NCBI GenBank assembly: GCA_028286905.1
Contig: JAQBQP010000002.1
Coordinates: 56,971-120,970, forward strand
DNA length: 64,000 bases
Origin: Candidatus Doudnabacteria bacterium
Lineage (GTDB): Bacteria; Patescibacteriota; Doudnabacteria; UBA920; VMFF01
Direction of reading: 5' to 3'
The notes under the pieces were generated by a model. The model worked only from the letters and a program-made list of their open reading frames with translations. It was not told the origin of the DNA and did no database searches. Shown here one piece after another: positions 1 to 64,000 of the stretch (positions within the stretch are counted from its first letter, which is position 1; each line of letters opens with the position of its first letter). Made by a program: the position numbers and the translations under genes.

Positions 1-465
<465 letters not shown>

Positions 466-648
466 AGCTAAATTAACTAGTAATTTGTGATTAAATTAGA
501 TTAGGTCTGCCCTTCCCCCATATCAATTATGTGGAAGGACTGACCTGATCCATATCTCTTATAATACGAAACCGGTCTGCCACAGACCAACCAATAACAG
601 AGCACTTTAAGTGCCCTCTGTATTCGCGGGGAAACCTCATCTCGAATA

Positions 649-762
649 CAGGTGGCATTTACGATGTGGTCCGACCTGATCCCTTTCCGAACTCAGCAGT
701 CAAACGCATTTGTGCCGATGATAGCCTGGCTTATGTCAGTGCAAAAGTAGGTAGCTGCCGAC
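649..762 (+). rRNA. rrf: 5S rRNA
   Basis: GATGTGGTCCGACCTGATCCCTTTCCGAACTCAGCAGTCAAACGC...GCCGATGATAGCCTGG...GTAGGTAGCTGCC aligns to the canonical 5S; helix I GGUGGC/GCUGCC; boundaries approximate. Confidence 0.7.
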
Positions 763-802
763 TAAGTTAGCCGAAGCCGAAAGGCGTAGGCAAGCTCAAA
801 AA

Positions 803-837
803 AAGACCCGCCCATATTTGGAACGGGTCTTTTTTGT
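803..837 (+). terminator. Rho-independent terminator after rRNA operon
   Basis: AGACCCG...CGGGTCT stem followed by TTTTTT. Confidence 0.6.
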
Positions 838-845
838 TAACCAGC

Positions 846-872
846 TTCATTTCCGCATTATTATGATATAAT
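846..872 (+). promoter_or_regulatory. Candidate sigma70 promoter (extended -10 TGaTATAAT) for downstream ORF
   Basis: TGATATAAT at 864-872, about 40 nt upstream of the ATG at 912. Confidence 0.3.
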
Positions 873-911
873 AATGCTATATTAAATCAGATTTCTTTAA
901 GAAATAAAAAA

Positions 912-1853
912 ATGAACGACAGACAATCTCCAGACATTGAGCATTTAGGCAGAGAGCTTGAAGAAGCTAAAGCTAAACAAGTTTATGAAGTTAATCATGC
1001 AACTGAAGAATTGGCGGAGATTAAAATAAAAGGGAAAAAAACAGATAGACAGTTAGAAGAAGCAAAGGCTTTAGGGGCAGCGCAGCCATTAGTTGAAAAA
1101 ATTCAAACCGCACAAGCGGACTTAATGGAAGAAGCATCGAAACATTACTCAAAACCGGGAGTTCAAGAAAAGTTGCATACGTCGGCTGAACAGATGATGA
1201 ACGAGGAAAAAGCAGATAAACTTCGAGTAGAGTTAAATAAAGAATTAGCAATGTTATCGCGTAACCTGATGGAAGAAGTAGCAGGATTGAATTTTGCATT
1301 TGAAAAGCTTCGAGAAAACTTTGAAATGCTGGAAGATCAACTAAAACAACAATTACTCCAAGAAAGAATAAGCCAAGATGTGACCGCGGGAATTTTATGG
1401 GAACTTAATATTGATCCAGGAAATGCTTTTCAAGATAATGAAACTGGGTTAAAGGGGTTAGGCGTACGATTAAGAGAGTTTAAAAATGACTTAGGTTTTC
1501 TTTCTGGCGGAAAAAAGAAAAAAGTTGATCAAGCTTTAGCAGAACTGGCTAAATTAGAGGATGATCGCAAGGTCAGAGCCCAGCTGAAAACGCAGAGAGA
1601 TTCTGTAAGAGCAGAAGTCTATGATGGCAAGTGGGAAGGATGGAAGGCTCTTAAAGAGCATATGCAAGAAGCTATTCAAGTTAGTGCCGATCAGCAAGAG
1701 CAAATTGATATAGCCTCAGGACAAAAGGCTGGATACGGTGGGAACGGACAAAAATATATTTTACTTAGACCATTAGAATTTGAAGCCGATAAAAATCAAA
1801 ATCAAAGTAGTGTTTTTTATGCGCAATTAAAAGAAATATTAAGGAACATCTAA
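912..1853 (+). CDS. Hypothetical coiled-coil protein (Glu/Lys/Gln-rich)
   Basis: 313-aa ORF with heptad-like charged repeats; flanked by terminators; no recognisable catalytic motif. Confidence 0.55.
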   Translation: MNDRQSPDIEHLGRELEEAKAKQVYEVNHATEELAEIKIKGKKTDRQLEEAKALGAAQPLVEKIQTAQADLMEEASKHYSKPGVQEKLHTSAEQMMNEEKADKLRVELNKELAMLSRNLMEEVAGLNFAFEKLRENFEMLEDQLKQQLLQERISQDVTAGILWELNIDPGNAFQDNETGLKGLGVRLREFKNDLGFLSGGKKKKVDQALAELAKLEDDRKVRAQLKTQRDSVRAEVYDGKWEGWKALKEHMQEAIQVSADQQEQIDIASGQKAGYGGNGQKYILLRPLEFEADKNQNQSSVFYAQLKEILRNI

Positions 1854-1863
1854 ACTAAGACGA

Positions 1864-1893
1864 AAGGCCCGACTGCGTAAGCGGTCGGGCCTT
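1864..1893. terminator. Bidirectional terminator hairpin (GGCCCGAC...GTCGGGCC)
   Basis: Perfect 8-bp GC-rich stem between convergent ORFs, T-run on + side. Confidence 0.55.
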
Positions 1894-1928
1894 ATTCTTT
1901 AATAGGCAATGGCATTCCTCCTGGGAAG

Positions 1929-2291
1929 TTAGTAGCGAACTTTCTGATTTTCGTAGAACTGTAGCAGCTCTTGGTTTGCCGGAGTCGCAATCTGCTTGAT
2001 GAACTGATTGTAGGTTCGCTCCGCTAGCAGACAGATCGGAACGGCGAAGCATAGCTCAGCCTGCCGCTTGTGCTTCCGAAAAATCCGGAAGGTTGGAAGA
2101 TGATTGTGGTTTTTATCCACAAAAACCATGACCTGCGAATCAGCGAACACTTCCAGCAGTCTGGCCCCTTCTTGTTCGCAGATCGGCTGAGCGTTTTGGC
2201 TCCAAAGCTGACGCACCAACGCCATCCGTTTGATGTAGGGAAGCACCTCTGGTTGGATCCGTTCAAGTTTCGACATTTGCCTTACCGACAA
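1929..2291 (-). CDS. Hypothetical protein in a G+C-rich segment
   Basis: 120-aa ORF; the local sequence is visibly more GC-rich than the flanks; a 75-aa ORF on the opposite strand overlaps, so the coding strand is uncertain. Confidence 0.35.
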   Translation of the reverse strand: MSVRQMSKLERIQPEVLPYIKRMALVRQLWSQNAQPICEQEGARLLEVFADSQVMVFVDKNHNHLPTFRIFRKHKRQAELCFAVPICLLAERTYNQFIKQIATPANQELLQFYENQKVRY

Positions 2292-2422
2292 AGGTGAGTG
2301 CTAAAGAACTATCAAAAACTACCTAGGCTAGAATAGCATAATATACCTTGATAAACCAGGGTTTTTAGCAGCCGCGCGGCATTGATTTATCAAGGCAATA
2401 TTGGTAAAATAAAGCGTAATTT

Positions 2423-2512
2423 GGAAGAGTCGCATAGTGGTCTAGTGCACGCGCTTGGAAAGCGCGCAAGGGGTCAAACCCTTCAGGAGTTCGAATCTCC
2501 TCTCTTCCGCCA
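2423..2512 (+). tRNA. tRNA-Ser (anticodon GGA), long variable arm, encoded CCA
   Basis: Acceptor GGAAGAG/CTCTTCC, anticodon stem CGCGC/GCGCG with loop TTGGAAA, long variable arm CAAGGGGTCAAACCCTTC, T-arm AGGAG-TTCGAAT-CTCCT, G73, CCA. Confidence 0.9.
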
Positions 2513-2532
2513 AAAGTATTCGTAGAGAATTT

Positions 2533-4323
2533 ATGGCAACAGCCAACTCATCTATTTTAGAAATAAAGGACCGGCTGAATATAGTCGATGTCCTTTCTTC
2601 ATATATACAACTTAAAAAAGCAGGCACTAATTATAAAGCGTCATGCCCTTTTCATAATGAAAAAAGTGCCTCGCTGATGGTCTCTACTTCCAAACAAATT
2701 TGGCATTGCTTTGGTTGCGGTGAAGGCGGTGACATTTTTGGCTTTGTGATGAAATATGAGAATATTGATTTTCCGGAGGCGCTTAAAATACTTGCTGATC
2801 GCGCCGGAGTAACACTACCGAAGTATTCTGGAGAAAATTCTCAACAAGATAAATATAAAGAGACGCTTTTCAAAATTAACGAGCTTGCTGCAAAATATTT
2901 TAATGAAGTTTTATTACGCAGTTCTGTAGCAGAAGCGGCGCGTAAATATTTATCAAATAGAGGGCTAAGCGCAACGACTATAAAAGATTGGTTAATCGGC
3001 TTCGCGCCAAATGAATATCATTTGTTGGAAAGTTTTTTGGCGAAGAAGAATTTTAAGCAACAAGAATTACTAGATGCCGGCGTTGCGGCGAAGGGTCAAC
3101 GCGGTGACTACTATGACCGTTTTTTTAACAGAATTACTTTTCCAATTAAAAACTATTCCGGCGAGGTGGTCGGCTTTACCGCTCGAATCTTAGATAATGA
3201 TGCCAAAGCTGCTAAATATATTAATAGTCCAGAAACGCAGGTTTACAATAAAAGCAAAGTGGTTTTCGGTTTATATCAAGCAAAGCAAGCGATCCGCAAA
3301 GAAGATTGCGCGGTGGTTGTAGAAGGGAATATGGATGTGATCAGCTGTCACCAAGCGGGGTTTAAAAACGTGGTTGGCTCTTCTGGCACCGCTTTTACGT
3401 ATGATCAGCTGCAAACCCTATCCCGCCTAACTAAAAATTTAAAATTTGCTTTTGATACAGACGCTGCGGGGATTACTGCTACCAAACGGGCACTAGAGCT
3501 AGCTTTGCAGCTAGGCTTTAGCGTCTACATTGTAAAGATTGAAGGAGCAAAGGACCCAGATGAGCTAATTAGAAAAGATCCAAAATTATTTGCTAAGGCT
3601 GTTGTTGAAGCGCCGCTCTACTTAGATTATTTTTTTGAAAAAAGTTTTGAAAAATATGATCCAACTTCAGTTCAGCAAAAAAAAGCAATTGTTGCTACGT
3701 TAATTCCGTTGTTAAAGCAATTGAACGATCCACTTGAAGTTGCGCATTACACTCACATATTATCCCAACGATTGAGTGTTTCGGAAAAAACCGTATACGA
3801 GCTTTTAGCAAAAGATAAGCCAAACACAAAAACATTTTCTGATAAGGCTGACGAAGAACTCAAGAAAGAACCCCTGTTAAGACCAAGAAGCTATTTTATT
3901 GAACAAAAGCTTTTGGGCTATGCTTTGAACAATAATAACCATCGTTTTGCACTAATAGAAAAAAGCGATTTTGATTATTTGCGGGACCCGAAAATAAAAG
4001 GGATCTTTGGGCGTTTGTGGACAGATGCCAATAAGATTAATGGCAATGTCTTCATTGAGAACCTGGCCGAACCTGAAGATCAAGAGCTTGCCAAGATGGC
4101 ATTATTTATGGTAGAATCAGAATACGCTCAGCTGGACAATCCTTCCGTCTTTGACCAGGAATTCCAGCAATTATTACGGGAATTCGTTTCCCAAAACATA
4201 AAAATCGAAATGGAATCAGTACGAGCCGAAATGGTTCTTGCTGAACAGAAAAAAGATAAGAAAAAGTTAATAGAATTGAACCAAAAGTTTTTGGAATTGT
4301 CTCAGAAGCTAAGCAAATTATAA
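2533..4323 (+). CDS. dnaG: DNA primase DnaG
   Basis: CHC2 zinc finger (CPFHNEKSASL...HCFGCG), Toprim region (VVEGNMDV), DnaG C-terminal helicase-interaction region; the ORF-track start 2455 overlaps the tRNA, so the start is set at Met27 (ATG 2533). Confidence 0.9.
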   Translation: MATANSSILEIKDRLNIVDVLSSYIQLKKAGTNYKASCPFHNEKSASLMVSTSKQIWHCFGCGEGGDIFGFVMKYENIDFPEALKILADRAGVTLPKYSGENSQQDKYKETLFKINELAAKYFNEVLLRSSVAEAARKYLSNRGLSATTIKDWLIGFAPNEYHLLESFLAKKNFKQQELLDAGVAAKGQRGDYYDRFFNRITFPIKNYSGEVVGFTARILDNDAKAAKYINSPETQVYNKSKVVFGLYQAKQAIRKEDCAVVVEGNMDVISCHQAGFKNVVGSSGTAFTYDQLQTLSRLTKNLKFAFDTDAAGITATKRALELALQLGFSVYIVKIEGAKDPDELIRKDPKLFAKAVVEAPLYLDYFFEKSFEKYDPTSVQQKKAIVATLIPLLKQLNDPLEVAHYTHILSQRLSVSEKTVYELLAKDKPNTKTFSDKADEELKKEPLLRPRSYFIEQKLLGYALNNNNHRFALIEKSDFDYLRDPKIKGIFGRLWTDANKINGNVFIENLAEPEDQELAKMALFMVESEYAQLDNPSVFDQEFQQLLREFVSQNIKIEMESVRAEMVLAEQKKDKKKLIELNQKFLELSQKLSKL

Positions 4324-4335
4324 TCTATTTTTATT

Positions 4336-5622
4336 ATGAAGAAAAAAGCTAAGAAGGTGATGAAGCCTTTAAAAAAGCCTATCAAGAAAATTAAGAAAAT
4401 AAAAAAGGCTCCGGTTTCTAAAAAGAAAATCGCGCCAAAAAAAGCTGCTTCAACAAAAGTAAAAAAGAGTTTGATGAAAAAAGTCACTGAAGAGACTTCT
4501 TTTGAGCATGTCGCCGAAGTAAAAAAAGCCGTTGATTACTTGTTGTCTAAGGGGTCGGACCGCGGTTTTGTAACGGAAGCTGAAATTTTGCATGCTTTGC
4601 CGAACTTTGAATCTGATGTTAGCTCTTTGGAATCAGTTATGGATGAATTGGATAAGCGCGGAATTGAGATAGTTGACCCAGAAGTTGCTAGTATTTGGCA
4701 GCCTCAAGATGTACATACTGATGAAGCTCCAAAAACTACCAAGGGCCGCAAAAAGAAAGATGTGCCAGATAGCACTTACGATCTTGGTGATATTTATGAT
4801 GACTCAATTCAAATGTATTTGCGTGAAATTGGAAAAGTATCTTTGCTTTCTGGTGCAGAAGAAATTGAATTGGCAAAACGAATCGGAAAGGGCGACGTTG
4901 CAGCGCGCAAACGCTTAACTGAAGCAAACTTACGTTTAGTGGTTTCTATCGCAAAAAAATATATGGGTCGTAACTTGGGTTTGTTGGATTTAATCCAAGA
5001 AGGTAACTTGGGTTTGTTCCGCGCAGTTGATAAATTCGACTGGAGAAAAGGTTATAAATTTTCTACATACGCAACCTGGTGGATTCGTCAGGCGATCACT
5101 CGTGCTTTAGCTGACCAATCTAGAACGATTCGTATCCCGGTACACATGGTTGAAACTTTAAATAAATATGCTCAGGCTGAACGCCAGTTAGTTCAAGATT
5201 TAGGACGCGAACCATTGCCAGAAGAAATTGCCGCTGAAATGGGGATCGAAGTAGAAAAAGTCTATCATCTTAAGAAAATTTCCCAAGAAACAGTTTCGAT
5301 TGATTCGCCGGTAGGTGATGATAGCGATGAAGTTGAGTCTTCTCTTGGAGATTTCATTGTTGATGAAGATACTACAATGCCGCAAGAGGTTGCTGGTCGT
5401 CAGCTATTGAGAGAATACGTTCAGGAAATTTTACACGATTTAGACCCCCGCGAACAGAAAATTTTGAAAATGCGTTTCGGCTTAGAAGACGGCGTTACGC
5501 ATACTTTAGAAGAAGTAGGTGAAGAGTTTGGCGTAACTCGTGAACGTATCCGCCAAATTGAAGCTAAGGCCTTAGAAAGAATGAAAGAACATAGAAATAT
5601 TTCTAAGTTAAGAGACTACTAA
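4336..5622 (+). CDS. rpoD: RNA polymerase sigma factor RpoD (sigma-70) with Lys-rich N-terminal extension
   Basis: Region 1.2 ([16 protein letters not shown]), region 2 ([13 protein letters not shown]), region 4 ([23 protein letters not shown]). Confidence 0.92.
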
Positions 5623-5662
5623 ATAGCACAATAAAAAGCCAGTTGCTCCATTCGTTTCTGGC

Positions 5663-5697
5663 AAAAAAAGAATTAGCATATTGCTAATTCTTTTTTT
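5663..5697. terminator. Bidirectional rho-independent terminator between convergent rpoD and oxidoreductase genes
   Basis: A-run, GAATTAGCA-TAT-TGCTAATTC hairpin, T-run. Confidence 0.6.
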
Positions 5698-5735
5698 GTT
5701 AAGAAACTCAATTCGCACCTGAACTTTTTATTGTG

Positions 5736-7379
5736 CTATTTATTAACTAGTTTACTTAGAGAATATTCTAGATCTACGCCTACTTTTTTGTGAGGGTTGA
5801 AGATATTTTTTGGATCAAAAATGTTTTTAATTTCTTCAAATAGTTTGTAAACTTTTTCGCCGTACATTTGTTTTAGGTAAGGGCTGCGAACTAAGCCGTC
5901 ATTGTGTTCCGCGGTTATCGAACCTTTATAGCTAAGTACCAGAGCATAGACTTCTTCCGCAATTTTTGGGATCAAAGTATGCGACAGGGGTTTGGTCATG
6001 TCCATTAGCGGAATGATATGAAAGTTACCGTTGCCAACGTGTCCGGCAATTGTATAAGGCAAGTCGTATTGTTGTAAAATTTTATTTAGTTTTGGTAAGA
6101 ATTCTGGTAAGTATTCTGGTTTAACAATGATATCATCGATAAAAGGAGCAGTACGCTTATCTTTAATATGATGTCTTAACAAGTTAAAACTTTCTCTTCG
6201 AATTACCCAATATTTATTGGCTTCTTCAGCAGTAGGAATCGCTCGAGATTTAACTTTAAATTGGTCGACATCAGTCTTAACCAGTTTCATTGTAGCGTCG
6301 ATTTCCTCATTAGTGTCCCCGGTAAACTCTGCCATCAATACCAATTTAGGAAAGCCACCCGTCAGGGTCATCCAGAACTCAGGTAAGAATTGGAAACCAA
6401 GTTTGATAATATTTTTTGGTTTTAGAATTTTAATCAAATCTGGAAGAAACCGAATTGCTAGTTTCAAAGTGTAGTCATCATAGGATTCAAACGTTTCCGG
6501 TTTATGTTTCAAAACAACGTTCACAATTTGAGAAAGATTTGTTAGGTCTTTTAAGAAAATTATAAAAAGTTTGGAGTTTTTAACTGGAGCAACTAGTCGA
6601 AATTTTATTTTGGTAACAATGCCTAAGGTGCCCTGAGAGCCGACAATTAGCTTGGTCAAATCGAAAGTCTTTTTTTGCTTGTCCCAAACGTTCCAAATAT
6701 AATAGCCAGCAGAATTCTTAGAAACATCGGGCTTGGCAGCAGTGATCATTTCTTCATTCTCTTCAATCATTTTATGAATCTTTCGGTATACGTCACCTTC
6801 AAAGGTTTTTGCTTTGAGCTTTTCTTTTAATTCATGTTCGTCTAATGATTTAAAAATATATTCATTTCCATCTTGAAGAACGACGTTAAGCTCTAAAACG
6901 TAATCTTCGATTTTTCCATGCGTTAATGTTTTTTCCCCGGCGCCGTTGTTCCCAACTTGTCCGCCTAAAGCACATAGTTCTCGGGAGGCAGGGAAGGGCG
7001 GTAATATTAAATTATGTTTTAAAGTTTCTTTTTCAAAATCTCTATAGTAAACTCCTGGCTCTGCAATCGCAAAACCATCGCCAATTTCTTGGATGTGGTT
7101 AAAATGTTTTAGGAAATCCAAAATGATTGAGTCGTTTAAAGAACCTCCGGCCATACATGATCCCGCTGCGCGCGGGGTTAGCGATATAGTTGGAATTAAT
7201 TCTTTATTTTCTCGAGCAAAATTTACAAGTTTTTTTAGATCTTCACTGTTTTTTGGGGCAACGATTGTGTCGGGTTTTATTTCAAATAAGCTAGCATCAT
7301 GGCTGAAATCTTCTAAGGTTTTTTGATCGTCAAGTAGTTCACCTTCGAGCTTTAGCTTGGATAGTTGTTCTTTTAGCAT
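5736..7379 (-). CDS. FAD-binding oxidoreductase (FAD-linked oxidase, GlcD/D-lactate dehydrogenase-like)
   Basis: N-terminal FAD-binding PCMH-type region and C-terminal FAD-oxidase domain, judged by overall similarity. Confidence 0.7.
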   Translation of the reverse strand: MLKEQLSKLKLEGELLDDQKTLEDFSHDASLFEIKPDTIVAPKNSEDLKKLVNFARENKELIPTISLTPRAAGSCMAGGSLNDSIILDFLKHFNHIQEIGDGFAIAEPGVYYRDFEKETLKHNLILPPFPASRELCALGGQVGNNGAGEKTLTHGKIEDYVLELNVVLQDGNEYIFKSLDEHELKEKLKAKTFEGDVYRKIHKMIEENEEMITAAKPDVSKNSAGYYIWNVWDKQKKTFDLTKLIVGSQGTLGIVTKIKFRLVAPVKNSKLFIIFLKDLTNLSQIVNVVLKHKPETFESYDDYTLKLAIRFLPDLIKILKPKNIIKLGFQFLPEFWMTLTGGFPKLVLMAEFTGDTNEEIDATMKLVKTDVDQFKVKSRAIPTAEEANKYWVIRRESFNLLRHHIKDKRTAPFIDDIIVKPEYLPEFLPKLNKILQQYDLPYTIAGHVGNGNFHIIPLMDMTKPLSHTLIPKIAEEVYALVLSYKGSITAEHNDGLVRSPYLKQMYGEKVYKLFEEIKNIFDPKNIFNPHKKVGVDLEYSLSKLVNK

Positions 7380-7411
7380 GCCCTTAGTTTATCATGAATA
7401 GCTAGGCCATG

Positions 7412-7437
7412 AAAAATCCCGGCTTTTAGCCGGGATT
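7412..7437 (-). terminator. Terminator hairpin (AATCCCGGC...GCCGGGATT) after minus-strand gene 7460..7852
   Basis: 9-bp stem followed on the minus strand by TTTTTC. Confidence 0.5.
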
Positions 7438-7459
7438 AATCGTTTCGTTATAGCTACAG

Positions 7460-7852
7460 TTATGCTGCAATACTAAGCGAACTAGTTTGAACGCGGGACG
7501 GTCTGTTTGCAAGTCTTTTAGATATAAACATATATGACCAAATCAGAGTAGGATAGACCAATGCTGCAGCCAAAGTCTCTAATTCACCTAGCGAGAGGGC
7601 GTAAGAAGGATCTTTACCAAAAATAACAAAGAAAGGAGCTGTGAAAACAAACGCCACTACATCAATAAGTTTTGTGATTAAGCTTATTGATCGGAAGTTT
7701 GCCAGATCTAGAAAGAAGTGAATTGCTAGGAATAATTCTAATCCTCCTAAAGTATATTCCAAATTTTCAGATAGCAATCCGCGCTCTTTTAACATCTGTA
7801 CAAATCCGCGTGATTTATTTTTCGTTTTTTGAATAATATCGCCCAGTTCCAT
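7460..7852 (-). CDS. Hypothetical membrane protein
   Basis: 130-aa ORF with 2-3 hydrophobic segments. Confidence 0.45.
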   Translation of the reverse strand: MELGDIIQKTKNKSRGFVQMLKERGLLSENLEYTLGGLELFLAIHFFLDLANFRSISLITKLIDVVAFVFTAPFFVIFGKDPSYALSLGELETLAAALVYPTLIWSYMFISKRLANRPSRVQTSSLSIAA

Positions 7853-7885
7853 TTCTTTGCCTTTCGGTTAACCGTTCAGAATTAA

Positions 7886-8143
7886 TTAAACCCGCGCCCC
7901 GTTGCCTCTCGCTGCTTTAACAATCCATAGCAATACTACAGCGCCAAGAACTGCTACTAGAATGCTATATACGTTGAAGCCGTTGACTCCGCCGTAACCC
8001 AATAGGTTCATAATAAAACCACCAATTACTGCGCCGACGATACCAATGACAATGTCACCTAGAATGCCGTAGCCAGACTTCATTATCATTGAAGCTAACC
8101 AACCAGCAATTGCCCCTAACACTATCCATAAAATGATTCCCAT
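7886..8143 (-). CDS. GlsB/YeaQ/YmgE family transglycosylase-associated membrane protein
   Basis: MGIILWIVLGAIAGWLA...GILGDIVIGIVGAVIGGF is typical of the family. Confidence 0.75.
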   Translation of the reverse strand: MGIILWIVLGAIAGWLASMIMKSGYGILGDIVIGIVGAVIGGFIMNLLGYGGVNGFNVYSILVAVLGAVVLLWIVKAARGNGARV

Positions 8144-8280
8144 ATGTTTTTCTTATTTATTTAATACTATTGATATAACTAGATTAACTAATAAAAAAAA
8201 GACCAACAATTCTCATTTTGTACACATTTGCACAATATGAGTAGGTCTTTACTAGTTAAAGTGACAGTACTTGTGAATGG

Positions 8281-9159
8281 TTACAGTTTTAGTGCGATTA
8301 ATATAGCTCCTAGTATCATAATTAAGCAGGCGAAGCCTCTGCGAATGAGGTTTTTCTCGTGAAAGAGCTTTCCGCCAACCAATGTAGTGAATATAGAAGA
8401 GGTCCTTTTTATGGATAATGCCAGTCCTACATAAACCAATTGTACCGCTGTGGCTTGAAAAAACCGATAAGAAACAGTTAAAGCAGCGATTATTAATAGA
8501 GGGTATCCGGCGGTTTTAAAGCCATGCTTTATCCCATTAATTCCGTCGTGGTAAAAAGTCAGCATAATTAAATATACGAGCGCTTGAAAAAAGTTTACAA
8601 ATGCAAGGTAGGCATAAACACTGACTGATTCTCTGGAAAGAATTACACGGTCTAACAATGAGCTAATCGATAATATAAACAAGCCCAAAAACAATATATG
8701 AATAAATTTCGAATCTATAAATTCTCTAATAGGTCCAATTATTTTACTGCCAGGCTTTAACTCTAAAATATACCCACCCGCTACTAGAATGACAATGCCA
8801 ATCGCCTGAACTGTTGTAATGTGCTCATTTAATATAAAGAAAGCCAAGATAGTCGTAATAACGGGACCTAAAACTAATAGTGGGCTAGCAGCACTTATTT
8901 CCATATGCCGAGCGCTGCGGTTAATGAAAAAGCTTCCAATCGCTCCAACCGTAGCGGTGGCAAGCATCAAAAGTACTTTTTTAACATCTAAAGCCGAGTA
9001 GTTTATTAAGAAAAAGAATGGTAACGACAGACCAGCAATTATTACCGAAAGAACCGCAGAGAATTCCATTGCGTGTTCGTAGAACAGGGTTTTCTTTTCC
9101 ATGATCGCTGATATTGCCGCAAACAAAGCACAAAGAAGTGCAAACCCTAACCAACTCAT
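8281..9159 (-). CDS. EamA/DMT-family transporter
   Basis: 292 aa, ~10 TM segments in two repeated halves. Confidence 0.65.
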   Translation of the reverse strand: MSWLGFALLCALFAAISAIMEKKTLFYEHAMEFSAVLSVIIAGLSLPFFFLINYSALDVKKVLLMLATATVGAIGSFFINRSARHMEISAASPLLVLGPVITTILAFFILNEHITTVQAIGIVILVAGGYILELKPGSKIIGPIREFIDSKFIHILFLGLFILSISSLLDRVILSRESVSVYAYLAFVNFFQALVYLIMLTFYHDGINGIKHGFKTAGYPLLIIAALTVSYRFFQATAVQLVYVGLALSIKRTSSIFTTLVGGKLFHEKNLIRRGFACLIMILGAILIALKL

Positions 9160-9221
9160 GTATTTATTATTTAGGAATAAGCTAATTTACAATATTAGTT
9201 TAACATACCATAATAGATCAT

Positions 9222-9980
9222 ATGAAACGCACTATTCGAGTAGCAACATTTAATGTCTTTTACGGCGACAATCCGCACAAGATTGGACAAGCAATAAGGG
9301 CTAATAAAAATTTAGCGGACGCAGATATTATTTTGCTACAAGAAGTTGAGGCGCATTCGGATGAGATCAAGGAGCGTGCCACCATTATTGCAGAAGAATT
9401 GGGTTTGAGTTGTATTTATGCTCCAGCTAGGGCGTCAGGAAAAGAAACGAAGTTAAACGGAACGCATGGTTTAGCTATTTTGAGCAGGTTTACAGTAAAA
9501 GAATCCCAGATAATTCCGCTTAAAAAATATAATTTGCATTTCAACTCCAGAGATCGAATTGCGTTAAGCGCAATTTTACAAATTGATGGCGAGCTAGTGC
9601 AAGTTTGCAATGTTCATTTGGATTTAAGAATAAATATAAAAGATCGACTTGATCAAATCACTGATTTAATAGAAAAACTTAGCAGCCATCAGATTAAGAA
9701 AATAATAATTGGTGGAGATTTTAATACAGTACCAATCTTTTGGGCGGCAAGAGTGTTGCCAATTTTTTACTCAGCTCAAAAAAATAAATTTGATAAATAT
9801 ATTTTATCCAAAGGTTATAAGGGCACGGTCGGTAAGGTTGGGCCAACGATGCACTTAAAATTACTCAGATTTAGCTTGGACGACATATATGTAAAAGACT
9901 TAGATTTTGTTAAACATGCAGTAGAAAGGGACTTAACTGTCTCGGACCATAAGCCGGTTTGGGCAGATATCCAGCTATGA
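9222..9980 (+). CDS. Endonuclease/exonuclease/phosphatase (EEP) family protein
   Basis: N-terminal VATFNV, C-terminal SDHKPVWADIQL motif. Confidence 0.7.
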   Translation: MKRTIRVATFNVFYGDNPHKIGQAIRANKNLADADIILLQEVEAHSDEIKERATIIAEELGLSCIYAPARASGKETKLNGTHGLAILSRFTVKESQIIPLKKYNLHFNSRDRIALSAILQIDGELVQVCNVHLDLRINIKDRLDQITDLIEKLSSHQIKKIIIGGDFNTVPIFWAARVLPIFYSAQKNKFDKYILSKGYKGTVGKVGPTMHLKLLRFSLDDIYVKDLDFVKHAVERDLTVSDHKPVWADIQL

Positions 9981-9992
9981 TATACTGAATTT

Positions 9993-10601
9993 ATGGCATA
10001 TATGAAAGTTATCACAGGTCCGATGTTTTCTGGAAAAACGGAAGAATTGATTCGGGTTTTGAACCGGGCAGAAATAGCCGGTAAGAAAATTTTGGTAATA
10101 AAACCTAAAATAGATATTAGAACTGAAAATGAAATTGCATCCCGCCGAAAAGCGGATATTAAAGCGAACGAGTTCAAAAAATACTCATCTTTTTACGCTT
10201 ATCCTGTGGGCAGCGCTGCAGAAGTCTTAAGTTTAATAAACGTCCACCAGCCTTCAGTTTTAGGAATTGATGAGGCACAGTTTTTTGATGCCTGGATGAT
10301 TGATTTTTTGGCAGAATTTTTGAAAAATAATTCTGAAAATGATTTAACAATTGTTGCTGCCGGGTTAGATATGGACGCCTGGGGCAGGCCGTTTGGGATT
10401 ATGCCTCAGCTCATGACTATTGCTGATCATGTTCAGAAAGAAACCGCAATTTGCTTTGTTTGTAAAAAACCGGCAATCTTTACCCAAAAACTTAGTGAAT
10501 CTTCTTCGCAAGTAGAAGTAGGCGACTTTGATATTTATGAAGCCCGGTGTCGAGTTTGTCATTTTGCGCCCATCCAAAAACAAAAAAGAATGTTTGAATA
10601 A
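9993..10601 (+). CDS. tdk: Thymidine kinase
   Basis: P-loop GPMFSGKTEELI, Zn-ribbon CxxC...C..C at the C-terminus, overall colinear with Tdk. Confidence 0.88.
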   Translation: MAYMKVITGPMFSGKTEELIRVLNRAEIAGKKILVIKPKIDIRTENEIASRRKADIKANEFKKYSSFYAYPVGSAAEVLSLINVHQPSVLGIDEAQFFDAWMIDFLAEFLKNNSENDLTIVAAGLDMDAWGRPFGIMPQLMTIADHVQKETAICFVCKKPAIFTQKLSESSSQVEVGDFDIYEARCRVCHFAPIQKQKRMFE

Positions 10602-10642
10602 AACAAGCTAAATGAAATGGGTCTGTGGTATAATAATTAGGT

Positions 10643-12037
10643 ATGCAATCAAATAAGAATCGAATAAACCTGAAGCATTTAGCGGTGGTCGCAGTAATCA
10701 CTTCGATGCTTTTTAATAATGCTTATGCTATTGCCGACACTGTTCCTACTGCAACTTCTGTTGCAGATCCCGCTATCCCGGTTCCAGATCCCAACGCCGG
10801 CCCTTCTAAAGCTGAATTGCAGAAGCAATTGGATGATATAGAAAATCAGATCGCTGGATACGAACAACAACTTCAAGGAACTCTGGCACAAAAAAATACT
10901 TTAGCAAATAAAGTCAAAAGTTTAAAAACGGAACAGCAAAAACTAACCTTGCAAATTCAAAGTACAAACTTGTTGGTGGGTGATTTAGCGAATCAAATTA
11001 AAACAACTGAAGATTCAATAATAGCGGCTCAGCTTAAAAGTGACCAATTAAAAGATGACATTGCCGGAACTATATTTACACTCTATCAAAATGATGAGAA
11101 GTCCCTAGCTTCTGCACTTGCTGGCGATAACGGACTGTCCGGATATTTTCAGGAAATAGATAGTACTCAGAAAATTTCCCAAGGATTATCAGTTAGTTTA
11201 GATCAGATGAAAAAGTTAAAAACTGATTTAGAAGCGAACAGTACGAAGCTTGAAGGACAGAAACAAGATGCTCAAGATTTACTTGGGATTAAAGCCCTGC
11301 AATCTCAAGATCTAGTTTCTAAAGTAACTGAGCAAAGCTCTTTATTATCTGACACCAAAGGCCAGGAAAGCCAATATAACGCCATAATAAATGATAGCAA
11401 GAAAAAAGCCGCACAAATTAGAAACCAGCTTTATGATTTAACGGGAGTTACGAAACAAGTCACTTTTGGAGAGGCGTTGGATATCGCAAGCACAGTTTCT
11501 AAAGAAACTGGTGTGCGCGCAGCACTTTTATTAGCGATTCTAACTCAAGAAACTAATCTTGGCAAAAATGTTGGAACCTGTAACAGAGCTGGCGATCCTC
11601 CCGAAAAGAGCTGGAAAGTTGTGATGAAACCAAATCGCGATCAAGAGCCGTTCGTAACAATTACTAATGACCTTGGGCTTGATACCGACACCACTCCGGT
11701 TTCTTGTCCGATGCATGATAGCAAAGGCAATCAAGTTGGTTGGGGCGGGGCAATGGGTCCAGCACAATTTATTCCCTCAACTTGGATGAGCCATAAAGAT
11801 GATGTCGCGGCAGTAACAGGGCATCCAGCAAATCCTTGGGATATTAACGATGCCTTTGTGGCTTCAGCGTTGTTGTTAAAGGTAAATGGCGCCGCTAGCG
11901 GAGGAACTGATGCCGAATGGAAAGCAGCGATGCGTTATTTTTCCGGCGGAACAAATGTAAAATATCGTTTTTATGGTGACAATGTCCTGGCTTTGGCTAA
12001 TAAGTACCAGGCAAATATAGATGCTTTAAATCAATAA
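10643..12037 (+). CDS. Secreted coiled-coil protein with C-terminal lytic murein transglycosylase (MltB/SLT-like) domain
   Basis: Signal peptide; ~250-aa coiled coil; C-terminal LAILTQETNLG...GPAQFIPSTW motif characteristic of MltB-type transglycosylases. Confidence 0.65.
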   Translation: MQSNKNRINLKHLAVVAVITSMLFNNAYAIADTVPTATSVADPAIPVPDPNAGPSKAELQKQLDDIENQIAGYEQQLQGTLAQKNTLANKVKSLKTEQQKLTLQIQSTNLLVGDLANQIKTTEDSIIAAQLKSDQLKDDIAGTIFTLYQNDEKSLASALAGDNGLSGYFQEIDSTQKISQGLSVSLDQMKKLKTDLEANSTKLEGQKQDAQDLLGIKALQSQDLVSKVTEQSSLLSDTKGQESQYNAIINDSKKKAAQIRNQLYDLTGVTKQVTFGEALDIASTVSKETGVRAALLLAILTQETNLGKNVGTCNRAGDPPEKSWKVVMKPNRDQEPFVTITNDLGLDTDTTPVSCPMHDSKGNQVGWGGAMGPAQFIPSTWMSHKDDVAAVTGHPANPWDINDAFVASALLLKVNGAASGGTDAEWKAAMRYFSGGTNVKYRFYGDNVLALANKYQANIDALNQ

Positions 12038-12199
12038 AAAACTTTGGAAAAAGCTGTTAGCAATTATTAGGCATTTAGGTTAAAAATCTAGTGCCTAATT
12101 TAATTTTTAATGTCTTTTATTCCACTATTGTTATTTGGGCCAGTTTATATAATTAAAATGTCTTCATAGAAGACGTGGAATTAAAGAAAGGAAAAATAT

Positions 12200-12298
12200 A
12201 TGTTATATGACAACCAAAATGATCGAAGCAATAACAATGGCTCAAGCTCCGATTCAGACTCGAGCAAAAAGTCTCAATCTGGTGATAGCACCAGATAA
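12200..12298 (+). CDS. Small hydrophilic Ser/Asp/Asn-rich peptide (32 aa), unannotated
   Basis: ATG preceded by AAAGGAAAAATAT and followed by terminator 12318..12346; below the ORF-track size cut-off. Confidence 0.25.
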   Translation: MLYDNQNDRSNNNGSSSDSDSSKKSQSGDSTR

Positions 12299-12317
12299 GC
12301 AGAGCAAATGAGGGAGT

Positions 12318-12346
12318 CAAAAAGCGGTTACTTAAACCGCTTTTTT
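12318..12346 (+). terminator. Rho-independent terminator (AAGCGGTT...AACCGCTT-TTTTT)
   Basis: Perfect 8-bp stem plus T-run. Confidence 0.5.
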
Positions 12347-12354
12347 GCTATATA

Positions 12355-13098
12355 ATGAATATTATGAATAAGTTATTGAAGTATATTCGCTATATTATAA
12401 TCATTTTTAGCGTTGTGCTGGCGATAGTTATTAAAATTTTAGTGCAACGTAGCCTACCTCTGGAAAGCCTTTCAGATATTCGCTTGGGTGAAATTTATGC
12501 CTTAGTCACTTTAATTTACTTATACCTAACGTTATTAGTAAGTCCGTTATATTTTAATTTTCCTCAAACCCCTTTTCGCGCGCTTTATGTTAAGGCTAGA
12601 AGATCGTTAGGGGTGTCAGTTTTTTTATTTGCCGCATTACATTCCTATTATGAGTTTTTTAAATTGCTAGGAGGCCTTTCCGGACTGCAATTTTTAAGCG
12701 GTAAGTATTTATTTGCGACAATTCTTGGAATTATAGATATTACAGTTTTGGCGCTGCTGGCTTCGACTTCGTTTAATTATGCTGTAAAAAAGCTTGGTAA
12801 AAAATGGAAAATGCTGCACCGGATGGTTTATTTAGCTGGCATTTTTATTATAATTCACGCTTTAATATTAGGCACCCATTTTATTAATCTATCGAACGCG
12901 ATTCCGACAATATTTTTTATCGCTTTAATTGTTTTAATGGTTTTGGAAGCATTTAGGTTTGGGAAGTATATTTCAGGACATTTTCCTAAGTTATCTGAAC
13001 AAACCGCTAGTTATTTAACAGCAACGATATTTTTAGCAGCAATTATTTATTTGTATCTTTATGTGGGCAGCGGAATCGCAGGCCATCATATACACTAA
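12355..13098 (+). CDS. Ferric-reductase-like transmembrane domain protein (MsrQ/YedZ-like heme-b membrane protein)
   Basis: LGKKWKMLHRMVYLAGIFIIIHALIL resembles the MsrQ motif LGxxWxxLHRLVY; ~6 TM segments with conserved His. Confidence 0.5.
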   Translation: MNIMNKLLKYIRYIIIIFSVVLAIVIKILVQRSLPLESLSDIRLGEIYALVTLIYLYLTLLVSPLYFNFPQTPFRALYVKARRSLGVSVFLFAALHSYYEFFKLLGGLSGLQFLSGKYLFATILGIIDITVLALLASTSFNYAVKKLGKKWKMLHRMVYLAGIFIIIHALILGTHFINLSNAIPTIFFIALIVLMVLEAFRFGKYISGHFPKLSEQTASYLTATIFLAAIIYLYLYVGSGIAGHHIH

Positions 13099-13100
13099 TT

Positions 13101-13940
13101 ATGAAAAAAATTGGTTTAAAATTTTTGCTAGCATTTAGCACCATTGTGGTTGGTGTTTTTGCACTGATGCCGGTTGCTAATGCACATGTTTTAAAAAGCG
13201 ATGGGGAGGTTGGCGCCGTGCTGCATATCGATCCCGACGACGATCCGATTGCAAATGAACCAGCAGCTTTTTATTTTGCAATTAAAGACACTTCGGGTAA
13301 ATTTGACCCAAGCAAATGCGACTGCCACTTTATTGTTACAAAAGATCAGCAAACCGTTTTTGATAAGCCGATTAGTATCATAAAACAATCAGGCGAATGG
13401 GATGGCATAATTGGTTATACCTTCACCGATCGGGCGATCTACTCGGTTCTTTTAAAAGGTACTCCGAAAACAACGAATGCTTTTCAACCGTTTAACTTAG
13501 ATTATGATATTCGAGTTTCGCGCACTGCTAACGCGACAGCTCCTGGAACTTCAAATAGCTCTTCCACACAAATTCATTTGGTGCATTTCGTTTTATTCGG
13601 CATTGCCTTTATTGCAATTTTTTATATTATTTGGGATGAGAAAAGAAAAGGACGCAAGACCTCAAAAAGGCCTGATCAAATTATTAAAAGCCTTATAATA
13701 GTATTAGCGCTAAGTTCTTTTGTCTTTCATTCCTCAGGTTTGCATTGCTCTGCCAGTCAAAATTCTAGCCAACTTCCTTGCTGTGCAGTAGCGCCAACAG
13801 GAATTATTGTTAAAAGCGTTACGGTTGAACCGGTCGAAATAGTTTGGCGTAGTGAGTTAGTACAATCAAATTTTGAATCAATTCAAGTTGATAATAAGGT
13901 TAGCAACAAGTCGCCGCCACTTCAGACGCAAGTATTCTAA
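13101..13940 (+). CDS. Secreted/membrane protein whose mature N-terminus begins with His (CopC-like?), with C-terminal TM and Cys-rich tail
   Basis: Signal peptide ...VANA|HVLKSDGEV; beta-rich domain; TM segment; CC/C..C tail. Confidence 0.45.
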   Translation: MKKIGLKFLLAFSTIVVGVFALMPVANAHVLKSDGEVGAVLHIDPDDDPIANEPAAFYFAIKDTSGKFDPSKCDCHFIVTKDQQTVFDKPISIIKQSGEWDGIIGYTFTDRAIYSVLLKGTPKTTNAFQPFNLDYDIRVSRTANATAPGTSNSSSTQIHLVHFVLFGIAFIAIFYIIWDEKRKGRKTSKRPDQIIKSLIIVLALSSFVFHSSGLHCSASQNSSQLPCCAVAPTGIIVKSVTVEPVEIVWRSELVQSNFESIQVDNKVSNKSPPLQTQVF

Positions 13941-13965
13941 AGCTAACTTATTATTATATTCAAAT

Positions 13966-14604
13966 ATGAAAAAAACTATTTTCGCAGCTCTTTTAATAGC
14001 TGTCTCTTCTCTTGGCGGAATTAAATTCGCGTCTGCCCATGCGGTGGTTTCTCCCAATCAAGCGAATATTGGCGAGTTTACTAATTTCAGTCTGGGAGTG
14101 CCAAGTGAAAGGGCTTCAGCTACAGTTTCGGTACGTTTGCTAATGCCCGCTGGTTTGAATTACGTAACTCCTTTTGTTAAGCCCGGGTGGAAGATTGAAG
14201 TAAAGAAAAATGGCGATCAAGTTCAGGAAATAGATTGGACGGGTGGGGCAATACCTACAGAAGAAAAAGATCAATTTATGTTCAGCGCTCAAATACCAAC
14301 TACCGCCGGAACTTTGCAATGGAAAGTTTACCAAACCTACCAAGATGGTACGGTGATCTCATGGGACCAAGACCCAAGCGCTGCTCAGTCTAAGGATGCT
14401 TCTGGAAAAACGGATTTCTCTAAAGTCGGACCTTATTCTAAAACTGAAATCGTAAATGATTTAGCAAATGGTTCTATCGCTCCTGGCGCTGCCACGAGCT
14501 CCGATACTAGCGCAGCTAGCTTAAAAAAAGCGAATTTTGCTGCAACGATTAGTATCGTAGCATTAGTATTTGCGATTTGGGCCTTACGAAAGAAGAACGT
14601 TTAA
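13966..14604 (+). CDS. YcnI-like (DUF1775) copper-binding surface protein with C-terminal TM anchor
   Basis: Signal peptide ...ASA|HAVVSPNQANIGEF is typical of the DUF1775 N-terminus; C-terminal hydrophobic anchor; start set at the internal Met (ATG 13966). Confidence 0.5.
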   Translation: MKKTIFAALLIAVSSLGGIKFASAHAVVSPNQANIGEFTNFSLGVPSERASATVSVRLLMPAGLNYVTPFVKPGWKIEVKKNGDQVQEIDWTGGAIPTEEKDQFMFSAQIPTTAGTLQWKVYQTYQDGTVISWDQDPSAAQSKDASGKTDFSKVGPYSKTEIVNDLANGSIAPGAATSSDTSAASLKKANFAATISIVALVFAIWALRKKNV

Positions 14605-14664
14605 GCTATTGACCGTTTGGCTTAAGGTCAATAAAATACATAAGCAGTTATTAAGGAACATCTC

Positions 14665-16353
14665 ATGCCAGAAGAACAACCAACAGAAATACCAGTACAG
14701 CAAATATCTCCAGAAATCCCTCAGGAACATGGTTTTAAAAAATGGGAACCTTTGATGGTTCTAAGCCTCGCTTTATTTATAATCGTTTTGGATGCAACTC
14801 TTTTAAACGTTTCAATCTCGGTGCTGATAAAAGATTTGCATACTAATACCCGTGGCATTCAGTGGGTGATTACGGCATACGCCTTGGTGCTTGCTGCTTT
14901 CACTATTACCGGGGGCCGAATCGGCGATTTAGTTGGTCGGAAAAAAATGTTTATGGTCGGTGCAGCAATTTTTGCACTCGGCTCATTTATCGCGTCTATC
15001 AGTAATAACCTTGGTACAATGATTGCCGGTGAAGCGATAATTGAAGGTTTAGGCGCAGCATTAATGCTGCCTGCGACATCTTCACTTTTGGTTTCAACTT
15101 ATCGGGGTAAAGATCGTGCGATTGCTTTTGGTGTTTGGGGAGGCTTCGCAGCAGCCGGATCTGCGGTTGGCCCTTTGTTGGGCGGCTGGCTAACTACAAA
15201 TTATTCATGGCGTTGGGGATTCAGAATAAATGTGATTGTGGTAATTATTTTATTGCTCGGCTCTTTCTTAATTAAAGAATCGTATGATGATAAAGAAAAG
15301 AAGCAATTCGATTTCATGGGAGTTTTGTTATCAGCCGGTGGTTTGCTTGCTATTGTCTACGGAGTAATTGAATCGACAAGTTATGGCTGGTGGAAAGCAA
15401 AAGAACTACTTAGTATTGGGAGCACTCAGCTGGATTTTGGCGGTTTGTCTTTTACCCCAATTATAATTGCGGTTGGAATTATTTTCTTAATTCTTTTTGC
15501 AATTTGGGAAATCGCGCATGAAGGTGAAGGAAAAACTCCTCTAGTCTCGATGGGAATGTTTAAAAACAGACAATTTCTTTCAGGAGCGATGACCGCGGGC
15601 GTGCTTTCGCTAAGCCAAGCAGGAATAATATTCGTTTTGCCTGTTTTCTTGCAGTCAGTTATTGGATTAGATGCTTTCCATACCGGCATTGCCTTAATTC
15701 CGATCTCAGTTACAGTTTTGTTTGCTGCACCGCTTGCCGGTGTTTTAAGCAGAAAAATTCCTGCAAAGTATATAATTCAGGTAGGAATGCTGATTAACTT
15801 AGCTTCTTTGATAATCGTTCGCCAAACCTTGACCCCCGATTTACACGCTAGTCATCTTATTCCCGGCTTAGCTTTATTTGGTCTGGGAATGGGCTTGGTG
15901 ATGGGTCCAATTAATAACCTAACCTTGTCTTCAATGCCAGTTTGGAAAGCAGGAGAAGCTTCTGGCGTTACAAATACAATGCGACAAGTAGGACAGTCTT
16001 TTGGCGCTGCCATCATTGGCGCGGTATTGATCACAGCAATCGTTAGTAACTTGCAAGGTGGTATCCAAAATAGCAACGTTATTCCTGCTCAGGCAAAAGC
16101 TAGTATTATTACAGCCGTAGCTAACCCTGGCACCGACATTGAATTTGGCGGAGCGTCTAAAGTTTCGGTAAAACTGTCTCCTGAAGTTGCCGCCGAGATA
16201 ACAACAATAAGCAAAAAAGCCACCACTGATGCAAATCGTGAGGCTTTGCTTTATGCCAGCATCTTTTCTTTGTTAGGTTTCTTAGTTTCGTTTGGATTGC
16301 CAAACGTTAGAGATTTGGAGAAGAATCAGCATACTGCTGCGGCAGGACACTAA
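14665..16353 (+). CDS. MFS transporter, DHA2 (EmrB/QacA) family, 14 TM
   Basis: MFS motif GRIGDLVGRKKMF, 14 predicted TM segments. Confidence 0.8.
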   Translation: MPEEQPTEIPVQQISPEIPQEHGFKKWEPLMVLSLALFIIVLDATLLNVSISVLIKDLHTNTRGIQWVITAYALVLAAFTITGGRIGDLVGRKKMFMVGAAIFALGSFIASISNNLGTMIAGEAIIEGLGAALMLPATSSLLVSTYRGKDRAIAFGVWGGFAAAGSAVGPLLGGWLTTNYSWRWGFRINVIVVIILLLGSFLIKESYDDKEKKQFDFMGVLLSAGGLLAIVYGVIESTSYGWWKAKELLSIGSTQLDFGGLSFTPIIIAVGIIFLILFAIWEIAHEGEGKTPLVSMGMFKNRQFLSGAMTAGVLSLSQAGIIFVLPVFLQSVIGLDAFHTGIALIPISVTVLFAAPLAGVLSRKIPAKYIIQVGMLINLASLIIVRQTLTPDLHASHLIPGLALFGLGMGLVMGPINNLTLSSMPVWKAGEASGVTNTMRQVGQSFGAAIIGAVLITAIVSNLQGGIQNSNVIPAQAKASIITAVANPGTDIEFGGASKVSVKLSPEVAAEITTISKKATTDANREALLYASIFSLLGFLVSFGLPNVRDLEKNQHTAAAGH

Positions 16354-17125
16354 TCGAATCTTTTGCTGAGTATTCGCCAATTTTGGTTCGTACTAAACTG
16401 AGCAAAATTGCTTTATTATCTAAATCTTTCCCAAGTTGATCGGCGATAGAGCGTATATAAGCGCCGCTCCCACAATCTACTTCAACAACCGCTATTTGTA
16501 GCGGTTGTTTTATTTTTGTAAAAATTTCTGACCAATTGGATTTAATTTGATCTTGTCTAAAATTACCAGAGACCGCTTCGATCATCTCAAAAATAGTTTC
16601 TTTAACCCGCGTGGAATCTTCGCTTTCAAATTTAATCAGCTGTGCTTTTGTAATTTTGAAAGCTCTTTTAGGAATTGCTATTTGATCTAATTTATTTTCT
16701 TGAGCCCATTTAAATAGAGGTTTGCCCTGAACTGGGACAGAAGAGTATCCTGGAAGTGTAAATTGTTTATCTCCAATATACGATTGTAAAATCTTTTGAA
16801 CTTTTTCTGCTTGGATAGAAGGCCTTGGTTCGGTTTTAGTTAAACCTAAAGCGTCATAAGTATCACTTTCAAAACCGAAAAGTATTTTGGCAACATAACT
16901 TTTATTCAGACTTAAAATTAGTGCTTTGTTCTTTATTTGTTCGCCGCTAAGCAAAAGCAAAACCCCTTCTGCCGCAGGGTCTAATCGGCCGGCATAGGTC
17001 ATAGGTTTTAAAATAGATCCTGGATCCGATTTTTTCAGTTGTTGTTGAAAAGCTCGAAGTGCTTGAAGCGGGGTCCAGCCCAAAGGCTTGTATATATTAA
17101 AGATTTCTTTGTTTGAGTCAGGCAT
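16307..17125 (-). CDS. truB: tRNA pseudouridine(55) synthase TruB
   Basis: Catalytic-Asp region YAGRLDPAAEGVLLLL; PUA-less short TruB. Confidence 0.85.
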   Translation of the reverse strand: MPDSNKEIFNIYKPLGWTPLQALRAFQQQLKKSDPGSILKPMTYAGRLDPAAEGVLLLLSGEQIKNKALILSLNKSYVAKILFGFESDTYDALGLTKTEPRPSIQAEKVQKILQSYIGDKQFTLPGYSSVPVQGKPLFKWAQENKLDQIAIPKRAFKITKAQLIKFESEDSTRVKETIFEMIEAVSGNFRQDQIKSNWSEIFTKIKQPLQIAVVEVDCGSGAYIRSIADQLGKDLDNKAILLSLVRTKIGEYSAKDSISVLPQQYADSSPNL

Positions 17126-17236
17126 TACTCAATTTTAGCATAACTTACTAATCCAAGTAGATATCAGCCCACCACAGAGCATTTTTGACGTTTTAAAGCA
17201 GTTTCTGGGGCGGTTTGACTTTGGTATACCCTCGAG

Positions 17237-17836
17237 TTAATTTGTTTTTACAAGCGAAGCATAAACCACTAAATTTTGTGAATAATGCTTTTCAAGTATA
17301 TTGTATTTTCCGGCACAGGTAATTAAACGAAGTCCAGGATAATTTACATTTCCATAAACTTTATCGCTGGGAAAACTATCTTGTGAAAACACTTCTAGCG
17401 AGTCCACTTTGAATATTGCCTTACTGCCATCTTCGCGAGTAATTTCGATGTGGTCATTTGCTTTAATATCTTTTAACTTGTAGAACACCGCTGCAGATAT
17501 TGCCGAATCTAAGTGCCCAACCATTACAGCAGGTCCTACTTCTCCAGGAGTTGGGGACCGATCATACCAACCCACATCGCTGTAAGTTTTTGGGACTTCC
17601 AGACTGTTGTCTTTGTTTAGGTCGACGTTTATTACTGGAGCATCTACTTTAATAGATGATATTTTAATTTGTTTCGGTTTGGAGGCAGGAAGAGAATAAA
17701 CTGTTTGAGCCGTTATTGCAGCAGGAATATTTTCAAAAGGCGTTACGGGTTCTTGACGCCAAAGTTGGCGGAATGTAATTATTCCGCCAACGATCAGTGC
17801 TAATGCAGCCAAGGTTAATCCAATTTTTGCTTTCAT
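17237..17836 (-). CDS. Sortase (transpeptidase)
   Basis: N-terminal TM anchor, His in VMVGHLD, catalytic Cys in LRLITCAGKY (TLxTC-type), conserved Arg downstream. Confidence 0.75.
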   Translation of the reverse strand: MKAKIGLTLAALALIVGGIITFRQLWRQEPVTPFENIPAAITAQTVYSLPASKPKQIKISSIKVDAPVINVDLNKDNSLEVPKTYSDVGWYDRSPTPGEVGPAVMVGHLDSAISAAVFYKLKDIKANDHIEITREDGSKAIFKVDSLEVFSQDSFPSDKVYGNVNYPGLRLITCAGKYNILEKHYSQNLVVYASLVKTN

Positions 17837-17838
17837 TT

Positions 17839-18960
17839 TTAATTAAGGTTGTTTTGTCGAGCTTCTTTAGTTACAGATAGTAAGCCGATTGCCAACGCAC
17901 CAGTGAGTAAGAAAAATAATCCAATTGAGCTAAGATCTGCGGTGCCGCCATTTCCAGCATTTACTCCTCCGACTGGAGTCGTTGTCACGCCCGCGATGCT
18001 ACCAGCGGGTAAGCTAGTAGGGTCTGTGGTTGCAGCCGCTGAATTTAAAGTTGCATTGGTGGTGGAAGATCCGCCGTTGTTATTGCAAGTTGCGATGATG
18101 TTTGCAGATCCTGCGGTTAGTGAAGATGGTAGAGTGAAGTTTGAGGAATAAGCGCCGTTGCTAGCACTAGTCGCGGAACCAAGGTTTGTTGTTATGCCGT
18201 TTTGATTAACGGTGAAACTCACGCTGCTGCTTGCAGTGGGACAGACTCCAGAGATATTAACTGCGCCATTAAGAGTTGGGTTTGTTGGAGACAAGGCTAG
18301 ATTTATTAAAGAGGGATCACCGATTACTGCAAGAGTGCTAACAGTTTGTCCGTTTCCACAGTTTGCAGTCAAGGTTGCTAAACCTGCAGGGGTATTTGCG
18401 GGCAACAAAATGTTAGAAGTAAAGGCAGCGTTCGCTCCATTTGCCACAGCTGTTGCTGGTAAGGAAGTGATTGTTCCGCTTCTGTTTAGTGTAAAAGTTA
18501 CGGTATTACCGTTGTTACTAGCACCGCAAATGCCGCTGGCGGCAACTGTACCATTTAGAGCTGCTAGAGGGGTATTAAAAGTAATCATATCGGTGGATGG
18601 CGCCAAGACGTTTATCGCAGATGAAAACGTTGAGCCATTTGGACAGGTGGCTACTAATGTTGTAGGGCCAGTAGCGTATGAATTTGGAATGCTTAAATTA
18701 GTGCTAAAAGTATTATTGGAATTTGCGGTACTAGCATTTGTGCTCAACGGTGTTGAAACAGAATTGCTATTCAGCAAAGAAAAAGTAACGTTTCCTGCTG
18801 TTGAGCATGAGCCAGATAGGCCAAAAGTACCGTTTCCTTGAACGGGAGTGCCAGTTAAGGTTAAGTCTCCAACAGCTGCATGTGTTGCCGGAGCGATAAA
18901 AATTACCATCGCAATTGCCAATAATCCGGCCAGGACTTTGGAATGAATTTTTTTAGACAT
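17839..18960 (-). CDS. Secreted Thr/Ser/Asn/Gly-rich surface protein with four or more Cys-containing tandem repeat modules and C-terminal TM plus charged tail (putative sortase substrate)
   Basis: Signal peptide; repeats such as GTPVQGNGTFGLSGSCSTAGNVTFSL / ALNGTVAASGICGASNNGNTVTFTL / LNGAVNISGVCPTASSSVSFTV; C-terminus ...LFFLLTGALAIGLLSVTKEARQNNLN. Confidence 0.65.
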   Translation of the reverse strand: MSKKIHSKVLAGLLAIAMVIFIAPATHAAVGDLTLTGTPVQGNGTFGLSGSCSTAGNVTFSLLNSNSVSTPLSTNASTANSNNTFSTNLSIPNSYATGPTTLVATCPNGSTFSSAINVLAPSTDMITFNTPLAALNGTVAASGICGASNNGNTVTFTLNRSGTITSLPATAVANGANAAFTSNILLPANTPAGLATLTANCGNGQTVSTLAVIGDPSLINLALSPTNPTLNGAVNISGVCPTASSSVSFTVNQNGITTNLGSATSASNGAYSSNFTLPSSLTAGSANIIATCNNNGGSSTTNATLNSAAATTDPTSLPAGSIAGVTTTPVGGVNAGNGGTADLSSIGLFFLLTGALAIGLLSVTKEARQNNLN

Positions 18961-19052
18961 ATGATCCTTTCACTTACATACTTAGTTATTTATGTAAGTT
19001 AAAGGTATCGGTTTTAATATTTTGGCGAAATGTATATCCTGAACAAAAATAT

Positions 19053-19721
19053 TTAGTCGAATTGACTGATTTTTGTTAAAAGCATTATGCCATTGTCTTT
19101 ATCTAGTTTTTCAAAGCTAAATTGCTGGTTTGTTTCGATTTTCTCAAAAAAATTCTTTAATAAATTCGCATGGGTGTTAATATTATCAATCACAATAACC
19201 CCGCCTGATTTTAAAAGCGGGTAGAGTAGATCTAAATATTCAACGTAATCCCTTTTAAATGCGTCCAAAAAAACGAAATCAATTTGCTTGGATTCATTGA
19301 AAGATAAGCTGTTCCATTCTTGTAAAACAACTTTTGCATCGTAATCTAATAAGGTCACAAAATTTTCTACCGCAGCGCTTTTGAAATTAATTTTTGCCAT
19401 TTCAATCCGAGCGGTATTTATTTCTGTGGCAAAAATTTTTGCATCAAATTGTTCCGCCGCTAACGCCATCCATAAAGTTGAATAGCCAACTGAACTGCCC
19501 ACTTCAAATATCGTTTTAGGCTTAAGTTCTAAAATGAGTTCAGATAAAAATTTTCCAGTTGAGCGAGGGATTGAAGCAAACTTAGTTTTTAAACCCCAGT
19601 CATGGCTAATGTTAGCCGTCTCCCAATCTTCGTTTTGTTGCCAAACCCTTTCGGTTTTTTCAATTTCTTCAATGGTTTTTAAAATCTTATCTTTCACCGA
19701 TTTGTTGTCTCCACATCGCAT
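19053..19721 (-). CDS. Class I SAM-dependent O-methyltransferase (caffeoyl-CoA OMT-like, family 3)
   Basis: VGSSVGYSTLWMA, FATEIN, VFLDAFKRDY motifs. Confidence 0.7.
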   Translation of the reverse strand: MRCGDNKSVKDKILKTIEEIEKTERVWQQNEDWETANISHDWGLKTKFASIPRSTGKFLSELILELKPKTIFEVGSSVGYSTLWMALAAEQFDAKIFATEINTARIEMAKINFKSAAVENFVTLLDYDAKVVLQEWNSLSFNESKQIDFVFLDAFKRDYVEYLDLLYPLLKSGGVIVIDNINTHANLLKNFFEKIETNQQFSFEKLDKDNGIMLLTKISQFD

Positions 19722-21426
19722 AGTACAAGCCTTTTTGATCTAACAACTCTTGGTGTTTTCCAGATTCAACGATTTGGCCTTTTTCTAAAACAAAAATTCG
19801 ATCGGCATGCATTATGGTTGAAAGTCGGTGTGCAATTAAAACGGTCATATGTTCTTTGGTGGTAGAAACATCGCGGATGGTTTTGCTGATTTCTTCTTCG
19901 GTGATTGAATCTAGGGCAGAGGTTGCTTCGTCGAATACCAAAATATTTGGGTGGCGCAATAACGCTCGGGCAATAGACAAGCGTTGTTTCTCGCCGCCAG
20001 AAACTTTAACCCCGCCTTCGCCTATAACTGTATCTAGGCCTTTATCAGCTCGGGCCAGTAAGCTGTCGGCTGCGGCTTTGTGCAAGACATCATGCACTTC
20101 GGCGTCGGTAGCCTTAGGGTTTGCAAACAATAAATTTTCACGAATTGTTCCGGCAAATAGCTGAGCATCTTGAGTAACTAATCCAATCTGAACCCGAAGT
20201 TTATTTAAATCAATGGCATTGCCAGGGTGATGGTTATATAAAACTGCGCCTGCTAAAGGTTGGTACAACCCAACCAAGAGCTTTACTAAAGTAGTTTTGC
20301 CAGATCCCGAGGGTCCGACAAAAGCGATTGTCTCGCCGATTTTTGTCTTAAAAGAAACATCGCTTAAGGCGTTAGTGTTTGCTGTTAAGTGTTTGAAAGT
20401 AACATCCTTGAACTCTAAATCTTTCACTTCCCCAATTTCTACAGGGTTTTCTGGAGTTAATTCTTTTGGAGTATCCAAGATTTTTTTGAAATTATCTAAG
20501 GATACTTCTGATTCTCGATAGGTGTTTATTAAGTTGCCAAGCTCTTGTAGGGGAGCAAAAATTGTAAATGAATAAATATATAAAGAGAAGAACTGTCCAA
20601 ATGTGATTCTCTTAGCAAAAATTAAATATAACATTAAGAACAAAATGATCGTTCTTGTTAAATTTACGACTGTACCTTGAATAAAGCTAAGGCTGCGTAA
20701 ATATTTTACTTTTTGTAATTCTAATTCCAAAATCTTTTTAGTAGTGCCATTTAATCGAGTAATTTCTTGGTCAGCTAGTCCTAAACTTTTAACCAGCTCA
20801 ATGTTTCTTAAAGATTCGGTAGTCGAACCAGATAAGGCATTCGTTTCGGAAACGATTCGCTGCTGAATTTTTTTAATTTTTTTGCTAAGAAGATAGCTTA
20901 ATCCACCAATAATAGGAATTGTTAATAGATATGCCAAAGCCACATAGCCGTTTATTCGAACTGCATAAATGCCGACGAAGGTAAAACCCACCAAACTAAT
21001 AAATAACACACTTATGCCCGCAGTAATTATTGTTTGGACATCTAAGCGAACCTTTTGTAATTTGCCCAATGTTTCTCCACTACGCTGGTCTTCAAAAACT
21101 TGGTAGGGTAATTCCAGCGAATGGGCCAAACCATCGGTGTAAATTTCTGCGCCCAATCTTTGGGTAATCGTATTGGTGTAATAATCTTGAAAGTTTTTTG
21201 CAACTCTAGAAACAAAAGCTACTCCAATGGCCGCGCCAAGCAATATAATTACACCATGAAAAAACTGCGCTGGAGTGAATTGGTCAAACTTAGTGACATA
21301 TTGGTCTAAGATTTTTCTAAAAATGTAAGGATCAAGCAAGGAAAATACTTGGTTTATGGTCGCTAAGAATAACGCCAGGATTAAAAGTTTCCAGTAATGC
21401 TTTAAGTAAGAGAATAGTATTCGCAT
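19687..21426 (-). CDS. ABC transporter permease/ATP-binding fusion protein (MsbA-like exporter)
   Basis: 6-TM N-terminal domain; Walker A GPSGSGKTT, signature LSGGEKQR, Walker B ILVFDEATSALD. Confidence 0.85.
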   Translation of the reverse strand: MRILFSYLKHYWKLLILALFLATINQVFSLLDPYIFRKILDQYVTKFDQFTPAQFFHGVIILLGAAIGVAFVSRVAKNFQDYYTNTITQRLGAEIYTDGLAHSLELPYQVFEDQRSGETLGKLQKVRLDVQTIITAGISVLFISLVGFTFVGIYAVRINGYVALAYLLTIPIIGGLSYLLSKKIKKIQQRIVSETNALSGSTTESLRNIELVKSLGLADQEITRLNGTTKKILELELQKVKYLRSLSFIQGTVVNLTRTIILFLMLYLIFAKRITFGQFFSLYIYSFTIFAPLQELGNLINTYRESEVSLDNFKKILDTPKELTPENPVEIGEVKDLEFKDVTFKHLTANTNALSDVSFKTKIGETIAFVGPSGSGKTTLVKLLVGLYQPLAGAVLYNHHPGNAIDLNKLRVQIGLVTQDAQLFAGTIRENLLFANPKATDAEVHDVLHKAAADSLLARADKGLDTVIGEGGVKVSGGEKQRLSIARALLRHPNILVFDEATSALDSITEEEISKTIRDVSTTKEHMTVLIAHRLSTIMHADRIFVLEKGQIVESGKHQELLDQKGLYYAMWRQQIGER

Positions 21427-21499
21427 GAAATTCTTTAATATTAACTAGGTAATCATACCAAAAATTGTAACTTCAGGATAGATAGTCTAAAATGGACTA

Positions 21500-21904
21500 A
21501 TGGAAAAGACCAAACTCAAAGAATCTCCGGTTATCACGGTAAAGCGTTCTAAAACCGGTTTAGGAATTTATACTAAAAGCGAAATTAACAAAGGTGATTT
21601 TGTAATTGAATATATCGGCGAGAGAATATCTAATGCCGAAGCGGACAAGCGCTTAGGAATGTATTTATTTGAATTAAATAAACGCGTTACAATTGATGGC
21701 AGCAGTAGAAAGAATATTGCCAGGTATTTAAACCATTCTTGTTTGCCAAATTGTGAAGCATGGATAAAGAAGGGTAAGATTATGATTATTGCCCGAAGAA
21801 AAATAAAAGCAGGAGAAGAGCTGACATATGATTACGGCAAGGAATTTTTTAATGGTTTCATTAAACCAATTGGCTGTAAATGTGTAAAGTGTTCTGCTAA
21901 GTAG
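21500..21904 (+). CDS. SET-domain protein (putative lysine methyltransferase)
   Basis: GLGIYT..., NHSCLPNCEA, ELTYDYG, post-SET Cys cluster CKCVKC. Confidence 0.75.
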   Translation: MEKTKLKESPVITVKRSKTGLGIYTKSEINKGDFVIEYIGERISNAEADKRLGMYLFELNKRVTIDGSSRKNIARYLNHSCLPNCEAWIKKGKIMIIARRKIKAGEELTYDYGKEFFNGFIKPIGCKCVKCSAK

Positions 21905-21910
21905 CATCCT

Positions 21911-23158
21911 CTAATATTTCAAATTGTTTTTAACGTAGCCTTGGTAAAATTCTTCGCCATAATCTAAGGCTTTCCGCCCGAAAGCTTTTAGTTTCATTTT
22001 TCGGGTTGGGTCGTAGAGTTTGCTCCATGGATTCTTTTTGCCAGTAATTGCATCTCGGAAAATCATCCCAGCAATAGTAGAGTAAGTCATGCCATTTCCC
22101 GAAAAAGCTGTTGCAACGAATTGGTTTGGCTTACTTTCTCCAATTAGCGCAATACCATCGCTCGGTTCCAGGATTGGTCCGGTCCATTTGCGTGTTATTT
22201 GGTAATCAACAGCGATTAAGTTTTTTAAATAGGCCTCTAGCGCTTTAAAGTTTTTTGTGGCACTCATTTTTGCTTCTTCACGATGGTCTTCTCCGCCGAT
22301 AATCATTCGATCAAATCCCTTTTCTTTGTCGATTCTAAAATAGTGGTAAGGATTTTCAAGATCTACATATAGACCTTCAAGAATCAAATTTTGAGGGAGT
22401 TTTACTTCAAAGACATAACTTTGATACATTCCTTTTTTCGCAAAAGTTTTTAAAACCTTAATTGGTTTATAGGTAGCAATAATAACCTGATTGGCTTTGA
22501 TTTCATAATTTTTAGTTTTGATGCGGACTGATTTGTGGCCAGAGATCGCAGTTACTTCGGTGCTAGTAAAAATTTGCACGCCGTTTGCAACTGCCTTTTC
22601 CGCTAGAGTCTCAACGTATTTAATTGGATTGAATTTTGCTTGGTTTTTGACTTCGAGGTAGCCAGCATTTTTAAACTTGAAACTATTCTTCTTTTTCAAA
22701 GTAACTTCTTGATCCACTTTTTTAGCCGCAGCTTGCTCTTCTTCCAAGGACTGAAATTGGCTATCTTCATTGGCATAGGTAAAGTAAGAAACTCTTTTAA
22801 AATCGCAATCGATTTTTTCAGCTTTTACTATTTGTTCAATTTGGTCAATTGCTTGCTGGCCTGATTCCCAAATCAGTTTGGTATTTTTTTCTCCAAACAT
22901 TTTTATCAAATCGCTTAACCCGGTATCGATAACTTTTGTAATAAAAGCCGTAGTAAACAGGGTGGTGTCTGATGCTAAGTATTTCTTTGATTCTACTAAA
23001 GCAACTTTTTTACCGGCCTTGGCCAACATATAAGCCGATGTAATGCCTGTGATACCGCCCCCAACAATTGCGACATCTACATTAATATTCTCTTTTAATT
23101 GTGGGTACTGATTGTTTGCTTTTGCATCTTGCCAAGTGGTGATCTGTTGTATTCTCAT
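21911..23158 (-). CDS. FAD-dependent oxidoreductase (DAO family)
   Basis: N-terminal VDVAIVGGGITGITSAYMLA dinucleotide-binding motif. Confidence 0.7.
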   Translation of the reverse strand: MRIQQITTWQDAKANNQYPQLKENINVDVAIVGGGITGITSAYMLAKAGKKVALVESKKYLASDTTLFTTAFITKVIDTGLSDLIKMFGEKNTKLIWESGQQAIDQIEQIVKAEKIDCDFKRVSYFTYANEDSQFQSLEEEQAAAKKVDQEVTLKKKNSFKFKNAGYLEVKNQAKFNPIKYVETLAEKAVANGVQIFTSTEVTAISGHKSVRIKTKNYEIKANQVIIATYKPIKVLKTFAKKGMYQSYVFEVKLPQNLILEGLYVDLENPYHYFRIDKEKGFDRMIIGGEDHREEAKMSATKNFKALEAYLKNLIAVDYQITRKWTGPILEPSDGIALIGESKPNQFVATAFSGNGMTYSTIAGMIFRDAITGKKNPWSKLYDPTRKMKLKAFGRKALDYGEEFYQGYVKNNLKY

Positions 23159-23251
23159 AAATAAAACCTAACAGACTTAGCAACTAAAGCAATTGGTATT
23201 TTGTCCAAAAAGTACAATTGTTGGATCGTTTGGCGATTCAATAATTAACGC

Positions 23252-23770
23252 CTATTTTAGAATTAAGCTTACGATCCAATCAGTAATTGGATCGTTGCCT
23301 TTACCGTAGACAATCGTTCCGCCCAATGAACCGGTGATTGTTATTGCGATTACTCCTGCAATCGCCAAAATAATTACTACTGGGGTATCTATTATCCAAT
23401 GCTGAATTTTTGTTAGCCAATTCCATATTCTTATTATGGTTGGACTCTTAAAATTTGTGAGAGTAGCTTTGTTTAGCCATTCAATAGCGTAACAGACTGC
23501 AATAATTGTAAAAATTATTATGCTATTTTGTGCCCAGTTTTCATGATTTGAAATTAAGGTTCGGTTGCCGCTATTTACAATCAGACCTTTTGCAATGTCT
23601 CCGAATTCAGCTGCGACGTAGGCCGCAAGAGTGCCAAGTATCACCAAAGTTGCTTTGATGTAGAACCAATAGGCCTGAGAGGTGATTTTTTTAAAACGAA
23701 TTAATTCTAATATGCCGTATGTGCTTAAGAGGGCAATTGGAAAGTGAACGAAAATAGGATGAACGTTCAT
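23252..23770 (-). CDS. DUF2231-like membrane protein
   Basis: MNVHPIFVHFPIALL N-terminus and 4 TM segments. Confidence 0.45.
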   Translation of the reverse strand: MNVHPIFVHFPIALLSTYGILELIRFKKITSQAYWFYIKATLVILGTLAAYVAAEFGDIAKGLIVNSGNRTLISNHENWAQNSIIIFTIIAVCYAIEWLNKATLTNFKSPTIIRIWNWLTKIQHWIIDTPVVIILAIAGVIAITITGSLGGTIVYGKGNDPITDWIVSLILK

Positions 23771-23855
23771 GGATCTTTTTTAATTATAAGAGAATTATAA
23801 CAGTTTTTAATTTAATATTCACCTGCCAAAAGTATAAGCAATGGAAGGAGAATTT

Positions 23856-24617
23856 ATGAAATTAAAATTGTTTTCTGGGTTAAGTCTCGCAATCTTTTTA
23901 TTCTTTGGATTTAAAGTCAGTTTAGTTGGAGCGACTCCTTTTTCTTTTAATCAAAACGCAGTCGGACAAGCAACTTCCTTAAATTGGGCAGGGTATGTAG
24001 CCCAAGCAGGAAAATTTACTTCTGTGCAGGGCACTTGGATTGTGCCAAAAGTTGGTAAAAGCAAAAAAGTTAAAACAGACGCCGCTTGGGTAGGGATTGG
24101 AGGGGTGGACAGTAACGATTTAATTCAAGCTGGTACCATGGCAATTACTGGAATGGGAGCTACAAGATATAGCGTTTGGTACGAACTGCTGCCGAATTAT
24201 TCAAAGGTGTTACCTTTGCCAGTTAAAGCCGGCGATTCAATTAGTGCCAGCATTCAACAAATAGCTTCGACAAAATGGAAAATTTATTTAGTAAATAATA
24301 GCAGCGGGCAATCCTATACAAAGGTTGTCAGCTATAAATCTTTAGTGTCATCGGCAGAATGGGTGGAGGAAATGCCTAGTGATGGCAGCTATGATTTGAT
24401 GCCGTTAGATAATTTTAAGACAGTTACCTTTTCCAACGGCTTTGTTATAAAAGACGGCAAAAAGGCTTCTATTTTAGAATCTGGAGCAAAGAGTGTTCAG
24501 ATGGTTGATAAAAATGGTAAAGCTTTGGCTGTGCCGACAATTTTAAACCCGCAGGGCAGCGGGTTTAATGTAGACAGAACCTCTAAGCTTTCCGGGACTT
24601 TGTTGCGAAAACAATAA
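23856..24617 (+). CDS. Secreted peptidase G1 (eqolisin/scytalidoglutamic peptidase)-like protein
   Basis: Strong SD GGAAGGAG before the ATG; signal peptide; SLNWAGYV and AWVGIGG resemble the G1 signatures SxNWAG / WVGIDG. Confidence 0.5.
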   Translation: MKLKLFSGLSLAIFLFFGFKVSLVGATPFSFNQNAVGQATSLNWAGYVAQAGKFTSVQGTWIVPKVGKSKKVKTDAAWVGIGGVDSNDLIQAGTMAITGMGATRYSVWYELLPNYSKVLPLPVKAGDSISASIQQIASTKWKIYLVNNSSGQSYTKVVSYKSLVSSAEWVEEMPSDGSYDLMPLDNFKTVTFSNGFVIKDGKKASILESGAKSVQMVDKNGKALAVPTILNPQGSGFNVDRTSKLSGTLLRKQ

Positions 24618-25956
24618 ATTTGTATCCCAGGAAGTCGATAACAATTCCGAGCAGCGTCGCAATTGCTTTGCCTAAGTTTAGCCAGGCGCCTCTATTAAGT
24701 CCAAATTGCGGCGCTAGCATTGATGTAAATAAAACTAATATTGCACTATTAAGCAGCAGCCCCACTACAGTGACGGCAATGAACTTTGGAATATCATGAA
24801 GTGCACCTTTATCTTCAGCTTTTTTGAAAACCCAATACTTATTCCAAAAATAACTGTTCGAAGCAGCTACTATTGTGCTAGGCACATTATACCCACCAAC
24901 CGCTAATCCAGAAGTTACTCCGGTAAAAATACTCGCAAGGTTTAAAATTCCAAAATTGATCGCTGTGTTTAAAATTCCAATTGCAGCAAACTTGCTAAGC
25001 TGAAGCATAATCGGGATCCAGCGCGATAGAAATTTTCCTAACCAAACGCCAAATACCAAACAGATTGCAAAAACAAACGGAAGCGCGATAAGAATTACCT
25101 TGCTATGTGATCCGATGTTTAAAAAAGTAGGGATTAAAAATATTCCTGTTATAAACCCGGCAAGTGCAGCAAGGTCATAATCTCTAACTGTTAATATTCC
25201 AGTTGGCGCAGCCACTTGATTTTCGTTATATTTGCCACTCATGCTATTAAGCTTAATTCGCAAGAGATCAATTAAAGATTCGATGTAAGCCTTAAGCGGA
25301 ACATGTCCGCCACCGTTTTCAGTCCAAGAAACGCCAATCTCTTTAATTTTGTAATTATGTGCCAAAGCAATAGTTAAGACTTCCATGTCAAAACCCCAGC
25401 GAAGAATTGATACCTTTGAAAAAATATCATCAGCAGCCTTTTTGCTGAATACTTTAAAACCCAGTTGAGTATCTTTGATCCCGGGAACAGCAAGAAGCTG
25501 AATAAGGATGTTACTTAATCTGCTTAAAACGATTCTGTAAAAGGGCTGGTGCTGTTTAACCAAATTAGGCTCAGTGTATCTTGAACCGATTACAACATCA
25601 TAACCTTGATCTAAGAATGGTAAGAGTTTCTGGATTTCTTCAATTGGGGTAGCGTTATCGGCGTCCATAAACATCACAACATCTCCCGATGCTTTTTCAA
25701 GGATACCACGCTTAACAGCATTGCCCTTGCCTCCTTCTGGGAGGTTCATTGCAAAAGCTTTTTTGATTTTGGTAGATTCTAAATTCTTTACAATAGCGTA
25801 GGTTTTGTCATGACTATTGTTAACCACAACTATGATCTCATAATCGTAGGACTGCTTGCTTAGATATTTATCGATATCTAGCAATGTCGCTTCAATTCGA
25901 TGCTCCTCGTTATAAGCGGGGATTATTATCGATAATTTCATTTGTTTTTGTTTCAA
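24583..25956 (-). CDS. Family 2 glycosyltransferase fused to GtrA-like membrane domain
   Basis: KLSIIIPAYNEE plus DxD region; C-terminal ~4 TM GtrA-like segment. Confidence 0.7.
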   Translation of the reverse strand: MKQKQMKLSIIIPAYNEEHRIEATLLDIDKYLSKQSYDYEIIVVVNNSHDKTYAIVKNLESTKIKKAFAMNLPEGGKGNAVKRGILEKASGDVVMFMDADNATPIEEIQKLLPFLDQGYDVVIGSRYTEPNLVKQHQPFYRIVLSRLSNILIQLLAVPGIKDTQLGFKVFSKKAADDIFSKVSILRWGFDMEVLTIALAHNYKIKEIGVSWTENGGGHVPLKAYIESLIDLLRIKLNSMSGKYNENQVAAPTGILTVRDYDLAALAGFITGIFLIPTFLNIGSHSKVILIALPFVFAICLVFGVWLGKFLSRWIPIMLQLSKFAAIGILNTAINFGILNLASIFTGVTSGLAVGGYNVPSTIVAASNSYFWNKYWVFKKAEDKGALHDIPKFIAVTVVGLLLNSAILVLFTSMLAPQFGLNRGAWLNLGKAIATLLGIVIDFLGYKFIVFATKSRKA

Positions 25957-26037
25957 GTTATTTTACTGCTCTTGTGAATATTATAGCACTTTTTTGGCTA
26001 ATGTCTTATACTTAATGCATAACTAATAATAAATATC

Positions 26038-26898
26038 ATGAACTTAAAAGAAGCTTTGGAAAAAGCCCAACAAGATAAAGTTGCAATCGGACACTTCAAT
26101 ATTTCGGATCTGGCAGGATTGAAGGGCATTGCAAACGCTGCGCGCGAGTTAAAAGTACCCGTTATAATCGGGCTGTCTGAGGGAGAGAGGGCTTTTGTAG
26201 GATTAAATGAAGCTGCTGCGTTGGTAAAATCTATTCGAGAAGGATATTCCCAAGAGATTTTTATTAATGCAGACCACACTCATTCTTTGGAGTCAGCGAT
26301 TGCCGCTGCTAAAGCTGGTTTTGATTCAATAGTTTATGATCGCTCGGATTTACCTTTTGAAGAAAATATAAAAGATACTGCAAACGCCGTTATCGAATTA
26401 AAAAAAATAAACCCTTCTATCATTATAGAAGGGGAAATTGGTAATATCGGCACTGGTTCGGAGATTCACGAGAAGGCTCCTGAAAATATTGGACTTAGTA
26501 CTCCAGAAGAAGCAGCGCGTTTTGTTAAAGAAACTGGTGTGGATGTTTTGGCGCCAGCGGTTGGAAACATGCACGGTTTGCTTGCTAGTATGGTTTCTGG
26601 AGAGGTTAAAAAGCGCTTGCACTTGGATGTTATTGAATCAATTAAGTCTGCAACTGGCTTGTATTTAACCTTACACGGCGCTTCTGGTACTAACGATGAA
26701 GATATGCAAAAAGCAATTCAAGCAGGAATTACAATTATTCATATTAATACTGAAATTCGTATTGCATGGCGCAAAGGCTTGGATGCGGCGCTTTTGGCGC
26801 ACCCTGATGAATTGGCCCCTTCAAAGATTTTCCCTGGAGTAGTTCAGTCGGTGCAGGATGTTGTGAAAGCAAGATTACAGTTATTCAATAGAATGTAA
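26038..26898 (+). CDS. fba: Class II fructose-bisphosphate aldolase
   Basis: VAIGHFNISDL, DHTHS, GEIGNIGTGSE, HGASG motifs. Confidence 0.85.
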   Translation: MNLKEALEKAQQDKVAIGHFNISDLAGLKGIANAARELKVPVIIGLSEGERAFVGLNEAAALVKSIREGYSQEIFINADHTHSLESAIAAAKAGFDSIVYDRSDLPFEENIKDTANAVIELKKINPSIIIEGEIGNIGTGSEIHEKAPENIGLSTPEEAARFVKETGVDVLAPAVGNMHGLLASMVSGEVKKRLHLDVIESIKSATGLYLTLHGASGTNDEDMQKAIQAGITIIHINTEIRIAWRKGLDAALLAHPDELAPSKIFPGVVQSVQDVVKARLQLFNRM

Positions 26899-26973
26899 AC
26901 TTTTTTGGAACTGAGTAAGAATAAATATTAGCTCCAATAAAATTGCGAGCACTTCAACCAAAAGCTTAATTAT

Positions 26974-27273
26974 TTATTCGCTTCGCTGCGCGGGAGTGTT
27001 TAGATATAATCCAACCGCGACGCAATGTTCGCAAAAGAAATTTTTCTTTGCAGTACAGCTACATTTCCATCGCAATCCCTTGGTTGTTGAGTGTAGCTCC
27101 GTATCGATTTGGCGCTGTCCAAAGGGTTTTATTTCTACTATAAGGTTGAAAGTGTTAGACTTTTTAATTTTAATCGCATCATTTTTAGCAATTTCCTGAC
27201 CATATCTAAAGTTTGACCGCGAGGCTAGTTTTTTAAGATCGTCTTCTGCTAATAATTCTCTGATTGATTTCAT
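26974..27273 (-). CDS. SWIM zinc-finger domain protein
   Basis: CSCTAKKNFFCEHC matches the CxCxnCxH SWIM pattern. Confidence 0.55.
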   Translation of the reverse strand: MKSIRELLAEDDLKKLASRSNFRYGQEIAKNDAIKIKKSNTFNLIVEIKPFGQRQIDTELHSTTKGLRWKCSCTAKKNFFCEHCVAVGLYLNTPAQRSE

Positions 27274-27336
27274 TTAATAGTAGTATACTACAATTTTCGT
27301 CTGGCATTTGAGAATCCGTTATTTTTGGTTGGGCCA

Positions 27337-27345
27337 TGCTATAAT
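27337..27345 (+). promoter_or_regulatory. Extended -10 element (TGcTATAAT) just upstream of the ECF sigma gene
   Basis: TGCTATAAT 12 nt before the ATG; near-leaderless arrangement. Confidence 0.3.
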
Positions 27346-27356
27346 GCTTTTAAGTT

Positions 27357-27941
27357 ATGAAAATAAACCAATCGAATTTAATTTCAGAAAATACAGCTGA
27401 CCCGCAGTTGATTTTAGAAGCACAAAAAGAAAATCAGCTTGCACTTGAATTACTTGTAAAACGCTATATTGCTGATTCATACAGACTATCTTTGCAATAT
27501 TTAAAAACTCAGATCGATGCTGAAGACGCGGTTCAAGAGGTTTTTGTTAAAGTTTGGCGAAATATTAAAAAAGTTGATCCTGATAAAAATTTTAAAGCTT
27601 GGCTATTAGAAGTAACTAAAAATACCTGTTTAGATATTTTAAAGAAGAAAAAAGCTTTGCCATTTAGCGCATTTGAACTCGCTGATGGCAGTAATCCACT
27701 TGTAGATAATTTAATCTCGCCGCTAGCCTCACCATTAGAATTAGCAGAAACAGCCAGCTTGCAAGGGTTGATAAATAAGGCAAAAAGCAGCTTGCCAAAT
27801 AAATACAAAAATATTTTAGCCCTATATTACGAACAAGGATTAAATTTGCGAGAGATTTCAGAAGCTTTAAAAGTGCCAATCGATACGATTAAAAGTCAGC
27901 ACCGCAGAGCTTTAATAAGCTTAAAAAAGCTAATTCGTTAA
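27357..27941 (+). CDS. RNA polymerase sigma-70 factor, ECF subfamily
   Basis: Region 2 (DAVQEVFVKVWRNI...AWLLEVTKN) and region 4 HTH (LREISEALKVPIDTIKSQHRRALISLKK). Confidence 0.8.
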   Translation: MKINQSNLISENTADPQLILEAQKENQLALELLVKRYIADSYRLSLQYLKTQIDAEDAVQEVFVKVWRNIKKVDPDKNFKAWLLEVTKNTCLDILKKKKALPFSAFELADGSNPLVDNLISPLASPLELAETASLQGLINKAKSSLPNKYKNILALYYEQGLNLREISEALKVPIDTIKSQHRRALISLKKLIR

Positions 27942-27964
27942 TAAATATTTAATTGCTTAGTGTT

Positions 27965-27992
27965 AGGATGCACCCAGGTGCATCCTTTTTTC
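27965..27992 (+). terminator. Rho-independent terminator (GGATGCACC...GGTGCATCC-TTTTTT)
   Basis: Perfect stem plus T-run. Confidence 0.55.
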
Positions 27993-28004
27993 GTATAGAT
28001 ATGT

Positions 28005-28364
28005 ATGAGAGAAGAATTAGTAGAACAAGTTTTGTACCGGATTGAACACGAGCGCCAGTTAAAGGCTGCCCGTATTCGTCTATTTGTTTCAGTTTTGTCT
28101 TTTTTTGGTTTATTGATCCTAGCGGTGCCTACGTGGCAAATGACCCGAACAGACATAATCAATTCTGGATTCGGTCAACAATTCAACCTAATGTTCTATG
28201 ATTTTAGAAACATTTTAAATTATTGGCAAGATTTTAGTGTTGGTTTAATGGAAGAATTGCCGGTTTTAAGCGTAGTTCAATTCTTAGCGGTTTTAGCAGG
28301 CCTGGTTTTTGCCTTGAAAGTAATCTTTAAGAATGGAAAGGTTTTCATAAAGTATGAAATTTAA
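28005..28364 (+). CDS. Putative anti-sigma factor / membrane protein (2 TM)
   Basis: Sits immediately downstream of the ECF sigma; two hydrophobic segments; no catalytic motifs. Confidence 0.35.
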   Translation: MREELVEQVLYRIEHERQLKAARIRLFVSVLSFFGLLILAVPTWQMTRTDIINSGFGQQFNLMFYDFRNILNYWQDFSVGLMEELPVLSVVQFLAVLAGLVFALKVIFKNGKVFIKYEI

Positions 28365-28800
28365 TTTTGAAGGTAAGCATTTTTGGAGAATTCTGATCGG
28401 ATTAGGTACGATAATAATTTTGCTTTTGGTTTTTCAATTAGGTATGTATATCGGTTTTCGCAAAGCTAATTTTTCTTATCGCTGGGGTGAAAATTATCAC
28501 AAGACTTTTGGTGGACCAAGTATTAGCATGATCGATAATTTTCAAGGTAGGGATTTGGTCAACGGACATGGAATTACAGGAATCGTCGCGAAGGTTGAAA
28601 ACGGTGCAATTATAATGAAAGATCCGAATGGTGTGGAAAAAATCTTGAACATCACACCGCAAACCTTGTTAAAAAGAGGATCGGATACAATTACAATTAC
28701 CGATGTCAAAATAGATGATCGTTTGGTAGTTGTCGGCTCGCCAAAAAATGATGGAACAATTGATGCTGAAATAATTAGAGACTTTTATGGAAAAAATTAA
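28354..28800 (+). CDS. Membrane-anchored hypothetical protein (DUF5666-like beta domain)
   Basis: N-terminal TM; C-terminal G.V..V....I.L...G..V.V.G pattern. Confidence 0.4.
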   Translation: MKFNFEGKHFWRILIGLGTIIILLLVFQLGMYIGFRKANFSYRWGENYHKTFGGPSISMIDNFQGRDLVNGHGITGIVAKVENGAIIMKDPNGVEKILNITPQTLLKRGSDTITITDVKIDDRLVVVGSPKNDGTIDAEIIRDFYGKN

Positions 28801-30472
28801 ATTACTATTACGTAAAAAAAGTGTTTGGGCAGTAATCGCAATTATAGTGATTGGCGGAGGCTATTATTATAATAAAACTTCGGCGAAGCTGACTCCTGTT
28901 CGTTATGTTACCGCAGCGGTTCAGACCGGAACAATAACTTCTTCAGTAACTGGAACCGGGCAAGTCGCGGTTTCAGATCAAGTCGATGTTAAGCCCCAGG
29001 GGTCCGGCACAGTTACCTCGGTAAGAGTGCATCAAGGTGATCAGGTTAAAGCTGGTCAAGTAATTGCTACGGTTGATGCTCAAAGCGCAGTTAATCAGAT
29101 TAACCAGGCAAAGGTTACTTTGATGCAAGCCCAGGCAAATTACGATAAAGTTATTGCTGGCGCTACGAATACGGATTTAGCAACTGCAAAGCTTTCATTA
29201 CAGTCAGCGCAGCAAGCCGTGGACAATGCCAAAAACTCTTATGATACTAGCGTATCTCAGCAAAAAGTTAATGTAGCGAATGCCCAGTCGGCAATGTTCA
29301 ACGCCGGTCTAACTGCTTTGCCCGGAGTAGGTAACACCAGCACTGCTACTTTTACGGTAAGCGGCACCTATACCAGTACGGATCCAATCGAATATAAAAT
29401 AAACTTCTCTAGCACAGGCGGAGGTATTTATTATAATGTTTCTTCTGCTTCCGATGGCTCAAATGGATTTTTAAATCGTGGAGTGCCCGCACCATTAGGA
29501 ACTCGGGGATTGTATTTTACCATTAGCACCACCGGTACTTTATCAGGCAGTGACTATTGGACAATCGATTTACCAAACACCCAATCATCTAGCTATTTGA
29601 ACGCTTACAATTCGTATCAAGCTGCGTTGCAAACTCAGATTCAAGCAACTACTCAGGCAAATAATGCAATTCAATCGGCTCAAAATAACTTAGCTCAAGC
29701 GCAGATTAATTTTGATGCTAAAGTTGCGCCTGCAACTCAACCAGATCTATTAGCAGCTCAATCTCAAATTGAATCAGCAAAGGTTCAGTTGGCAAATGCC
29801 AATACCGCTTATCAAAATACTTTAGTTACGGCTCCTTTTGACGGTATTATTGCAAAACTTACAATTCAAAAAGGAGACCAAGCAAGCAACGCCACTGCCG
29901 CGGCAACGGTGATAACAAAACAGAAAATTGCACAAGTTACTTTGAATGAAGTTGATGTTGCTAAAGTGAAGATTGGACAAAAAGCTACTTTAACTTTCCC
30001 CGCAGTTGACGGCTTAACAATTACCGGCGATGTTGGTGAAGTTGATTCGCTTGGAACCGTAACTCAAAACGTTGTAAATTTTAGCATGAAAATTTTATTT
30101 GACACTCAAGATGACCGAGTAAAACCAGGAATGAGCGTTTCCGCTGCAATTATCACTGATGTTAAACAAGACGTCTTGACCGTCCCTTCTGCTGCTGTAA
30201 AAGGCAGTGGAGACACAGCTTACGTGGAAACGTTAGTTAACGGCGGTCCCGAACAACATTCAGTAACAGTAGGTATTTCCAGCGACACGGACACCGAAAT
30301 TTCCGGAGATATTAAAGAAGGCGATCAAGTAATTACCCAAACGATTAGTGCATCAAGCAGTACTGCAAAACCTGCCGCTTCCTCAGGTAATATTTTACAA
30401 AGTTTAGGCGGGAGTGGGGCAACGGGCGCACGAAGAACCACCGGCGCAGCAACCGGAGGCTTTGGCAAATGA
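28787..30472 (+). CDS. Efflux periplasmic adaptor subunit (HlyD/MacA family), extended
   Basis: N-terminal TM, long coiled-coil hairpin, lipoyl/barrel-like segments, Ser/Gly-rich tail. Confidence 0.7.
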   Translation: MEKIKLLLRKKSVWAVIAIIVIGGGYYYNKTSAKLTPVRYVTAAVQTGTITSSVTGTGQVAVSDQVDVKPQGSGTVTSVRVHQGDQVKAGQVIATVDAQSAVNQINQAKVTLMQAQANYDKVIAGATNTDLATAKLSLQSAQQAVDNAKNSYDTSVSQQKVNVANAQSAMFNAGLTALPGVGNTSTATFTVSGTYTSTDPIEYKINFSSTGGGIYYNVSSASDGSNGFLNRGVPAPLGTRGLYFTISTTGTLSGSDYWTIDLPNTQSSSYLNAYNSYQAALQTQIQATTQANNAIQSAQNNLAQAQINFDAKVAPATQPDLLAAQSQIESAKVQLANANTAYQNTLVTAPFDGIIAKLTIQKGDQASNATAAATVITKQKIAQVTLNEVDVAKVKIGQKATLTFPAVDGLTITGDVGEVDSLGTVTQNVVNFSMKILFDTQDDRVKPGMSVSAAIITDVKQDVLTVPSAAVKGSGDTAYVETLVNGGPEQHSVTVGISSDTDTEISGDIKEGDQVITQTISASSSTAKPAASSGNILQSLGGSGATGARRTTGAATGGFGK

Positions 30473-31149
30473 TCGAATGCAACAACTTAACTAAAACTTA
30501 TATCAATGGTGACGACACTACTGTGGTTTTGAAGGGAATTTCTTTTAAGATCGAAACAGGTGAATTCGTTGCAATAATGGGTCCGTCCGGAAGTGGTAAG
30601 TCCACCTTGATGCATATTTTAGGAGCGTTAGACACTCCCACTACTGGTAGCTATTTTTTGGACGGTAAAGATGTTTCGAAGCTTAGCGATTACGAGCTTG
30701 CCGAAATTAGAAAAGAGAAAATTGGTTTTGTTTTTCAAGCTTTTAATTTGTTGCCGCGTGCCACTGTATTAAGAAATGTTGCCTTGCCGCTAGTTTATGC
30801 CGAAGTACCAAAGGAAAAAAGGGAAGTGATCGCTAAAGAAGCCTTGGTCCGAGCTGGTATGGATGAGTCTAGATTCAATCATTTATCGAACCAGCTTTCT
30901 GGAGGACAGATGCAACGTGTCGCGATAGCACGAGCTTTAGTAAATAATCCAAGTTTAATTTTGGCGGATGAACCGACTGGAAATTTGGACACCAAAACCG
31001 GAGAAATAGTCTTAGCAACATTTCAATCACTAAGCGAACAAGGCTCAACCATTGTTTTAATTACACATGAACCGGAAGTTGCCAAATATGCCCAACGAAT
31101 TATTCATATCCGAGATGGTTTAATTTTAAAAGATGAACGGATTCGTTAA
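30469..31149 (+). CDS. ABC transporter ATP-binding protein (MacB/LolD/FtsE type)
   Basis: Walker [10 protein letters not shown], signature [15 protein letters not shown], Walker [12 protein letters not shown]. Confidence 0.85.
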
Positions 31150-31160
31150 GGTAAAACATT

Positions 31161-32384
31161 ATGAAAATAAACGATCTATTTCAAGAAACATTTGCAGCAG
31201 TAACAGCAAACAAAGTTCGCTCCGGATTAACAATGCTTGGAATTGTAATTGGGATCGGTTCAGTTATTGCTATGGTTTCAATTGGGCAAGGCGCACAAAA
31301 TTCTGTTCAGTCTAGCATTCAATCAATTGGCTCAAACTTAATTTTGGTAACGCCGGGCGTGCAGAAGGGGCCGGGAGCAAATATAAGCGCCGGGCGTGGC
31401 TCAGCAACGAACTTAACCCAGCTTGATGCTGACGCGATAAAATCCACCGTTACAGGTATTAAAGCAATTGCACCAGAGCAATCTCGAAGATATCAGGTCA
31501 CTGCTAAAGGTACAAATACTAATACTCAGGTAACGGGTACCACTCCAGATTATTTGGAAGTTCGAAATGTTCAGGTCGACCAAGGGGCGTTTTTTGCAAC
31601 ATCTCAATTACAAAGCTTAGCTAAAGTGGCAGTAATCGGGCCAACTACTCGCGATGACTTGTTTGGTGTAGACGCTAACCCGGTTGGACAAACAATTAGA
31701 ATTAATAATTTGGAATTCAAAGTAATCGGTATGACTGTTGCAAAAGGGGGTAGTGGCTTTTCAAATGCTGATGATGCCATTTATATTCCTTTGCAAACAG
31801 CACAAAGGTTTCTAGCAGGCAGTGATAGCGTCTCGACCATAAGCGTTGAAGCGCAGGACGCCAATTCGATGGCAGATATTCAGCAGCAAATTACTGACTT
31901 ATTGCTGCAAAGACATAAAATTTCTGATCCGGCCGCTGCCGACTTTAGCGTTTTAAATCAGGCAGACATTGTTGCTACCGCCTCCAGCGTTACCGGAATT
32001 TTCACAATGCTGCTGGCGTCAATCGCAGGGATATCTTTGTTAGTTGGCGGAATCGGAATTATGAACATGATGCTAACAACAGTAACGGAACGCACTCGTG
32101 AAATTGGCTTGCGCAAAGCAATTGGTGCGCAAAAAAAAGATATTTCCTTGCAGTTTTTAGCTGAGGCAGTAGTTCTAACTTTCTTGGGAGGCGTACTTGG
32201 AGTGTTGTTAGGTTGGTTAATTTCTTTAGCAGTTTCGCACTTTGCATCAATAGCAACTAAGGTCTCTTTGGGTTCCGTGCTTTTAGCGTTCGGAGTTTCC
32301 GCGGGGATCGGAATAGTATTTGGCTATTATCCAGCAAGTCGAGCGGCGGGATTAAATCCAATTGAGGCTTTGCGTTACGAATAA
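31161..32384 (+). CDS. ABC transporter permease (MacB-like FtsX domain)
   Basis: N-terminal TM, large periplasmic domain, C-terminal 3-TM FtsX region (LRKAIGAQKKDI...). Confidence 0.8.
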   Translation: MKINDLFQETFAAVTANKVRSGLTMLGIVIGIGSVIAMVSIGQGAQNSVQSSIQSIGSNLILVTPGVQKGPGANISAGRGSATNLTQLDADAIKSTVTGIKAIAPEQSRRYQVTAKGTNTNTQVTGTTPDYLEVRNVQVDQGAFFATSQLQSLAKVAVIGPTTRDDLFGVDANPVGQTIRINNLEFKVIGMTVAKGGSGFSNADDAIYIPLQTAQRFLAGSDSVSTISVEAQDANSMADIQQQITDLLLQRHKISDPAAADFSVLNQADIVATASSVTGIFTMLLASIAGISLLVGGIGIMNMMLTTVTERTREIGLRKAIGAQKKDISLQFLAEAVVLTFLGGVLGVLLGWLISLAVSHFASIATKVSLGSVLLAFGVSAGIGIVFGYYPASRAAGLNPIEALRYE

Positions 32385-32401
32385 TAATTAAAATAATAAG
32401 T

Positions 32402-32899
32402 ATGACTAATAAAAATATTGGTTTAAGTGTAGTAACAGTTTTAGTAATTGCAGCAATTGGTTTTTTTGGCGGGATGAAATATGGATCTGCACATGCCTTG
32501 TCTGCAAAATCTCTGGCTAGCTTAAGCACTGCTCAAAAACAGTTGCTAACTCAAAATCTTCGCGGTGGTGGGATGGCTGGTAATGCTGGAGCTGGTGGAG
32601 CAATGGGCTTTGCGGGGCGCAGAACCGGAACAGGTGGGGCCGCTGGCTCAGGGTTTACAGCAGGAAATATAATTAGCAAAGATGATAAAAGTATAACCGT
32701 TTCCACAACTGGCGGTGGTTCAAAAATAATTTTTGTTTCTGGTACTACTAAGGTTGGTAAAAGCGTAACCGGTGCAGTTTCCGATTTGGCAGTAGGCGAC
32801 CAGGTAACCATTACCGGTGCCGCAAATTCAGACGGCAGTATTAACGCAGCATCAGTAGATATTCGCCCTGCTAACACTGTTCCATCAACAGGTAAATAA
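32402..32899 (+). CDS. Secreted Gly/Ala-rich hypothetical protein
   Basis: Signal/TM N-terminus; GGGMAGNAGAGGAMGFAG low-complexity stretch. Confidence 0.45.
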   Translation: MTNKNIGLSVVTVLVIAAIGFFGGMKYGSAHALSAKSLASLSTAQKQLLTQNLRGGGMAGNAGAGGAMGFAGRRTGTGGAAGSGFTAGNIISKDDKSITVSTTGGGSKIIFVSGTTKVGKSVTGAVSDLAVGDQVTITGAANSDGSINAASVDIRPANTVPSTGK

Positions 32900-32985
32900 T
32901 TGACCGGCAGTAGGTTTTCTGTTACTCTGCCTAATTAGAATAGGCAGGGGGATCAATAATAAAAACCTTTTCGCGGGGAGCGAAA

Positions 32986-33795
32986 ATGAATAATCAGGAA
33001 CTCGGAGCGTCTGTGGAATGGTTGTACGGCTTAGGGTTATCAGTCAAAGAGATTCGTAAAATTTTGGCAGAATTACCTGGGCTAAAAAAGGTCTCGATAA
33101 CGGCGGTGCGAGAGCATCTAGCTGACGAGTTCGGTAGCCAGAAACACTTTCCAAATCGCCCTAGAACGGCGGAACTGAGCTATGCGCGAGTGTTCGGGGA
33201 ATATGCGGCTACGATTGGTGCTGCCGATCATGTTTCGCCGTTGGTACCCTGGCAATTTCGTAGGCTGATGCTTCTGAGGTATTTGGTTCCGGATGGTGAC
33301 GAAGTTTTAACCGGCGCCGGAATGTTGAAGACGTTGGTGTACGATCCGCCGTATCCGCCGGGCTATCTCAGTCTGTTGAGTGCAGTGTTCCAAGCCAATT
33401 ATGGGTTGGAATTTTCCTCAGACCGGATCACAGGGCCATACGTACATGCAGTTATCGAAGGCGGTATCGCGACACCGAAAAACTATCAGGAATTTCTGAT
33501 CAGTGCGCTGCAACATGCCGCGGAACAGATTCGGCTTAATCCTCCGAGGTGGCCGCCACTGAAGCAGGTAGACAATGCGATTTCTCGTACGCCGATGATG
33601 CCTGCGGAGCGGAAAGCGCTTCGATATTATTACGGGATCCAGGGAAAATCGGCAAAAAGCGAAGACGAGATCGCGGAGCTGATTCAAAGACCTGCGAGCC
33701 AGGTACGAGAATATGTTAAGAAAGCAGTCGCTCATCTCAGTGAGACTGGGGGAGCGCTTGGATTGTTGCTGTACCAACACCTGTCTGTGCTTTAG
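32986..33795 (+). CDS. Hypothetical regulator with C-terminal sigma-70 region-4-like HTH, in a G+C-rich island
   Basis: C-terminal ERKALRYYYGIQGKSAKSEDEIAELIQRPASQVREYVKKAV resembles sigma region 4; composition is visibly more GC-rich than the flanks. Confidence 0.5.
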   Translation: MNNQELGASVEWLYGLGLSVKEIRKILAELPGLKKVSITAVREHLADEFGSQKHFPNRPRTAELSYARVFGEYAATIGAADHVSPLVPWQFRRLMLLRYLVPDGDEVLTGAGMLKTLVYDPPYPPGYLSLLSAVFQANYGLEFSSDRITGPYVHAVIEGGIATPKNYQEFLISALQHAAEQIRLNPPRWPPLKQVDNAISRTPMMPAERKALRYYYGIQGKSAKSEDEIAELIQRPASQVREYVKKAVAHLSETGGALGLLLYQHLSVL

Positions 33796-33826
33796 CCGAC
33801 TCGGTTGAAGAGGTTTTTCTAAAACA

Positions 33827-33863
33827 AAAGACCGTGAAAAGAAATTTTCGCGGTCTTTGTTTT
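33827..33863. terminator. Bidirectional terminator (AAGACCG...CGGTCTT)
   Basis: Imperfect long stem flanked by A- and T-runs between convergent genes. Confidence 0.5.
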
Positions 33864-33874
33864 GTTAAGAGTGT

Positions 33875-34504
33875 TTACTTATCGAGCAGAGTTAAATCTT
33901 TAACAAAGAGGTGTTTGTTAATTTCGTGAATTGAATAAGTTATAAAAAAAGCGGCAAATACATCAATTGAATAATGGAGGTGGCCTAGTAAGACTGCTGC
34001 GCCAAGCAGTACCGAAGAAATCAAGAAGGTAATGCGTAGTTTTTTATTTTCCCAATATATTAAAGCCATTAAAAATGGCAGGCCAGTGTGTCCGGAAAAA
34101 AATAAATCCCCGCCAAAGCTAAACTCTTCCATAATCTTTGAGCTGGAAAGATAGTCAGGATGTAAGCCCAAATGCGTTAAACTAAAGAAAAATGATCTAA
34201 TTAGTATAAAAACAGCTACGCTTTTCGTAACAAATGGAATTCTTTTCGGCTCAATAAATATCAGTCCGACGCTAAATAGAATTAAGATTAATGCGCCCCA
34301 GACGAAAATAATCGTAACATTAACAACGGGCAGGTTGTCTAAAATTAAATCACTGCTTGGACTACTTTGTTTAGTAGTCGCATAACTTGCTGCAAAATAA
34401 TATAACAATAAACTAAGTAATAAAAAAAAGATTCCAAAAATGCTTGATTGGCGGTAGTTTTTATCTGCCCAAAGCTCTTTATATTTTTGAGCGAGGTTAG
34501 TCAT
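33875..34504 (-). CDS. PAP2-superfamily membrane phosphatase-like protein
   Basis: FSGHTG and H..D (HLHYSIDV) elements resemble PAP2 motifs; 5-6 TM segments. Confidence 0.45.
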   Translation of the reverse strand: MTNLAQKYKELWADKNYRQSSIFGIFFLLLSLLLYYFAASYATTKQSSPSSDLILDNLPVVNVTIIFVWGALILILFSVGLIFIEPKRIPFVTKSVAVFILIRSFFFSLTHLGLHPDYLSSSKIMEEFSFGGDLFFSGHTGLPFLMALIYWENKKLRITFLISSVLLGAAVLLGHLHYSIDVFAAFFITYSIHEINKHLFVKDLTLLDK

Positions 34505-35432
34505 TGTCTTGAATAGAGAAAATGTTGAAGGAGGAATGTGTTGCCGCTCTGGTCGTGGTAGGTTTAAGTTCTTGAAATGTAGCGGTGCTTAGAGCTCCGG
34601 CAAAAAGAATCATTAATATTGCAGCGCAAACTGTCCACATTGTAGTAGTAGCAAGAAAAACCTTTCTAACATTGGTTCGAAAGATTGGTGTGGCTTCATG
34701 TCTGACGTCGACGTAGTTAGTATGAAAAGGTTTTTTGAAAAAAATTGTCCAAAAATAATTGATCGGATATTTTATTCCCATTGTTAGCAAGCCTTCTTTT
34801 TTTAACCTGCGTCCGGAAGAATACATTGGAAGCTTAAAGGTAAATTTTACTCCGCCTATCGGACGTAATCTTCTGGCGATGTCGGTATCTTCTCCATAAA
34901 AATTTATCGAAAGATTGTAGCCGTTAATTTTTTCCAACGCTGAACGATGGACGATATAATTTCCACCTTGCAACAAAGAGCCAACCCTTAATACAAATCT
35001 ATTGTTTATATAACTGATATAGCCGAGGTAGTAATAAAATCGCACTAAAACATTGTTTAATAGAGAAAGGTCATAATAAATAAAGGGTCCGCTTAGGGCA
35101 ACTAATTTTTTGTTTGCTGCAAACTCTGACAAAACTGTGTCAATCCATCCAGGAGTTAATATTGAATCAGCATCCACATTAGCAATTAACTCGCCTGAAG
35201 AGGCATCGAAGCCGGCTTGACGGGCAAAGAGCAGTCCCTTGCGAGATTCGCGAATAACTCTTACGCCCTGATAAGACTCAGCCACAGAGTGGGTGGTATC
35301 AGTGCTGGCATTGTTTACAACAATAATCTCAGTAAGGTGGCTAGTGGTTTGTGTTTCTCTTAAAATGCTTTCCAGACATCTGGGTAAGTAAGCTTCTTCA
35401 TTGTACGCTGGAACTACAAAGGATATTTTCAT
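34497..35432 (-). CDS. Family 2 glycosyltransferase
   Basis: KISFVVPAYNEEAYL, DxD, C-terminal TM. Confidence 0.75.
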   Translation of the reverse strand: MKISFVVPAYNEEAYLPRCLESILRETQTTSHLTEIIVVNNASTDTTHSVAESYQGVRVIRESRKGLLFARQAGFDASSGELIANVDADSILTPGWIDTVLSEFAANKKLVALSGPFIYYDLSLLNNVLVRFYYYLGYISYINNRFVLRVGSLLQGGNYIVHRSALEKINGYNLSINFYGEDTDIARRLRPIGGVKFTFKLPMYSSGRRLKKEGLLTMGIKYPINYFWTIFFKKPFHTNYVDVRHEATPIFRTNVRKVFLATTTMWTVCAAILMILFAGALSTATFQELKPTTTRAATHSSFNIFSIQDND

Positions 35433-35433
35433 A

Positions 35434-36156
35434 TTATCTGATCACTGACCATTCTTTGCTGTAGGATTTTTTAAAAGCCTTAACATAAATTAGGTTAATC
35501 ACCCACAAATATAAAAGTTTTGGCCAACCAATTTTATGCGCTCTTCGGGAAGTGTGTAGGACGTGGAGGCTTGGTTCGCTTCGAACGGTTCCAATTTTGG
35601 CGAGCTTTGCAAACATGTCATTGTCTTCGCCAATAACCATGCCAATATCGTAGCCGTTAACTTTTTTAAACGCTTCTGTTCGAATCATTTGAAATTCGCC
35701 CGCTGCTGCGCCAGTTTTCAAGAGGTTGTTGGAAATTTGAATTGTCCGGTTAATGAATGCAAAGAAAAAATTATCTGCCCAGGTGGCGTTTTCTTTATGC
35801 ACTCTTAAAAAAACCGTAAGACCAATTAGATCTGAGTTTTGCTCAAATAATTTTAGCGCTTTGGGAATAAAGGAATTTATTTCCGGTATCGTAATATCTG
35901 CATCTAAGAAAAGTAATAAATCTCCTGAGGCCGCTTCTGCACCAGAATTTTTACCTTCACCGATTTTCTGTCTGGTTTTTCCATCATGAACAATTACTTT
36001 ATGAGCATGCTTTTTAGCAATCTCAATCGTTTGGTCAGTGCTGAGCCCATCGGCAACGATTAACTCATAATCGACATCGGCCAATTCTTTTAAAGAACCC
36101 AGGGTATTCTCTAAAATTTTTTCTTCATTCAAAGTTGGGATGATAATTGAGAGCAT
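35434..36156 (-). CDS. Family 2 glycosyltransferase
   Basis: LSIIIPTLNEE, DADITI. Confidence 0.75.
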   Translation of the reverse strand: MLSIIIPTLNEEKILENTLGSLKELADVDYELIVADGLSTDQTIEIAKKHAHKVIVHDGKTRQKIGEGKNSGAEAASGDLLLFLDADITIPEINSFIPKALKLFEQNSDLIGLTVFLRVHKENATWADNFFFAFINRTIQISNNLLKTGAAAGEFQMIRTEAFKKVNGYDIGMVIGEDNDMFAKLAKIGTVRSEPSLHVLHTSRRAHKIGWPKLLYLWVINLIYVKAFKKSYSKEWSVIR

Positions 36157-36785
36157 TAAATTTCTTTTTTTGATAAGTATTTAATTAGTAAGCGCATTCC
36201 GATAAAGACAAAAGCTAAGATAAAAATGACAAACACTATTTTGTAGGGACCGACAAATTTTGTATAAACGTCTCCAAAAAAATATCCTATCGAGAGTAAG
36301 AAAGCGGTCCAGATAAAGCCGCCATACAAGTTAAGAATAGCATATTTCTTAAAAGGAACCCGAATCATGCCGGCTACAATCAGAGTTGCCACTGCGAAAC
36401 CGAAACCCATTGTAATTTTTGATATAAAAAGAATCTTATTTTGATAACGGTGGAAGCGATCTTCAATCTTAGCCAGTATTTCAGGCGTTATATGAAAAAA
36501 TCTACCAAATTTATCCACTAAGGGGCGCCCGCCATAGCGGCCTAAAGCGTACATCCCCAAATCTGCAGTAAAATCACCACTAACTAGAGTAAAATACAAC
36601 GGAATAAGTTGAAATTGCCCTAAACGGTACAGAAAACCGCTACTCATCATCAAAAGAGGGCCTTCGACCAGGCAGCCTAGAAACAGCAAAACATATTTGG
36701 AATGGTCAATAAAAGTGATCCAAACGGACAACGTAAGCATGCTTATATTATAGCAAGTATAAACATCCAGACAATGCTGCTTCAT
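36156..36785 (-). CDS. DedA/VTT-domain membrane protein
   Basis: EGPLLMMSSGFL...YFTLVSGDFTADLGMYALGRYGG is typical of the DedA core. Confidence 0.65.
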   Translation of the reverse strand: MKQHCLDVYTCYNISMLTLSVWITFIDHSKYVLLFLGCLVEGPLLMMSSGFLYRLGQFQLIPLYFTLVSGDFTADLGMYALGRYGGRPLVDKFGRFFHITPEILAKIEDRFHRYQNKILFISKITMGFGFAVATLIVAGMIRVPFKKYAILNLYGGFIWTAFLLSIGYFFGDVYTKFVGPYKIVFVIFILAFVFIGMRLLIKYLSKKEI

Positions 36786-36820
36786 CTGTTCTTCATGCTA
36801 CAATAGTATTATAAAGACAT

Positions 36821-37489
36821 ATGAAAATTTTGTTGATTGAAGATAATCAAAAGTTGGCCGAATCAATTAAGCGCGGTTTAGAGCCGGATGGTTATTCGGT
36901 AGACATTGTTGGGGACGGTCTGGTGGGCCAACAACGTTTAGAGGCGCATAAGGATTTGTATGATCTGGTTATTTTAGACTTGATGCTTCCAGGGAAAACC
37001 GGTACGCAGGTCTGTGTCGCTTGGCGCGATCAAAATATTGTCGTTCCGATCTTAATGCTTACGGCCAGGGACACTGTAGAGGACAAGGTGCTTGGTTTGG
37101 ACAGCGGAGCAGATGACTACTTGGTAAAACCCTTTGACTTTGCGGAGCTGATTGCTAGGATCAGGGCGTTGCTACGCAGGCCAACAGTGCTTGTTGATGA
37201 GAATATTGTAGTAGGACCGTTATCATTAAGAACAAGTCAAAAACAAATTTTTCTTAATGATAAAGCTTTAGAACTGACGCTACGCGAATATGCAGTTTTA
37301 GAATATTGCATGCGACATCCTAAGCAAGTTTTAGGCAGAGATCAAATCTTATCGAGTGCTTGGGATTATTCCTTTGATTCATTTAGTAATGTTGTTGACG
37401 TGCATATTAAGAATTTAAGAAAAAAATTAGGAACTTATGGGAAAACCCTTCAGACCGTTCGAGGGCTCGGCTACCGCTTGGCACTCTGA
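36821..37489 (+). CDS. Response regulator, OmpR family (receiver plus winged-helix)
   Basis: MKILLIEDN, D52 in VILDLMLPG, C-terminal GYRLA. Confidence 0.85.
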   Translation: MKILLIEDNQKLAESIKRGLEPDGYSVDIVGDGLVGQQRLEAHKDLYDLVILDLMLPGKTGTQVCVAWRDQNIVVPILMLTARDTVEDKVLGLDSGADDYLVKPFDFAELIARIRALLRRPTVLVDENIVVGPLSLRTSQKQIFLNDKALELTLREYAVLEYCMRHPKQVLGRDQILSSAWDYSFDSFSNVVDVHIKNLRKKLGTYGKTLQTVRGLGYRLAL

Positions 37490-38456
37490 CCCATTTTTTA
37501 GAGCAAGAATAAAACTTACCGCTTGGTACGTTGGTTTTATTGTTTTAATATTGGCTTCGTTCAGCGGGGCTTTATTCACGAGTTTTAATGCCAATGTTCG
37601 TCGAAAGCCAGTACATATAGATCAAGAACTTTCTCGGGAAGAGATCCGCAATCAATTCGCGGACGATGCTGCTAGTAGCTTATTATTATCGCTACTTATA
37701 ATTGATGGAATAATTTTTGTTGTTTCCGCCGCAGCAAGTTATACCTTTGCCGGATACACCCTACGTCCATTGCAAAAAACGATGGCAGCGCAAAAGAGGT
37801 TTGTCGCAAATGCGTCACACGAATTGCGCACGCCTTTAGCCGTAATGCAGACTGATATTGAAGTGCTAACCCGTCAAGACCAAACTCTTTCTGAACAAGC
37901 GAAGCGAACTTTAGCCAGCGCAATGCAAGAATTAAAAGTTATGAAAGACTTAAGCAATCAGATGCTTAGTTTGTCGAAAGCCGAAAATTCTATAATTTCT
38001 TCAAATAAAACGGAGTTTGACCTAGCTGTTCTTTTAGAAGAGGTGTATTCCCGGATGAAACCGTTAGCCGAAAAGAAAAAAATTGAGATGCAAATAGAAA
38101 GCACCCGAGTTTCGATAATTCATGCTGATCAAAATCATATTGATCATGTTATTTCAAACTTAATCGACAATGCCATTAAGTATACTAAAATCGGTGGCAA
38201 AATAATGATTAGCTTAACGAAAGATAAAAATAATGCAGTCTTACAATTTAAGGATACGGGCATTGGAATTTCCGAGAAAGACTTGCCGCATATTTTTGAA
38301 AGTTTTTATAAATCTGACCAATCTCACTCAAGCGAAGGAGCTGGCCTTGGTTTATCTATCGTAAAAACTTTGGTGACAAATAATGGTGGAGAAATAGTTT
38401 TAGAAAGCAAAGTTGGCGAAGGAACAAATTTAACAGTTAAATTCTTATTGCTTTAA
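37437..38456 (+). CDS. Sensor histidine kinase (HisKA plus HATPase_c)
   Basis: H-box ASHELRTPL; N, G1, G2 boxes (DNAIKYT, DTGIGI, GLGLSIV); start overlaps the response-regulator gene end, so the start codon is uncertain. Confidence 0.78.
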   Translation: MGKPFRPFEGSATAWHSDPFFRARIKLTAWYVGFIVLILASFSGALFTSFNANVRRKPVHIDQELSREEIRNQFADDAASSLLLSLLIIDGIIFVVSAAASYTFAGYTLRPLQKTMAAQKRFVANASHELRTPLAVMQTDIEVLTRQDQTLSEQAKRTLASAMQELKVMKDLSNQMLSLSKAENSIISSNKTEFDLAVLLEEVYSRMKPLAEKKKIEMQIESTRVSIIHADQNHIDHVISNLIDNAIKYTKIGGKIMISLTKDKNNAVLQFKDTGIGISEKDLPHIFESFYKSDQSHSSEGAGLGLSIVKTLVTNNGGEIVLESKVGEGTNLTVKFLLL

Positions 38457-38825
38457 ATGGAGTTTGATCTTATCCACTAGCTGGCTTGGAGAAATATCTG
38501 ATTTGATAACGAAATCAACTGCCCCGAGGCGCATCGATTCAGATTTGTTCGCATCTTCGCTAAGATTTGAAAGAACGATAATCGGAATTTCTTTTAATTC
38601 TTTGTTTTGTTTGATATTTTTTAAAACCCCAAAACCATCCATTCCTGGCATCAATAAATCTAGCAAGATCATATCTGGATGGGTTCTTTGAATTTTTTCT
38701 ATTGCCTCTAAGCCGTTACTAGCGCTCTCTACTTCGTATCCGGCAAATTCTAACCCCTGATGATAGACTCCTACCAGTAACTCTTCGTCATCTACTATTA
38801 ACACTTTAAATTTTTTGTTTCGCAT
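38445..38825 (-). CDS. Single-domain response regulator (CheY-like receiver)
   Basis: KVLIVDDE, DLLMPGMDG, K in VLSNL. Confidence 0.8.
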   Translation of the reverse strand: MRNKKFKVLIVDDEELLVGVYHQGLEFAGYEVESASNGLEAIEKIQRTHPDMILLDLLMPGMDGFGVLKNIKQNKELKEIPIIVLSNLSEDANKSESMRLGAVDFVIKSDISPSQLVDKIKLHLKQ

Positions 38826-38931
38826 TATATCCGTTTAAGACTTCTTTGTTTAGTACATTATAACAAATAATCGTGTATAATGCGATTTTTTGTTATAATT
38901 ACTTGTGGATCACTGATTAATTAGATAAAAA

Positions 38932-39678
38932 ATGCTAAAAAAAATGAGAGCTTGGAGTAATACGGAGTTAAAGAATATTTCCAGCGTTGCGAAGGGTGGT
39001 TTTTCTCCGCAGCGTTTAATTCGAATAATGCACGAATTTATAAATGGGTATAAGTTTATTCATCAATACAAAAAAGCGGCTACTATTTTTGGATCGGCTC
39101 GCAAGGGCTTTGACCCTAGGTTATATGCCCAAGCAGAACGGCTAGGTTTCTTGTTAGCGAAGGAAGATTTTGCGGTAATTACAGGCGGCGGACCGGGAAT
39201 AATGCAGGCTGCTAATAAAGGAGCGATGTCCGCCGGTGGAAAATCCCTGGGCTTGAACATTCAGTTGCCAAAAGAACAGCGCACAAACCCTTATGTTACC
39301 AAATCAATTGGATTCCATTACTTTTTTACTAGAAAAGTAATGATGGCCTCCGCTTCTCAAGTATATGTATTTTTCCCGGGCGGCTTTGGTACAATGGATG
39401 AGTTTTTCGAAATGCTTACCTTGATTCAAACTAAAAAAGTTTCTCCAATTGTTATCATTTTGATGAATAAAGAATTTTGGAGTCCTTTGGTTGGTTGGAT
39501 TGAACAGACAGTCTATAAAAAAAACCGTGCGATTGGCGCAGATGATTTAAAATTATTCCATTTGGTCGATGATCCAGATCAAGCGATCGAACTAGTTCGA
39601 AAAGCAAGTAAGAAGAAAATTATTAGATCTGGTTCCAGACATGGAGACACTTTGGAACATAGTAAGAGAAATTCTTAA
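38932..39678 (+). CDS. LOG family protein (TIGR00730; cytokinin riboside 5'-monophosphate phosphoribohydrolase-like)
   Basis: TIFGSAR, ITGGGPGIMQAANKGA, PGGFGTMDE motifs. Confidence 0.8.
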   Translation: MLKKMRAWSNTELKNISSVAKGGFSPQRLIRIMHEFINGYKFIHQYKKAATIFGSARKGFDPRLYAQAERLGFLLAKEDFAVITGGGPGIMQAANKGAMSAGGKSLGLNIQLPKEQRTNPYVTKSIGFHYFFTRKVMMASASQVYVFFPGGFGTMDEFFEMLTLIQTKKVSPIVIILMNKEFWSPLVGWIEQTVYKKNRAIGADDLKLFHLVDDPDQAIELVRKASKKKIIRSGSRHGDTLEHSKRNS

Positions 39679-39681
39679 TTC

Positions 39682-41097
39682 ATGAATATTACTTTTTTTG
39701 GCGCAGCGCAGAATGTTACTGGTTCAAAGCACTTAATTGAAAGCAACGGTTTTAGGGTTTTGCTGGATTGCGGCTTGTATCAAGGGAAGCGAGACGTTTC
39801 AAATCAACTGAATCGAAAATTGCCCTTTGATCCAGCAAGTATTGATGCTGTTATTTTATCGCACGCACATACGGATCATTGCGGGATGCTGCCGATTTTA
39901 GTGCGTGATGGTTTTAAAGGAAAAATATATTGCACTACCGCAACAATGGATATCGCAAAGTTTATTTTACTAGACAGTGCCGCGGTTCAAGCTCAAGACT
40001 TTCTATATCGCACAGAGCATGCCCCTGAAAATCAAGAAGTGTTCCCTCCTTTTTATACCAAAGAAGATGTTGAAAGAGCTTTAAGCTTTTTTGAACCTGT
40101 TCCTTATTTTCGTTTAACTGAAAAGTGGCAGCAGCTTAACGAAAATATTCGTTTTAAGTTTTATGATGCTGGGCATATTCTGGGCTCGGCAATAACTTAT
40201 TTGGAAATTAAAGAAGCTGGGGTGGTCAAAGGAATTGGTTTTACGGGAGACATTGGTAAAAGCGGTGCACCAATTTTACATGACCCGGAGTTGATCGAAG
40301 AAAATGTTGATTATTTTATTAGTGAAGCAACATACGGCGGCCGAGAGCATAAGCCCTTGTCAGTTGCTACCGAGCAGTTAAAAGCGTTGGTTGTGGAAGC
40401 TGAAAAGAACAGCAGTAAAATTATTGTTCCAGCTTTTGCTTTGGGCAGAGTTCAAGAGCTAGTATATTTATTACACGACCTCACTGATAAAGGTGATATT
40501 CCACGGATTCCAATGTATGTCGACAGTCCATTGGCATTGAATATTAGCGAAGTGTTTTTAAAACACTCTGAAGATTTTAACCAAGAATCGTGGAAAGAAT
40601 TTGGCAGCAGGCACGAACAAATTTTACGTTTTAGAAATTTGAATTATATTCATTCGATAGAAGAATCAAAAGCCTTAAATACCAAAATCGGCTCTTTAAT
40701 GATTATTGCTTCCTCAGGAATGATGGAAGGCGGTAGAATCCTGCACCATCTAAAAAATAATATTTCTGATTCAAGAAATACAATTTTAATAACAGGGTAT
40801 CAAGCAGAGCATACGTTAGGTAGGAAAATTCAAGATGGCATCACTCCAGTAAGAATCTTTGATCGTTATTATGATGTCAAAGCAAAAGTATTAACGATCG
40901 ACGAGTTCAGCGCACATGCCGACCAGCCATTTTTACTGGAGTACATTAGAAAATTAAAAGGTTTAAAAAAGTTATTTTTAGTACATAGTGAACTTGATCA
41001 GTCTGAAGCTTTCAAAACAATAATGCACCAAGCTGAGCCTGGGGTCAGTGTCGAAATTCCTGTTTTGAGTGAAAAATTTGATTTGCTAAGTTCGTAA
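39682..41097 (+). CDS. MBL-fold metallo-hydrolase of the beta-CASP RNA-metabolising family
   Basis: HAHTDHCG motif, beta-CASP region, C-terminal RMMBL-like segment. Confidence 0.75.
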   Translation: MNITFFGAAQNVTGSKHLIESNGFRVLLDCGLYQGKRDVSNQLNRKLPFDPASIDAVILSHAHTDHCGMLPILVRDGFKGKIYCTTATMDIAKFILLDSAAVQAQDFLYRTEHAPENQEVFPPFYTKEDVERALSFFEPVPYFRLTEKWQQLNENIRFKFYDAGHILGSAITYLEIKEAGVVKGIGFTGDIGKSGAPILHDPELIEENVDYFISEATYGGREHKPLSVATEQLKALVVEAEKNSSKIIVPAFALGRVQELVYLLHDLTDKGDIPRIPMYVDSPLALNISEVFLKHSEDFNQESWKEFGSRHEQILRFRNLNYIHSIEESKALNTKIGSLMIIASSGMMEGGRILHHLKNNISDSRNTILITGYQAEHTLGRKIQDGITPVRIFDRYYDVKAKVLTIDEFSAHADQPFLLEYIRKLKGLKKLFLVHSELDQSEAFKTIMHQAEPGVSVEIPVLSEKFDLLSS

Positions 41098-41099
41098 GC

Positions 41100-42092
41100 T
41101 TATTCGAAGTCCCACCATTTATCTATAGTCGGATCAGATTCCAACATAAACGCTGCACCAATCTTCGGTGTGATAATTTTATAATTGAATTTTTCAGCCG
41201 CGGCAATTAATCTTTTAGGCGGTTCATTCCAAGCATGAATAGACAATATGAATTTTGCCCAGTGCACTGGGATTAAAACTTTTGTTTGAAGATCGGCAGC
41301 GGCTTGTGCGGTTTGCTCTGGAAACATATGAATATATGGCCAGTTTTTGCCGTATTGTCCGCATTCAAGTAAAGCTAAATCAAATGGTCCGTACTTGCTG
41401 CCAACATTTTTAAATTGCTGGTCATATCCGGAATCGCCGCCAATAAAAATTTTAAACCGATCTAATTGTAAAACATAAGCGGACCACAGTGTTTTATTTC
41501 TGGTTAGAAATCTTCCTGAAAAATGCCTGGCTGGCACAGCGGTAAGATTAAAGCGAGGCTCTATTATAGTGCTTTCTTGCCAGCTTAATTCGGTTATTAT
41601 TTTTTTATTAAAACCCCAATAACGCAAATGTGAGCCTACTCCGGACGGGGTGATTATTTTACTAATTTTATTTTTTAAAAGGCCAATTGTTTTGTAGCTT
41701 AAATGATCGTAATGGTCATGGGTTAAAATCAATAGATCAATATTTGGAATTTCATCAGGCTGGTAAACATAGCTGGTAGCAAATGGTTTGCCAATAAATG
41801 AAACGGGCGAAGCCGGCCCAAATAAAACTGGGTCTACCATGATTGTAAACCCTTGATACTTAATTAAATAAGAAGAATGACCAAACCAGACGATTGTTGG
41901 TTTTTCGGCAGGCAGGTCGATTAGGTTGGTTTTTTCAGCTGGAAGTACTCGCGAAGGTTTAATTAGCTTGGATTTGTTTGCAAACTCGATAAGCATTCTA
42001 AGATAGGAAGTGTCTTCGAGCATCATTTCTGTTGGTTCAATATTCTTGAACGGCTTGCCAGCTGGATTTTTACCGAATGTTTTAAATAGCAT
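41100..42092 (-). CDS. MBL-fold metallo-hydrolase
   Basis: LILTHDHYDHL (HxHxDH) and downstream His/Asp ligands. Confidence 0.7.
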   Translation of the reverse strand: MLFKTFGKNPAGKPFKNIEPTEMMLEDTSYLRMLIEFANKSKLIKPSRVLPAEKTNLIDLPAEKPTIVWFGHSSYLIKYQGFTIMVDPVLFGPASPVSFIGKPFATSYVYQPDEIPNIDLLILTHDHYDHLSYKTIGLLKNKISKIITPSGVGSHLRYWGFNKKIITELSWQESTIIEPRFNLTAVPARHFSGRFLTRNKTLWSAYVLQLDRFKIFIGGDSGYDQQFKNVGSKYGPFDLALLECGQYGKNWPYIHMFPEQTAQAAADLQTKVLIPVHWAKFILSIHAWNEPPKRLIAAAEKFNYKIITPKIGAAFMLESDPTIDKWWDFE

Positions 42093-42208
42093 ATTTTGAG
42101 CATACCAATTTTATTGAAAATAAAAAAGGTGCTAGAATTACCAAACTGATCGACACTTCCTACAATGGAGGCTGCAATGCAGCATTTACTACGGCCTCTG
42201 CGGAAGAG

Positions 42209-43231
42209 GTGGTTACAATGAACATCGCGATTGGCCTGGCGTGCTTAGCGATGTCTATGACCTTGTTCGTGTTGGTCTGTAAGGCGCGCAAACTGCTGTT
42301 GTTCGCCTGGATCTATTTGGCTTTTGGTGTGTTTATATTTGGGGCAGGGATACATTTTGTCCTGATCTCCGCCAATTCCAAATGGAATCTGCAATGGCTT
42401 TCGATAACGGTAGACCTAATGACGATGCTGGCAGCAGTGGCTATCGCCTTAGTTTTCCCGGCTGTTTTGCCAAAGGTGATCAAAATCCTTGGCGAAGCGC
42501 ATCTTTCCTTGGAAAGGAAAGTTGCTTTGGAGGCTGCAAGAAAGGCGGCTCGGCAAAAAACTGATTTCATGGCGATGATGTCCCACGAACTCAGAACGCC
42601 TTTGAACAGCATCGTCGGCTTTTGTTCTTTGATCGAAGATCAGCACTATGGGCCGGTCACCGAAGAGCAACGGATCGCGTTAGTGCGGATAAAGGATAGC
42701 TCCAGCCACTTAGTGAAGCTGGTCAGACAGATTCTTGACTACAATGGTCAGGAGCGAGCTGACTGGGAAGAGGTGGAGCTTGTGACTTTTTGCAAAACAG
42801 TCCTGGCAATGTTTGATCCGTTGCTTGGCAAGTACACTGTGTGTCTCGAGGTGGAGCTGCCCGAGGTGCCTTACCAGGTTTGGACTGATACGAAAAAACT
42901 TCGGCAGGTTATCACCAATCTGCTGCAGAATGCTTTCAAGTTCACCGAGCATGGCTCCGTTGGGTTTAGGGTCAGTTGTGTGGACGGGTTGGTATCGATT
43001 GAGGTCAGCGATACCGGAATCGGAATCAGTAAGGAAAATCTTGCCAAAATTTTTGATCCGTTTTGGCAAGTCGATAGGAGGAACATGCGCGCTGAAGCTG
43101 GCGCAGGGCTGGGACTAAGCATTACCCAACGCTTTGTGGAAATTCTTCAAGGCGATATCAAGGCACAAAGTGTGCTCGGAAAGGGTACGAAGTTCACAGT
43201 TCTTCTACCTCAAGCGCCGGATAAGGCTTGA
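42209..43231 (+). CDS. Orphan sensor histidine kinase with 4-TM N-terminal sensor, in a G+C-rich island
   Basis: H-box MSHELRTPLNSI; N/G boxes (QNAFKFT, DTGIGIS, GAGLGLSI); composition conspicuously GC-rich; may start at the internal Met (MNIAIG). Confidence 0.75.
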   Translation: MVTMNIAIGLACLAMSMTLFVLVCKARKLLLFAWIYLAFGVFIFGAGIHFVLISANSKWNLQWLSITVDLMTMLAAVAIALVFPAVLPKVIKILGEAHLSLERKVALEAARKAARQKTDFMAMMSHELRTPLNSIVGFCSLIEDQHYGPVTEEQRIALVRIKDSSSHLVKLVRQILDYNGQERADWEEVELVTFCKTVLAMFDPLLGKYTVCLEVELPEVPYQVWTDTKKLRQVITNLLQNAFKFTEHGSVGFRVSCVDGLVSIEVSDTGIGISKENLAKIFDPFWQVDRRNMRAEAGAGLGLSITQRFVEILQGDIKAQSVLGKGTKFTVLLPQAPDKA

Positions 43232-43295
43232 GGTAGGCAGTACAACAAAGGGCGCTCTTTCACGAGAGCGCCCTTCTTGTTACAATATTAGCAAT

Positions 43296-44165
43296 ATGAA
43301 CTCAGAAAAAATAAAAAATTATTATCGCCTTGCAAAGCCGGGAATTATTTACGGCAATGCTTTAACCGCAGCAGCAGGATTTATACTTGCTTCAAAGTAT
43401 CCGGTAAATCCAAAACTTTTTCTTTTAACTTTAATTGGGATATCTTTTGTTATTGGTGGTGGCTGCGTTTTTAATAATTACTTGGATCGTTCGATTGATT
43501 CAAAAATGGAACGTACTAAGCGTCGAGTTTTGGTGAGCGGCGTTATCTCTGGACGGAGTTCATTAATTTATGGAACGATTTTAGAACTGATAGGAATGTT
43601 AATCTTAGCGCTACACACCAATCTTTTAACTTTTGGTTTGGCAATAGTTGGTTTTATTTTTTATGTTTTCATTTACACTTTCGCCAAGCGGTATACAGTT
43701 TACAGTACAATTATTGGTAGTGTCTCCGGATCGATTCCACCGCTGGTCGGCTATTGTGCGGTATCGAACCGAATTGATTTAGGTGCTGTAATATTATTTT
43801 TGACGATCTGTTTTTGGCAAATGCCACATTTTTACGCAATTTCAATTTATAGAGTAGAGGATTATCGAAGCGCAGGGTTGCCAGTCTTGTCAGTCCAAAA
43901 AGGTACGAACACAGCAAAAAAACACATTCCATTTTATATATTAGCTTACCTAGTTAGTGCCAGTTTACTAGTTTTTTACCATTATACCGGGTTGGTTTAT
44001 TTAGTTTTAGTTATGATATCTGGACTCGTTTGGTTAGCGTATTCTTTAAAAGGCTTCAGATCTGGAGTCAGCGAAGAATCTTGGGCAAAAAAAGTATTCG
44101 GTCTTTCTTTGGTAGTGATAATGCTTTTTTGCTTGGCAATTCCAATAGATAAATTTTTTAGATAG
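43296..44165 (+). CDS. cyoE: Protoheme IX farnesyltransferase (heme O synthase)
   Basis: UbiA-family motif NYLDRSIDSKMERTKRR and ~8 TM; start moved to the internal Met to avoid overlap with the histidine kinase. Confidence 0.8.
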   Translation: MNSEKIKNYYRLAKPGIIYGNALTAAAGFILASKYPVNPKLFLLTLIGISFVIGGGCVFNNYLDRSIDSKMERTKRRVLVSGVISGRSSLIYGTILELIGMLILALHTNLLTFGLAIVGFIFYVFIYTFAKRYTVYSTIIGSVSGSIPPLVGYCAVSNRIDLGAVILFLTICFWQMPHFYAISIYRVEDYRSAGLPVLSVQKGTNTAKKHIPFYILAYLVSASLLVFYHYTGLVYLVLVMISGLVWLAYSLKGFRSGVSEESWAKKVFGLSLVVIMLFCLAIPIDKFFR

Positions 44166-44166
44166 A

Positions 44167-46560
44167 TTATTGATCTAGATTTTTTAAAACTTTTTTTAAA
44201 TCAATTCCTTTACCCAAGACTGGTTTCCAAAGATCACCTTTTTTTGCTAAACGCGCAAAAATGTTTTTAACGTTAAAGTTTTTAGGATCAAGGCCCTTTT
44301 TAACCTCTTTCCATTCCAAAGGAGTGGACACTGGCGCACCCGGTCGCGGCCTAACGCTATAGGCCGCTGCTAAGGTTTGGCCTTTGCGGTTTTGCAAAAA
44401 ATCTAAATATATTTGTTTCTTTCGTTTGCTCGGGCTGCGTACTAAGCTGGTAGTTTTAGGTAATTTTTTTTGCACAATTGTGGCAACAATTTCAGCAAAT
44501 TGTTTTGTTTGATCGTAATTGTATTTTGCTGCCAAAGGAATAAAGATGTGCAATCCTGTTGCTCCGGAAGTTTTGCAGTAAGAGGCTGCCCCGGCTTTCT
44601 CCAAAACTTTGTGGATGGTTTGCGCCGCTTCAATAACTTTATCGAAAGAAATATCGCCCGGATCTAGGTCGATTACGGCATAGTCCGGATTCTCAAGGTT
44701 TTTTAGTCTTGAACTCCAAGGATTAATTTCAATACAACCGAGATTGGCCATATATAAAAGAGTTTTTTGATCTTGGCAAACTAAATAATTAATATTTTTC
44801 TGGTTTGATTCAGAAAAGACTTCTACAGTTTCAATCCAGTTGGGCAGTGAATGTCCAACATCTTTTTGGAAAAAACTCTGGCCATCAATGCCATTCGGAT
44901 GTCGGTTCATTGATTCTGGGCGATCTTTGAGATAGGGCAGAATATACGGAGATATTTTTCGATAATAATTTATCAGGTCTCCTTTGGTATATTTTTCTTT
45001 TGGCCAAAAGATTTTATCCAAATGTGTGAATTCAGAAGGTCTTTCGTTTTTCGGCGAAACTTTTTTTATGGGCTCAATTTGTTCTTTGATAACACTTTCT
45101 TGATTCTTATCTTTGCGAAGTCCTAAAAAAATTGGCTGGCGCATCGTGCCTTGATCAGTCCATTCTTGAAAAACTACTTCGCATACCAATTCAGGCTTGA
45201 CCCAGGTAGCGGGAGCATTGGTCTTTGGCGGAACTTTAAAGGGGGATTTAGAAATTTTTAAAAGATCCATTTTTGCTTTTAGCGCTTTGATTGCTTTATC
45301 ATCAAACCCACCGCCAGTATGCCCGATATAGCGCAAATTGTTTTTTTGATGCAAACCTAAAATTAATGCTCCAAAACCTTTGCGTCCACCACGCGGCGCA
45401 GTATACCCGCAAATAATTGCTTCTTGGCGCATATGTGTTTTTATCTTCAGCCATTCAGCGCTTCTTTTGCCGCTGCGGTATGGGCTGTCCGCTTTTTTCG
45501 CGATAATTCCTTCTAACTGAGCTTTTTTCGCCAGAACAAAAAGTTTTTTACCTTCGCCAATCGTATGCTCGGAAAATTTTAATACTTTACTTTTAGGAAC
45601 CAAGTTTTTTAAAAGCGCTTTTCGTTTTATTAAGGGCAGCTCCCGCAAATCCTTTCCATCTAAATATAAAAGATCAAAAACGTAATATACTAAGGTGCTT
45701 TTTTTGATTTGATAATCTTGTAATAATTGAAAACTGGGTTTGCCAGAACTGTCTAAAGCAACAACCTCTCCATCTAATATCGCGTTAACTTTTAATTTTT
45801 CTAACTCTTTAACGACCGGAGAGAACTGCGCATTAAAAGTATTATCATTGCGAGAATATAATCGTACTTTTTTATCTTGTATCTCGGCAATTGCCCGATA
45901 ACCATCCCATTTGTTTTCGTAAATCCAATCATTGTCATCAAAAGGCTGGTCGGTTAGTTTTGCGAGCATCGGTTGAACGCTTTGAGGCATCGGTACCTTA
46001 ACAGAAGCTGCTACTTTAGGTGTTTTTGTAGCGGAGCTGTTGTTAACGGCAAATTGATCATCCGCTTTTACTAATAGCCAAGCGTTTTCTTTTGCTGATT
46101 TTTGGGCTTTAATTTTTATTAAAGCAAATTCTCCTTTGAGTTTTTCTCCAAATATTACAAAGGTTATATGCCCTTTGTGTAAGCCAGCTTTAATTAGCTT
46201 CTCACTTTGTTTGCGTTCAGCGGTTTGGACCGAACTGTAAAAGCCTTTGTCCCAAATTGAAACGTGTCCTGCGCCATAATTGCCTTTAGGGATGTCTCCT
46301 TCAAAACCGCCATAGCTAATTGGATGGTCTTCAACCATCATTGCTAAGCGTTTGTCGCCCGGATTCATAGAAGGGCCTTTCGGCACGGCCCAGCTTAGTA
46401 AAACACCTTCTAACTCTAATCGAAAGTCGTAATGTAAATGTGAAGCGTGATGCTCTTGAACTACAAAGCTTAAAGGCTTGCTTTTCCCGGCAGGCAATTT
46501 TTTGCCTTTTGGTTCAGGAGTGGTATTAAACTTTCTTTTTTTATTATATTTTTCTAACAT
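44167..46560 (-). CDS. ligD: Multidomain ATP-dependent DNA ligase LigD (phosphoesterase, ligase, polymerase domains)
   Basis: PE domain HASHLHYDFRLE; ligase KxDG in ENKWDGYR; C-terminal LigD polymerase/primase domain. Confidence 0.85.
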   Translation of the reverse strand: MLEKYNKKRKFNTTPEPKGKKLPAGKSKPLSFVVQEHHASHLHYDFRLELEGVLLSWAVPKGPSMNPGDKRLAMMVEDHPISYGGFEGDIPKGNYGAGHVSIWDKGFYSSVQTAERKQSEKLIKAGLHKGHITFVIFGEKLKGEFALIKIKAQKSAKENAWLLVKADDQFAVNNSSATKTPKVAASVKVPMPQSVQPMLAKLTDQPFDDNDWIYENKWDGYRAIAEIQDKKVRLYSRNDNTFNAQFSPVVKELEKLKVNAILDGEVVALDSSGKPSFQLLQDYQIKKSTLVYYVFDLLYLDGKDLRELPLIKRKALLKNLVPKSKVLKFSEHTIGEGKKLFVLAKKAQLEGIIAKKADSPYRSGKRSAEWLKIKTHMRQEAIICGYTAPRGGRKGFGALILGLHQKNNLRYIGHTGGGFDDKAIKALKAKMDLLKISKSPFKVPPKTNAPATWVKPELVCEVVFQEWTDQGTMRQPIFLGLRKDKNQESVIKEQIEPIKKVSPKNERPSEFTHLDKIFWPKEKYTKGDLINYYRKISPYILPYLKDRPESMNRHPNGIDGQSFFQKDVGHSLPNWIETVEVFSESNQKNINYLVCQDQKTLLYMANLGCIEINPWSSRLKNLENPDYAVIDLDPGDISFDKVIEAAQTIHKVLEKAGAASYCKTSGATGLHIFIPLAAKYNYDQTKQFAEIVATIVQKKLPKTTSLVRSPSKRKKQIYLDFLQNRKGQTLAAAYSVRPRPGAPVSTPLEWKEVKKGLDPKNFNVKNIFARLAKKGDLWKPVLGKGIDLKKVLKNLDQ

Positions 46561-46563
46561 AAA

Positions 46564-47391
46564 TTAAGCATGTTGCTTTTCTTTTTCTAAGCTCGCTTGA
46601 AGCGCGGCCATTAAATCTGCAACATTGGTATTTTTAGGAGCAGCGCCTTTTTTATGAATTGGTTTGCCTTTGGCTTTTTCTTCGATAATTTCTTTTAATT
46701 CCTCGGTATAAGTGTCGTGGTAGTCCTGAGGTTTAAAAGTTTCAGTCAAATGATTAATCAATGCTAAGGCAACATCTAATTCTTTGGCGGAGCGAGCCGT
46801 TACTTTTAAAGCAGGTTTATTTTTGCTTTTACTTTTCGTAGTTGCAGTGGACGCTCCTGGAATGTTTAAATCGCCTGGGTCGCGAATTTCATCTTCAAAA
46901 CGCAGTTGGTTTAAAACCAAAACATTTTTCATCGGTTTAATTACAGCCAAGTGCTCCTTATTTCTGATAACAAATTTTGCCACGCCAACTTTTTTGGATT
47001 TTGCAATCGCATCCCGTAAAAGCGCATACGGTCTTTCGGCTCCTTTTTCTGGTTCAAGATAGTAAGGCTTTTGATAAAAAATTGTATCTATTTCAGTTTC
47101 TTCGGTGAAATCGACGATATCTATTGTTTTAGTTTTTCTGGCATTAGCTTTTTTAAAATCCTCATCATCTAGAACAATGTAATCACCCTTTTCGTACTGA
47201 TAACCTTTAACAATATCTTCGTAAGGAATTTCGCGGCCATCAGAACGGCAAACTCGAGCGTAGCGCACTGGCTGCAAATCTTTTTTATGCAGCAAGTTAA
47301 ATTTTAACTCGTGCTCATTTGTGGCGCTATAAAGTTTAACTGGGATGTTAACCAATCCAAAACTAAGTGCGCCGGACCATAATGCTCTCAT
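46564..47391 (-). CDS. ku: Ku protein (NHEJ DNA end-binding)
   Basis: N-terminal MRALWSGALSFGLVNIPVKLYSAT is canonical bacterial Ku. Confidence 0.85.
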   Translation of the reverse strand: MRALWSGALSFGLVNIPVKLYSATNEHELKFNLLHKKDLQPVRYARVCRSDGREIPYEDIVKGYQYEKGDYIVLDDEDFKKANARKTKTIDIVDFTEETEIDTIFYQKPYYLEPEKGAERPYALLRDAIAKSKKVGVAKFVIRNKEHLAVIKPMKNVLVLNQLRFEDEIRDPGDLNIPGASTATTKSKSKNKPALKVTARSAKELDVALALINHLTETFKPQDYHDTYTEELKEIIEEKAKGKPIHKKGAAPKNTNVADLMAALQASLEKEKQHA

Positions 47392-47605
47392 AAAATGAAG
47401 TTTAATAAGTCATGCTTGAATGGTAGCAAATCCAAGCAATTTTTTAAATCGTACTTTTAACTAAAGTTTGCTATAATCTGGTTAATCGAATTAAATCCTT
47501 GCTTCCCTCGGAGCACAAAAAGGAACAATTCAACCCAAATCGAGGAGCCGTCTCTTATCCAACATTATAAAGGTCGATTGGATAATATTAACGAAAGCAT
47601 ATTTT

Positions 47606-47770
47606 ATGAGCGAACGCGAATCAAAAGATTATAGCGAGCTACCTTGGAAAGCTTGGGGTTCATGGTTTAGCTGGGGTTCTCCAGTGGACTTAGGTCTAGG
47701 CTGGGCACTCTTTATAATTCCGCTTGGCGTATTCCTGTTGCTGATCCACCGCGCAGGTTTGTTGCATTAG
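47606..47770 (+). CDS. Unannotated small membrane protein (54 aa, Trp-rich N-terminus plus 1 TM)
   Basis: MSERESKDYSELPWKAWGSWFSWGSPVDLGLGWALFIIPLGVFLLLIHRAGLLH; followed directly by a strong terminator; below the ORF-track size cut-off. Confidence 0.4.
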   Translation: MSERESKDYSELPWKAWGSWFSWGSPVDLGLGWALFIIPLGVFLLLIHRAGLLH

Positions 47771-47772
47771 TT

Positions 47773-47805
47773 AAAAAACTCCCGACTTTGGTCGGGAGTT
47801 TTTTT
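47773..47805. terminator. Rho-independent terminator (CTCCCGAC-TTTG-GTCGGGAG-TTTTTTT)
   Basis: Perfect 8-bp stem, A-run upstream, T-run downstream. Confidence 0.6.
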
Positions 47806-47887
47806 CTACAAAATAATAACTATACTTTGACGGCTAGTTCTATTGGGTGTAAAATCTTTTGGGTAGTTTAATCAAATCCAGAAAAAT

Positions 47888-48961
47888 ATGCGAATTGAAG
47901 AAGAGTTAAAACTAGACTATAAAGACGTCTTATTAAGACCAAAACGCAGCACTTTAACTTCCAGAAAAGAAGTTGATCTGGAGCGAGAGTTTTCTTTCTA
48001 CCATTCTCCAAAAAAATGGCGCGGGGTGCCAATCATGACCGCAAACATGGCTACTTGCGGCACGTTTGAAATGGCGAAGGTCTTAACGCCGTACAAAATG
48101 ATTACGACCTTACATAAATATTATTCACTAGAAGATTATAAAAAGTTTTTAGAAGAATTTGATAACCCCGATTACATAGTTTATACATTGGGTATTCGAG
48201 ACGAAGATATTGCGCAGCTTAAAGCAATGATTGCGGCGGGTCTAATTGCGAAGTTCTCATTTGTTTGTATTGATGTGCCAAATGGTTATCTTGAAAAGTT
48301 TTTAGAAACTATTAAATTAGTGCGGCAGCTTTGTCCTGAGCATATTATCATCGCAGGTAATGTTGTTACTAATGAAATGGCAGAAGAGATTATATTATCC
48401 GGTGCCGATATCGTTAAAGTTGGAATTGGCCCAGGTTCGGTGTGTACCACCAGAAGAATGACAGGTGTTGGCTATCCGCAGCTCTCTGCGGTAATCGAAT
48501 GCGCCGATGCCGCGCATGGATTGGCGAATAACAAAGGCGGGTACGGTTTAGTAATCGCCGATGGCGGGCAGCAGTATCCTTCTTGTATTGCTAAAGCATT
48601 TTGCGGTGGAGCGGACTTCAACATGGCTGGATCGCTGTTTTCTGGATACGAAGAAAGCGGCGGAAATATTGTAGAAAAAAATGGTAAAAAATTCAAAGAA
48701 TATTTCGGCTCTTCTTCAAATAAAGCATTGATAGAGTTTTACGGAAATAAATCAGCGCACCGGGCTTCGGAAGGACGGTACACCTTAATCCCTTTTAAGG
48801 GGAGTATTCATGATTTTATTCAAGATTTGTTTGGGGCGCTACGCAGCACCGGAACTTATATTGGCGCAAAACGTTTAAAAGAATTTCCAAAGCGCGCAAC
48901 CTTTATAAGAGTGACACAGCAGCTCAACACTTATTTAGAACAATACGATCAAGGACAATAA
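47888..48961 (+). CDS. guaC: GMP reductase
   Basis: Colinear with GuaC: MRIEEELKLDYKDVLLRPKRSTL, GSVCTTR, GVGYPQLSAVIECADAAHG. Confidence 0.85.
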   Translation: MRIEEELKLDYKDVLLRPKRSTLTSRKEVDLEREFSFYHSPKKWRGVPIMTANMATCGTFEMAKVLTPYKMITTLHKYYSLEDYKKFLEEFDNPDYIVYTLGIRDEDIAQLKAMIAAGLIAKFSFVCIDVPNGYLEKFLETIKLVRQLCPEHIIIAGNVVTNEMAEEIILSGADIVKVGIGPGSVCTTRRMTGVGYPQLSAVIECADAAHGLANNKGGYGLVIADGGQQYPSCIAKAFCGGADFNMAGSLFSGYEESGGNIVEKNGKKFKEYFGSSSNKALIEFYGNKSAHRASEGRYTLIPFKGSIHDFIQDLFGALRSTGTYIGAKRLKEFPKRATFIRVTQQLNTYLEQYDQGQ

Positions 48962-49672
48962 TTATTTTTTCTGTAGTGCTTTATAGATCTGTTCTTCTGA
49001 GATGGGGCCGGTTCGAAGGATCTCAATTGTAAAATTATTGCTAAAACGAACAAACGTCGACGGTTTGTTCTTTTTTAATTGGCCCGCATCTATTATTAAG
49101 TCTGGTTTATTTTTTTTATTCTTAAATTGCTTTATTACATCATCGGCGCTGTATGGATCGTATCCTTTAGAAATGACAGCGGAAGGGTTTGCGCTAGTCG
49201 CGGTAATAGGTTTTTTGTAAGTTTGTACTAATTGAAGTGCAAAACTATTCTTTGGTAGTCGCAAACCTAAAAATCCTTCTGGGCTTATTGTGGACAAAGG
49301 AGTGTTGGTAGTCTTAAGGGGTAAGGCTAAAGATAAAGGCCCAGGCAAAAAAGCATCGGCTAAGGTTTGTGCGGATTTGTTCCAACTAACATACTTTTTA
49401 GCCCAGTTAAGAGAGGGTATTAAAATATGCATTGGTTTTTTTCGAAGAGGACGCTCTTTAATTAAATAAAGTTTTTTTATGGCATTAGAGTTTAAAGCAT
49501 CGCATCCTAAACCATAAGATGTATCAGTAGGGTAAACAACGCTGCCGCCGCTCTGCAAAACTTTTATAGCCTCTGCAATTAAATTTTCTGTATTAGATTT
49601 AGTAAGTGTTAAGACCTTCATAAAAGAAAGCATAGCAAAAAATCGCAATTTCTGCGATTTTTTTGCAATCAA
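48962..49672 (-). CDS. tsaC: L-threonylcarbamoyladenylate synthase (TsaC/YrdC/Sua5 family)
   Basis: VVYPTDTSYGLGCDALN motif. Confidence 0.8.
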   Translation of the reverse strand: MIAKKSQKLRFFAMLSFMKVLTLTKSNTENLIAEAIKVLQSGGSVVYPTDTSYGLGCDALNSNAIKKLYLIKERPLRKKPMHILIPSLNWAKKYVSWNKSAQTLADAFLPGPLSLALPLKTTNTPLSTISPEGFLGLRLPKNSFALQLVQTYKKPITATSANPSAVISKGYDPYSADDVIKQFKNKKNKPDLIIDAGQLKKNKPSTFVRFSNNFTIEILRTGPISEEQIYKALQKK

Positions 49673-49687
49673 AGTTTATTTGCGAAG

Positions 49688-50065
49688 CTAGTCTTGGTCA
49701 GCTTTCTTTTCGGCTTTTTCGCCAAGTTCAACGATGTTTCCTTCGTGAAATAAAACATTTTGCAAAACTGTTTTCCATTCAGGTTTTTGTCGAATTAAAA
49801 ATTCTAAGTCCATACTAAAATGCTTCATTTCTTCAGTTTGAGCATTCTTCATGATTTCTTTGGCATCACTATTTTTTTCGACAGACATTCTTTGTTCGTA
49901 CCAATCAATAGCTTCGGTTTCCTCGGTTAGGCCTTTTATCATCCTAGCAAAAGTTCTTACCGATTCGGAAAGCTCTTCGGGTGGTTCGTGATATTGATCA
50001 AAACCCATAAAGTTTAAACTTAATGCTTGTCCCTCGATAATAATGGTAGTAGGGTCTTTAGGCAA
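49688..50065 (-). CDS. Ferritin-like (half-ferritin?) domain protein, hypothetical
   Basis: Single E...ExxH (EEMKH) motif in a ~125-aa helical protein; weak. Confidence 0.3.
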   Translation of the reverse strand: MPKDPTTIIIEGQALSLNFMGFDQYHEPPEELSESVRTFARMIKGLTEETEAIDWYEQRMSVEKNSDAKEIMKNAQTEEMKHFSMDLEFLIRQKPEWKTVLQNVLFHEGNIVELGEKAEKKADQD

Positions 50066-50122
50066 TTGGCTAAATAACTAAAGACCAGTTACAATAAAAT
50101 ATATTAATTTAGGAACAACAAA

Positions 50123-50341
50123 ATGAAAACGATGACTTGTAACCAGCTGGGCGGAAAGTGCGATGTTTCCATTACTGCAGCCACAGCGGATGAAATGATG
50201 GCTAAAGGAATGGCGCATTTAGGAGAAGCGCATCCTGAAATGGCAGCAGATATCAAAAAGATGCCAGAAGATGATCCAATAATGAAAGCATGGTACGCGA
50301 AATTCCTAGCTGACTTTGCAGCAGCACCTGAAGTCGCTTAA
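50123..50341 (+). CDS. DUF1059-like small metal-binding protein
   Basis: MKTMTCNQLGGKCDVSITAATADEM... Cys pair in the N-terminal 15 aa plus His-rich middle. Confidence 0.45.
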   Translation: MKTMTCNQLGGKCDVSITAATADEMMAKGMAHLGEAHPEMAADIKKMPEDDPIMKAWYAKFLADFAAAPEVA

Positions 50342-50415
50342 TAGGTCAATTGAACAATATCGAGTCTTTCTGAGATATGCCAAAATGCTTAGGCAATATT
50401 AAGAAAGGTAAAATT

Positions 50416-50565
50416 ATGTTCAATATATTAGATGGTGTGGGTCATGAGTTAAAAGAAGATGCAAAAGATGCAGCGCATGATACAAGCCATGCGGCAAAGG
50501 AAGCGGGTGAGTGGACTAAAGAAAAGGCCAATAATGCTGCTGAAGATGTAAGAAAATCGGTTTAG
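50416..50565 (+). CDS. CsbD-like small stress protein (start set at internal Met with SD)
   Basis: AAAGGTAAAATT-ATG; Lys/Ala/Glu-rich 49-aa product; terminator follows. Confidence 0.35.
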   Translation: MFNILDGVGHELKEDAKDAAHDTSHAAKEAGEWTKEKANNAAEDVRKSV

Positions 50566-50584
50566 CAAAATTCAGCACTGAGTT

Positions 50585-50612
50585 AAGCCGCCGTAAGGCG
50601 GCTTTTCTTTTG
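50585..50612 (+). terminator. Rho-independent terminator (AAGCCGCC-GTAA-GGCGGCTT-TTCTTTTG)
   Basis: GNRA-like loop, 8-bp stem, T-rich tail. Confidence 0.6.
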
Positions 50613-50669
50613 TGCAGGTTAAGAAATTAGGCTGGCATTATGTTACAATATCTATATAAAAGGTAAAAA

Positions 50670-51581
50670 ATGATAAGAAATAAAAACAAAGTAATTTTTT
50701 TCACGGCGGTTGTTGTTGTTGATCTATTGTTTTTACTTTGGCTTGCTAGTATTTTAAATTTTTTACCGCATTTGAATTTTGCTCTATTAAACCCCAAAGG
50801 AACTATTGCTCAGCAGGAAAAGAATGTGATCATAACAGCCTTCTTACTGATGTTAATAGTGGTAGTACCTGTTTTAGGGGCGGCTTTGTATGTTGCCAGG
50901 AAATATCGAGCGGACAACACAGAAAATACCGATTACCAGCCAGAATGGGAAGGTGACTTAAAATTACAGATAGTTTGGTGGGTGTTTCCAACAATTATTA
51001 TTATTTGCTTGAGTGTGTTAACGTGGAAGAGTAGCCATGCTGTCGATCCTTTCAAGGCGATTAATTCCCCTAATAAGCCGATCACAATCGAAGTGGTGGC
51101 ATTAAATTGGAAGTGGCTATTTATTTATCCTGAGCAAAATATTGCTACGGTAAATTATGTTGAATTTCCTCAGAATGTTCCGATAAACTTTATCCTTACT
51201 TCCGATGCCCCGATGAATTCATTTTGGATTCCTCAGTTGGGCGGACAAATGTATGCCATGGCAGGGATGCAAACGCAATTACATTTAATGGCAAATGAAC
51301 AAGGTGAATACGATGGTTCCGCAGCAGAAATAAATGGGCCAGGATTTGCAGGGATGCGCTTTAAAGCCAAAGCGACAACTGTTGCTGATTTCCAACAATG
51401 GATTGGATCGGTTCATCAATCAGAAACTAAATTAGACTCAGAAACCTACGCAAAGCTTGCTCAGCCAAGCACAGAAAATGCTCAGGCATATTATGCCGCA
51501 GTGGTTCCAAATTTGTTCGATACGATAATGAAGAATTATATGGCGCCAAATATGAATAATATGCAAATGGATACTAAATAA
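50670..51581 (+). CDS. cyoA: Cytochrome o ubiquinol oxidase subunit II
   Basis: C-terminal domain colinear with CyoA: TSDAPMNSFWIPQLGGQMYAMAGMQTQLHLMANEQGEYDGSAAEINGPGFAGMRFKA; no CuA Cys ligands. Confidence 0.85.
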   Translation: MIRNKNKVIFFTAVVVVDLLFLLWLASILNFLPHLNFALLNPKGTIAQQEKNVIITAFLLMLIVVVPVLGAALYVARKYRADNTENTDYQPEWEGDLKLQIVWWVFPTIIIICLSVLTWKSSHAVDPFKAINSPNKPITIEVVALNWKWLFIYPEQNIATVNYVEFPQNVPINFILTSDAPMNSFWIPQLGGQMYAMAGMQTQLHLMANEQGEYDGSAAEINGPGFAGMRFKAKATTVADFQQWIGSVHQSETKLDSETYAKLAQPSTENAQAYYAAVVPNLFDTIMKNYMAPNMNNMQMDTK

Positions 51582-53549
51582 ATGAGCTTACTTTTCGGAA
51601 GATTAACTTTAGCAGATTTGCCGCACGAATGGTTTACAGTCGGCGGAACCGCGACGATTCTTTTAGGATTGTTAGGCATTGCCGCGCTATTAACTTATTA
51701 CAAGCGTTGGAAGTGGCTTTGGCAAGAATGGTTCACCTCTACTGATCCCAAAAAAATTGGAATTATGTATATTCTTTTTGCAGCGGTGATGTTATTCCGT
51801 GGCGCTTTGGATGCCGCGATGATTTGGGCCCAACAAGCGATGTCAGTAGGTTCGAACCATGGCTATTTAACTCCTGCACATTTTCAGCAAATTTTTACTG
51901 CGCATGGTGACATTATGGTTTTCTTCGTCACAATGGGTTTTTTGTCCGGATTACTTAACTTATTAATTCCGCTCCAAATTGGCGCGCGGGATTTAGCCTA
52001 TCCGTTCTTAAATACTTTGGCTTTCTGGCTTTATGTCGCAGGCGCAATCTTTATAAATTTATTTTTCGTTTTTGGCGGAAACTTTGCCGCTACCGGCTGG
52101 CTGTCTTTGCCGCCATTGTCTGGGTTAGCGTATAGCCCAGGGGTGGGAGTGGATTACTGGATATGGAGTTTGCAAATATCCGGCGTAGGAAGCTTAATTG
52201 CAGGTATTAATTTTATTGTAACAATCCTGAAAATGCGCGCACCGGGCATGACCTTAATGAAGATGCCACTATTTGTTTGGACTTCTTTATGCAGCATGAT
52301 TATGGTAGTTTCGATTTTTCCAATTCTTGCAGCAACTCTTGGAATGCTTTGGTTGGATCGCTATTTCGGCCTGCATTTTTTCACTTCAGATTTTGGCGGC
52401 AACCCGATGATGTATATTAATCTTATTTGGATGTGGGGTCATCCAGAAGTGTATGTTTTGATTTTGCCATCGTTCGGAATTTATTCAGAAGTTGTGGCTA
52501 CCTTTTCACAAAAGAAACTTTTCGGCTACAAATCCTTGGTTGGCGGAGCACTTGGCATTACGGCTTTATCATTCTTAGTTTGGGCGCATCATTTTTTCAC
52601 GATGGGAGCGGGCGCCAATGTAAATGCATTTTTTGGGATTATGACCGGATTTATTGCATTGCCAACCGGGGTGCAGATTTTTAATTGGATCTCCACTATG
52701 TATAAAGGCAGAATTATTTACTCGCAGCCAATGCATTGGTTCTTTGGCTTCTTAGCTACCTTTACCTTTGGCGGTATGGCCGGGCTACTAATGTCTTCAC
52801 CAGCAGCGGACTACGCTTTGCATAATACTTTATTTTTAGTAGCGCATTTTCACACGATGATTATTGGCGGAGCGTTATTTGGAATTTTTGCCGGAATAGT
52901 TTATTGGTTTCCAAAATTTACCGGATTTAAGCTTGATGAGCGTTGGGGCAGGCGTGCGTTTTGGTTCTGGCTAGTTGGATTTTTCCTGTCTTTCGCTCCT
53001 CTATATATGTTAGGTTTTTTGGGTGCGACCCGAAGACTAGACCATTACGATGCTTCAATGGGTTGGCAAGGTTTGTTTATCGTTTCTGCGGTTGGCATTA
53101 CCGTAATTGGAGTTGGTGCTTTGTGCCAAGTAATTCAAATTATAGTTAGCGTTAAAAACAGAAAGCAGAACTTGGATTTAACAGGCGATCCTTGGAACGG
53201 CAGAACTTTAGAATGGGCCACATCTTCGCCGCCACCTGTTTATAACTTCGCAGTAATTCCTACTGTTCAAACACGCGATGCATTTTGGGAACAGAAGCAA
53301 TCTAAAACAATTACCAAACCAGTATACGAAGATATTGTTTTGCCTCGAAATACCGCGATGGGAATGTACGTTTCAGCGTTTGTGTTTTTGGCCGGCTTCG
53401 GGCTAGTTTGGCATATTACTTGGTTAATATTCTTTGGATTAATCGGAACCGTTGTTTGTATTGTTATGCGTGCGCTTGATCAAAATACCGAATATATAAT
53501 CCCTGCAGTGGAAGTAGAACGAATGGAGCAAGTATGGAAAAAGAATTAG
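51582..53549 (+). CDS. cyoB: Cytochrome o ubiquinol oxidase subunit I
   Basis: Heme-copper oxidase subunit I fold; ~15 TM; conserved His ligands (WAHHFF, HFHTMIIGG). Confidence 0.9.
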   Translation: MSLLFGRLTLADLPHEWFTVGGTATILLGLLGIAALLTYYKRWKWLWQEWFTSTDPKKIGIMYILFAAVMLFRGALDAAMIWAQQAMSVGSNHGYLTPAHFQQIFTAHGDIMVFFVTMGFLSGLLNLLIPLQIGARDLAYPFLNTLAFWLYVAGAIFINLFFVFGGNFAATGWLSLPPLSGLAYSPGVGVDYWIWSLQISGVGSLIAGINFIVTILKMRAPGMTLMKMPLFVWTSLCSMIMVVSIFPILAATLGMLWLDRYFGLHFFTSDFGGNPMMYINLIWMWGHPEVYVLILPSFGIYSEVVATFSQKKLFGYKSLVGGALGITALSFLVWAHHFFTMGAGANVNAFFGIMTGFIALPTGVQIFNWISTMYKGRIIYSQPMHWFFGFLATFTFGGMAGLLMSSPAADYALHNTLFLVAHFHTMIIGGALFGIFAGIVYWFPKFTGFKLDERWGRRAFWFWLVGFFLSFAPLYMLGFLGATRRLDHYDASMGWQGLFIVSAVGITVIGVGALCQVIQIIVSVKNRKQNLDLTGDPWNGRTLEWATSSPPPVYNFAVIPTVQTRDAFWEQKQSKTITKPVYEDIVLPRNTAMGMYVSAFVFLAGFGLVWHITWLIFFGLIGTVVCIVMRALDQNTEYIIPAVEVERMEQVWKKN

Positions 53550-54136
53550 AAAACTTAGCGTTGAAAAATTTTGAAATCGAAAAAGCAGAGAAAGACCATT
53601 TCGGCTTCTGGGTTTATTTAATGACCGATTTATTGTCTTTTGCCGCGGTCTTTGCTGCTTTTGCAGTTTTGAGAAATAACACTTTTGGCGGACCGTCTGG
53701 GAGAGAGTTGTTTAGTTTGCCATTCGTATTAATTGAAACTTTTATCTTGTTAACCAGCAGTTTTACTTGCGGATTGGCAATGTTAGCAGCACAGGACGGC
53801 GATAAGAAAAAAGTTATTACTTGGTTTTCCACAACATTTATATTAGGCGCCTCATTTTTAGTAATGGAATTTACAGAATTTCATAAGCTAATTGTTGAAG
53901 GTAATGGCCCGCAGCGCAGCGGATTCTTAACCAGCTTCTTCGCACTTGTCGGTTTGCATGGGCTGCATATTTTTATTGGATTACTTTGGATGTTTATTGC
54001 AATGGTTATGACCCAAAAGAGAGGTTTAACTATTAAAAGCAAGAGCAATCTAACCCGCTTAAGTTTATTTTGGCATTTTTTGGATATCGTTTGGATTTTT
54101 ATTTTTACTATTGTCTATCTAATGGGGGTTATGTAA
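53534..54136 (+). CDS. cyoC: Cytochrome o ubiquinol oxidase subunit III
   Basis: 5-TM subunit III-like; position in operon. Confidence 0.8.
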   Translation: MEKELENLALKNFEIEKAEKDHFGFWVYLMTDLLSFAAVFAAFAVLRNNTFGGPSGRELFSLPFVLIETFILLTSSFTCGLAMLAAQDGDKKKVITWFSTTFILGASFLVMEFTEFHKLIVEGNGPQRSGFLTSFFALVGLHGLHIFIGLLWMFIAMVMTQKRGLTIKSKSNLTRLSLFWHFLDIVWIFIFTIVYLMGVM

Positions 54137-54137
54137 T

Positions 54138-54488
54138 ATGCAAACTCATAAAGCCTATATAACCGGATTTTTCATTTCAATCGTACTAACGTTGGCAGCA
54201 TTTGTGCCGGTAATTATTAATGCCCAATCAAATTTTAAAACTTTCTCGCACAACGCTTTAATTGCTTATGTTTTGGTCCTGGCATTTATTCAGCTTTGTG
54301 CGCAGTTAACTTTATTCTTGCACCTTGGACGCGAACAAAAACCCCACTGGAATTTATCGGTCTTCATGGCAACAATTGGTCTAGTTTTTATAGTAGTCGT
54401 TGGTTCGCTTTGGATTATGGCGCATTTGAATTACAACATGACCCCAGATCAGATAAATACTTATATTAAAAACTCAGACGCTTTCTAA
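54138..54488 (+). CDS. cyoD: Cytochrome o ubiquinol oxidase subunit IV
   Basis: 3-TM small subunit immediately after cyoC. Confidence 0.7.
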   Translation: MQTHKAYITGFFISIVLTLAAFVPVIINAQSNFKTFSHNALIAYVLVLAFIQLCAQLTLFLHLGREQKPHWNLSVFMATIGLVFIVVVGSLWIMAHLNYNMTPDQINTYIKNSDAF

Positions 54489-54551
54489 GAATATTGCCTG
54501 TTTTTTTTGCAAGGTTTATAATACTATAGATATAATTAGTTAAAAATAATT

Positions 54552-54854
54552 ATGAGTAATGCTGAATCACGCTTTTTTTTAGATCCCTCTCAGGAACAAG
54601 AATGGGACATGAATAATCTAGGCCTAAGAAATCGTCTCCAATGGGAAGTAGCCCATGAGATTCCCTTCTCAAATGACAAAATTAGGGACCTGTGGTTAAT
54701 GCAAAATACAAATAAAATTAGAAGCTTGATAGATGCTGACTTAGATTTTCAATCAGCAATCCAAGGACGAAATTGGGAAGCCGCTAAGAAAGTTATTATA
54801 GATAAATTGGGGCCAAAAAACTTACCTGAACAATCAGGAGAGATAGCGGCTTAA
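54552..54854 (+). CDS. Hypothetical protein
   Basis: 100-aa soluble ORF, no motifs. Confidence 0.4.
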   Translation: MSNAESRFFLDPSQEQEWDMNNLGLRNRLQWEVAHEIPFSNDKIRDLWLMQNTNKIRSLIDADLDFQSAIQGRNWEAAKKVIIDKLGPKNLPEQSGEIAA

Positions 54855-54972
54855 ATCAGAATAAAATTCATTATAAAGTATAACTATTGCGATACTTTTT
54901 TATCGTGCATATATTCTTCATGATTTCTTCATAATGCCGAGTTAGAATGACAAGACTAGTAAGAGAACGAAT

Positions 54973-56886
54973 TTGAAAGAGTTCAGGGCGAAAACAAACA
55001 AATATTTACAGATATGTTCGTTGCCAATTCTGATGGTTGTCTTATTGGTTATTGAAACTTATTTCTTTAACGCTTGGCTAAATATAACGCCGCATTTGTA
55101 TTTTATAAGACGAACCGCCGCCTCTATTGGTTTAGGGACGGTTATTTTTGGACCGGCGCTTTTCTTTAGAAGGCAGGGTATAAAACATTTGTATTTGGGT
55201 TTTGTCTCAACGCTCTTGGCGGTGCTTCTCATATCTCAATTTATTTATTATAAATACTCCGGCGGGTTTTTAGAATTCTCTTCAATTTTTTACGCTAATC
55301 AGGTGAGTGAGTTAGGTGAAACTATTAAGAGCATCCTTACTCCTAAATTAATACTATTTATTACACCAATAGTAGCTATAGTAATTAGTTATTTTTTTTC
55401 GAGACAGCGAGTCAAGCAAAGCTATTTTTTTACAAAAAAAGAATCGATTTATGCGAGCATTCTGGCCCTGCTTTTAATTTGTTTGAGTTATGGAACGCTT
55501 TTATCTCTTGAAAAAAAAGATTGGGGCGATACTTCTCGTTTATACAGTAAGGTTTATGACCTAGGAACGTTGGTAGGAAAAATTGGAATAGTTAATTTTT
55601 ATATTGAAGACGCAATTAAATTTATCAGCCAATCGCATCAAGCATCTGCAGCGCAACAAGATTATATAAAAAATTGGTATGCAACTAAAGCAGAGCCAGT
55701 CAGTTTAAAAGACACTGGAATTGCTAAAGGTAGAAATTTAATTGTGATCCAAGTTGAATCGTTAGAAAATTGGCCGATTGGGGCAACAGTGAATGGTCAG
55801 GAAATTACTCCAAACTTAAACAAATTATCCAGCGAAGGTACTTATTTTGACAATTATTATTCTCAGATCGCAGAAGGGAATACGGCCGATGCAGAATTTT
55901 CAACAATGGATTCGCTTTATCCTTTGCCGGACTCCGTTGTTTTTATTAACCATGCTAACAATCAGATGAATGCTTTGCCTGGGCTCTTGAAAAATAATGG
56001 TTATGATACAGCGGTATTGCATGGCGATGTCGAAACATTTTGGAATCGCTCAAATGTTTATCCGGGAATGGGGTATTCAAAAATATTTAGCCAAGCCGAT
56101 TATACTGTCACTAGACCAGTGGGATTTGACGGATTGGGCGATGCAGATTTTTTTGAACAAAACGTTTCTAAACTTCAAAGTTTACAGCAGCCTTTCATGT
56201 CGACATTAATAACTTTATCATCACATACTCCATTTAAAATCCCGGTAGACCTTCAAACTTTAGATGTAAAAGAAAATGATATTGCGCATACAAATCCTAA
56301 AACCAGTGATACAGGTGATATAAAATTGAATGCGACCCAAGCAGATTATGTCCAAAGTGTAAATTACGCGGATGCGGCGATAGGCAATTTTATCGAAAAA
56401 CTAAAAACGTCAGGTTTATATGACAATTCTTTATTCGTTATTTACGGTGACCACAATGCTTTTATTGGTACTGCTGATTCTGCTGCTAACCATGTGCCGA
56501 TGATTTTAATTGCACCGGGCTTAAACATAACAGGTCTAAATTCGGAACCAGCAAGTCATTTAGATTTGTATCCGACCTTGGCGAACTTATTAGGAGTTCC
56601 AGCTCCACAGATTGTTATCGGACAAGATTTGTTTAATGCTGTTGAGCCGGTGGCAACCCAGAGAAACATTATTACCGGAACAATTAAATTCATTGACTCT
56701 ATAGATAAGAAGTACATTTCATCTTCCGATGGCGAATTTCAAAATGGCGTTTGCCAAACAGTTCCAGAAGAATCGATTTTGCCCGTGGGGGACTGTCAAC
56801 TATTATATAATCAAGAGCAAGAAAAAATAAAGGTCTCAGACATTATAGTTAAATATAATCAGATTAAATTATTATCAAATCAATAA
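54973..56886 (+). CDS. LTA synthase / sulfatase-family (alkaline-phosphatase superfamily) membrane protein
   Basis: 5-TM N-terminus plus extracellular sulfatase-like domain; apparent TTG start. Confidence 0.75.
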   Translation: MKEFRAKTNKYLQICSLPILMVVLLVIETYFFNAWLNITPHLYFIRRTAASIGLGTVIFGPALFFRRQGIKHLYLGFVSTLLAVLLISQFIYYKYSGGFLEFSSIFYANQVSELGETIKSILTPKLILFITPIVAIVISYFFSRQRVKQSYFFTKKESIYASILALLLICLSYGTLLSLEKKDWGDTSRLYSKVYDLGTLVGKIGIVNFYIEDAIKFISQSHQASAAQQDYIKNWYATKAEPVSLKDTGIAKGRNLIVIQVESLENWPIGATVNGQEITPNLNKLSSEGTYFDNYYSQIAEGNTADAEFSTMDSLYPLPDSVVFINHANNQMNALPGLLKNNGYDTAVLHGDVETFWNRSNVYPGMGYSKIFSQADYTVTRPVGFDGLGDADFFEQNVSKLQSLQQPFMSTLITLSSHTPFKIPVDLQTLDVKENDIAHTNPKTSDTGDIKLNATQADYVQSVNYADAAIGNFIEKLKTSGLYDNSLFVIYGDHNAFIGTADSAANHVPMILIAPGLNITGLNSEPASHLDLYPTLANLLGVPAPQIVIGQDLFNAVEPVATQRNIITGTIKFIDSIDKKYISSSDGEFQNGVCQTVPEESILPVGDCQLLYNQEQEKIKVSDIIVKYNQIKLLSNQ

Positions 56887-56936
56887 AAGTTTAAACACGG
56901 CACTCATTTTTAACAAAAATTTGAGTTTTTAGTGTT

Positions 56937-56968
56937 AAAAAACACCAATTAAAATCGGTGTTTTTTTG
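56937..56968. terminator. Bidirectional terminator (AAAAAACACC...GGTGTTTTTTT)
   Basis: Stem flanked by A- and T-runs between convergent genes. Confidence 0.5.
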
Positions 56969-57018
56969 TTCAGTGCAGAGTTAGAATTACTGCCGTCAGA
57001 AAATAGAAATTTTTCTCC

Positions 57019-57501
57019 CTATTTTTTAGCAGCTAGGAAATTATTTAATTTCTCTAATTGCTGAGTAAAGCCAGCTTGCATACCTTCGGCTGCCATTCTG
57101 GCGCCAGGTCCGGTTTTATATATAGCTGCTTTCACGTGTACTTTAGTTTTTCCATTATCTTCAGTAAACGTTATTTCTGTGGTTTGATCTATTGTTGTTT
57201 GTTCTTTCTGTCCTTCAGTCCAAGCTTGGGCATTGTAAAAAAGTTTTGAATTCGGTTCAACAACAGTAAATTCTGCCAGCATTGGCCAGAGAATGCCTTT
57301 ATATGGACCCATTGCTTCTCCTGCTTCCATCACAATATAAAATTTACCGCCAACTCGTAGTTCAACTTCACATTCAGGGATGCTGACGTTATCTGGTCCC
57401 CACCATTGTTTTAACATTTCTGGGTTAGTCCAAGCTTGCCAGATCGTTTCAACTGAGGCGTCGTATGTTTTTTCAAGTACTACTTCTTTAATCGGATCCA
57501 T
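57019..57501 (-). CDS. SRPBCC-family protein (AHSA1/activator of Hsp90 ATPase homolog-like)
   Basis: Typical partner of an ArsR regulator; WWGPD... region. Confidence 0.7.
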   Translation of the reverse strand: MDPIKEVVLEKTYDASVETIWQAWTNPEMLKQWWGPDNVSIPECEVELRVGGKFYIVMEAGEAMGPYKGILWPMLAEFTVVEPNSKLFYNAQAWTEGQKEQTTIDQTTEITFTEDNGKTKVHVKAAIYKTGPGARMAAEGMQAGFTQQLEKLNNFLAAKK

Positions 57502-57848
57502 TATCTTTTCCCTTTCTTATTTTTATTGATTGATTTTAAATATTTATCCAATGAATCGAGTCGGTTCTCCCAAAGTTGTTTATATGTCTCTAAATAGTGG
57601 CTAGCTGTAGCTAGGGTATCTGGAGATATACTAACAATCTGTTCTTTGCCGCGCCTGTTTTTACTAATAAGTTTAGCGCGGTGGAGAACATCCAAGTGTT
57701 TTGCAACAGCAGCAAAAGTCAGCTGATAGTGTATTGCTATCTCGCTTACACTTAAGCTTTTTTTACTAACCTGTTTTAGGATGTCCCTTCTGGTTGGGTC
57801 GCTTAACGATCCAAAGATAGAGTCGAGTTCATTTGTTTGTTCAACCAT
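57501..57848 (-). CDS. ArsR/SmtB-family transcriptional regulator
   Basis: LSDPTRRDILKQV...SVSEIAIHYQLTFAAVAKHLDVLHRAKLI HTH. Confidence 0.75.
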   Translation of the reverse strand: MVEQTNELDSIFGSLSDPTRRDILKQVSKKSLSVSEIAIHYQLTFAAVAKHLDVLHRAKLISKNRRGKEQIVSISPDTLATASHYLETYKQLWENRLDSLDKYLKSINKNKKGKR

Positions 57849-57936
57849 ATAGTTGAATGATATATTAAGATGGCAGAGATGTCAAGAGGGTTAAGGTATT
57901 TTGACCCTCTAATCAAAATAAGGGTATACTTGATGT

Positions 57937-58506
57937 ATGAAAAAAATCGTATTATTTTTGCATCAATCCTTAGATGGGTATTGCGCTACTGAAAAGGGTG
58001 AGTTAAATTGGATTCCTTATAATCAGGGGTTTGAGCAGTATGCTGAACGTCTTGTGCAAACAGTTGGATCTCCAATGTACGGACGTGTGACATACGAGCT
58101 GATGAAAAGCTATTGGCCGCAAGTATTGAAGGATCCTGCTGCATCTAAGCATGACAAGGAACACGCGACTTGGCTGGAGAATGTAGAGAAGATCGTCTTT
58201 AGTACCACACCTCTCGAAAAGGATTGGAACAATACAACTGTGATAAGTAGCAACGTCAAAGAAGAGACTCAAAAGCTAAAAGAAGGATCAGGAAAAGATT
58301 TAGTAATTTTCGGAAGTCCTACTCTTGCACGGTCGTTAATGGATATGGGGTTTATCGACGAATTCCGTTTTACTGTTAGTCCTGTGATCCTAGGAAAAGG
58401 TCTAACTTTTATCAGAAACATTGAAAGCAGAACTGATCTTGAACTTTTAAGCTCTGAGACCATAGAAGGCGGTGTAGTCGCATTTCATTATAAAATCTTA
58501 AGGTAA
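57937..58506 (+). CDS. Dihydrofolate-reductase-family protein (RibD C-terminal domain)
   Basis: MKKIVLFLHQSLDGY... and GG..L glycine motifs. Confidence 0.75.
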   Translation: MKKIVLFLHQSLDGYCATEKGELNWIPYNQGFEQYAERLVQTVGSPMYGRVTYELMKSYWPQVLKDPAASKHDKEHATWLENVEKIVFSTTPLEKDWNNTTVISSNVKEETQKLKEGSGKDLVIFGSPTLARSLMDMGFIDEFRFTVSPVILGKGLTFIRNIESRTDLELLSSETIEGGVVAFHYKILR

Positions 58507-58609
58507 GGTTCTCGATTTCAAGCCAACAAATAGATTAGATTCAAAAAGTACCCAAACAAGTTGGGTACTTTTTATTTTGACTCCGCATCTTTGATGGCGT
58601 TAAACCTAC

Positions 58610-59410
58610 TTACTGTGCAAAAAACTGGATTAAAGCAGACGCTAAAAAATCTGCTTTCACATTGTGATTCTGGCCTTCAAGCACCCGAAGATTTCCTTTG
58701 GGTAGTACTGCAACGAGATCCTCAGCGGCTTGTTTCATTTGGTTTGAGTCGCCCGTCACAGCCAATGTGGGCACAGCTAAAGTTTTAAGTGTCGTAGGCA
58801 CACTGCCATCTCCAACAATAATAGCATCGTATACGAGAGTGGGCGCAAGAGTTTTCAAACCTCTCCACATCGGTGTGAGACTCATTCCGATGACTATCGG
58901 GGTCGGCAAACCGATCCTCTTAAAGAATAATTTTAAGGCTTTGTTCGGTTGATTTGCGGAAATAAATTTTTTAAGGCCGTCAATATATTCAGTTGCATCG
59001 CTTAATTTCTGCTCGGAAATAAATGGCGCTTCGTAAAGAGCTATCTTTGTGATTCCCGGCAGTTTCGTTGCTGCCAAAAGTGCCAAATTTCCTCCGGATG
59101 AGTTGCCGAAAATATTGGCGGAACCGCCAACTTCACGAATTATGCCTTCAAGGTCTTCGATTTCTCTATCGACTGAATAAGAATTTGTGTCAGTGCTCTC
59201 GCCTCGACCACGTCGATCGTAACTAATCACAGTAAATTTTTCCGCGAGCAATGGCGCAAGCGTACCCATTAAATGATCGGATTTAGTCTGCAAAGCTCCA
59301 CCTACCAGGATAATGATTGGGCCATTGCCGATGCGGTTATAGGCGATTGTAGCGCCGTCTTTCGAGGTTATTTTAAGCATGGTTATTTCTTTTATGGTTA
59401 TTGTCCACAT
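58610..59410 (-). CDS. Alpha/beta hydrolase
   Basis: GNSSGG nucleophile elbow, conserved Asp and His downstream. Confidence 0.75.
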   Translation of the reverse strand: MWTITIKEITMLKITSKDGATIAYNRIGNGPIIILVGGALQTKSDHLMGTLAPLLAEKFTVISYDRRGRGESTDTNSYSVDREIEDLEGIIREVGGSANIFGNSSGGNLALLAATKLPGITKIALYEAPFISEQKLSDATEYIDGLKKFISANQPNKALKLFFKRIGLPTPIVIGMSLTPMWRGLKTLAPTLVYDAIIVGDGSVPTTLKTLAVPTLAVTGDSNQMKQAAEDLVAVLPKGNLRVLEGQNHNVKADFLASALIQFFAQ

Positions 59411-59455
59411 ATTAACATACTTTCATTATGAAAGTAAATGTGTTAATCTAATTGT

Positions 59456-59926
59456 ATGAAAAGAACCGATAAAAAATCAAATTGCGCTATTAACTTTTCA
59501 CTAGAAGCTGTGGGTGATCCATGGTCGCTTCTAATCATCCGGGACATTGTCTATTTTGGGAAAAATACATATGGAGAGTTTTTGGCATCAGATGAACGTA
59601 TCGGCACGAACGTGCTAGCTCAAAGACTAATTGCTCTTGAAGAAAAAAAGATTATCACCAAAGTAACCAGCAAGTTCGATAGGCGAAAGGAAATTTATCA
59701 GCTTACGAATAAAGGCTTAGATTTGGTTCCAATTTTACTTGATTTGGCGGAGTGGGGTACAAAACATGACCCTAAAACCGAAGCATCTTTAGAATGGATA
59801 AAAGCAGTTCGTGCTAACAGAGCAACCATAATTAGTCGTATCAGAAATGTCTTAAAAAACGGCGGCTCAGTTTTAAAAAATTATAATAGTATCGTTTTGA
59901 AAGCGAAAAACACTAACTTTCGCTAA
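59456..59926 (+). CDS. HxlR-family winged-helix transcriptional regulator
   Basis: CAINFSLEAVGDPWSLLIIRDI...LAQRLIALEE. Confidence 0.7.
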   Translation: MKRTDKKSNCAINFSLEAVGDPWSLLIIRDIVYFGKNTYGEFLASDERIGTNVLAQRLIALEEKKIITKVTSKFDRRKEIYQLTNKGLDLVPILLDLAEWGTKHDPKTEASLEWIKAVRANRATIISRIRNVLKNGGSVLKNYNSIVLKAKNTNFR

Positions 59927-60003
59927 TACGCTTTATTGTGCAAGTATGTGAAAGTGACTAGCTGTTTGTTTTTAATTTCGCACTATGTTAGTATACTAAC
60001 ATT

Positions 60004-60453
60004 ATGAAACTCTATTCCCGTAGAGACTCTACACCAGATCTGTTGCACAAATTAGTTCACGCAATGGACCGTTCGGCGGATGTAATACTCCAAAAACAAT
60101 TCGGTATTACCTACAAGCGCGCCTATTTCTTACTCGTCCTTCAGAGGGTCGGAACAGTGACTCAGCATCAGTTAGCGGTTGTACTGGGGTATAGCGCTGC
60201 TTCGGTGAGTACGATGCTAACCGCGCTTTCAAAATTAGGATACGTTGATATTCAGCCAAGCCCACACCATGGGCGGAAAAAGCTGGTGTCTCTCACTCCG
60301 TACGGCAAGGAACTGGTTACGAAAGGCCGAAATATGCTTAATGCACACTTCGCTAGTCTTATGCTCGGTGAGCACATGAATATCCAAGAATATTATGCCC
60401 AGACAGAGCGGTTATACTCAGCCGTAGTTGCAAAAAATAAGGAGCAAAAATGA
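60004..60453 (+). CDS. MarR-family transcriptional regulator
   Basis: Winged HTH (QHQLAVVLGYSAASVSTMLTALSKLGYV). Confidence 0.75.
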   Translation: MKLYSRRDSTPDLLHKLVHAMDRSADVILQKQFGITYKRAYFLLVLQRVGTVTQHQLAVVLGYSAASVSTMLTALSKLGYVDIQPSPHHGRKKLVSLTPYGKELVTKGRNMLNAHFASLMLGEHMNIQEYYAQTERLYSAVVAKNKEQK

Positions 60454-61286
60454 CTCAGAGCTTTGAACAAAATAGCTTCGTGTCATTCGATGGAACGAGT
60501 CTATCATACGAAAAGATTGGAGCTGGCCCAGCTGTAATAGTTGTTCCCGGCGCACTTGAAGAAACTGAAAACTTTCGAGGTTTTGCAGAAGAGTTGTCAC
60601 ACTTATTTACCGTTCATACTCTTGATCGCCGCGGCCACGGGAAAAGTGACCCACAGGGTGAAGGCTACTCAATTAATAAGGAATGCCAAGATATCCGTAC
60701 CTTGCAAGATCTCACAAAGGCAAAGTACCTTTTTGCCCATAGTTTTGGCGGATTTGCAGTTCTCGAGACAGCACGGAACAACCCAGAACTTATGGGAGTT
60801 GCTGTTTATGAACCCGGCATTTCAATTGATGGTTCAATCAATGTCAGATGGGTCGATCGGTGTCTCACTGAGATTGCTGCCGGTAAACTACACGATGCGT
60901 TTACCACATTTGCCCAAGGGGTTAACCCTCGGTCGGCCCTGATGCCACGATGGATCTTTAAGCGAGTTTTACGTCTTGCGTTGAAGCCAGCCGAACTAGC
61001 CCAAAAGTATCGTTTGCTCGCAACAGCTATTCCTGAGCATCTCGAAGAAGCCCGTTTGAACAACACTTATCAGAATTATCAGGAAATTAACGCACCAGTA
61101 CTACTGATGCGGGGGACTGGCGGTGTAATGTCTAAGCCAGCACTGGCGAAGCTAGCTTCTGCGATAACCAACGTTAAGGTTACGGAGTTCAAAGGTCTTG
61201 ATCACTTTGGGCCGGAACAAAAACCCAAAATTGTGGCCAATGTTGTGGCGAATTTCTTCGCGCAGGCTGGGCGAAAGTTTTTGTAA
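60450..61286 (+). CDS. Alpha/beta hydrolase
   Basis: HSFGG nucleophile elbow; overlaps the MarR stop, suggesting an operon. Confidence 0.75.
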   Translation: MTQSFEQNSFVSFDGTSLSYEKIGAGPAVIVVPGALEETENFRGFAEELSHLFTVHTLDRRGHGKSDPQGEGYSINKECQDIRTLQDLTKAKYLFAHSFGGFAVLETARNNPELMGVAVYEPGISIDGSINVRWVDRCLTEIAAGKLHDAFTTFAQGVNPRSALMPRWIFKRVLRLALKPAELAQKYRLLATAIPEHLEEARLNNTYQNYQEINAPVLLMRGTGGVMSKPALAKLASAITNVKVTEFKGLDHFGPEQKPKIVANVVANFFAQAGRKFL

Positions 61287-61307
61287 TCTCGAAAGGTTTT
61301 GTTGAAA

Positions 61308-61337
61308 TAAAAAACACCAACAGTCGTTGATGTTTTT
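61308..61337. terminator. Bidirectional terminator (AAAAAACACCAAC...GTTGATGTTTTTT)
   Basis: Imperfect stem with A/T runs between convergent genes. Confidence 0.45.
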
Positions 61338-61386
61338 TATATTGGCTTGGGAGACGGATAATGTTAGAACTAAAGCTACCTAGTTT

Positions 61387-61959
61387 TTAATGGATTTTTT
61401 TGCCCGCTTGTAGCATAGCAAGTAGCTTATCTTGCCGACGCTTGCGAGTCTGCTCTGTTTTCGCAGTTACTAAACGCCAAGCAATAGCGTACGTATTGGT
61501 TTTATTTAGAGTATTAAAAAACTGCAAAGCTTTTGGGTATTTACGTAGTTCTTTTAAGAAATAGTCAGGGACTACCATTTGGCTCGGTTTGTCGTATGCA
61601 GCATCCCAACGGCCATCCGATTTCGCACGAGTAACTTCCTCTAAACCCGCTGGTGTCATCAAGCCCTCTTTGATCAGTTTTGATATTAGTTCTATGTTAC
61701 GTTTTGACCACAAACTCTTGCTTCGTCTTGGGGTAAATTTTTGGATGTATGAAAGTTTGTCGTATGTTTTCTTTTGGCCGTCAATCCAACCAAAGCACAA
61801 AGCTTGCTCTAAGGCTTCCTGATAGGAAACAGAAACAATCCCTGAGTCCTTTTTATATACTTGCATCCACAGGCCGTTTGTTTTAGAGTGATTTTTTATG
61901 AGCCATTTCCGCCACGTCTCAGTATCTTTAAAAGCTTTTATTGTATATTCTGTATCCAT
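61387..61959 (-). CDS. YdeI/OmpD-associated family protein
   Basis: Overall similarity to PF13376-type proteins (WRKW..., YAIAWR). Confidence 0.6.
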   Translation of the reverse strand: MDTEYTIKAFKDTETWRKWLIKNHSKTNGLWMQVYKKDSGIVSVSYQEALEQALCFGWIDGQKKTYDKLSYIQKFTPRRSKSLWSKRNIELISKLIKEGLMTPAGLEEVTRAKSDGRWDAAYDKPSQMVVPDYFLKELRKYPKALQFFNTLNKTNTYAIAWRLVTAKTEQTRKRRQDKLLAMLQAGKKIH

Positions 61960-62071
61960 AAAATAATAATAACAAAAAACACCTGCTCAAACCAGATGTC
62001 CTTTGTTGGCTAAATATGTTGAACGAAGTTAGAACTTATGAAATAGAGAAAATGACTTAAATAAAGTATTT

Positions 62072-62500
62072 TTATTTGTTTGAATAAAATTCAATTATCC
62101 ATTCAATACCATATTTATCTCTAAACATACCAAAATACGATCCCCAAGGACCATCATTCATTGGTACTTCAATTTCTCCGCCCGTAGAAAGACCATTAAA
62201 TAATCTGTCCGCCTCTTCTTTACTTTCCGTGCGTATTGAAATTTTACTTCTGTTTTCATTCTCATTAACTTCTTGCCCCATAATTTCTGGAACATCATTT
62301 GCCATTAGCATATCATTTTTACCAATGGATAAAGCAATAAGCATTATTTTATTTTGATCTTTTTCTGCTATAGGATATTCAGGATTTGCAAGATCTTTAA
62401 AACGTATTACTTTTGTAAAGTCTCCGCCGAATACTGACTTATAAAAAGTAAATGCCTCTTCAGCATTACCATTAAAGTTAATCCAAGGATTTATTGTCAT
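62072..62500 (-). CDS. VOC (glyoxalase/PhnB-like) family protein
   Basis: INFNGNAEEAFTFYKSVFGG N-terminus is typical of the PhnB-like VOC family. Confidence 0.7.
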   Translation of the reverse strand: MTINPWINFNGNAEEAFTFYKSVFGGDFTKVIRFKDLANPEYPIAEKDQNKIMLIALSIGKNDMLMANDVPEIMGQEVNENENRSKISIRTESKEEADRLFNGLSTGGEIEVPMNDGPWGSYFGMFRDKYGIEWIIEFYSNK

Positions 62501-62725
62501 AATATTTAAATTATATTAATTTGATAGAGACATACAAAGTACCGGTGCTTTTAAAACATTATACATTCTAAGTGTGAAAACACCAACTTTAACGCTGATG
62601 TTATTGCTCCGGAGGTGTGCATGCCCGCTTCGCTATGCATTTCCTTTAAGAACATTGCCTTCAGGAACATAAATTACAGAAGTCAGATTCGGACCTTACG
62701 GCTCATCATACACCTAATAAAATTT

Positions 62726-62750
62726 AAAAGCACCATTGAATGGTGCTTTT
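62726..62750 (-). terminator. Terminator hairpin (AAAAGCACCATTGAATGGTGCTTTT) downstream of the intron-containing tRNA
   Basis: Perfect 10-bp stem; on the minus strand it is followed by TTTTAAATTTTATT. Confidence 0.6.
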
Positions 62751-62796
62751 AAATTTGGCTCGGGAGGTGGGATTCGGACCCACGACCAATCGATTA

Positions 62797-63336
62797 CACG
62801 TATCCCTAAATTTCTCTAAGGGGTGGACTATATCATCATCCCACTTTTACTGGGATGCGAGGCGCTTCGGCCGATCTTCATCGGACTACTCCTTGCGGAT
62901 AGTCTCTGAACCTTCCCCAATTATAAGTCGGGGCTTGGCTGCTGATTGCCCCGAAGGGTTTCCAGCAATTCACCTCGTTTTTCCATCCTCAATTACTTGA
63001 AGAGGCTGCAATTAGACCGGCATGTATTTCTTTGTAACAGTTTGAGCAAATTAGAACGCATTTTTCTAACTCTTTTCGTGTTCTTTCCCACGATCGAGTC
63101 AGTCCACTAAGCGCAATTCCAAATTCTTTGGTTTTACGATCCAAGTGGTGAAATTCTAAAGCTGCTAGACATCTATCGTAGCACAGAGCTTGCACTTGCC
63201 GCCTTTTAAAGCGACGGCCATGGCTTTGATTTTCTTACGTCTCTTATCTACTGCCAGTTTGATATACTCTTTTCGGTCTGAATATTTTCTTTGTTCTTTC
63301 ATACTTTGATAGTATCAAAGAATTAGATGGTATTAC
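62797..63336 (-). mobile_element. Group I intron (self-splicing-type) inserted in the tRNA anticodon loop
   Basis: P7 strands ...GGTTCAGAGACTA... and ...TATAGTCCACC...; P9-like hairpin CCCTTAGAGAAATTTAGGG followed by ATACG (omega-G) directly before the 3' exon; internal HNH ORF; boundaries +/- 2 nt. Confidence 0.7.
62989..63301 (-). pseudogene. Intron-encoded HNH homing endonuclease, split by a frameshift (ATG at 63301; C-terminal part in another frame ending 62989)
   Basis: Frame 1: MKEQRKYSDRKEYIKLAVDKRRKKIKAMAVALKGGKCKLCATIDV*; frame +2 continues ...ALCYDRCLAALEFHHLDRKTKEFG...CVLICSNCYKEIH with HNH motifs (HH..D, CxxC...H). Confidence 0.6.
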
Positions 63337-63419
63337 AGTCGATTGCTCTACCACTGAGCTACTCCCGAATATTCTGTTTTGAACCATAGAATCGGCCTAT
63401 TTGGCCGAAACTACTCGAA

Positions 63420-63448
63420 TATTATTGCATTTCTTTTTGCTTAAGTCA
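63420..63448 (-). promoter_or_regulatory. Candidate sigma70 promoter for the intron-containing tRNA (-35 TTGACT, 17-nt spacer, -10 AATAAT)
   Basis: Read on the minus strand about 50 nt upstream of the tRNA 5' end. Confidence 0.3.
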
Positions 63449-63471
63449 ACAAACCAAGTATAATAATTGAT

Positions 63472-64000
63472 ATGATCAAAGAAGAAATAGGCGATTTAAA
63501 AGGTTATCAGCTCTTGGACAGCGGCGATGGTGCCCGCTTGGAGAAATTTGGCGAATACGTTTTGCAAAAACCGGACCCTGCGGTACTTTGGACAAAGTCA
63601 CTTCCGGAATCTGAATGGAAAAAAGCTGACGCAATATATATAAGAGGCAGCGAGGACCGCGGCAACTGGAAAGTTCAAAATAAACAGATGCCCGAAAAAT
63701 GGACTTTGGATTATCAAATTCCTAATTCATCTAACCCAGAAGACAAAATTACTTTTTATGCAAAGTTAAACCCGTTTAAGCATACTGGTATTTTTCCTGA
63801 GCAAGCAGCAAACTGGGATTTTATTACCGAAAAACTACAAGCAGCAAAAAAGCAAAATAAAGAACTCAAAGTTTTAAACTTATTTGGTTACACCGGTATA
63901 GCCAGTGTTTTAGCGGCGAAACTTGGTGCGAAGGTTTCGCACGTCGACGCCTCCCGCCCTTCCTTGAATGACGCCAAAGAAAATATGCTGATGAGTGGTT
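63472..64000 (+). CDS. Class I SAM-dependent rRNA methyltransferase (RlmI/RlmK-like), 3'-truncated by window end
   Basis: MIKEEIGDLKGYQLLDSGDGARLEKFG... then LNLFGYTGIASVLAAKLGAKVSHVD (SAM-binding motif I); ORF runs off the window. Confidence 0.6.
   Translation, partial: MIKEEIGDLKGYQLLDSGDGARLEKFGEYVLQKPDPAVLWTKSLPESEWKKADAIYIRGSEDRGNWKVQNKQMPEKWTLDYQIPNSSNPEDKITFYAKLNPFKHTGIFPEQAANWDFITEKLQAAKKQNKELKVLNLFGYTGIASVLAAKLGAKVSHVDASRPSLNDAKENMLMSG

Follow-up and report, generated by a model that had tools for sequence, protein, structure and literature searches.

A class F sortase gene and the gene directly upstream of it, which encodes a secreted surface protein, probably form a dedicated pair for covalent surface anchoring in the window examined here, by which we mean the whole analysed stretch of 64,000 nucleotides of DNA from Candidatus Doudnabacteria, a candidate-phyla-radiation bacterium. 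Pairing of class F sortases with substrates of this kind recurs over Patescibacteria and Actinomycetota and the signal family is already in NCBIfam; the locus is one ordinary example of an already catalogued, poorly studied system and not a new kind. An earlier model-made description of this DNA, which we refer to as the sequence-only reading, had placed a sortase directly downstream of a 373-aa secreted protein, and both open reading frames are indeed found there on the minus strand:

17839 to 18960, minus strand: substrate gene, encoding a 373-aa secreted surface protein (open reading frame and homologs).
17237 to 17836, minus strand: class F sortase gene, 199 aa (NCBIfam, Pfam and AlphaFold2).

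A gap of 2 nt separates the TAA stop codon of the substrate gene from the ATG of the sortase gene on the same strand, with the substrate first and the sortase downstream, and the two-gene module is probably co-transcribed; this order was retained in all three homolog contexts inspected. Two antisense open reading frames, at 18212 to 18841 and 17849 to 18151 on the plus strand, had no independent support and were judged to be side effects of the substrate gene's biased codon content. An upstream O-methyltransferase was also considered as a component of the system, and is kept only in the window and in the L001, L004 and P0004 contexts, which belong to Doudnabacteria or close relatives; since the remaining loci have no counterpart, it was taken as local synteny.

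The sortase had been called housekeeping-type in the sequence-only reading, a label that gives way to a class F assignment. The NCBIfam model class_F_sortase (NF033748) matches it at 187.6 bits, above the cutoff of 166, while the runner-up sortase class reaches at most 24.6 bits (class E 17.7, class C 16.3), and on this sequence evidence the enzyme is a member of class F and not of the housekeeping class A. The general Pfam Sortase model matches at 86 bits, AlphaFold2 models the protein as a beta-barrel with a pLDDT of 91, and the top 50 Foldseek matches in the PDB are all sortases, with class C enzymes among the closest. The LRLITCAG segment picked out in the earlier description is present at residues 169–176. 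The features of the enzyme are as follows:

17759 to 17830, minus strand: N-terminal membrane anchor, aa 3–26, AKIGLTLAALALIVGGIITF (modelled helix 3–26, hydrophobic sequence).
17513 to 17515, minus strand: codon of catalytic His108, invariant in 22, 32 and 65 sortases and aligned with SrtA His120.
17327 to 17329, minus strand: codon of Arg170, 4 residues N-terminal to Cys174 on the same strand of the fold (conservation).
17315 to 17317, minus strand: codon of catalytic Cys174 within LRLITC, invariant in the three alignments and aligned with SrtA Cys184.
17273 to 17275, minus strand: codon of Asn188, in the canonical sortase Arg column, aligned with SrtA Arg197 by hhalign; Asn in 61 of 65 sortases.

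The hhalign comparison was made with Staphylococcus aureus SrtA (His120, Cys184, Arg197). A check for a Cys–His–Arg triad, which the sequence-only reading had proposed, thus gave a divided answer, with His108 and Cys174 invariant and Asn188 standing in the canonical Arg column. Sequence searches of the PDB for the Arg column produced alignments that ended before the last strand, and a C-terminal 49-aa query gave nothing useful. Replacement of Arg by Asn is a published hallmark of class F (PMC8703055; PMC6998099), and for this reason we do not read Asn188 as decay. Arg170 is at least 90% conserved in similarity-based alignments and is present in 64 of 65 sequences in a set that was partly picked by the LRLITC pattern.

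The substrate has ten homologs at 31–66% identity and 431 cluster representatives in a further search, and its AlphaFold2 model has a mean pLDDT of 73.7. Its N-terminal signal and ectodomain divide as follows:

18874 to 18960, minus strand: Sec-type signal peptide, aa 1–29 (MSKKIHSKVLAGLLAIAMVIFIAPATHAA), recognised by inspection from a basic n-region, a hydrophobic core and an A-x-A-like c-region.
18595 to 18873, minus strand: Ig-like beta-sandwich module 1, aa 30–122, with Cys52 and Cys106 (model and alignment).
18310 to 18594, minus strand: Ig-like beta-sandwich module 2, aa 123–217, with Cys145 and Cys201 (alignment, shuffle test and AlphaFold2).
18031 to 18309, minus strand: Ig-like beta-sandwich module 3, aa 218–310, with Cys240 and Cys292 (alignment, shuffle test and AlphaFold2).
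17977 to 18030, minus strand: disordered Thr/Pro-rich stalk, aa 311–328 (AlphaFold2 pLDDT below 50 over residues 310–343).

The signal peptide, modelled as a helix at residues 9–22, and an ectodomain rich in Thr, Ser, Asn, Ala and Gly bear out the earlier description of a secreted protein of Thr/Ser/Asn/Gly-rich composition, which had been divided into about five tandem modules of some 45 aa with one Cys each. That division is replaced by three modules of about 93 aa with two Cys each, six in all (residues 52, 106, 145, 201, 240 and 292). Pairwise alignments of the modules gave z scores of 8.7–9.6 over 1000 shuffles, none of which scored as high, although self-BLAST found no internal repeats in the protein. 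Modelling of the repeats, one of the checks that had been suggested, returned three beta-sandwich domains; module 1 has seven strands with pLDDT values of 82–92, and its two Cys residues are unchanged across the 11 aligned sequences. Pfam MG2 matches module 3 weakly over aa 251–300 (20.7 bits, under the cutoff). The predicted fold would only say that the protein is a tandem Ig-like surface array. N-x-S/T sequons are not enriched in the substrate, with 11 observed against 11.5 expected.

A dedicated sortase adjoining an Ig-like, Cys-containing surface protein, together with the class C enzymes among the closest folds in the PDB, is also what might be seen if the substrate were a pilin that the sortase polymerises, in the style of class C, into a covalent fibre for host attachment. 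We consider this highly improbable, and the pilin-like interpretation offered in the sequence-only reading is disfavoured because the mature ectodomain (aa 30–328) has no lysine, and hence no nucleophile for a pilin motif, and because only one substrate gene is present, with no tip or base pilins in the window or in the three homolog contexts. The sortase scores of 187.6 bits for class F against 16.3 for class C also speak against it, and the model shows no evident lid segment linking the membrane anchor to the barrel.

The C-terminus of the surface protein is arranged as follows:

17944 to 17976, minus strand: candidate sorting motif P329-V-G-G-V-N-A-G-N-G-G339 (homolog alignment, 42-tail consensus and a sub-threshold GVDTG_CTERM match).
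17872 to 17925, minus strand: C-terminal hydrophobic membrane segment, aa 346–363 (I346–V363, IGLFFLLTGALAIGLLSV; hydropathy scan).
17842 to 17871, minus strand: charged cytoplasmic tail, aa 364–373, TKEARQNNLN (translation).

A 6-residue spacer separates the motif (aa 329–339) from the hydrophobic segment, over which AlphaFold2 places a helix at residues 344–370, and the charged tail lies at the extreme C-terminus; a basic tail is found in every aligned homolog of the substrate. The hydrophobic segment and charged tail had thus been correctly noted, as had the lack of an LPxTG sorting signal: there is no C-terminal LPXTG in the window protein and the LPXTG_anchor model TIGR01167 gave no match. 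LPATA at residue 167, the sole match to L[PA]xT[GANS], was rejected as a signal, being unconserved and located inside folded domain 2 about 180 residues before the membrane segment. The pentapeptides LSSIG and TADLS, put forward as the closest candidates in the sequence-only reading, were likewise discarded, as both positions vary among homologs. Alignment of homolog C-termini, which that reading had recommended, instead located a conserved motif before the membrane segment, P-V-G-G-V-N-A-G at aa 329–336, in which P329, G331, G332, V333, A335 and G336 are invariant among the ten homologs (11 sequences) and neighbouring residues vary. Read in register with LPXTG, which is cut between Thr and Gly, this motif would be cut between Ala335 and Gly336.

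The motif is associated with class F sortase genes well beyond this locus. Loci were gathered by a profile search from 11 closely similar sortase sequences and, because they were collected via sortase sequence patterns, do not sample class F sortases at random. In 39 of the 63 class F sortase loci with sufficient upstream DNA, from Patescibacteria and Actinomycetota, the adjacent upstream open reading frame on the same strand ends in G[GAS][VILPA]x[TAG]G followed by a membrane segment and a basic tail, and about 15 further loci carry looser variants of the motif. The background is 10 motif-bearing tails in 5962 six-frame open reading frames, and three of those ten are extra substrates. The suggestion that a sortase sits beside a surface protein with a lineage-specific, non-LPXTG signal is therefore upheld, with the pairing seen in most of the 63 loci and the gene order kept in three of three contexts.

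Forty-two such tails give a consensus of P (38/42), G (40/42), [GA] (39/42), [VP] (35/42), any residue, [AT] (38/42) and an invariant G (42/42), after which come any residue, G (38/42) and G (30/42); the extended form is P-x-G-[GA]-[VP]-x-[AT]-G-x-G-G. The residue before the invariant Gly is Ala in 29 tails and Thr in nine. The window motif stands in the same register, and the register relative to L-P-X-T-G is fixed by a G-A-P-N-T-G variant in other Patescibacteria. Only eight of 41 sortase-adjacent proteins have an ectodomain of the window type, and related ectodomain modules occur in large actinobacterial proteins in which the equivalent position is occupied by LPxTG or LAxTG; judged from these sequences, the signal appears to behave as a portable targeting module. 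Sortases beside GAPxTG-type signals are 55% alike within their group against 46% between groups, and the residue two before the catalytic His is Leu in nine of nine of them and Val in 31 of the 40 others, a covariation of sortase and signal that is only suggestive because it is confounded with phylogeny. In some Streptomyces loci, LADTG proteins are encoded at a distance of a few kb from the class F pair.

These distributions bear on the simplest competing account, that the tail is a membrane anchor only, the protein a type I membrane protein with a Gly-rich stretch as a flexible hinge, and the sortase an enzyme that acts elsewhere or a mere syntenic neighbour. Several observations fit such a protein: LPXTG is absent, the motif is Gly-rich and of low complexity, its region is modelled as disordered, class F deletions in Actinoplanes had no phenotype (PMC13251363) and the sole characterised class F sortase is reported to use LPXTG (PMC8225981). 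A hinge, however, would not fix P, G, G, V, A and G at a constant spacing from the membrane segment across unrelated ectodomains, nor would it track class F genes in two phyla (at least 39 of the 63 loci, set against that background). A hydropathy scan for C-terminal segments also found no other candidate substrate in the 64-kb window on which the sortase might act. We regard the membrane-anchor account as unlikely and the surface protein as the probable single substrate of the sortase.

Among known signals the closest is the GVDTG-CTERM sorting domain (NCBIfam NF058571, release 20.0, June 2026; cutoff 29 bits), which has the same tripartite tail of Gly-rich motif, membrane segment and basic residues. 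It is the sole sorting-domain model that matched the window protein, aligning to aa 328–360, and its scores, 19.4 bits against the full protein and 22.8 against the 74-aa tail, lie under the cutoff. At E ≤ 0.1 it matches 29 of the 42 tails, the best with 7e-12; the cutoff is passed only by the Streptomyces GGVETG type (45.5 bits), and all tested Patescibacteria tails score 14–24 bits. The literal G-V-D-T-G core of the model differs from the G-V-N-A-G of the window in having Thr, not Ala, before the invariant Gly. The searchable literature yielded no relevant paper on the GVDTG signal.

Gly-Gly pairs immediately ahead of a membrane segment, with a basic tail behind it, are superficially like GlyGly-CTERM, and it is conceivable that a rhombosortase or an enzyme of the exosortase/archaeosortase type handles the signal and that the sortase is unrelated to it. 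We give this very little credence. GlyGly-CTERM and PEP-CTERM are absent from the 16 families listed for the 42 tails at E ≤ 0.1, and besides GVDTG_CTERM no sorting-signal model matched more than six tails (PVV-CTERM six, LPXTG three, others one or two). No rhomboid or exosortase gene is among the annotated genes near the pair, and the statistical link of the motif is to sortase genes.

The proposed dedicated sortase pair shares its substrate layout with the LPXTG/SrtA class A system of S. aureus, namely a signal peptide, an ectodomain, a short motif, a hydrophobic segment and a charged tail. The two sortases have the same fold with aligned His and Cys, and the [GA]-[VP]-x-[AT]-G of class F tails maps onto L-P-x-T-G. 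The systems differ in that the window-type signal is Gly-rich and extended (P-x-G before, x-G-G after) and usually has Ala at P1, in that Asn188 replaces SrtA Arg197, and in that the window sortase is probably dedicated to the adjacent gene whereas a class A sortase serves many dispersed substrates. Ala at the presumed P1 is, to our knowledge, unprecedented among characterised sortase signals. The LAXTG/class E system of Actinomycetota resembles the window system in joining a variant pentapeptide to a lineage-specific sortase class; class E sortases retain the catalytic Arg, and Leu stands at the first position of their motif.

Within class F, the Propionibacterium (Cutibacterium) acnes enzyme SrtF (PMC8225981; PMC13251363) is the only one characterised, and was reported to recognise LPXTG and to be the sole housekeeping sortase of that organism (PMC8225981); it is placed in the class of the window sortase by assignment in the literature. 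In a 2026 study of Actinoplanes missouriensis, the neighbours of srtF1/AMIS_11010 and srtF4/AMIS_36440 start with a signal peptide, end in a membrane segment plus basic tail and lack LPXTG, and the authors considered that they may be SrtF substrates but, finding no pentapeptide, set the proteins aside; a quadruple class F sortase deletion gave no phenotype (PMC13251363). These pairs, from a different organism, are like that of the window in their described gene arrangement. The searchable literature holds no biochemical evidence of a class F sortase acting on this glycine-rich signal. That counts against the dedicated-pair reading, as do the LPXTG use reported for P. acnes SrtF, the Actinoplanes deletion result, the sub-cutoff GVDTG_CTERM scores, Ala at the presumed P1 and the missing canonical Arg.

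We infer a route in which the surface protein would be exported by the Sec system via its N-terminal signal peptide, and its hydrophobic segment and charged tail at the C-terminus would keep it in the membrane, with P-V-G-G-V-N-A-G-N-G-G displayed just outside the membrane on the disordered stalk. There the membrane-anchored sortase (His108, Cys174, Asn188) would recognise the motif and cut within it, between Ala335 and Gly336, forming a thioacyl intermediate on Cys174. The sortase would then pass the ectodomain, with its three Ig-like domains, to an amine of a cell-wall precursor, the presumed acceptor, and so fix the protein covalently at the surface, where it may serve as a stalk, an adhesin or a coat.

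Papers from 2020–2026 treat class F sortases as lacking an assigned function or substrates, and the conserved signal offers a concrete, testable substrate motif for them that reaches well past the curated NCBIfam model, into Patescibacteria. Covalently displayed surface proteins of these bacteria are candidates for host contact. Patescibacteria are ultrasmall and mostly epibiotic. We would suggest, tentatively and as a possibility that we do not favour, that class F is a mechanistically distinct branch with a His–Cys–Asn active site, perhaps aided by the Arg four residues before Cys, working in one-enzyme, one-substrate modules on the extended signal and cutting after Ala and not Thr. If this were true, the class F enzymes regarded as 'orphan' in Actinomycetota would gain their missing substrates, and a main route by which Patescibacteria display proteins covalently at their surface would be identified, one that possibly serves contact with host cells.

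The two genes of interest lie where the sequence-only reading placed them, and the annotated features of the window referred to here are as follows.

1-464, plus strand: 3' end of a 23S rRNA gene, at the start of the window
648-763, plus strand: 5S rRNA, after the 23S rRNA 3' end
2423-2512, plus strand: tRNA-Ser(GGA), after the 5S rRNA
17237-17836, minus strand: ORF of the 199-aa sortase
17839-18960, minus strand: ORF of the 373-aa secreted protein, the putative sortase substrate
19053-19721, minus strand: O-methyltransferase (Methyltransf_3, 81 bits), immediately upstream of the substrate gene
21500-21904, plus strand: 134-aa SET-domain protein (Pfam, 89.9 bits)
62804-63110, minus strand: complete group I catalytic intron (Rfam RF00028, 87.7 bits, cutoff 50)

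Neither tRNA nor rRNA genes were detected in the surroundings of the intron; a Y RNA-like (YrlA) match at 63313-63437 is weak, its 27.6 bits falling below the cutoff. The substrate gene has a purine-rich AAAGGA 5 nt ahead of its ATG and ends in TAA, and since the sortase ATG starts two bases after this stop, co-transcription and translational coupling are likely. The genes around the pair are ordinary chromosomal ones (TruB, an MFS transporter, an ABC transporter, the O-methyltransferase, the SET-domain protein and an FAD oxidoreductase), and the same set flanks L001, a homologous locus from another genome; the surroundings are conserved chromosome rather than an island. The O-methyltransferase neighbour is also present in L001, in a further locus (L004) and in the contig of the substrate homolog P0004, and is absent from other lineages. 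SET-domain genes within a few kb of the pair are likewise found in L001 and the P0004 contig, and synteny is therefore conserved among these relatives.

The enzyme matches the Pfam Sortase family (86 bits) and was initially described as a housekeeping-type sortase. It belongs instead to class F rather than class A, as the NCBIfam class_F_sortase model scores 187.6 bits (cutoff 166) and all other sortase classes score 24.6 bits or less. An AlphaFold2 model built with 32 homologs (mean pLDDT 91) has an N-terminal helix at residues 3-26 as membrane anchor, a linker and a β-barrel at 54-195; in a Foldseek search of the PDB, its 50 best hits are all sortases, drawn from classes A, C, D and E at no more than 24% identity, and none of them carries a class F label. 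All aligned relatives, in sets of 22, 32 and 65, share His108 and Cys174. An hhalign comparison with Staphylococcus aureus SrtA, at a probability of only 65%, pairs these two residues with His120 and Cys184 and puts Asn188 opposite the catalytic Arg197. This lead, that Asn188 may occupy the canonical arginine column, is backed by the presence of Arg or Lys there in more distant homologs and of Asn in 61 of 65 relatives. Since two papers state that a conserved Asn replaces Arg in class F sortases (PMC8703055; PMC6998099), the 'missing' arginine is a trait of the class and not evidence of a dead enzyme. Arg170 (in LRLITC), four residues N-terminal to Cys174, is also highly conserved among the relatives, a conservation partly built into the 65-locus set by the search pattern.

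The substrate protein begins with a typical signal peptide (aa 1-29), followed by an ectodomain of strongly biased composition, in which residues 30-328 contain 51 T, 43 S, 39 N, 38 A, 29 G, four Asp, one Arg and no Lys or Glu. Some five tandem modules of about 45 aa with one Cys each had been proposed; the protein in fact comprises three modules of about 93 aa with two Cys apiece, six in total, whose pairwise alignment scores lie 8.7-9.6 standard deviations above shuffles, and the Cys are fully or almost fully conserved in position in an alignment of 11 homologs. In the AlphaFold2 model (mean pLDDT 73.7, 80-92 within domains) these modules form three seven-stranded β-sandwiches, followed by a disordered stretch (310-343) and a C-terminal helix (344-370). 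The two Cys of each modelled domain lie at the ends of strands two and six, an arrangement that would fit an Ig-like intradomain disulfide. In the P0004 contig (JGI 3300071358), genes encoding DsbB and DsbA are found upstream of the substrate gene at a distance of about 3-4 kb, which would fit disulfide formation in such domains. Foldseek returned generic tandem Ig-like arrays, namely the extender region of a large adhesion protein (6xi3), a Haloferax S-layer protein (7ptp), macroglobulin MG domains and titin, so that the predicted fold says 'surface stalk or coat' without pointing to a ligand. The same β-sandwich module of about 93 aa occurs in up to 17 copies in proteins of 1000-3262 aa (P0068, P0072, P0075, P0081, P0084 and others), many of which end in LPxTG- or LAxTG-type signals. 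A pilin, also suggested for this protein, is disfavoured: the ectodomain lacks lysine, only one substrate gene is present, and the enzyme belongs to class F.

The central idea, a sortase beside a surface protein with a non-LPXTG signal, is right, although the motif, like the class and the repeats, had been misread: the candidates LSSIG and TADLS both fall in a variable spacer of the homolog alignment. The C-termini of ten homologs (31-66% identity) are all alike, with invariant columns at P329, G331, G332, V333, A335 and G336. The tail consists of P-V-G-G-V-N-A-G-N-G-G (aa 329-339), a 6-residue spacer, a hydrophobic segment (I346-V363) and TKEARQNNLN. The NCBIfam model GVDTG_CTERM (NF058571, 'GVDTG sorting domain-containing protein') aligns with precisely this signal, scoring 19.4 bits with the full protein and 22.8 bits with the tail, below the cutoff of 29. 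The register against L-P-X-T-G comes from a G-A-P-N-T-G variant, which is frequent in other Patescibacteria; on this register, and by analogy with every characterised sortase, we infer that cleavage would fall between Ala335 and Gly336.

In all three homolog contexts read, the gene right after that of the substrate encodes a sortase. More widely, 65 loci with sortase relatives were collected from species-representative genomes using sequence patterns of this sortase clade, and are thus not a random sample of class F; they cover Patescibacteria (Doudnabacteria, Saccharibacteria, Wolfebacteria, Nomurabacteria, Kaiserbacteria and Paceibacteria) and Actinomycetota (Streptomyces, Embleya, Actinacidiphila, Kitasatospora, Solirubrobacterales and Thermoleophilia). 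With L001 and L002 included, 67 loci were analysed, 63 with enough upstream DNA. The adjacent upstream same-strand ORF ends in G[GAS][VILPA]x[TAG]G, a hydrophobic segment and a basic tail in 39 of the 63, and about 15 more have looser variants or a substrate one or two genes off. Among the 5962 other six-frame ORFs of this DNA, only 10 match the tail pattern, three of them evidently extra substrates. Anchored on the invariant Gly, 42 tails give the consensus P (38/42)-x-G (40)-[GA] (39)-[VP] (35)-x-[AT] (38)-G (42/42)-x-G (38)-G (30).

The ectodomain of the window protein recurs in only 8 of 41 sortase-adjacent proteins. Among 157 ectodomain relatives (the ten first homologs and the best of 431 representatives), 57, mostly small proteins, carry the Gly-rich motif before the membrane tail, and about 15 others, mostly large, have LPxTG or LAxTG at the same place. 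These distributions together identify the tail as a targeting module that is portable and does not belong to one protein family. A plain membrane anchor with a glycine hinge would leave unexplained both why the residues are invariant and constantly spaced on ectodomains that are unrelated and why the signal is linked to sortase genes. Processing by a rhombosortase or exosortase is a further alternative, against which their signal models are not among the families matched by the tails and no such enzyme was seen near the pair.

A search of the 64-kb window found no further substrates. A DUF1775 (YcnI-like) secreted protein (13873-14604, plus strand) also has a hydrophobic segment followed by a basic tail, RKKNV, at its C-terminus; as it lacks the Gly-rich motif, it is probably a plain membrane-anchored protein. 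Elsewhere, two class F sortase genes can lie close together (L006, 9346-9972, and second hits in L007, L008, L010, L042 and L066), and in L006 the substrate is two genes upstream of the matched sortase. In two Solirubrobacterales loci (L044, 3-323; L053, 8550-9968) the upstream ORF stops just after APAGGVDAG[MF]GGSAR with no in-frame membrane segment, for which a frameshift, a misassembly or a natural lack of the tail could account. Streptomyces loci L063 (5278-6162 and 7178-8065), L061 (6384-8057) and L064 (7102-8019) encode proteins with a canonical class E type LADTG signal a few kb upstream of a class F pair, and therefore hold two sorting systems side by side.

The function and structure of class F sortases are described as unknown in reviews and studies (PMC13251363; PMC6998099), and LPXTG has been reported as the signal of the one characterised enzyme, from P. 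acnes (PMC8225981). In Actinoplanes, deletion of all four class F sortases gave no phenotype in a 2026 study (PMC13251363), in which the neighbour proteins of srtF1 and srtF4, with a signal peptide, membrane segment, basic tail and 'no pentapeptide', were left aside; theirs is the same arrangement as that of the window pair. Our literature search found no mention of the GVDTG signal, which is nevertheless of a catalogued kind, as NCBIfam already models it. The cutoff of that model is cleared only by the Streptomyces GGVETG type (45.5 bits), with several other actinobacterial tails at 21-29 bits and all Patescibacteria tails tested at 14-24 bits, the window protein being a divergent, sub-threshold Patescibacteria example. 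Judged from sequence, the window holds an ordinary example of a widespread system of class F sortases and their putative substrates that a database already catalogues.

Follow-up and report, generated by a model that had tools for sequence, protein, structure and literature searches.

A candidate single-gene foreign insertion encoding an orphan, putatively DNA-binding protein in a Candidatus Doudnabacteria genome

Introduction

Helix-turn-helix (HTH) domains of the kind found in region 4 of sigma-70 factors occur in proteins of several architectures. In the sigma-70 factors themselves the domain is C-terminal and is preceded by regions 2 and 3. Stand-alone regulators of the region-4/LuxR (GerE) type bind DNA through a region-4-like HTH but are not sigma factors, and two proteins recovered in our searches (P0006 and P0014) carry region-4 units in tandem. 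Acquired DNA, for its part, ranges from prophages, ICEs and classical genomic islands to single-gene genomic islets, or acquired ORFans.

Here we describe a 269-residue protein encoded in a 64-kb stretch of DNA from a Candidatus Doudnabacteria genome (the window, by which we mean the whole stretch that was analysed). Residues ~206-253 of this protein run gap-free and in register with region 4 of the host RpoD, of ECF sigma factors from CPR genomes and of the tandem region-4 proteins. They share with sigma-70 region 4 the motif P-x-E-x-K-x-L ... YYG ... S-x-x-EIA ... V-R-x-x-x-x-KA-x-x-x-L, and the region-4-like domain is C-terminal, as it is in sigma-70 factors. By contrast with those factors, the protein has no regions 2 and 3, scores under the cutoffs of the sigma models, and matches nothing over the 200 residues that precede the domain. 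It differs from LuxR/GerE regulators in having no GerE/LuxR Pfam match and no receiver or ligand-binding domain. With P0006 and P0014 it has an ELYYGLxGQ..S..EIA unit in common, but it holds a single unit, the similarity spans ~35-47 residues, and the scores are inflated by the repeats.

The gene departs from its host in composition, as prophages, ICEs and classical genomic islands do; unlike them, it adjoins no mobility genes, tRNA or tmRNA. It resembles single-gene islets in its deviant G+C, codon and oligonucleotide usage, its orphan status, its position in an intergenic or terminator region and its absence in relatives, and differs from them in lacking an integrase and a tRNA and in having a direct repeat that is only marginal.

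Results

The ORF is a true protein-coding gene

The gene and the ribosome-binding sequence in front of it are located as follows.

32986-33795, plus strand: orphan protein-coding gene of 269 aa with an ATG start (ORF list of the 64-kb window)
32975-32980, plus strand: GGGGAG, Shine-Dalgarno-like, 5 nt 5' of the ATG (sequence reading)

The product is identical to MDB4939900.1, 'hypothetical protein JWO40_325', from a Candidatus Doudnabacteria MAG, in which it lies on a 540-kb contig. When the 810 nt were shuffled 20,000 times, no frame of any shuffle stayed stop-free for 269 codons, and the period-3 signal-to-noise ratio of the ORF is 6.5, compared with 0.99±0.58 in shuffles (~9.6 SD higher). 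Because these results coincide with the coding-type order GC1 > GC3 > GC2, we count the ORF as a true protein-coding gene. The product is predicted to be all-helical, with a pI of 8.6; an AF2 model of the whole protein reached a pLDDT of 42.7, too poor for use.

Base, codon and tetranucleotide composition depart from those of the host

The G+C content of the ORF is 0.511 (GC1 0.596, GC2 0.411, GC3 0.524-0.526), in agreement with the ~50% that a first-pass annotation of the window had estimated by eye, whereas the mean over the window's 64 long ORFs is 0.392±0.038, and 0.350±0.064 for GC3. A sliding-window check of G+C and tetranucleotides, suggested at the same first pass, placed the ORF at the top on both counts: the richest 810-nt stretch in the 64 kb is the one that covers it (0.517 versus 0.392±0.033, z ~3.8), and the tetranucleotide L1 distance of its stretch ranks first of 157 in the window (z = 5.1). 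Amino acid content alone does not explain the deviation, since simulation of the protein's own amino acid sequence with host codon usage gave an expected GC3 of 0.350±0.028 against the 0.524 observed (z = 6.3), and a Karlin codon bias of 0.280±0.033 against 0.458 for the ORF.

The limits of the deviant stretch were placed by maximum-likelihood change points.

33101-33813, no strand assigned: G+C-rich island, G+C 0.529 versus 0.433 to the left and 0.359 to the right

With these best-fit boundaries, the earlier description of G+C-rich codons throughout the ORF does not extend to codons 1-38, whose G+C of 0.41 is host-like, although the difference in GC3 between these codons and the remainder is not significant (P = 0.38). 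In codons 39-269 all three positions are shifted jointly, with GC1/GC2/GC3 of 0.62/0.43/0.54 versus 0.48/0.36/0.34 in the host. The flanks had been described as mid-30s % G+C; this is true of the right flank (0.34-0.39) but not of the left, where the MacAB cassette and a Gly-rich gene reach 0.43-0.46. Values of ~0.6/0.42/0.53 at the three codon positions are the output of a ~50% G+C genome under the Muto-Osawa relationships. The composition of the ORF in bases, codons and tetranucleotides is thus that of a ~50-53% G+C genome, not that of its 39% G+C host.

As a positive control we used the second compositional outlier of the window, a histidine kinase gene at 42209-43231 (G+C 0.494, codon bias 0.499). 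The named relatives closest to this kinase all lie outside the CPR and share ≤ 45% identity with it; they belong to Dehalococcoidia, Gemmatimonadaceae, Elusimicrobiota, delta-proteobacterial lineages and methanogens. By contrast, the PAP2 gene downstream of the ORF, which has host composition, has 5,430 homologs, the named ones of which are from Patescibacteria only. This difference in relatives indicates that raised G+C marks foreign ancestry in this genome.

The product has no detectable homolog in the collections searched

Among ~15 billion proteins, the sole match to the product was itself, MDB4939900.1, and a word-indexed search of 5.8 billion clusters likewise returned nothing else. An exhaustive phmmer search of 1.84 billion representatives added 16 further proteins, every one a repeat protein. 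In these matches, mTERF-repeat proteins align with residues 6-40 four to eleven times each, and a HEAT-repeat protein (P0004) and the two tandem region-4 proteins align with residues ~191-250 five to eight times. Because their E-values sum many scores of ~6-10 bits, we read them as reflecting local structure, namely helical hairpins, and not homology; kinship with the HEAT-repeat protein, as with the other repeat matches, was rejected as an artefact of repeat-inflated scoring.

Searches for the ORF in JGI metagenome contigs, IMG/VR, INPHARED phages and PLSDB plasmids (by tblastn for phages and plasmids) were all empty, and no PHROGs family or PADLOC entry matches the product. On these empty results we rejected the readings as a phage gene (PHROGs, IMG/VR, INPHARED), a plasmid gene (plasmid search) and a defence-system gene (PADLOC). 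A PDB sequence search gave designed helical repeats and noise only, with no sigma chain, and a literature search on the orphan gene gave nothing specific. By sequence comparison, then, the product is without a detectable homolog in the collections searched.

A probable region-4-type HTH at the C-terminus

The first-pass annotation had noted that the C-terminus of the product resembles sigma-70 region 4. The relevant segment, and the host gene with which it was compared, are located as follows.

33601-33744, plus strand: predicted sigma-70 region-4-type HTH (region 4.1 helix and region 4.2 HTH), residues 206-253 (profile matches, below threshold)
4336-5622, same window: host RpoD gene

Five sigma models (PF04545, PF08281, TIGR02937, TIGR02846 and TIGR02997) match residues ~195-253 through the C-terminal ends of their profiles, all with scores far under their curated cutoffs. 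The best of them is TIGR02937 (E 0.0045, 16.6 bits versus a cutoff of 42.9; profile positions 111-163 of 165); PF08281 gave E 0.075 and 13.1 bits (cutoff 25.7), and PF04545 gave E 0.11 and 12.5 bits (cutoff 24.1). In BLASTP, residues 206-253 align gap-free with residues 371-418 of the host RpoD, its Pfam region 4, at E 0.014. A profile built from single region-4 units of P0006 and P0014 scored the ORF at 23.8 bits against a shuffle maximum of 6.1, a test that is biased because both proteins had been chosen for their likeness to the query. A profile free of this bias, made from 55 ECF sigma factors of related CPR loci, placed residues 227-252 in register on the region 4.2 HTH at 4.5 bits, a score reached by 3 of 3,000 shuffles (P ~0.001). 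Both shuffle comparisons favour a match that is not random. The AF2 helices at residues 206-253 fit region-4 topology; structure-based fold searches with the product did not confirm a region-4 fold. The resemblance is therefore consistent and in register but lies below every curated threshold, and we consider it likely that a region-4-type HTH is present at the C-terminus.

Further sigma-factor domains were sought in the rest of the protein. Pfam gave no Sigma70_r2 (PF04542) or r3 match at E ≤ 10, a region-2 profile from the 55 CPR ECF sigma factors scored -0.4 bits, in the wrong place, and in BLASTP the host RpoD and ECF sigma factor aligned with the protein over region 4 only. Because these tests show region 2, the part that serves core binding and -10 recognition, to be absent, membership of the sigma-70 family was rejected and the product is not to be classed as a sigma factor.

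The N-terminus contains a second helical segment.

33001-33105, plus strand: predicted helical hairpin or HTH-like unit, LGASVEWLYGLGLSVKEIRKILAELPGLKKVSITA, residues 6-40, of host-like composition

As the first-pass annotation had stated, the N-terminus belongs to no obvious family: none was found in Pfam or NCBIfam, the matches on residues 6-40 being weak ones to DEK_C and MerR-DNA-bind (E ~0.03). These residues are 38-45% identical to single units of the mTERF-repeat proteins (PF02536) P0002, P0003 and P0005. An mTERF fold requires ~30-aa motifs in tandem, of which the ORF has only one, and PF02536 does not match the ORF at E ≤ 10. The mTERF E-values are sums over 4-11 repeats at ~6-7 bits each (for example, 73 bits over 11 repeats), and mTERF homology of the N-terminus was ruled out as repeat-inflated scoring; judged from sequence, the likeness is most likely a chance resemblance between helical hairpins. 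A BLASTP fragment shared with the ECF sigma factor had raised the idea of a second region-4 domain at the N-terminus, which the unbiased ECF profile did not support (-1.7 bits, P 0.07).

The gene lies just past the end of a module that recurs among CPR bacteria

Directly upstream of the ORF, and outside the G+C-rich island, lies a seven-gene CPR module (27357-32899, plus strand; Pfam and tblastn); a block of envelope genes converges on the ORF from downstream.

27357-27941, plus strand: ECF sigma factor (Pfam)
28005-28364, plus strand: small membrane ORF (ORF119)
28354-28800, plus strand: 148-aa ORF (ORF148)
28787-30472, plus strand: HlyD-like membrane-fusion protein (MacA; Pfam)
30469-31149, plus strand: ABC ATPase (MacB; Pfam)
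31161-32384, plus strand: MacB-type permease (MacB_PCD+FtsX; Pfam)
32402-32899, plus strand: Gly-rich 165-aa protein
33875-36785, minus strand: convergent envelope block of PAP2_C (209 aa), GT2 (311 aa), GT2 (240 aa) and DedA/VTT (209 aa), host composition

Pfam thus bore out both neighbours named at first pass, a MacAB efflux cluster (HlyD-like membrane-fusion protein, ABC ATPase, MacB_PCD+FtsX) on one side and a convergent envelope block (PAP2_C, two GT2, DedA/VTT) on the other. Searched with the permease, the GTDB species genomes yielded 80 loci of distant CPR bacteria at 61-72% identity, in which the other genes were sought by tblastn. All 80 contain the permease, 77 also the ATPase, 72 macA and 69 the Gly-rich gene; in 53 of the 72 with macA, an ECF sigma factor lies upstream of it. 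None of the 80 loci that carry the module contains the 269-aa ORF (tblastn).

In three of these loci (L004, L039 and L055), PAP2/GT2/DedA homologs trail the module as well, co-directionally and in differing orders, and in L004 the PAP2 homolog begins 35 nt past the Gly-rich gene. From these layouts, the neighbourhood recurs without strict synteny, and the ORF sits in a junction that is contiguous elsewhere. A simple inversion of the downstream block was ruled out, as gene order differs among L004, L039, L055 and the window. The genome has no close relative in the databases (best non-self PAP2 57%, best MacB 72% identity), and for this reason the insertion is not polarisable against a sister genome.

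Neither an integrase, a transposase, a phage gene nor a tRNA lies ≤10 kb to either side of the ORF, and Pfam on all genes of 21.9-44.2 kb returned no mobility or phage genes. The sole tRNA of the window, a tRNA-Ser at 2423-2512, is ~30 kb away. Together with the empty PHROGs, PADLOC, IMG/VR, INPHARED and PLSDB searches, these results lend no support to the suggestion, made at first pass, of a phage or ICE remnant. The horizontal acquisition proposed alongside it is instead supported, in that composition is clearly deviant, with a foreign signature at all three codon positions, and no homolog was found at any position in any related genome.

Hairpins and short repeats frame the ORF

The non-coding sequence on either side of the ORF contains the following elements.

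32927-32947, no strand assigned: perfect 7-bp palindrome CTGCCTA-N7-TAGGCAG, extendable to a 9-bp stem, single occurrence in the window
32968-32986, no strand assigned: hairpin TTTTCGC-GGGGA-GCGAAAA, which encloses the Shine-Dalgarno sequence and ends at the A of the start codon
32968-32976, plus strand: left copy of the 9-mer TTTTCGCGG, part of the Shine-Dalgarno hairpin
33827-33858, no strand assigned: bidirectional intrinsic terminator common to the ORF and the convergent PAP2-like gene, 14-pair stem with A-run and T-run flanks
33845-33853, plus strand: right copy of TTTTCGCGG, in the 3' arm of the terminator

The terminator, called strong at first pass, proved to be so on both strands, with a fold z of -4.4 on the plus strand and about -3.7 on the minus strand. 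Upstream, the 91-nt leader of the ORF has a fold z of -2.95. The palindrome at 32927-32947, 28 nt 3' of the stop codon of the Gly-rich gene, could be either an end-of-module hairpin or a candidate operator. The hairpin at 32968-32986 is terminator-like on the minus strand, where it is followed by a T-run and there is no gene to terminate; it may act in translational occlusion or may be a relic minus-strand terminator.

The two copies of the 9-mer TTTTCGCGG that flank the ORF are the only ones in the 64 kb; their P of ~0.02 by flank shuffling is overstated because it was computed post hoc. The pair is suggestive of a possible target-site duplication or duplicated terminator arm, and, taken with the stranded minus-strand hairpin, fits insertion into an older convergent terminator region, a fit that is only suggestive. 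A 12-nt imperfect inverted repeat (I10) around the ORF is not significant (P 0.059). An integron cassette, brought to mind by an orphan ORF with a hairpin behind it, was rejected by eye, since this hairpin, flanked by an A-run and a T-run, has the textbook form of a bidirectional terminator, good R''/R' (RYYYAAC/GTTRRRY) boxes are lacking and no integrase is nearby.

Discussion

The account we favour, with a confidence somewhat better than even, is a single-gene foreign insertion of ~0.8 kb that brought in an intact orphan gene for a putative DNA-binding regulator. The gene would have come by horizontal transfer from an unsampled donor of ~50% G+C, either a cell or a mobile element or virus of that cell. 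Little amelioration is the one basis on which we infer that the transfer was relatively recent in evolutionary terms. The ORF would be translated from its own Shine-Dalgarno sequence and end at the terminator it has in common with the convergent PAP2 gene, and the hairpin over the Shine-Dalgarno sequence and start codon may limit its translation. The C-terminal sigma-70 region-4/LuxR-type HTH (residues ~206-253) is proposed to bind DNA, possibly aided by the N-terminal helical hairpin (residues 6-40), and the product would act as an ordinary stand-alone transcription regulator, not as a sigma factor. A role as transcription factor is suggested by a single weak HTH in the predicted protein.

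Two of the alternatives accept the foreign origin of the ORF and differ on what it does. It might have been left behind or carried in by a small mobile element or virus that inserted in the terminator region between the convergent genes and duplicated a 9-bp target, TTTTCGCGG, in which case the product would be the element's own DNA-binding protein (a transposase DNA-binding module, excisionase, small-terminase-like protein or late-gene activator) and not a host regulator. Mobile DNA typically contains orphan genes of deviant composition, both the 9-mer and the 12-nt inverted repeat flank the ORF, the minus-strand hairpin is stranded 5' of it as if an older terminator region had been split, and there is a faint Transposase_mut match (E 0.069). 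We nevertheless think this account unlikely, given that the inverted repeat falls short of significance and the 9-mer probability is post hoc, that no catalytic domain, integrase, transposase or second element gene is present within 10 kb, and that PHROGs, PADLOC, IMG/VR and the tblastn searches of phages and plasmids all returned nothing. Alternatively, the ORF could be functionless foreign DNA, unexpressed or decaying, whose likeness to an HTH is a leftover or arose by chance. It is a single copy in one genome without conservation, promoter matches are weak, the Shine-Dalgarno sequence and start codon are buried in a hairpin, and the HTH evidence is below threshold. The AT-biased mutation of the host would soon make stops in such a sequence, yet the 269-codon frame is intact, with a strong period-3 signal and a good Shine-Dalgarno sequence, and functionlessness too we regard as unlikely.

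It is improbable that the product is a divergent alternative or virus-type sigma factor whose region 2 has changed beyond recognition and which binds the RNAP core and directs it to new promoters. The position of region 4 at the extreme C-terminus, the length of 269 aa (typical of group-3 sigma factors), the all-helical prediction and the three NCBIfam matches, all three to sigma models aligned at their C-terminal ends, would be expected of such a factor; the missing Sigma70_r2/r3 matches at E ≤ 10, the misplaced -0.4-bit hit of the ECF region-2 profile, the BLASTP alignments to host RpoD and ECF sigma factor confined to region 4, and the lack of a PDB sigma chain all speak against it. A shade more improbable still is that the protein mimics or appropriates sigma, docking on the RNAP beta-flap or on -35 elements, as the first sampled member of an undescribed group of region-4-bearing factors that would stem from a CPR virus or mobile element not yet sampled; the adjacent regulon of ECF sigma factor and MacAB module is one possible target. 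An assembly or binning artefact, in which a fragment of a higher-G+C organism was chimerically joined into the contig, would explain why a sequence from a MAG is on record in a single contig only. It would need two chimeric joins ~0.8 kb apart that exactly frame an intact ORF with its Shine-Dalgarno sequence and common terminator; the genes to either side are genuine CPR genes, the contig is 540 kb long, and the intergenic flanks and first 38 codons grade into host composition, which makes an artefact very improbable. In an AT-rich genome, a G+C-rich island is classically a sign of structured RNA, and the fold z for 32900-33870 is -3.0, but this span takes in the leader and terminator hairpins and no Rfam family comes near its gathering score for the ORF region (gathering and E-value thresholds). 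A structured non-coding RNA or G+C-rich DNA element with a chance ORF is effectively refuted by a reading frame longer than those of all 20,000 shuffles, a period-3 signal ~9.6 SD above them and the order GC1 > GC3 > GC2.

If the single-gene insertion is the true account, the locus is a clean, well-bounded case of a reduced CPR genome gaining one gene horizontally, the donor being absent from public data so far. Compositional outliers in such genomes would mark foreign genes, as the histidine kinase control supports. The event is ordinary in kind, and, short of relatives or expression data coming to light, the gene would be one more orphan HTH protein that opens no long-standing question. If the protein is instead a sigma mimic, transcription would be re-programmed in a bacterium with a minimal genome. 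Perhaps more useful is a by-product of the comparison, the module of ECF sigma factor, MacAB and Gly-rich protein that recurs in 53-69 of 80 CPR loci across many lineages.

Gene content and conservation of the MacAB locus

The first-pass annotation placed a MacAB efflux cluster beside the G+C-rich orphan ORF (32986-33795, +). MacA-like MFP and MacB genes do lie there, but they belong to a larger unit that recurs across CPR lineages:

27357-32899, seven-gene module, found in the window and in loci L001-L080; recurrent in many CPR lineages

The gene order is ECF sigma, a small membrane ORF that is anti-sigma-like, a 148-aa ORF, the MacA-like MFP, the MacB ATPase, the MacB permease and a secreted Gly-rich protein of 165 aa, for which Pfam gave no family. 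Among the CPR loci collected by scanning GTDB species genomes with the MacB permease, this permease is 61-72% identical between module loci; of 72 loci, 53 have an ECF sigma gene upstream of macA. A downstream Gly-rich gene is present in 69 of 80.

Sequences flanking and within the orphan ORF

The 9-mer TTTTCGCGG is confined to the two flanks of the orphan ORF (32968-32976 and 33845-33853). Its left copy belongs to a hairpin (32968-32986) that buries both the Shine-Dalgarno-like sequence and the start codon of the ORF, and on the minus strand this hairpin looks like an orphan terminator. Reading of the encoded protein also reveals a proline-rich, PPxY-like motif, PPYPPGY, in the middle region, for which there is no family assignment (aa 100-130; 33283-33375), a resemblance that may well be due to chance.

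Other G+C-rich regions

Raised G+C content is also observed elsewhere in the window:

42209-43231, +, histidine kinase, the window's second outlier in composition, with G+C 0.494 and a codon bias of 0.499
60004-61286, +, MarR-family regulator and alpha/beta hydrolase pair; G+C 0.46-0.47
1855-2420, G+C-rich stretch between a 313-aa ORF and tRNA-Ser
1929-2291, −, 120-aa ORF inside that stretch; G+C 0.50, GC3 0.61

The kinase combines an ethylene-receptor-like ETR1_N membrane domain with HisKA and HATPase domains, adjoins a gene for a UbiA-family prenyltransferase, and has its closest named relatives outside the CPR. The deposited protein (P0138, ‘pleC 2’, 270 aa) spans just 79% of this ORF and is without the ETR1_N part. 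The G+C-rich stretch matched nothing in Rfam at E ≤ 1, and its 120-aa ORF had no match in Pfam. The MarR/hydrolase pair may be a further foreign islet.

A group I intron

Two overlapping features were found on the minus strand, distant from the rRNA 3′ end (1-464):

62804-63110, −, group I intron, matching Rfam RF00028 at 87.7 bits
62989-63195, −, 68-aa ORF overlapping the intron

ARAGORN detected no tRNA at the intron. The overlapping ORF carries an HNH-like motif, EFHHLD...CSNCYKEIH.

Follow-up and report, generated by a model that had tools for sequence, protein, structure and literature searches.

Histidine kinases with an ETR1_N sensor are already known in bacteria, as is the horizontal transfer of two-component kinases. 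Functional bacterial members of the ethylene-binding-domain family include SynEtr1 and AzoEtr1 (PMC11819568). The copper cofactor of this domain is coordinated by C65; D25, which is paired with K91, holds H69 in position (PMC11819568). Mutating either C65 or D25 abolishes ethylene binding in ETR1, and mutating the equivalent Cys does the same in SynEtr1 (PMC11819568). For the D25N substitution, a drop in affinity of about 100-fold is reported (PMC11971883). On the side of the host, soil Doudnabacteria, Saccharibacteria, and Parcubacteria carry a cyo ubiquinol-oxidase operon that has been proposed to be laterally acquired (PMC8407418).

Here we describe a histidine-kinase gene in a 64-kb stretch of a Candidatus Doudnabacteria genome (the whole stretch is called the window below), which also carries cyoABCD, cyoE, Ku, and LigD. 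Its twist is an ETR1_N sensor that lacks the Cys, is shortened at its N terminus, and sits in a CPR genome. Taken together, the data make it probable that this locus is a one-gene horizontal acquisition of an orphan HisKA kinase, whose ETR1_N sensor has been stripped of its copper and ethylene determinants. The features of the locus are listed in Table 1.

Table 1. Features of the kinase locus and of the nearby response-regulator cluster (positions counted from the first nucleotide of the window)
Feature	Position	Strand	Remarks
OmpR-type regulator	36821..37489		Native cluster
Kinase of the OmpR cluster	37437..38456		Native
Stand-alone receiver	38445..38825	-	Native composition, GC 0.365; Response_reg, 95.6 bits
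MBL-fold hydrolase gene	41100..42092	-	Adjoins the kinase gene
Promoter-like site, TTACCA-17-TACAAT	42138..42166	+	Consensus match only; straddles the left compositional border
Compositionally foreign segment	42150..43285	+	Kinase gene, about 59 nt on its 5' side, and the 3' hairpin; borders approximate
Histidine-kinase ORF	42209..43231	+	340 codons, intact; starts at GTG 42209
ETR1_N-type sensor, three TM helices	42212..42484	+	aa 2-92; Pfam PF25487; degenerate
HisKA (DHp) domain	42554..42742	+	aa 116-178; phospho-acceptor His126 in HELRTP; Pfam, 64.2 bits
HATPase_c catalytic domain	42887..43216	+	aa 227-336; N, G1, F, and G2 boxes intact; Pfam, 96.8 bits
Perfect 11-bp GC-rich hairpin, terminator-like	43248..43275	+	AAGGGCGCTCT / AGAGCGCCCTT, 6-nt loop, then CTTGTT; between the kinase gene and cyoE
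cyoE (protoheme IX farnesyltransferase)	43296..44165	+	Native composition; exactly the deposited 289-aa protein; UbiA domain

By Pfam, the protein encoded by the kinase ORF has the architecture ETR1_N + HisKA + HATPase_c. The likelier start appears to be ATG 42218, which would give a protein of 337 aa and follows a GAGG (42205-42208) at a distance of 9 nt, rather than the GTG that opens the frame. The deposited annotation is considerably shorter: a 270-aa protein named "pleC 2" that begins at Met71 and drops the first two TM helices together with the beginning of the third. Since the alignment to the family HMM starts at residue 2, the coding region must reach at least to 42212, and the 270-aa annotation is too short, being truncated at its 5' end. 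The reading frame given here corrects that database entry. Searching a contig index for an exact copy of the 270-aa protein gave no hit.

The original prediction gave the sensor four TM helices. We find three: hydropathy shows three hydrophobic spans (approximately residues 4-25, 28-55, and 64-91), the AlphaFold2 model of the kinase (mean pLDDT, 87.6) has N-terminal helices at 2-22, 30-53, and 59-140, and the homologous ETR1_N domain is itself a three-helix bundle. With 38.0 bits and an E value of 2e-9, the match to PF25487 clears the cut-off of 27. When the sensor alone was used as query, a word-index search of proteins returned no matches. An exhaustive HMMER search with the same query gave 439 cluster representatives, the best of them 46% identical, and a profile search also recovers the ETR1_N family. 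Against a family HMM that we built from 154 representatives, the sensor scores 81.7 bits. The strongly conserved pattern of these representatives is PHGxCYLW before TM1, SDxLIGLSYxAIS in TM1, AFGxFIxACGxTHF in TM2, and VKLxTAxASVATA in TM3.

We then placed plant ETR1 on this family. The Arabidopsis ETR1 sequence used was compared with known allele positions, and its numbering reproduces C4, C6, D25, A31, Y32, I35, P36, I62, C65, H69, K91, and A102. Residues 14-125 of this sequence score 91.7 bits against the bacterial sensor-family HMM, so that the plant receptor fits the bacterial family better than does the kinase described here. In the alignment, D25, Y32, I35, I62, C65, H69, and K91 of ETR1 fall on conserved bacterial columns, which identifies the sensor family as the ethylene-binding-domain family. 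Membership of the kinase sensor in this family, as a degenerate representative, is its most informative feature and had been missed in the original prediction.

The same columns show how far this sensor has diverged. Where 152 of the 154 family representatives have the Cys equivalent to ETR1 C65, the kinase has Ala. The D25 column (Asp in 143/154) is occupied by Asn, the Y32 column (Tyr in 148/154) by Cys, the I35 column (Ile in 150/154) by Met, and the K91 column (Lys in 137/154) by Asp. The T68 residue, Thr in 149 of the 154, is deleted; this lies just before His69 and so shifts the register of that His in the helix. His69 itself, invariant in all 154 representatives, is kept. Wang et al. 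in 2006 reportedly found Tyr32, Ile35, Pro36, and Ile62 to be further residues of helices 1 and 2 required for ethylene binding; the corresponding residues of the kinase are C, M, S, and I, Ser being also the usual residue of the bacterial family in the Pro36 column. Thus, I62 and H69 are the only two of the seven ETR1 binding residues that this sensor retains. The HGxCYLW segment before TM1, whose His is found in 134/154 and whose Cys is found in 129/154 representatives, is absent. An in-frame upstream string, YNGGCNAAF, was considered as a possible remnant of this segment and dropped, as the family HMM gives no alignment in any frame upstream of the kinase ORF.

Identity comparisons give the same picture. 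Among the 51 family members with the direct sensor-to-DHp architecture, mean pairwise identity is 58% in the sensor and 40% in the kinase part. The protein described here is 37% identical to these members in the sensor and 34% in the kinase part; its sensor identity lies below that of every family member, making it the most divergent sensor of the family. From these substitutions, the sensor has probably lost the ability to bind Cu(I) and ethylene. It most likely serves as a membrane anchor and dimerization module, or else would sense something other than ethylene.

The catalytic part of the protein is well preserved. In an alignment with homologues, H126 to P131 is invariant, as are N237, N241, D268, G270, G272, G298, G300, and G302. 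A Foldseek search of the model against the PDB matched the kinase cores of HK853, WalK, and ZraS with E values of 1e-17 to 1e-18, and TM-scores to solved cores reached 0.78 over the target. The matches of this search were to the kinase core. Among those of low rank, one (BceS) extended along the full length with 17% identity, and the PDB matches included no solved structure of an ETR1_N sensor. NCBIfam gave generic kinase-core matches, all of them far under the cut-offs. By these sequence and fold comparisons, the protein is predicted to be a class I (HisKA) membrane-anchored histidine kinase with an intact core, and dimerization, autophosphorylation, and transfer of phosphate to a receiver, or its removal from one, are probably retained. 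No HAMP, PAS, or GAF domain lies between the TM bundle and the DHp domain. TM3 and DHp helix 1 instead form one unbroken helix in the AlphaFold2 model (residues 59-140), which couples the sensor bundle directly to the catalytic core.

The kinase gene is compositionally foreign. Its GC content is 0.494 compared with 0.393 for the whole window, and just 0.5% of 1,023-nt windows are as GC-rich. The original prediction had described it as conspicuously GC-rich next to the MBL-hydrolase and cyoE genes, and this is borne out: the flanking genes have GC contents of 0.38 and 0.36, respectively. The four shadow ORFs of 83 to 119 aa that we find within the kinase gene likewise agree with its description as rich in overlapping frames. 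We compared GC3 across 64 non-overlapping ORFs in the window. The kinase, at 0.575, ranks at the top of these, with a gene median of 0.34 and a robust standard deviation of 0.03 (z of about 7.7). GC2 (0.367) is at the host level and GC1 is only slightly raised, so the anomaly is a synonymous one.

Codon usage points the same way. The Karlin codon bias of the kinase relative to the other genes in the window is 0.497. Encoding the same amino acid sequence with host codons is expected to give 0.247 ± 0.030 (maximum, 0.358 in 1,000 resamplings), and the observed value is about 8 standard deviations above this expectation. The kinase favors CTG, GTG, ATC, CCG, and AAG, whereas the host favors TTA, GTT, ATT, CCA, and AAA. 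The dinucleotide signature of the gene lies at a distance of 121 from the host, versus 71 ± 24 (P of about 0.02). The proposal that composition along this region is non-uniform therefore holds for GC3, for codon usage, and for the borders, which are sharp.

These borders enclose little more than the gene. GC content is 0.26 in 42093-42149, 0.525 in 42150-42208, 0.49 in the kinase ORF, and 0.52 in 43232-43285. The left border is thus a step from 26% to 52% near 42150, and the host level is reached again past about 43285. Within the gene, GC3 is even, at 0.60 in the sensor, 0.61 in the DHp domain, and 0.54 in the catalytic domain (CA). This evenness suggests that the gene was acquired in one piece and that the divergence of the sensor was not driven by the AT bias of the host. 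Because GC3 in the sensor is as high as in the rest of the gene, we infer that its divergence arose mostly in the donor lineage, before the gene came under AT-biased mutation pressure in the host.

The flanks of the segment hold some further signals. The original prediction had the 3' end of the kinase gene overlapping a 5' extension of cyoE. Only the longest, TTG-started ORF (43134..44165) overlaps, and within it the UbiA domain does not begin until residue 77. The true start of cyoE is ATG 43296, past the hairpin, and the overlap is an artifact of ORF extension. The cyoE gene has a GC3 of 0.30. The hairpin between the two genes resembles a terminator; a consensus terminator scan did not call it because its T-run is short. 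The hexamer TACAAT occurs near either border, at 42161-42166 and 43281-43286. If the stretch that separates these copies were taken out, TTACCA-17-TACAAT would be followed after 9 nt by the ATG of cyoE. Such an arrangement would fit an insertion into the promoter of cyoE accompanied by a 6-bp duplication, which we offer only as an idea, since hexamers that are AT-rich and -10-like carry little weight as a signal.

The kinase gene had been grouped with two other GC-rich islands of the window as three foreign genes, possibly from one donor. One of these islands fits: the gene at 32986..33795 is a strong outlier, with a GC3 of 0.526. No family matches it above threshold, the nearest being sigma-70 region 4 at an E value of about 0.1. 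The stretch at 1860..2300, just upstream of a tRNA-Ser, is GC-rich, but neither a gene nor an RNA is supported there: it lacks a credible ORF and any Pfam match, and its two weak Rfam matches are at chance level, far under the gathering scores. A single donor is not supported, since the three islands do not cluster by pairwise distances in dinucleotides or codons. The dinucleotide delta* is 139 for HK-I2 and 63 for HK-I1, where I1 is the 1860..2300 stretch, and the host-host null is 112 ± 36.

We next consider where the segment may have come from. In a collection of 5.8 billion proteins, the best full-length homologues other than the deposited copy are 38 to 40% identical and have the same ETR1_N + HisKA + HATPase_c architecture. 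The closest of these lie on unlabelled metagenomic contigs of 74% and 69% GC, which fits a source of higher GC content. Even so, these nearest homologues are far from the kinase, with identities of 40% or less and contigs of 69 to 74% GC compared with 49% for the gene. Among named organisms, the sensor family occurs in Methylocella, Methylocapsa, and cyanobacteria. A canonical ETR1_N kinase fragment, P0312, is labelled "Patescibacteria group"; its 2.4-kb contig has a GC content of 58%, which makes the binning doubtful.

Mobile-element origin was also considered and set aside: blastn against 72,556 plasmids and 50,697 phage records gave no match to the segment, and within or beside it we found no integrase, transposase, tRNA, or flanking repeat longer than a single 6-mer. 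No close relative was recovered for a comparison of gene order. When GTDB species genomes were scanned with the MBL protein, the best match came from another Doudnabacteria MAG, at 65% identity. It is the sole labelled Doudnabacteria relative in which the MBL gene was found, and beyond that gene it has nothing in common with the window. Scanning metagenome contigs with cyoE gave 80 loci, all of them distant (56% identity or less), in which cyoE lies inside cyoABCDE, and none of the 80 shows an MBL-cyoE junction. Ten window proteins were looked up among 15 billion proteins. Each is identical, residue for residue, to a protein of one NCBI MAG labelled Candidatus Doudnabacteria, on a 540-kb contig with locus tags JWO40_*, and all ten are singletons at the 90% identity level; with the lineage so thinly sampled, native orthologues could go unseen. 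From the compositional evidence as a whole, we infer that the kinase segment was acquired by horizontal transfer.

The kinase had been called an orphan, with no regulator gene beside it. The immediate neighborhood agrees, its neighbors being the MBL-hydrolase gene and cyoE, but receivers are present 3.4 to 5.4 kb upstream. They belong to the native regulator cluster in Table 1 and to the stand-alone receiver that follows it. The latter may be the nearest unpaired candidate phospho-acceptor for the foreign kinase.

The sequence of events that we favor would be as follows. An AT-rich Candidatus Doudnabacteria (39% GC) would have acquired a one-gene segment of about 1.1 kb (approximately 42150-43285) whose donor had a GC content of about 50% or more, and the insertion point would have been the intergenic region that separates the divergent MBL-hydrolase and cyoE genes. 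In the resulting protein, the three-helix ETR1_N bundle feeds, via the continuous TM3-DHp helix, into the helix of the phospho-acceptor His. The kinase would autophosphorylate and exchange phosphate with a receiver encoded elsewhere. The sensor lacks the Cu-ligand Cys, Asp25, Tyr32, Ile35, and Lys91, the TM2 residue next to His, and the HGxCYLW segment, and with them most of the determinants of Cu(I)/ethylene binding in this family. The acquisition looks recent, and we slightly favor a kinase that is still functional over one that is decaying.

That it is foreign but decaying is a minor though real chance. The gene would then have arrived truncated at its 5' end, with a dead sensor and no partner, and would be a pseudogene-to-be whose open frame and intact kinase motifs reflect only a recent arrival. 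Such a history would fit the absence of the HGxCYLW segment, which about 90% of the family possess, as well as the upstream DNA of foreign composition (roughly 59 nt), which contains neither an in-frame start nor detectable family homology, the unusual divergence of the sensor, the lack of an adjacent regulator, and a GC3 still un-ameliorated, which suggests little time to decay. Against this, all 340 codons remain open and the catalytic motifs are all conserved. The GAGG, a good Shine-Dalgarno-like sequence, stands 9 nt before ATG 42218, accompanied by the promoter-like site and the terminator-like hairpin; the family HMM still gives the sensor 82 bits, and its three TM helices are clean. The match in GC3 between the sensor (0.60) and the rest of the gene also means that the divergence probably predates the transfer. 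A re-tooled pocket is a more doubtful proposition: Asn and Asp in place of Asp25 and Lys91, Ala in place of Cys65, the deletion before His69, and the loss of the cap might together create a site for another membrane-soluble or metal signal. If so, an ultra-small, symbiotic CPR organism may have kept the kinase as a new signalling input, for example via the stand-alone receiver.

Two other explanations seem to us very unlikely. One is that the kinase is native with an odd composition, or that assembly or binning has produced a chimera here. The failure to find a mobility signature or an empty site and the very poor sampling of the lineage leave some room for this. However, the anomaly resides in third positions and synonymous choice, at 8 standard deviations, and neither amino acid content nor selection on a low-abundance kinase can explain it; a chimera is at odds with the host-type sequence that resumes within about 100 nt of the segment in either direction on a contig of 540 kb, a pattern atypical of chimeric joins. 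The other, and the most improbable of all, is that the protein might be a working receptor for ethylene, or a Cu-dependent receptor for another small molecule, like SynEtr1 and AzoEtr1, with which a soil or rhizosphere CPR would sense plant ethylene. Its ETR1_N membership, the retention of His69 and Ile62, and a cyo oxidase operon resembling that of grassland-rhizosphere soil Doudnabacteria (PMC8407418) would suit this role. The residues themselves do not: the Cu-ligand Cys has become Ala, D25, Y32, I35, and K91 have all given way to other residues, and His69 lies one residue nearer, while single changes at C65 or D25 in ETR1, or at the equivalent Cys in SynEtr1, are enough to abolish binding (PMC11819568). 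The kinase is an ETR1_N family member, yet calling it an ethylene receptor is unwarranted. Should the degenerate sensor prove functional, it would be a natural ETR1-type bundle operating without the copper-binding Cys.

Set against known systems, the protein has familiar parts in an unusual state. It shares the three-helix PF25487 sensor, HisKA, and HATPase_c with the uncharacterized metagenomic kinases P0002 to P0004, with AzoEtr1 of Azospirillum brasilense, and with SynEtr1 of Synechocystis. As in P0002 and P0003, the sensor joins the DHp domain directly, without a GAF or PAS domain, and as in P0003 and P0004, no response regulator is adjacent; AzoEtr1, by contrast, has an adjacent response-regulator gene (PMC11819568). 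From these bacterial ETR1_N kinases it differs in its low identity (38 to 40%), in lacking HGxCYLW, and in the replacement or deletion of near-invariant residues. Arabidopsis ETR1 has a homologous TM sensor fold followed by a HisKA-type kinase, as here, but it adds GAF and receiver domains and has all seven ethylene-binding residues, of which this kinase has only I62 and H69. With HK853 of T. maritima, WalK/YycG, and ZraS, the kinase shares the DHp hairpin, the Bergerat-fold ATP domain, and the HExxT motif; the sensors of those proteins are periplasmic, PAS, or HAMP, and none is an ETR1_N bundle. Finally, like the cyo operon of soil CPR (PMC8407418), this gene is atypical for CPR and probably came from other bacteria. 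The cyo genes of the window are host-like in composition, so they are older or ameliorated arrivals, whereas the kinase, still compositionally foreign, suggests a later, independent arrival. It thus adds a clean, recent-looking single-gene case to the uptake of genes by soil CPR from other bacteria.

Next to the kinase gene, a compositionally foreign histidine-kinase ORF, cyoE is separated from cyoABCD by 6.5 kb that hold LigD, Ku, and other genes. Among the cyo loci recovered from metagenomes, roughly 30 carry cyoA-cyoB about 1 kb upstream of cyoE and in the same orientation. This placement is consistent with a cyoABCDE operon, the search having covered cyoA and cyoB beside cyoE. Directly adjoining the cyoE/kinase locus, a full three-domain LigD of 797 aa and Ku make up a pair for non-homologous end joining, here in a genome labeled CPR.

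Features in the window, with coordinates and strand
Feature	Position	Strand
23S rRNA gene, 3' end	1-464	
5S rRNA	648-763	
GC-rich stretch	1860-2300	
tRNA-Ser(GGA)	2423-2512	
ORF, high second-position GC (0.58)	17839-18960	-
ORF, high second-position GC (0.56)	32402-32899	+
Hypothetical protein, 269 aa	32986-33795	+
cyoE	43296-44165	
LigD and Ku	44167-47391	-
cyoABCD	50670-54488	
MarR-family regulator and alpha/beta hydrolase	60004-61286	+
Group I intron	62804-63110	-
68-aa ORF	62989-63195	-
Y-RNA-like match	63313-63437	

Composition singles out several other places in the window. The gene for the 269-aa hypothetical protein is the second strong GC3 outlier, at 0.526 (robust z of about 6). Its product is a database singleton that matches nothing in Pfam or NCBIfam, and a C-terminus resembling sigma-70 region 4 was seen only below threshold. 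The MarR-family regulator and the alpha/beta hydrolase, whose stop and start codons overlap, are mildly GC rich (GC3 of 0.48 and 0.42) and may be a further foreign pair, older or weaker. Two more ORFs have very high GC at the second codon position (z >3.5) with normal GC3; this is unusual amino acid composition, not foreign origin. A Pfam search with the shorter of these two found no match.

The GC-rich stretch near the window start (GC of about 51%) is located between a 313-aa ORF and the tRNA-Ser gene. It has no match in Pfam and just two weak ones, at chance level, in Rfam, and its ORFs are all short and overlap on both strands. By dinucleotide signature it is nearest to the kinase segment, at a distance (delta*) of 63 that is not significant. 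The stretch could be a foreign remnant adjoining a tRNA gene, or it could be an undescribed RNA. The longest DnaG ORF, starting from TTG 2455, overlaps the same tRNA, so the true DnaG start must be further downstream.

Near the other end of the window, Rfam identifies a group I intron (RF00028; 87.7 bits; E value of 5e-21) in surroundings poor in ORFs. It is overlapped by a 68-aa ORF in which, judged by eye, there are HNH-like Cys/His motifs. Neither ARAGORN, with introns allowed, nor Rfam found a host tRNA or rRNA gene around the intron. A weak Y-RNA-like match (E value of 0.002) lies nearby.

Outside the window, a canonical ETR1_N+HisKA fragment with every key residue kept adjoins ftsH on a 2.4-kb contig of 58% GC (DATJFT010000392.1, positions 1608 to 2365), deposited as "Patescibacteria group bacterium." Either this is a binning error, or the contig represents a second CPR carrier of the ETR1_N family of transmembrane sensors. 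In the alignment of bacterial family members (P0121 to P0269), a PHGxCYLW motif directly before TM1 is strongly conserved, with His present in 134 and Cys in 129 of the 154 representatives. It constitutes a second conserved His/Cys pair of the bacterial family, and we know of no description of it. Plant ETR1 differs in this respect, being without PHGxCYLW in the bacterial form.

Follow-up and report, generated by a model that had tools for sequence, protein, structure and literature searches.

The classical group I introns of bacterial tRNA genes interrupt the anticodon loop between positions 34 and 35 in cyanobacterial tRNA-Leu(UAA), 33 and 34 in tRNA-fMet and 36 and 37 in tRNA-Arg(CCU), and some of them also bear homing-endonuclease genes, of the PD-(D/E)XK type in tRNA-fMet and of the LAGLIDADG type in tRNA-Arg (PMC13011429). 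A different site, between positions 35 and 36 of tRNA-Asn(GUU), is occupied by group I introns that Nakagawa et al. described in Patescibacteria (mSystems 2026, PMC13011429; preprint July 2025, 10.1101/2025.07.03.662931). Of 95 complete Patescibacteria genomes, 15 proved to contain such introns, and 25 of the 28 introns at 35/36 were classed as subgroup IA (PMC13011429). For the tRNA-Asn intron of GCA_016700035.1, precise guanosine-dependent self-splicing at 35/36 was demonstrated in vitro and the product was sequenced (PMC13011429). According to that paper, the site class was first listed by Williams in 2020 as 'Asn.4Ug', the complete-genome survey contains four 35/36 introns with HNH (PF01844) genes, all of them in Patescibacteria, and an HNH-bearing intron of 569 nt is entered for WWE3 (GCA_000503835.1, 756863-757431) (PMC13011429). 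Standard tools miss such genes or call them Thr(UGU), with ARAGORN and tFind making a two-base shift (PMC13011429).

We analysed a 64,000-nt stretch of DNA, hereafter the window, whose minus strand carries a gene of this kind. The RpoD protein (primary sigma factor) encoded in the window shares 92-93% identity with proteins that bear the name "Candidatus Doudnabacteria" or Patescibacteria group, and we therefore place the host in Patescibacteria. We are highly confident that the locus is a tRNA-Asn(GUU) gene of a Patescibacteria bacterium, split at 35/36 by a 538-nt, subgroup IA-like intron whose P1 loop holds a formerly working HNH gene. It shares with the introns of Nakagawa et al. the host phylum, the tRNA, the insertion site, the GCAG guide, a homologous core, the HNH family, IA-type extra hairpins and the confusion of Asn with Thr by ARAGORN. 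It differs from them in coming from a "Ca. Doudnabacteria"-like lineage outside their complete genomes, in an HNH gene that is twice frameshifted and has lost a motif histidine, and in a tRNA with C at position 55. The introns of Williams 2020 are alike in interrupting the anticodon loop and in being delimited by a U ahead of the 5′ splice site and by a terminal G, with the mature tRNA reconstructed to map them; that work is a survey, and endonuclease genes go unmentioned in the text examined. The classical bacterial tRNA introns resemble the one described here in being self-splicing group I introns of the anticodon loop, with a P1 helix that involves anticodon-loop bases, but they belong mostly to subgroup IC and occupy other positions, other tRNAs and other endonuclease families (PMC13011429).

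A preliminary description of the sequence had proposed a tRNA gene on the minus strand, split by a group I intron of about 540 nt. Both halves lie within 1-2 nt of where they had been placed, the start of the 5′ exon being corrected from 63367 to 63368, and the 538-nt insert was recognized both by Rfam model RF00028 and by ARAGORN. The parts of the gene on which the assignment of the splice sites depends are as follows.

63335-63368, minus strand: tRNA-Asn 5′ exon, 34 nt, with the acceptor strand, D arm, 5′ strand of the anticodon stem and C32 U33 G34 U35 (from sequence and ARAGORN).
62797-63334, minus strand: 538-nt group I intron separating anticodon positions 35 and 36 (from RF00028, ARAGORN i(35,538) and homology to the validated intron).
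62756-62796, minus strand: tRNA-Asn 3′ exon, 41 nt, with U36 A37 A38, the 3′ strand of the anticodon stem, variable loop, T arm (C55), acceptor strand, G73 and encoded CCA (from sequence and ARAGORN).
63332-63338, minus strand: 5′ strand of P1, exon CUGU plus the first three intron bases AAU, with the 5′ splice site after U 63335 (from pairing in relatives).
63006-63012, minus strand: 3′ strand of P1, the internal guide sequence AUUGCAG, overlapping the last HNH codons (from pairing in relatives).
62797, minus strand: terminal intron G (omega G), followed by the 3′ splice site (G in 67 of 70 distinct introns).

Read directly on the minus strand, the 5′ exon is TCGGGAG-TA-GCTC-AGTGGTA-GAGC-A-ATCGA-CTGT and the 3′ exon TAA-TCGAT-TGGTC-GTGGG-TCCGAAT-CCCAC-CTCCCGA-G-CCA. 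In its default mode ARAGORN missed the split gene, a tRNA-Ser being its sole call in the window. When run with intron detection, as the preliminary description had proposed, it returned tRNA-Asn(gtt) at c[62756,63368] with i(35,538), and it called Asn(gtt) again on the spliced construct. That construct carries both G73 and the GUU anticodon, which serve as identity elements; its charging would be by asparaginyl-tRNA synthetase or by the Asp-to-Asn transamidation route. The spliced product folds into a cloverleaf with U1-A72 and G73, and the mature exons are 79% identical both to the intronless tRNA-Asn of locus L051 (71.8 bits against the Rfam tRNA model) and to the published, validated spliced tRNA-Asn.

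The junction can be drawn in two ways, and the anticodon had initially been left ambiguous between Asn and Thr. It is true that both readings fold and that in the window either one leaves a U ahead of the 5′ splice site and closes the intron with a G; the choice can nevertheless be made, in favour of Asn(GUU) at 35/36, from the P1 wobble, the terminal G and published splicing. The alternative is a tRNA-Thr(UGU) gene with its intron at 33/34, in which U33 would be the last base of the 5′ exon and the intron would close with the G of ...AUACG. Exons joined in this way also form a cloverleaf, satisfy the rules for the U and the G at the splice sites, and are what ARAGORN reports at 27 of the 80 related loci, as Thr(tgt) i(33). 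The P1 helix argues otherwise. The CUGU of the exon is paired with the GCAG of the guide in all 42 distinct sequences compared, with a U.G wobble on U35, whereas U33 pairs with A. The neighbouring pair co-varies (AU in 18, GC in 18, GU in 5 and a single mismatch; n=42), and sliding the partner strand lowers pairing from 78% to 26-41%.

The intron's 3′ end points the same way. For the relatives, each candidate splice was put through ARAGORN to set the junctions. All 70 distinct relatives have a 5′ exon ending in CTGT and, read at 35/36, 67 of the 70 distinct related introns terminate in G. Read at 33/34, the corresponding base, which lies two positions further upstream, is G in only 38 of 70, and a Thr(UGU) reading is formally possible at all in only 34 of 70. 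In the window the terminal G is accordingly that of ...ACGUG/UAA (62797; the slash marks the splice site) and not, as first supposed, that of ...AUACG. Some relatives drew His(gtg), Leu(taa) or Thr(cgt) calls from ARAGORN; these were rejected, the CTGT/...G/TAA junctions of tRNA-Asn being present there as well. The exons themselves, with U1-A72, G73 and their similarity to an intronless tRNA-Asn, speak against tRNA-Thr, and the sequenced spliced product of a homologous intron was joined at 35/36, the Thr call being an artefact of a two-base shift (PMC13011429). Given the P1 register, the terminal G, the exon similarity and the published splicing, a tRNA-Thr gene is exceedingly improbable. We conclude that the intron lies at anticodon positions 35/36 and that the gene is tRNA-Asn(GUU).

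The intron retains a complete group I ribozyme. The search with Intron_gpI (RF00028), also proposed at the outset, gave a match at 63110-62804 over the full model (1-253) with 87.7 bits and E = 5e-21, the gathering score being 50. The two P7 strands picked out in the preliminary description, CAGAGACUA and AUAGUCC, both occur in the intron and show no variation across 38 of 38 relatives. The core helices are listed below.

62987-63002, minus strand: P2 hairpin CUUCAA-GUAA-UUGAGG, its loop of the GNRA type (97% paired; compensatory changes at each of its 6 pairs).
62973-62977, minus strand: P3 5′ strand CGAGG (5 of 5 pairs with compensatory changes).
62940-62967, minus strand: P4-P5 domain UGCUGG...CC-UUCG-GG...UCAGCA (alignment, RNAalifold).
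62910-62939, minus strand: P6 and P6a (alignment, RNAalifold).
62900-62906, minus strand: P7 5′ strand GAGACUA, in which one A is bulged (all 6 pairs unchanged across 38 of 38 relatives).
62867-62899, minus strand: predicted P7.1 UCC-GCAA-GGA and P7.2 CCGAU-GAAG-AUCGG, between P7 and P3′ (energy folding).
62858-62862, minus strand: P3 3′ strand CCUCG (alignment, RNAalifold).
62837-62857, minus strand: P8 hairpin (alignment, RNAalifold).
62825-62830, minus strand: P7 3′ strand UAGUCC (invariant in relatives).
62804-62821, minus strand: P9 hairpin with a GAAA loop (alignment, RNAalifold).

In an alignment of 38 distinct relatives running from the guide sequence to the 3′ exon, RNAalifold recovered P2, P3, P4, P5, P6/P6a, P8 and P9, and the P7 pseudoknot was added to the structure by hand. 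Over these relatives the 46 core pairs are 96.1% paired, 36 of them with compensatory changes; no shuffle attains the observed values, and slid controls reach 32-46% pairing. In the window ribozyme none of the 46 consensus pairs and none of the 48 near-invariant columns has been lost, and the validated intron of GCA_016700035.1 aligns along the whole of this core. Two hairpins of the P7.1/P7.2 type are predicted in the 33-nt segment 62899-62867 of the window and in 22 of the 38 relatives. The subgroup assignment as IA-like is drawn from these hairpins alone, by energy folding rather than covariation, and agrees with the published class IA, not with the IC of the classical tRNA introns.

Three further pairings were considered around this core. 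Rfam places P1 and P2 inside the HNH ORF (63110 onward); we rejected this placement, since P1 is formed by 63338-63332 with 63012-63006 and P2 by 63002-62987. It is the loop of P1 that houses the HNH ORF, whose final codons extend over the guide sequence and P2. RNAalifold also paired the GCA of the guide with the UGU at the 3′ splice site, and this pairing was left out of the tested structure because we took it to be a side effect of the repeated UGU. Inspection by eye revealed no convincing P10 pairing.

One feature of the tRNA is out of the ordinary. The T loop reads UCCGAAU and departs from the canonical form (T54-Psi55-C56): it carries C at position 55 in place of the near-universal U55 of T loops. 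Among the relatives, TTCGA is found in 54 of 62 distinct tRNAs, and C55 recurs only in L001, the closest relative; apparent C55 in L052 and L073 was rejected as a regex artefact. Since L001 shares the change and has an intact HNH gene, we regard C55 as a lineage trait. A tRNA with C55 may be partly impaired. The surroundings of the gene contain two further candidate elements.

63421-63449, minus strand: candidate promoter of the sigma-70 type, TTGACT-17 nt-AATAAT plus a TG extension (consensus matched at 10 of 12 positions).
62720-62756, minus strand: strong terminator-like hairpin that starts on the final A of CCA (-19.2 kcal/mol, z = -6.2).

The TTGACT-17-AATAAT site precedes the start of the tRNA by about 50 nt and, from its match to the consensus, would be a putative promoter. 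After the tRNA gene a simple terminator scan called no terminator, although the adjoining hairpin folds strongly; we therefore term the hairpin only terminator-like, and its folding energy suggests that it may act in termination.

The broken endonuclease gene described below and the unusual C55 raise the question of whether intron and tRNA are both non-functional, a decaying relic in a cell that is served by another tRNA-Asn gene. The search for tRNA-Asn covered the 64-kb window, and such a gene may lie elsewhere in the genome. Within the window, ARAGORN with intron detection found no second tRNA-Asn, and the perfect retention of consensus pairs and near-invariant positions in the ribozyme is hard to reconcile with decay. 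C55 is shared with a relative whose HNH gene is intact, and the tRNA gene is flanked by a promoter-like site and a strong hairpin. We consider a relic very unlikely. With a functional split gene as the preferred reading, it is plausible, judged within the 64-kb window, that the cell depends on self-splicing for its tRNA-Asn.

The state of the endonuclease gene is another matter. An HNH ORF had been described as starting 32 nt after the 5′ exon, and an ATG does lie at that distance, at 63302. The intron does hold an HNH-type endonuclease gene, but its frame is split and the gene appears as a pseudogene with the following parts and lesions.

63165-63302, minus strand: HNH fragment 1, from the ATG, 45 aa, ended by a premature stop that results from frameshift 1 (ORF listing, alignment).
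62989-63195, minus strand: HNH fragment 2, 68 aa, in another frame, with the YDRC...EFHH...CSNC[Y]KEIH core (ORF listing, alignment, PHROG).
63182-63183, minus strand: frameshift 1, one G missing from the glycine codon (G41) of C-x-x-C-G-Y (protein and DNA alignments).
63034-63036, minus strand: TAC (Tyr) in place of the histidine (H90) of C-S-N-C-H (His in 11 of 11 aligned relatives).
63012-63013, minus strand: frameshift 2, an extra A giving CTAATTG where relatives have CT-ATTG (protein and DNA alignments).

These lesions are seen directly in the alignments. The glycine of C-x-x-C-G-Y is present in 11 of 11 aligned relatives and lost only in the window copy, and the second frameshift turns the C-terminal tail GLLQPSQVIE... 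into GLIAASSSN followed by a stop. Once its frame is repaired, the protein matches PHROG HNH endonuclease families (E = 1e-25) and 137 homologues of about 106 aa (E down to 2.5e-54). The family profile gives weak matches over the motif to 6me0_C and 6ghc_A, which are HNH domains, one from a group II intron maturase and the other from McrA. With the wider beta-beta-alpha-metal HNH group of PF01844, which includes those maturase and McrA domains, the tRNA-Asn-linked proteins share the C-x-x-C ... H-H ... N ... H motif; they differ from PF01844 at large in their length of about 106 aa and in a conserved basic N-terminal segment. PF01844 matches 11 of 11 intact relatives (best E = 6.2e-05) but gave no match to the frame-repaired window protein.

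It could be argued that the gene is intact or still expressed, the indels being assembly errors or bypassed by ribosomal frameshifting, and that the intron is still mobile. Both indels lie in two-base homopolymer contexts (GG to G, A to AA), and because these runs are short homopolymers we keep assembly error as a possibility for them; the -1 and +1 changes together also bring back the original frame, and 62 of the 63 intron-borne relatives among the best 80 of at least 579 loci are intact. Against this, 20 other genes of the window show full-length domain matches without frame disruption, and no slippery sequence is evident at 63183. The near-invariant histidine of C-S-N-C-H is a tyrosine here independently of the indels, and even after frame repair the sequence is not matched by PF01844, which recognizes 11 of 11 intact relatives. 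We judge an intact or expressed gene to be unlikely. Because the other window genes look intact, the lesions are probably real decay and the gene a pseudogene; judging from its sequence, this copy would have lost endonuclease activity.

Taken with the published experiments, these observations suggest the following course of events. The whole gene would be transcribed as a single precursor, in which the intron RNA would fold into P1-P9 and CUGU with the first intron bases would pair with AUUGCAG about 325 nt downstream, setting U35 in a U.G wobble. Free guanosine would attack after U35; the terminal G (62797) would then take the place of guanosine, and joining of the exons would yield the anticodon loop CUGUUAA. 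Precise 35/36 self-splicing has been demonstrated for a homologous intron, and by analogy the window copy is expected to splice in the same manner. In relatives with an intact HNH gene, the endonuclease presumably cuts intron-less tRNA-Asn genes and so drives homing; its target, as the genomic setting of the family suggests, would be the tRNA-Asn gene. In the window copy the endonuclease would have been inactivated by the two frameshifts and the His-to-Tyr change in the motif, and the ribozyme remains fully intact, presumably since the cell's tRNA cannot be made without it.

Relatives of the HNH gene show how regularly it accompanies this tRNA. Seven HNH relatives, at 14 loci, all have an RF00028 match and a split tRNA-Asn. 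The HNH-bearing WWE3 case of GCA_000503835.1 corresponds to locus L026, whose HNH protein is 62% identical to that of the window. When the HNH alignment was run against GTDB species genomes, at least 579 relatives were retrieved. Among the best 80 of these loci, the HNH gene lies inside a tRNA-Asn intron in 63, with an intact HNH motif in 62 of them; about 7 of the 80 have a free-standing HNH gene beside tRNA-Asn, and most of the remainder end at contig edges.

The free-standing copies adjoin tRNA-Asn genes that have an ORF-less intron or no intron. Some HNH relatives, among the matches listed, come from MAGs named outside Patescibacteria, including Nitrospira, Acidobacteriota, Planctomycetia, Omnitrophota and Melainabacteria, among others.

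A broader reading is that the window holds one decaying copy of a very large family of tRNA-Asn-specific mobile elements, whose HNH endonuclease targets tRNA-Asn itself, which has spread beyond Patescibacteria and of which the free-standing copies are intermediates. We put this forward tentatively, as possible but short of probable. On the distribution of the sequences, the HNH endonuclease seems to have taken the intron far outside Patescibacteria and into MAGs of other names. The free-standing copies could be natural intermediates on the way from a separate endonuclease gene and intron to one mobile unit.

The preliminary description had held that an intron in such a tRNA, carrying an HNH ORF, would be unusual. 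That view is not sustained: the published survey counted tRNA-Asn 35/36 introns in 15 of its 95 complete Patescibacteria genomes, with HNH genes in four (PMC13011429), and the 35/36 intron of tRNA-Asn is the typical tRNA intron of Patescibacteria. As Nakagawa et al. have already described the class and validated it experimentally, the novelty of the locus is low. The locus is one more element of a known kind, marked by a decayed endonuclease gene and an odd C55. At the level of the family, three observations are modestly new: HNH-bearing copies are much more numerous than published, some carriers have names from outside Patescibacteria, and some copies stand free beside tRNA-Asn.

For annotation, the locus shows that a genome may seem to have no tRNA-Asn when tRNA finders miss the gene or call it tRNA-Thr, which lowers its apparent completeness, a point already made in published work (PMC13011429). 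The scan suggests that the HNH-bearing form is far commoner and more widely distributed than the four published cases; this wide distribution and the free-standing copies are of interest for intron mobility. The locus itself exemplifies a later phase of the homing cycle, in which the endonuclease gene is decaying and the ribozyme on which an essential tRNA depends is perfectly preserved.

HNH-bearing tRNA-Asn introns also occur in metagenome-assembled genomes (MAGs) that are named, by record title or by source, after lineages outside Patescibacteria: Nitrospira, Acidobacteriota/Pyrinomonadaceae, Planctomycetes, Omnitrophota, Melainabacteria, Heliobacteriaceae, Bacteroidetes, Deltaproteobacteria and Aerophobetes. 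The loci concerned are L006-L011, L030, L039, L042, L048, L049, L053, L056, L061, L067, L073, L078, L082, L084 and L090. The contigs that carry them measure 88-168 kb in some cases, and the GC content of the flanks reaches 0.52-0.70. In the published survey of complete genomes, the HNH-bearing 35/36 form was found only in Patescibacteria (Nakagawa et al. 2026, PMC13011429).

The T loop in the 3' exon of the window tRNA-Asn (62771-62777) reads UCCGAAU, with C at position 55. This position is almost always U in tRNAs (pseudouridine 55). Among the related tRNA-Asn sequences compared, C55 is shared only by the window gene and its closest relative, L001; TTCGA is present in 54 of the 62 distinct sequences.

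Elsewhere in the window, whose genome is Patescibacteria-like, a gene at 51582-53549 codes for a subunit I of cytochrome oxidase (COX1, E = 1.6e-133). Few Patescibacteria are known to have respiratory oxidases. A UbiA-family prenyltransferase, possibly a heme O synthase, is encoded at 43134-44165, followed by a full LigD with three domains (44167-46560). Rfam identifies the first 464 nt of the window as the 3' end of a 23S rRNA gene; close to this end, the gene contains 79 nt that are inserted relative to the Rfam model. A rather divergent 5S rRNA comes next (648-763, 58 bits). In L009-L011 (1-2441; contigs named Aerophobetes), a 23S-5S rRNA pair directly precedes the intron-split tRNA-Asn; in the window, by contrast, the 23S 3' end and 5S are about 62 kb away from the tRNA-Asn.

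In several relatives, serine recombinase (resolvase) genes immediately follow the split tRNA-Asn:

L005:3021-4628, serine recombinase (resolvase) gene, directly 3' of split tRNA-Asn
L009:3103-3723, serine recombinase (resolvase) gene, directly 3' of split tRNA-Asn
L010:3179-3658, serine recombinase (resolvase) gene, directly 3' of split tRNA-Asn

These adjoining genes suggest integrative elements that use the same tRNA-Asn gene as attachment site. At L051, a partial direct repeat of the tRNA 3' half (CTGTTAAGGATAAGGTCGTAGG...; 1913-1989) lies 3' of an intron-less tRNA-Asn, a pattern typically seen where an element has integrated into a tRNA gene.

The HNH gene is free-standing in about 7 of the 80 genome loci, themselves the best 80 of at least 579 relatives. 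In L024, L027, L055, L069 and L088 it is found a short distance upstream of a tRNA-Asn with an ORF-less group I intron; in L035 it is downstream of one, and in L051 it sits 9 nt upstream of the intron-less tRNA-Asn. Two such arrangements are:

L024:1504-2114, free-standing HNH gene and tRNA-Asn with short ORF-less intron
L051:1497-1891, free-standing HNH gene and intron-less tRNA-Asn

The ORF-less introns are short (about 200-320 nt); Rfam confirms those of L024, L035 and L069, as well as the intact tRNA in L051. P1 is the same in the L024 intron, CUGU|AA...UUGCAG. These free-standing copies may represent intermediates between a free-standing and an intron-borne endonuclease gene.
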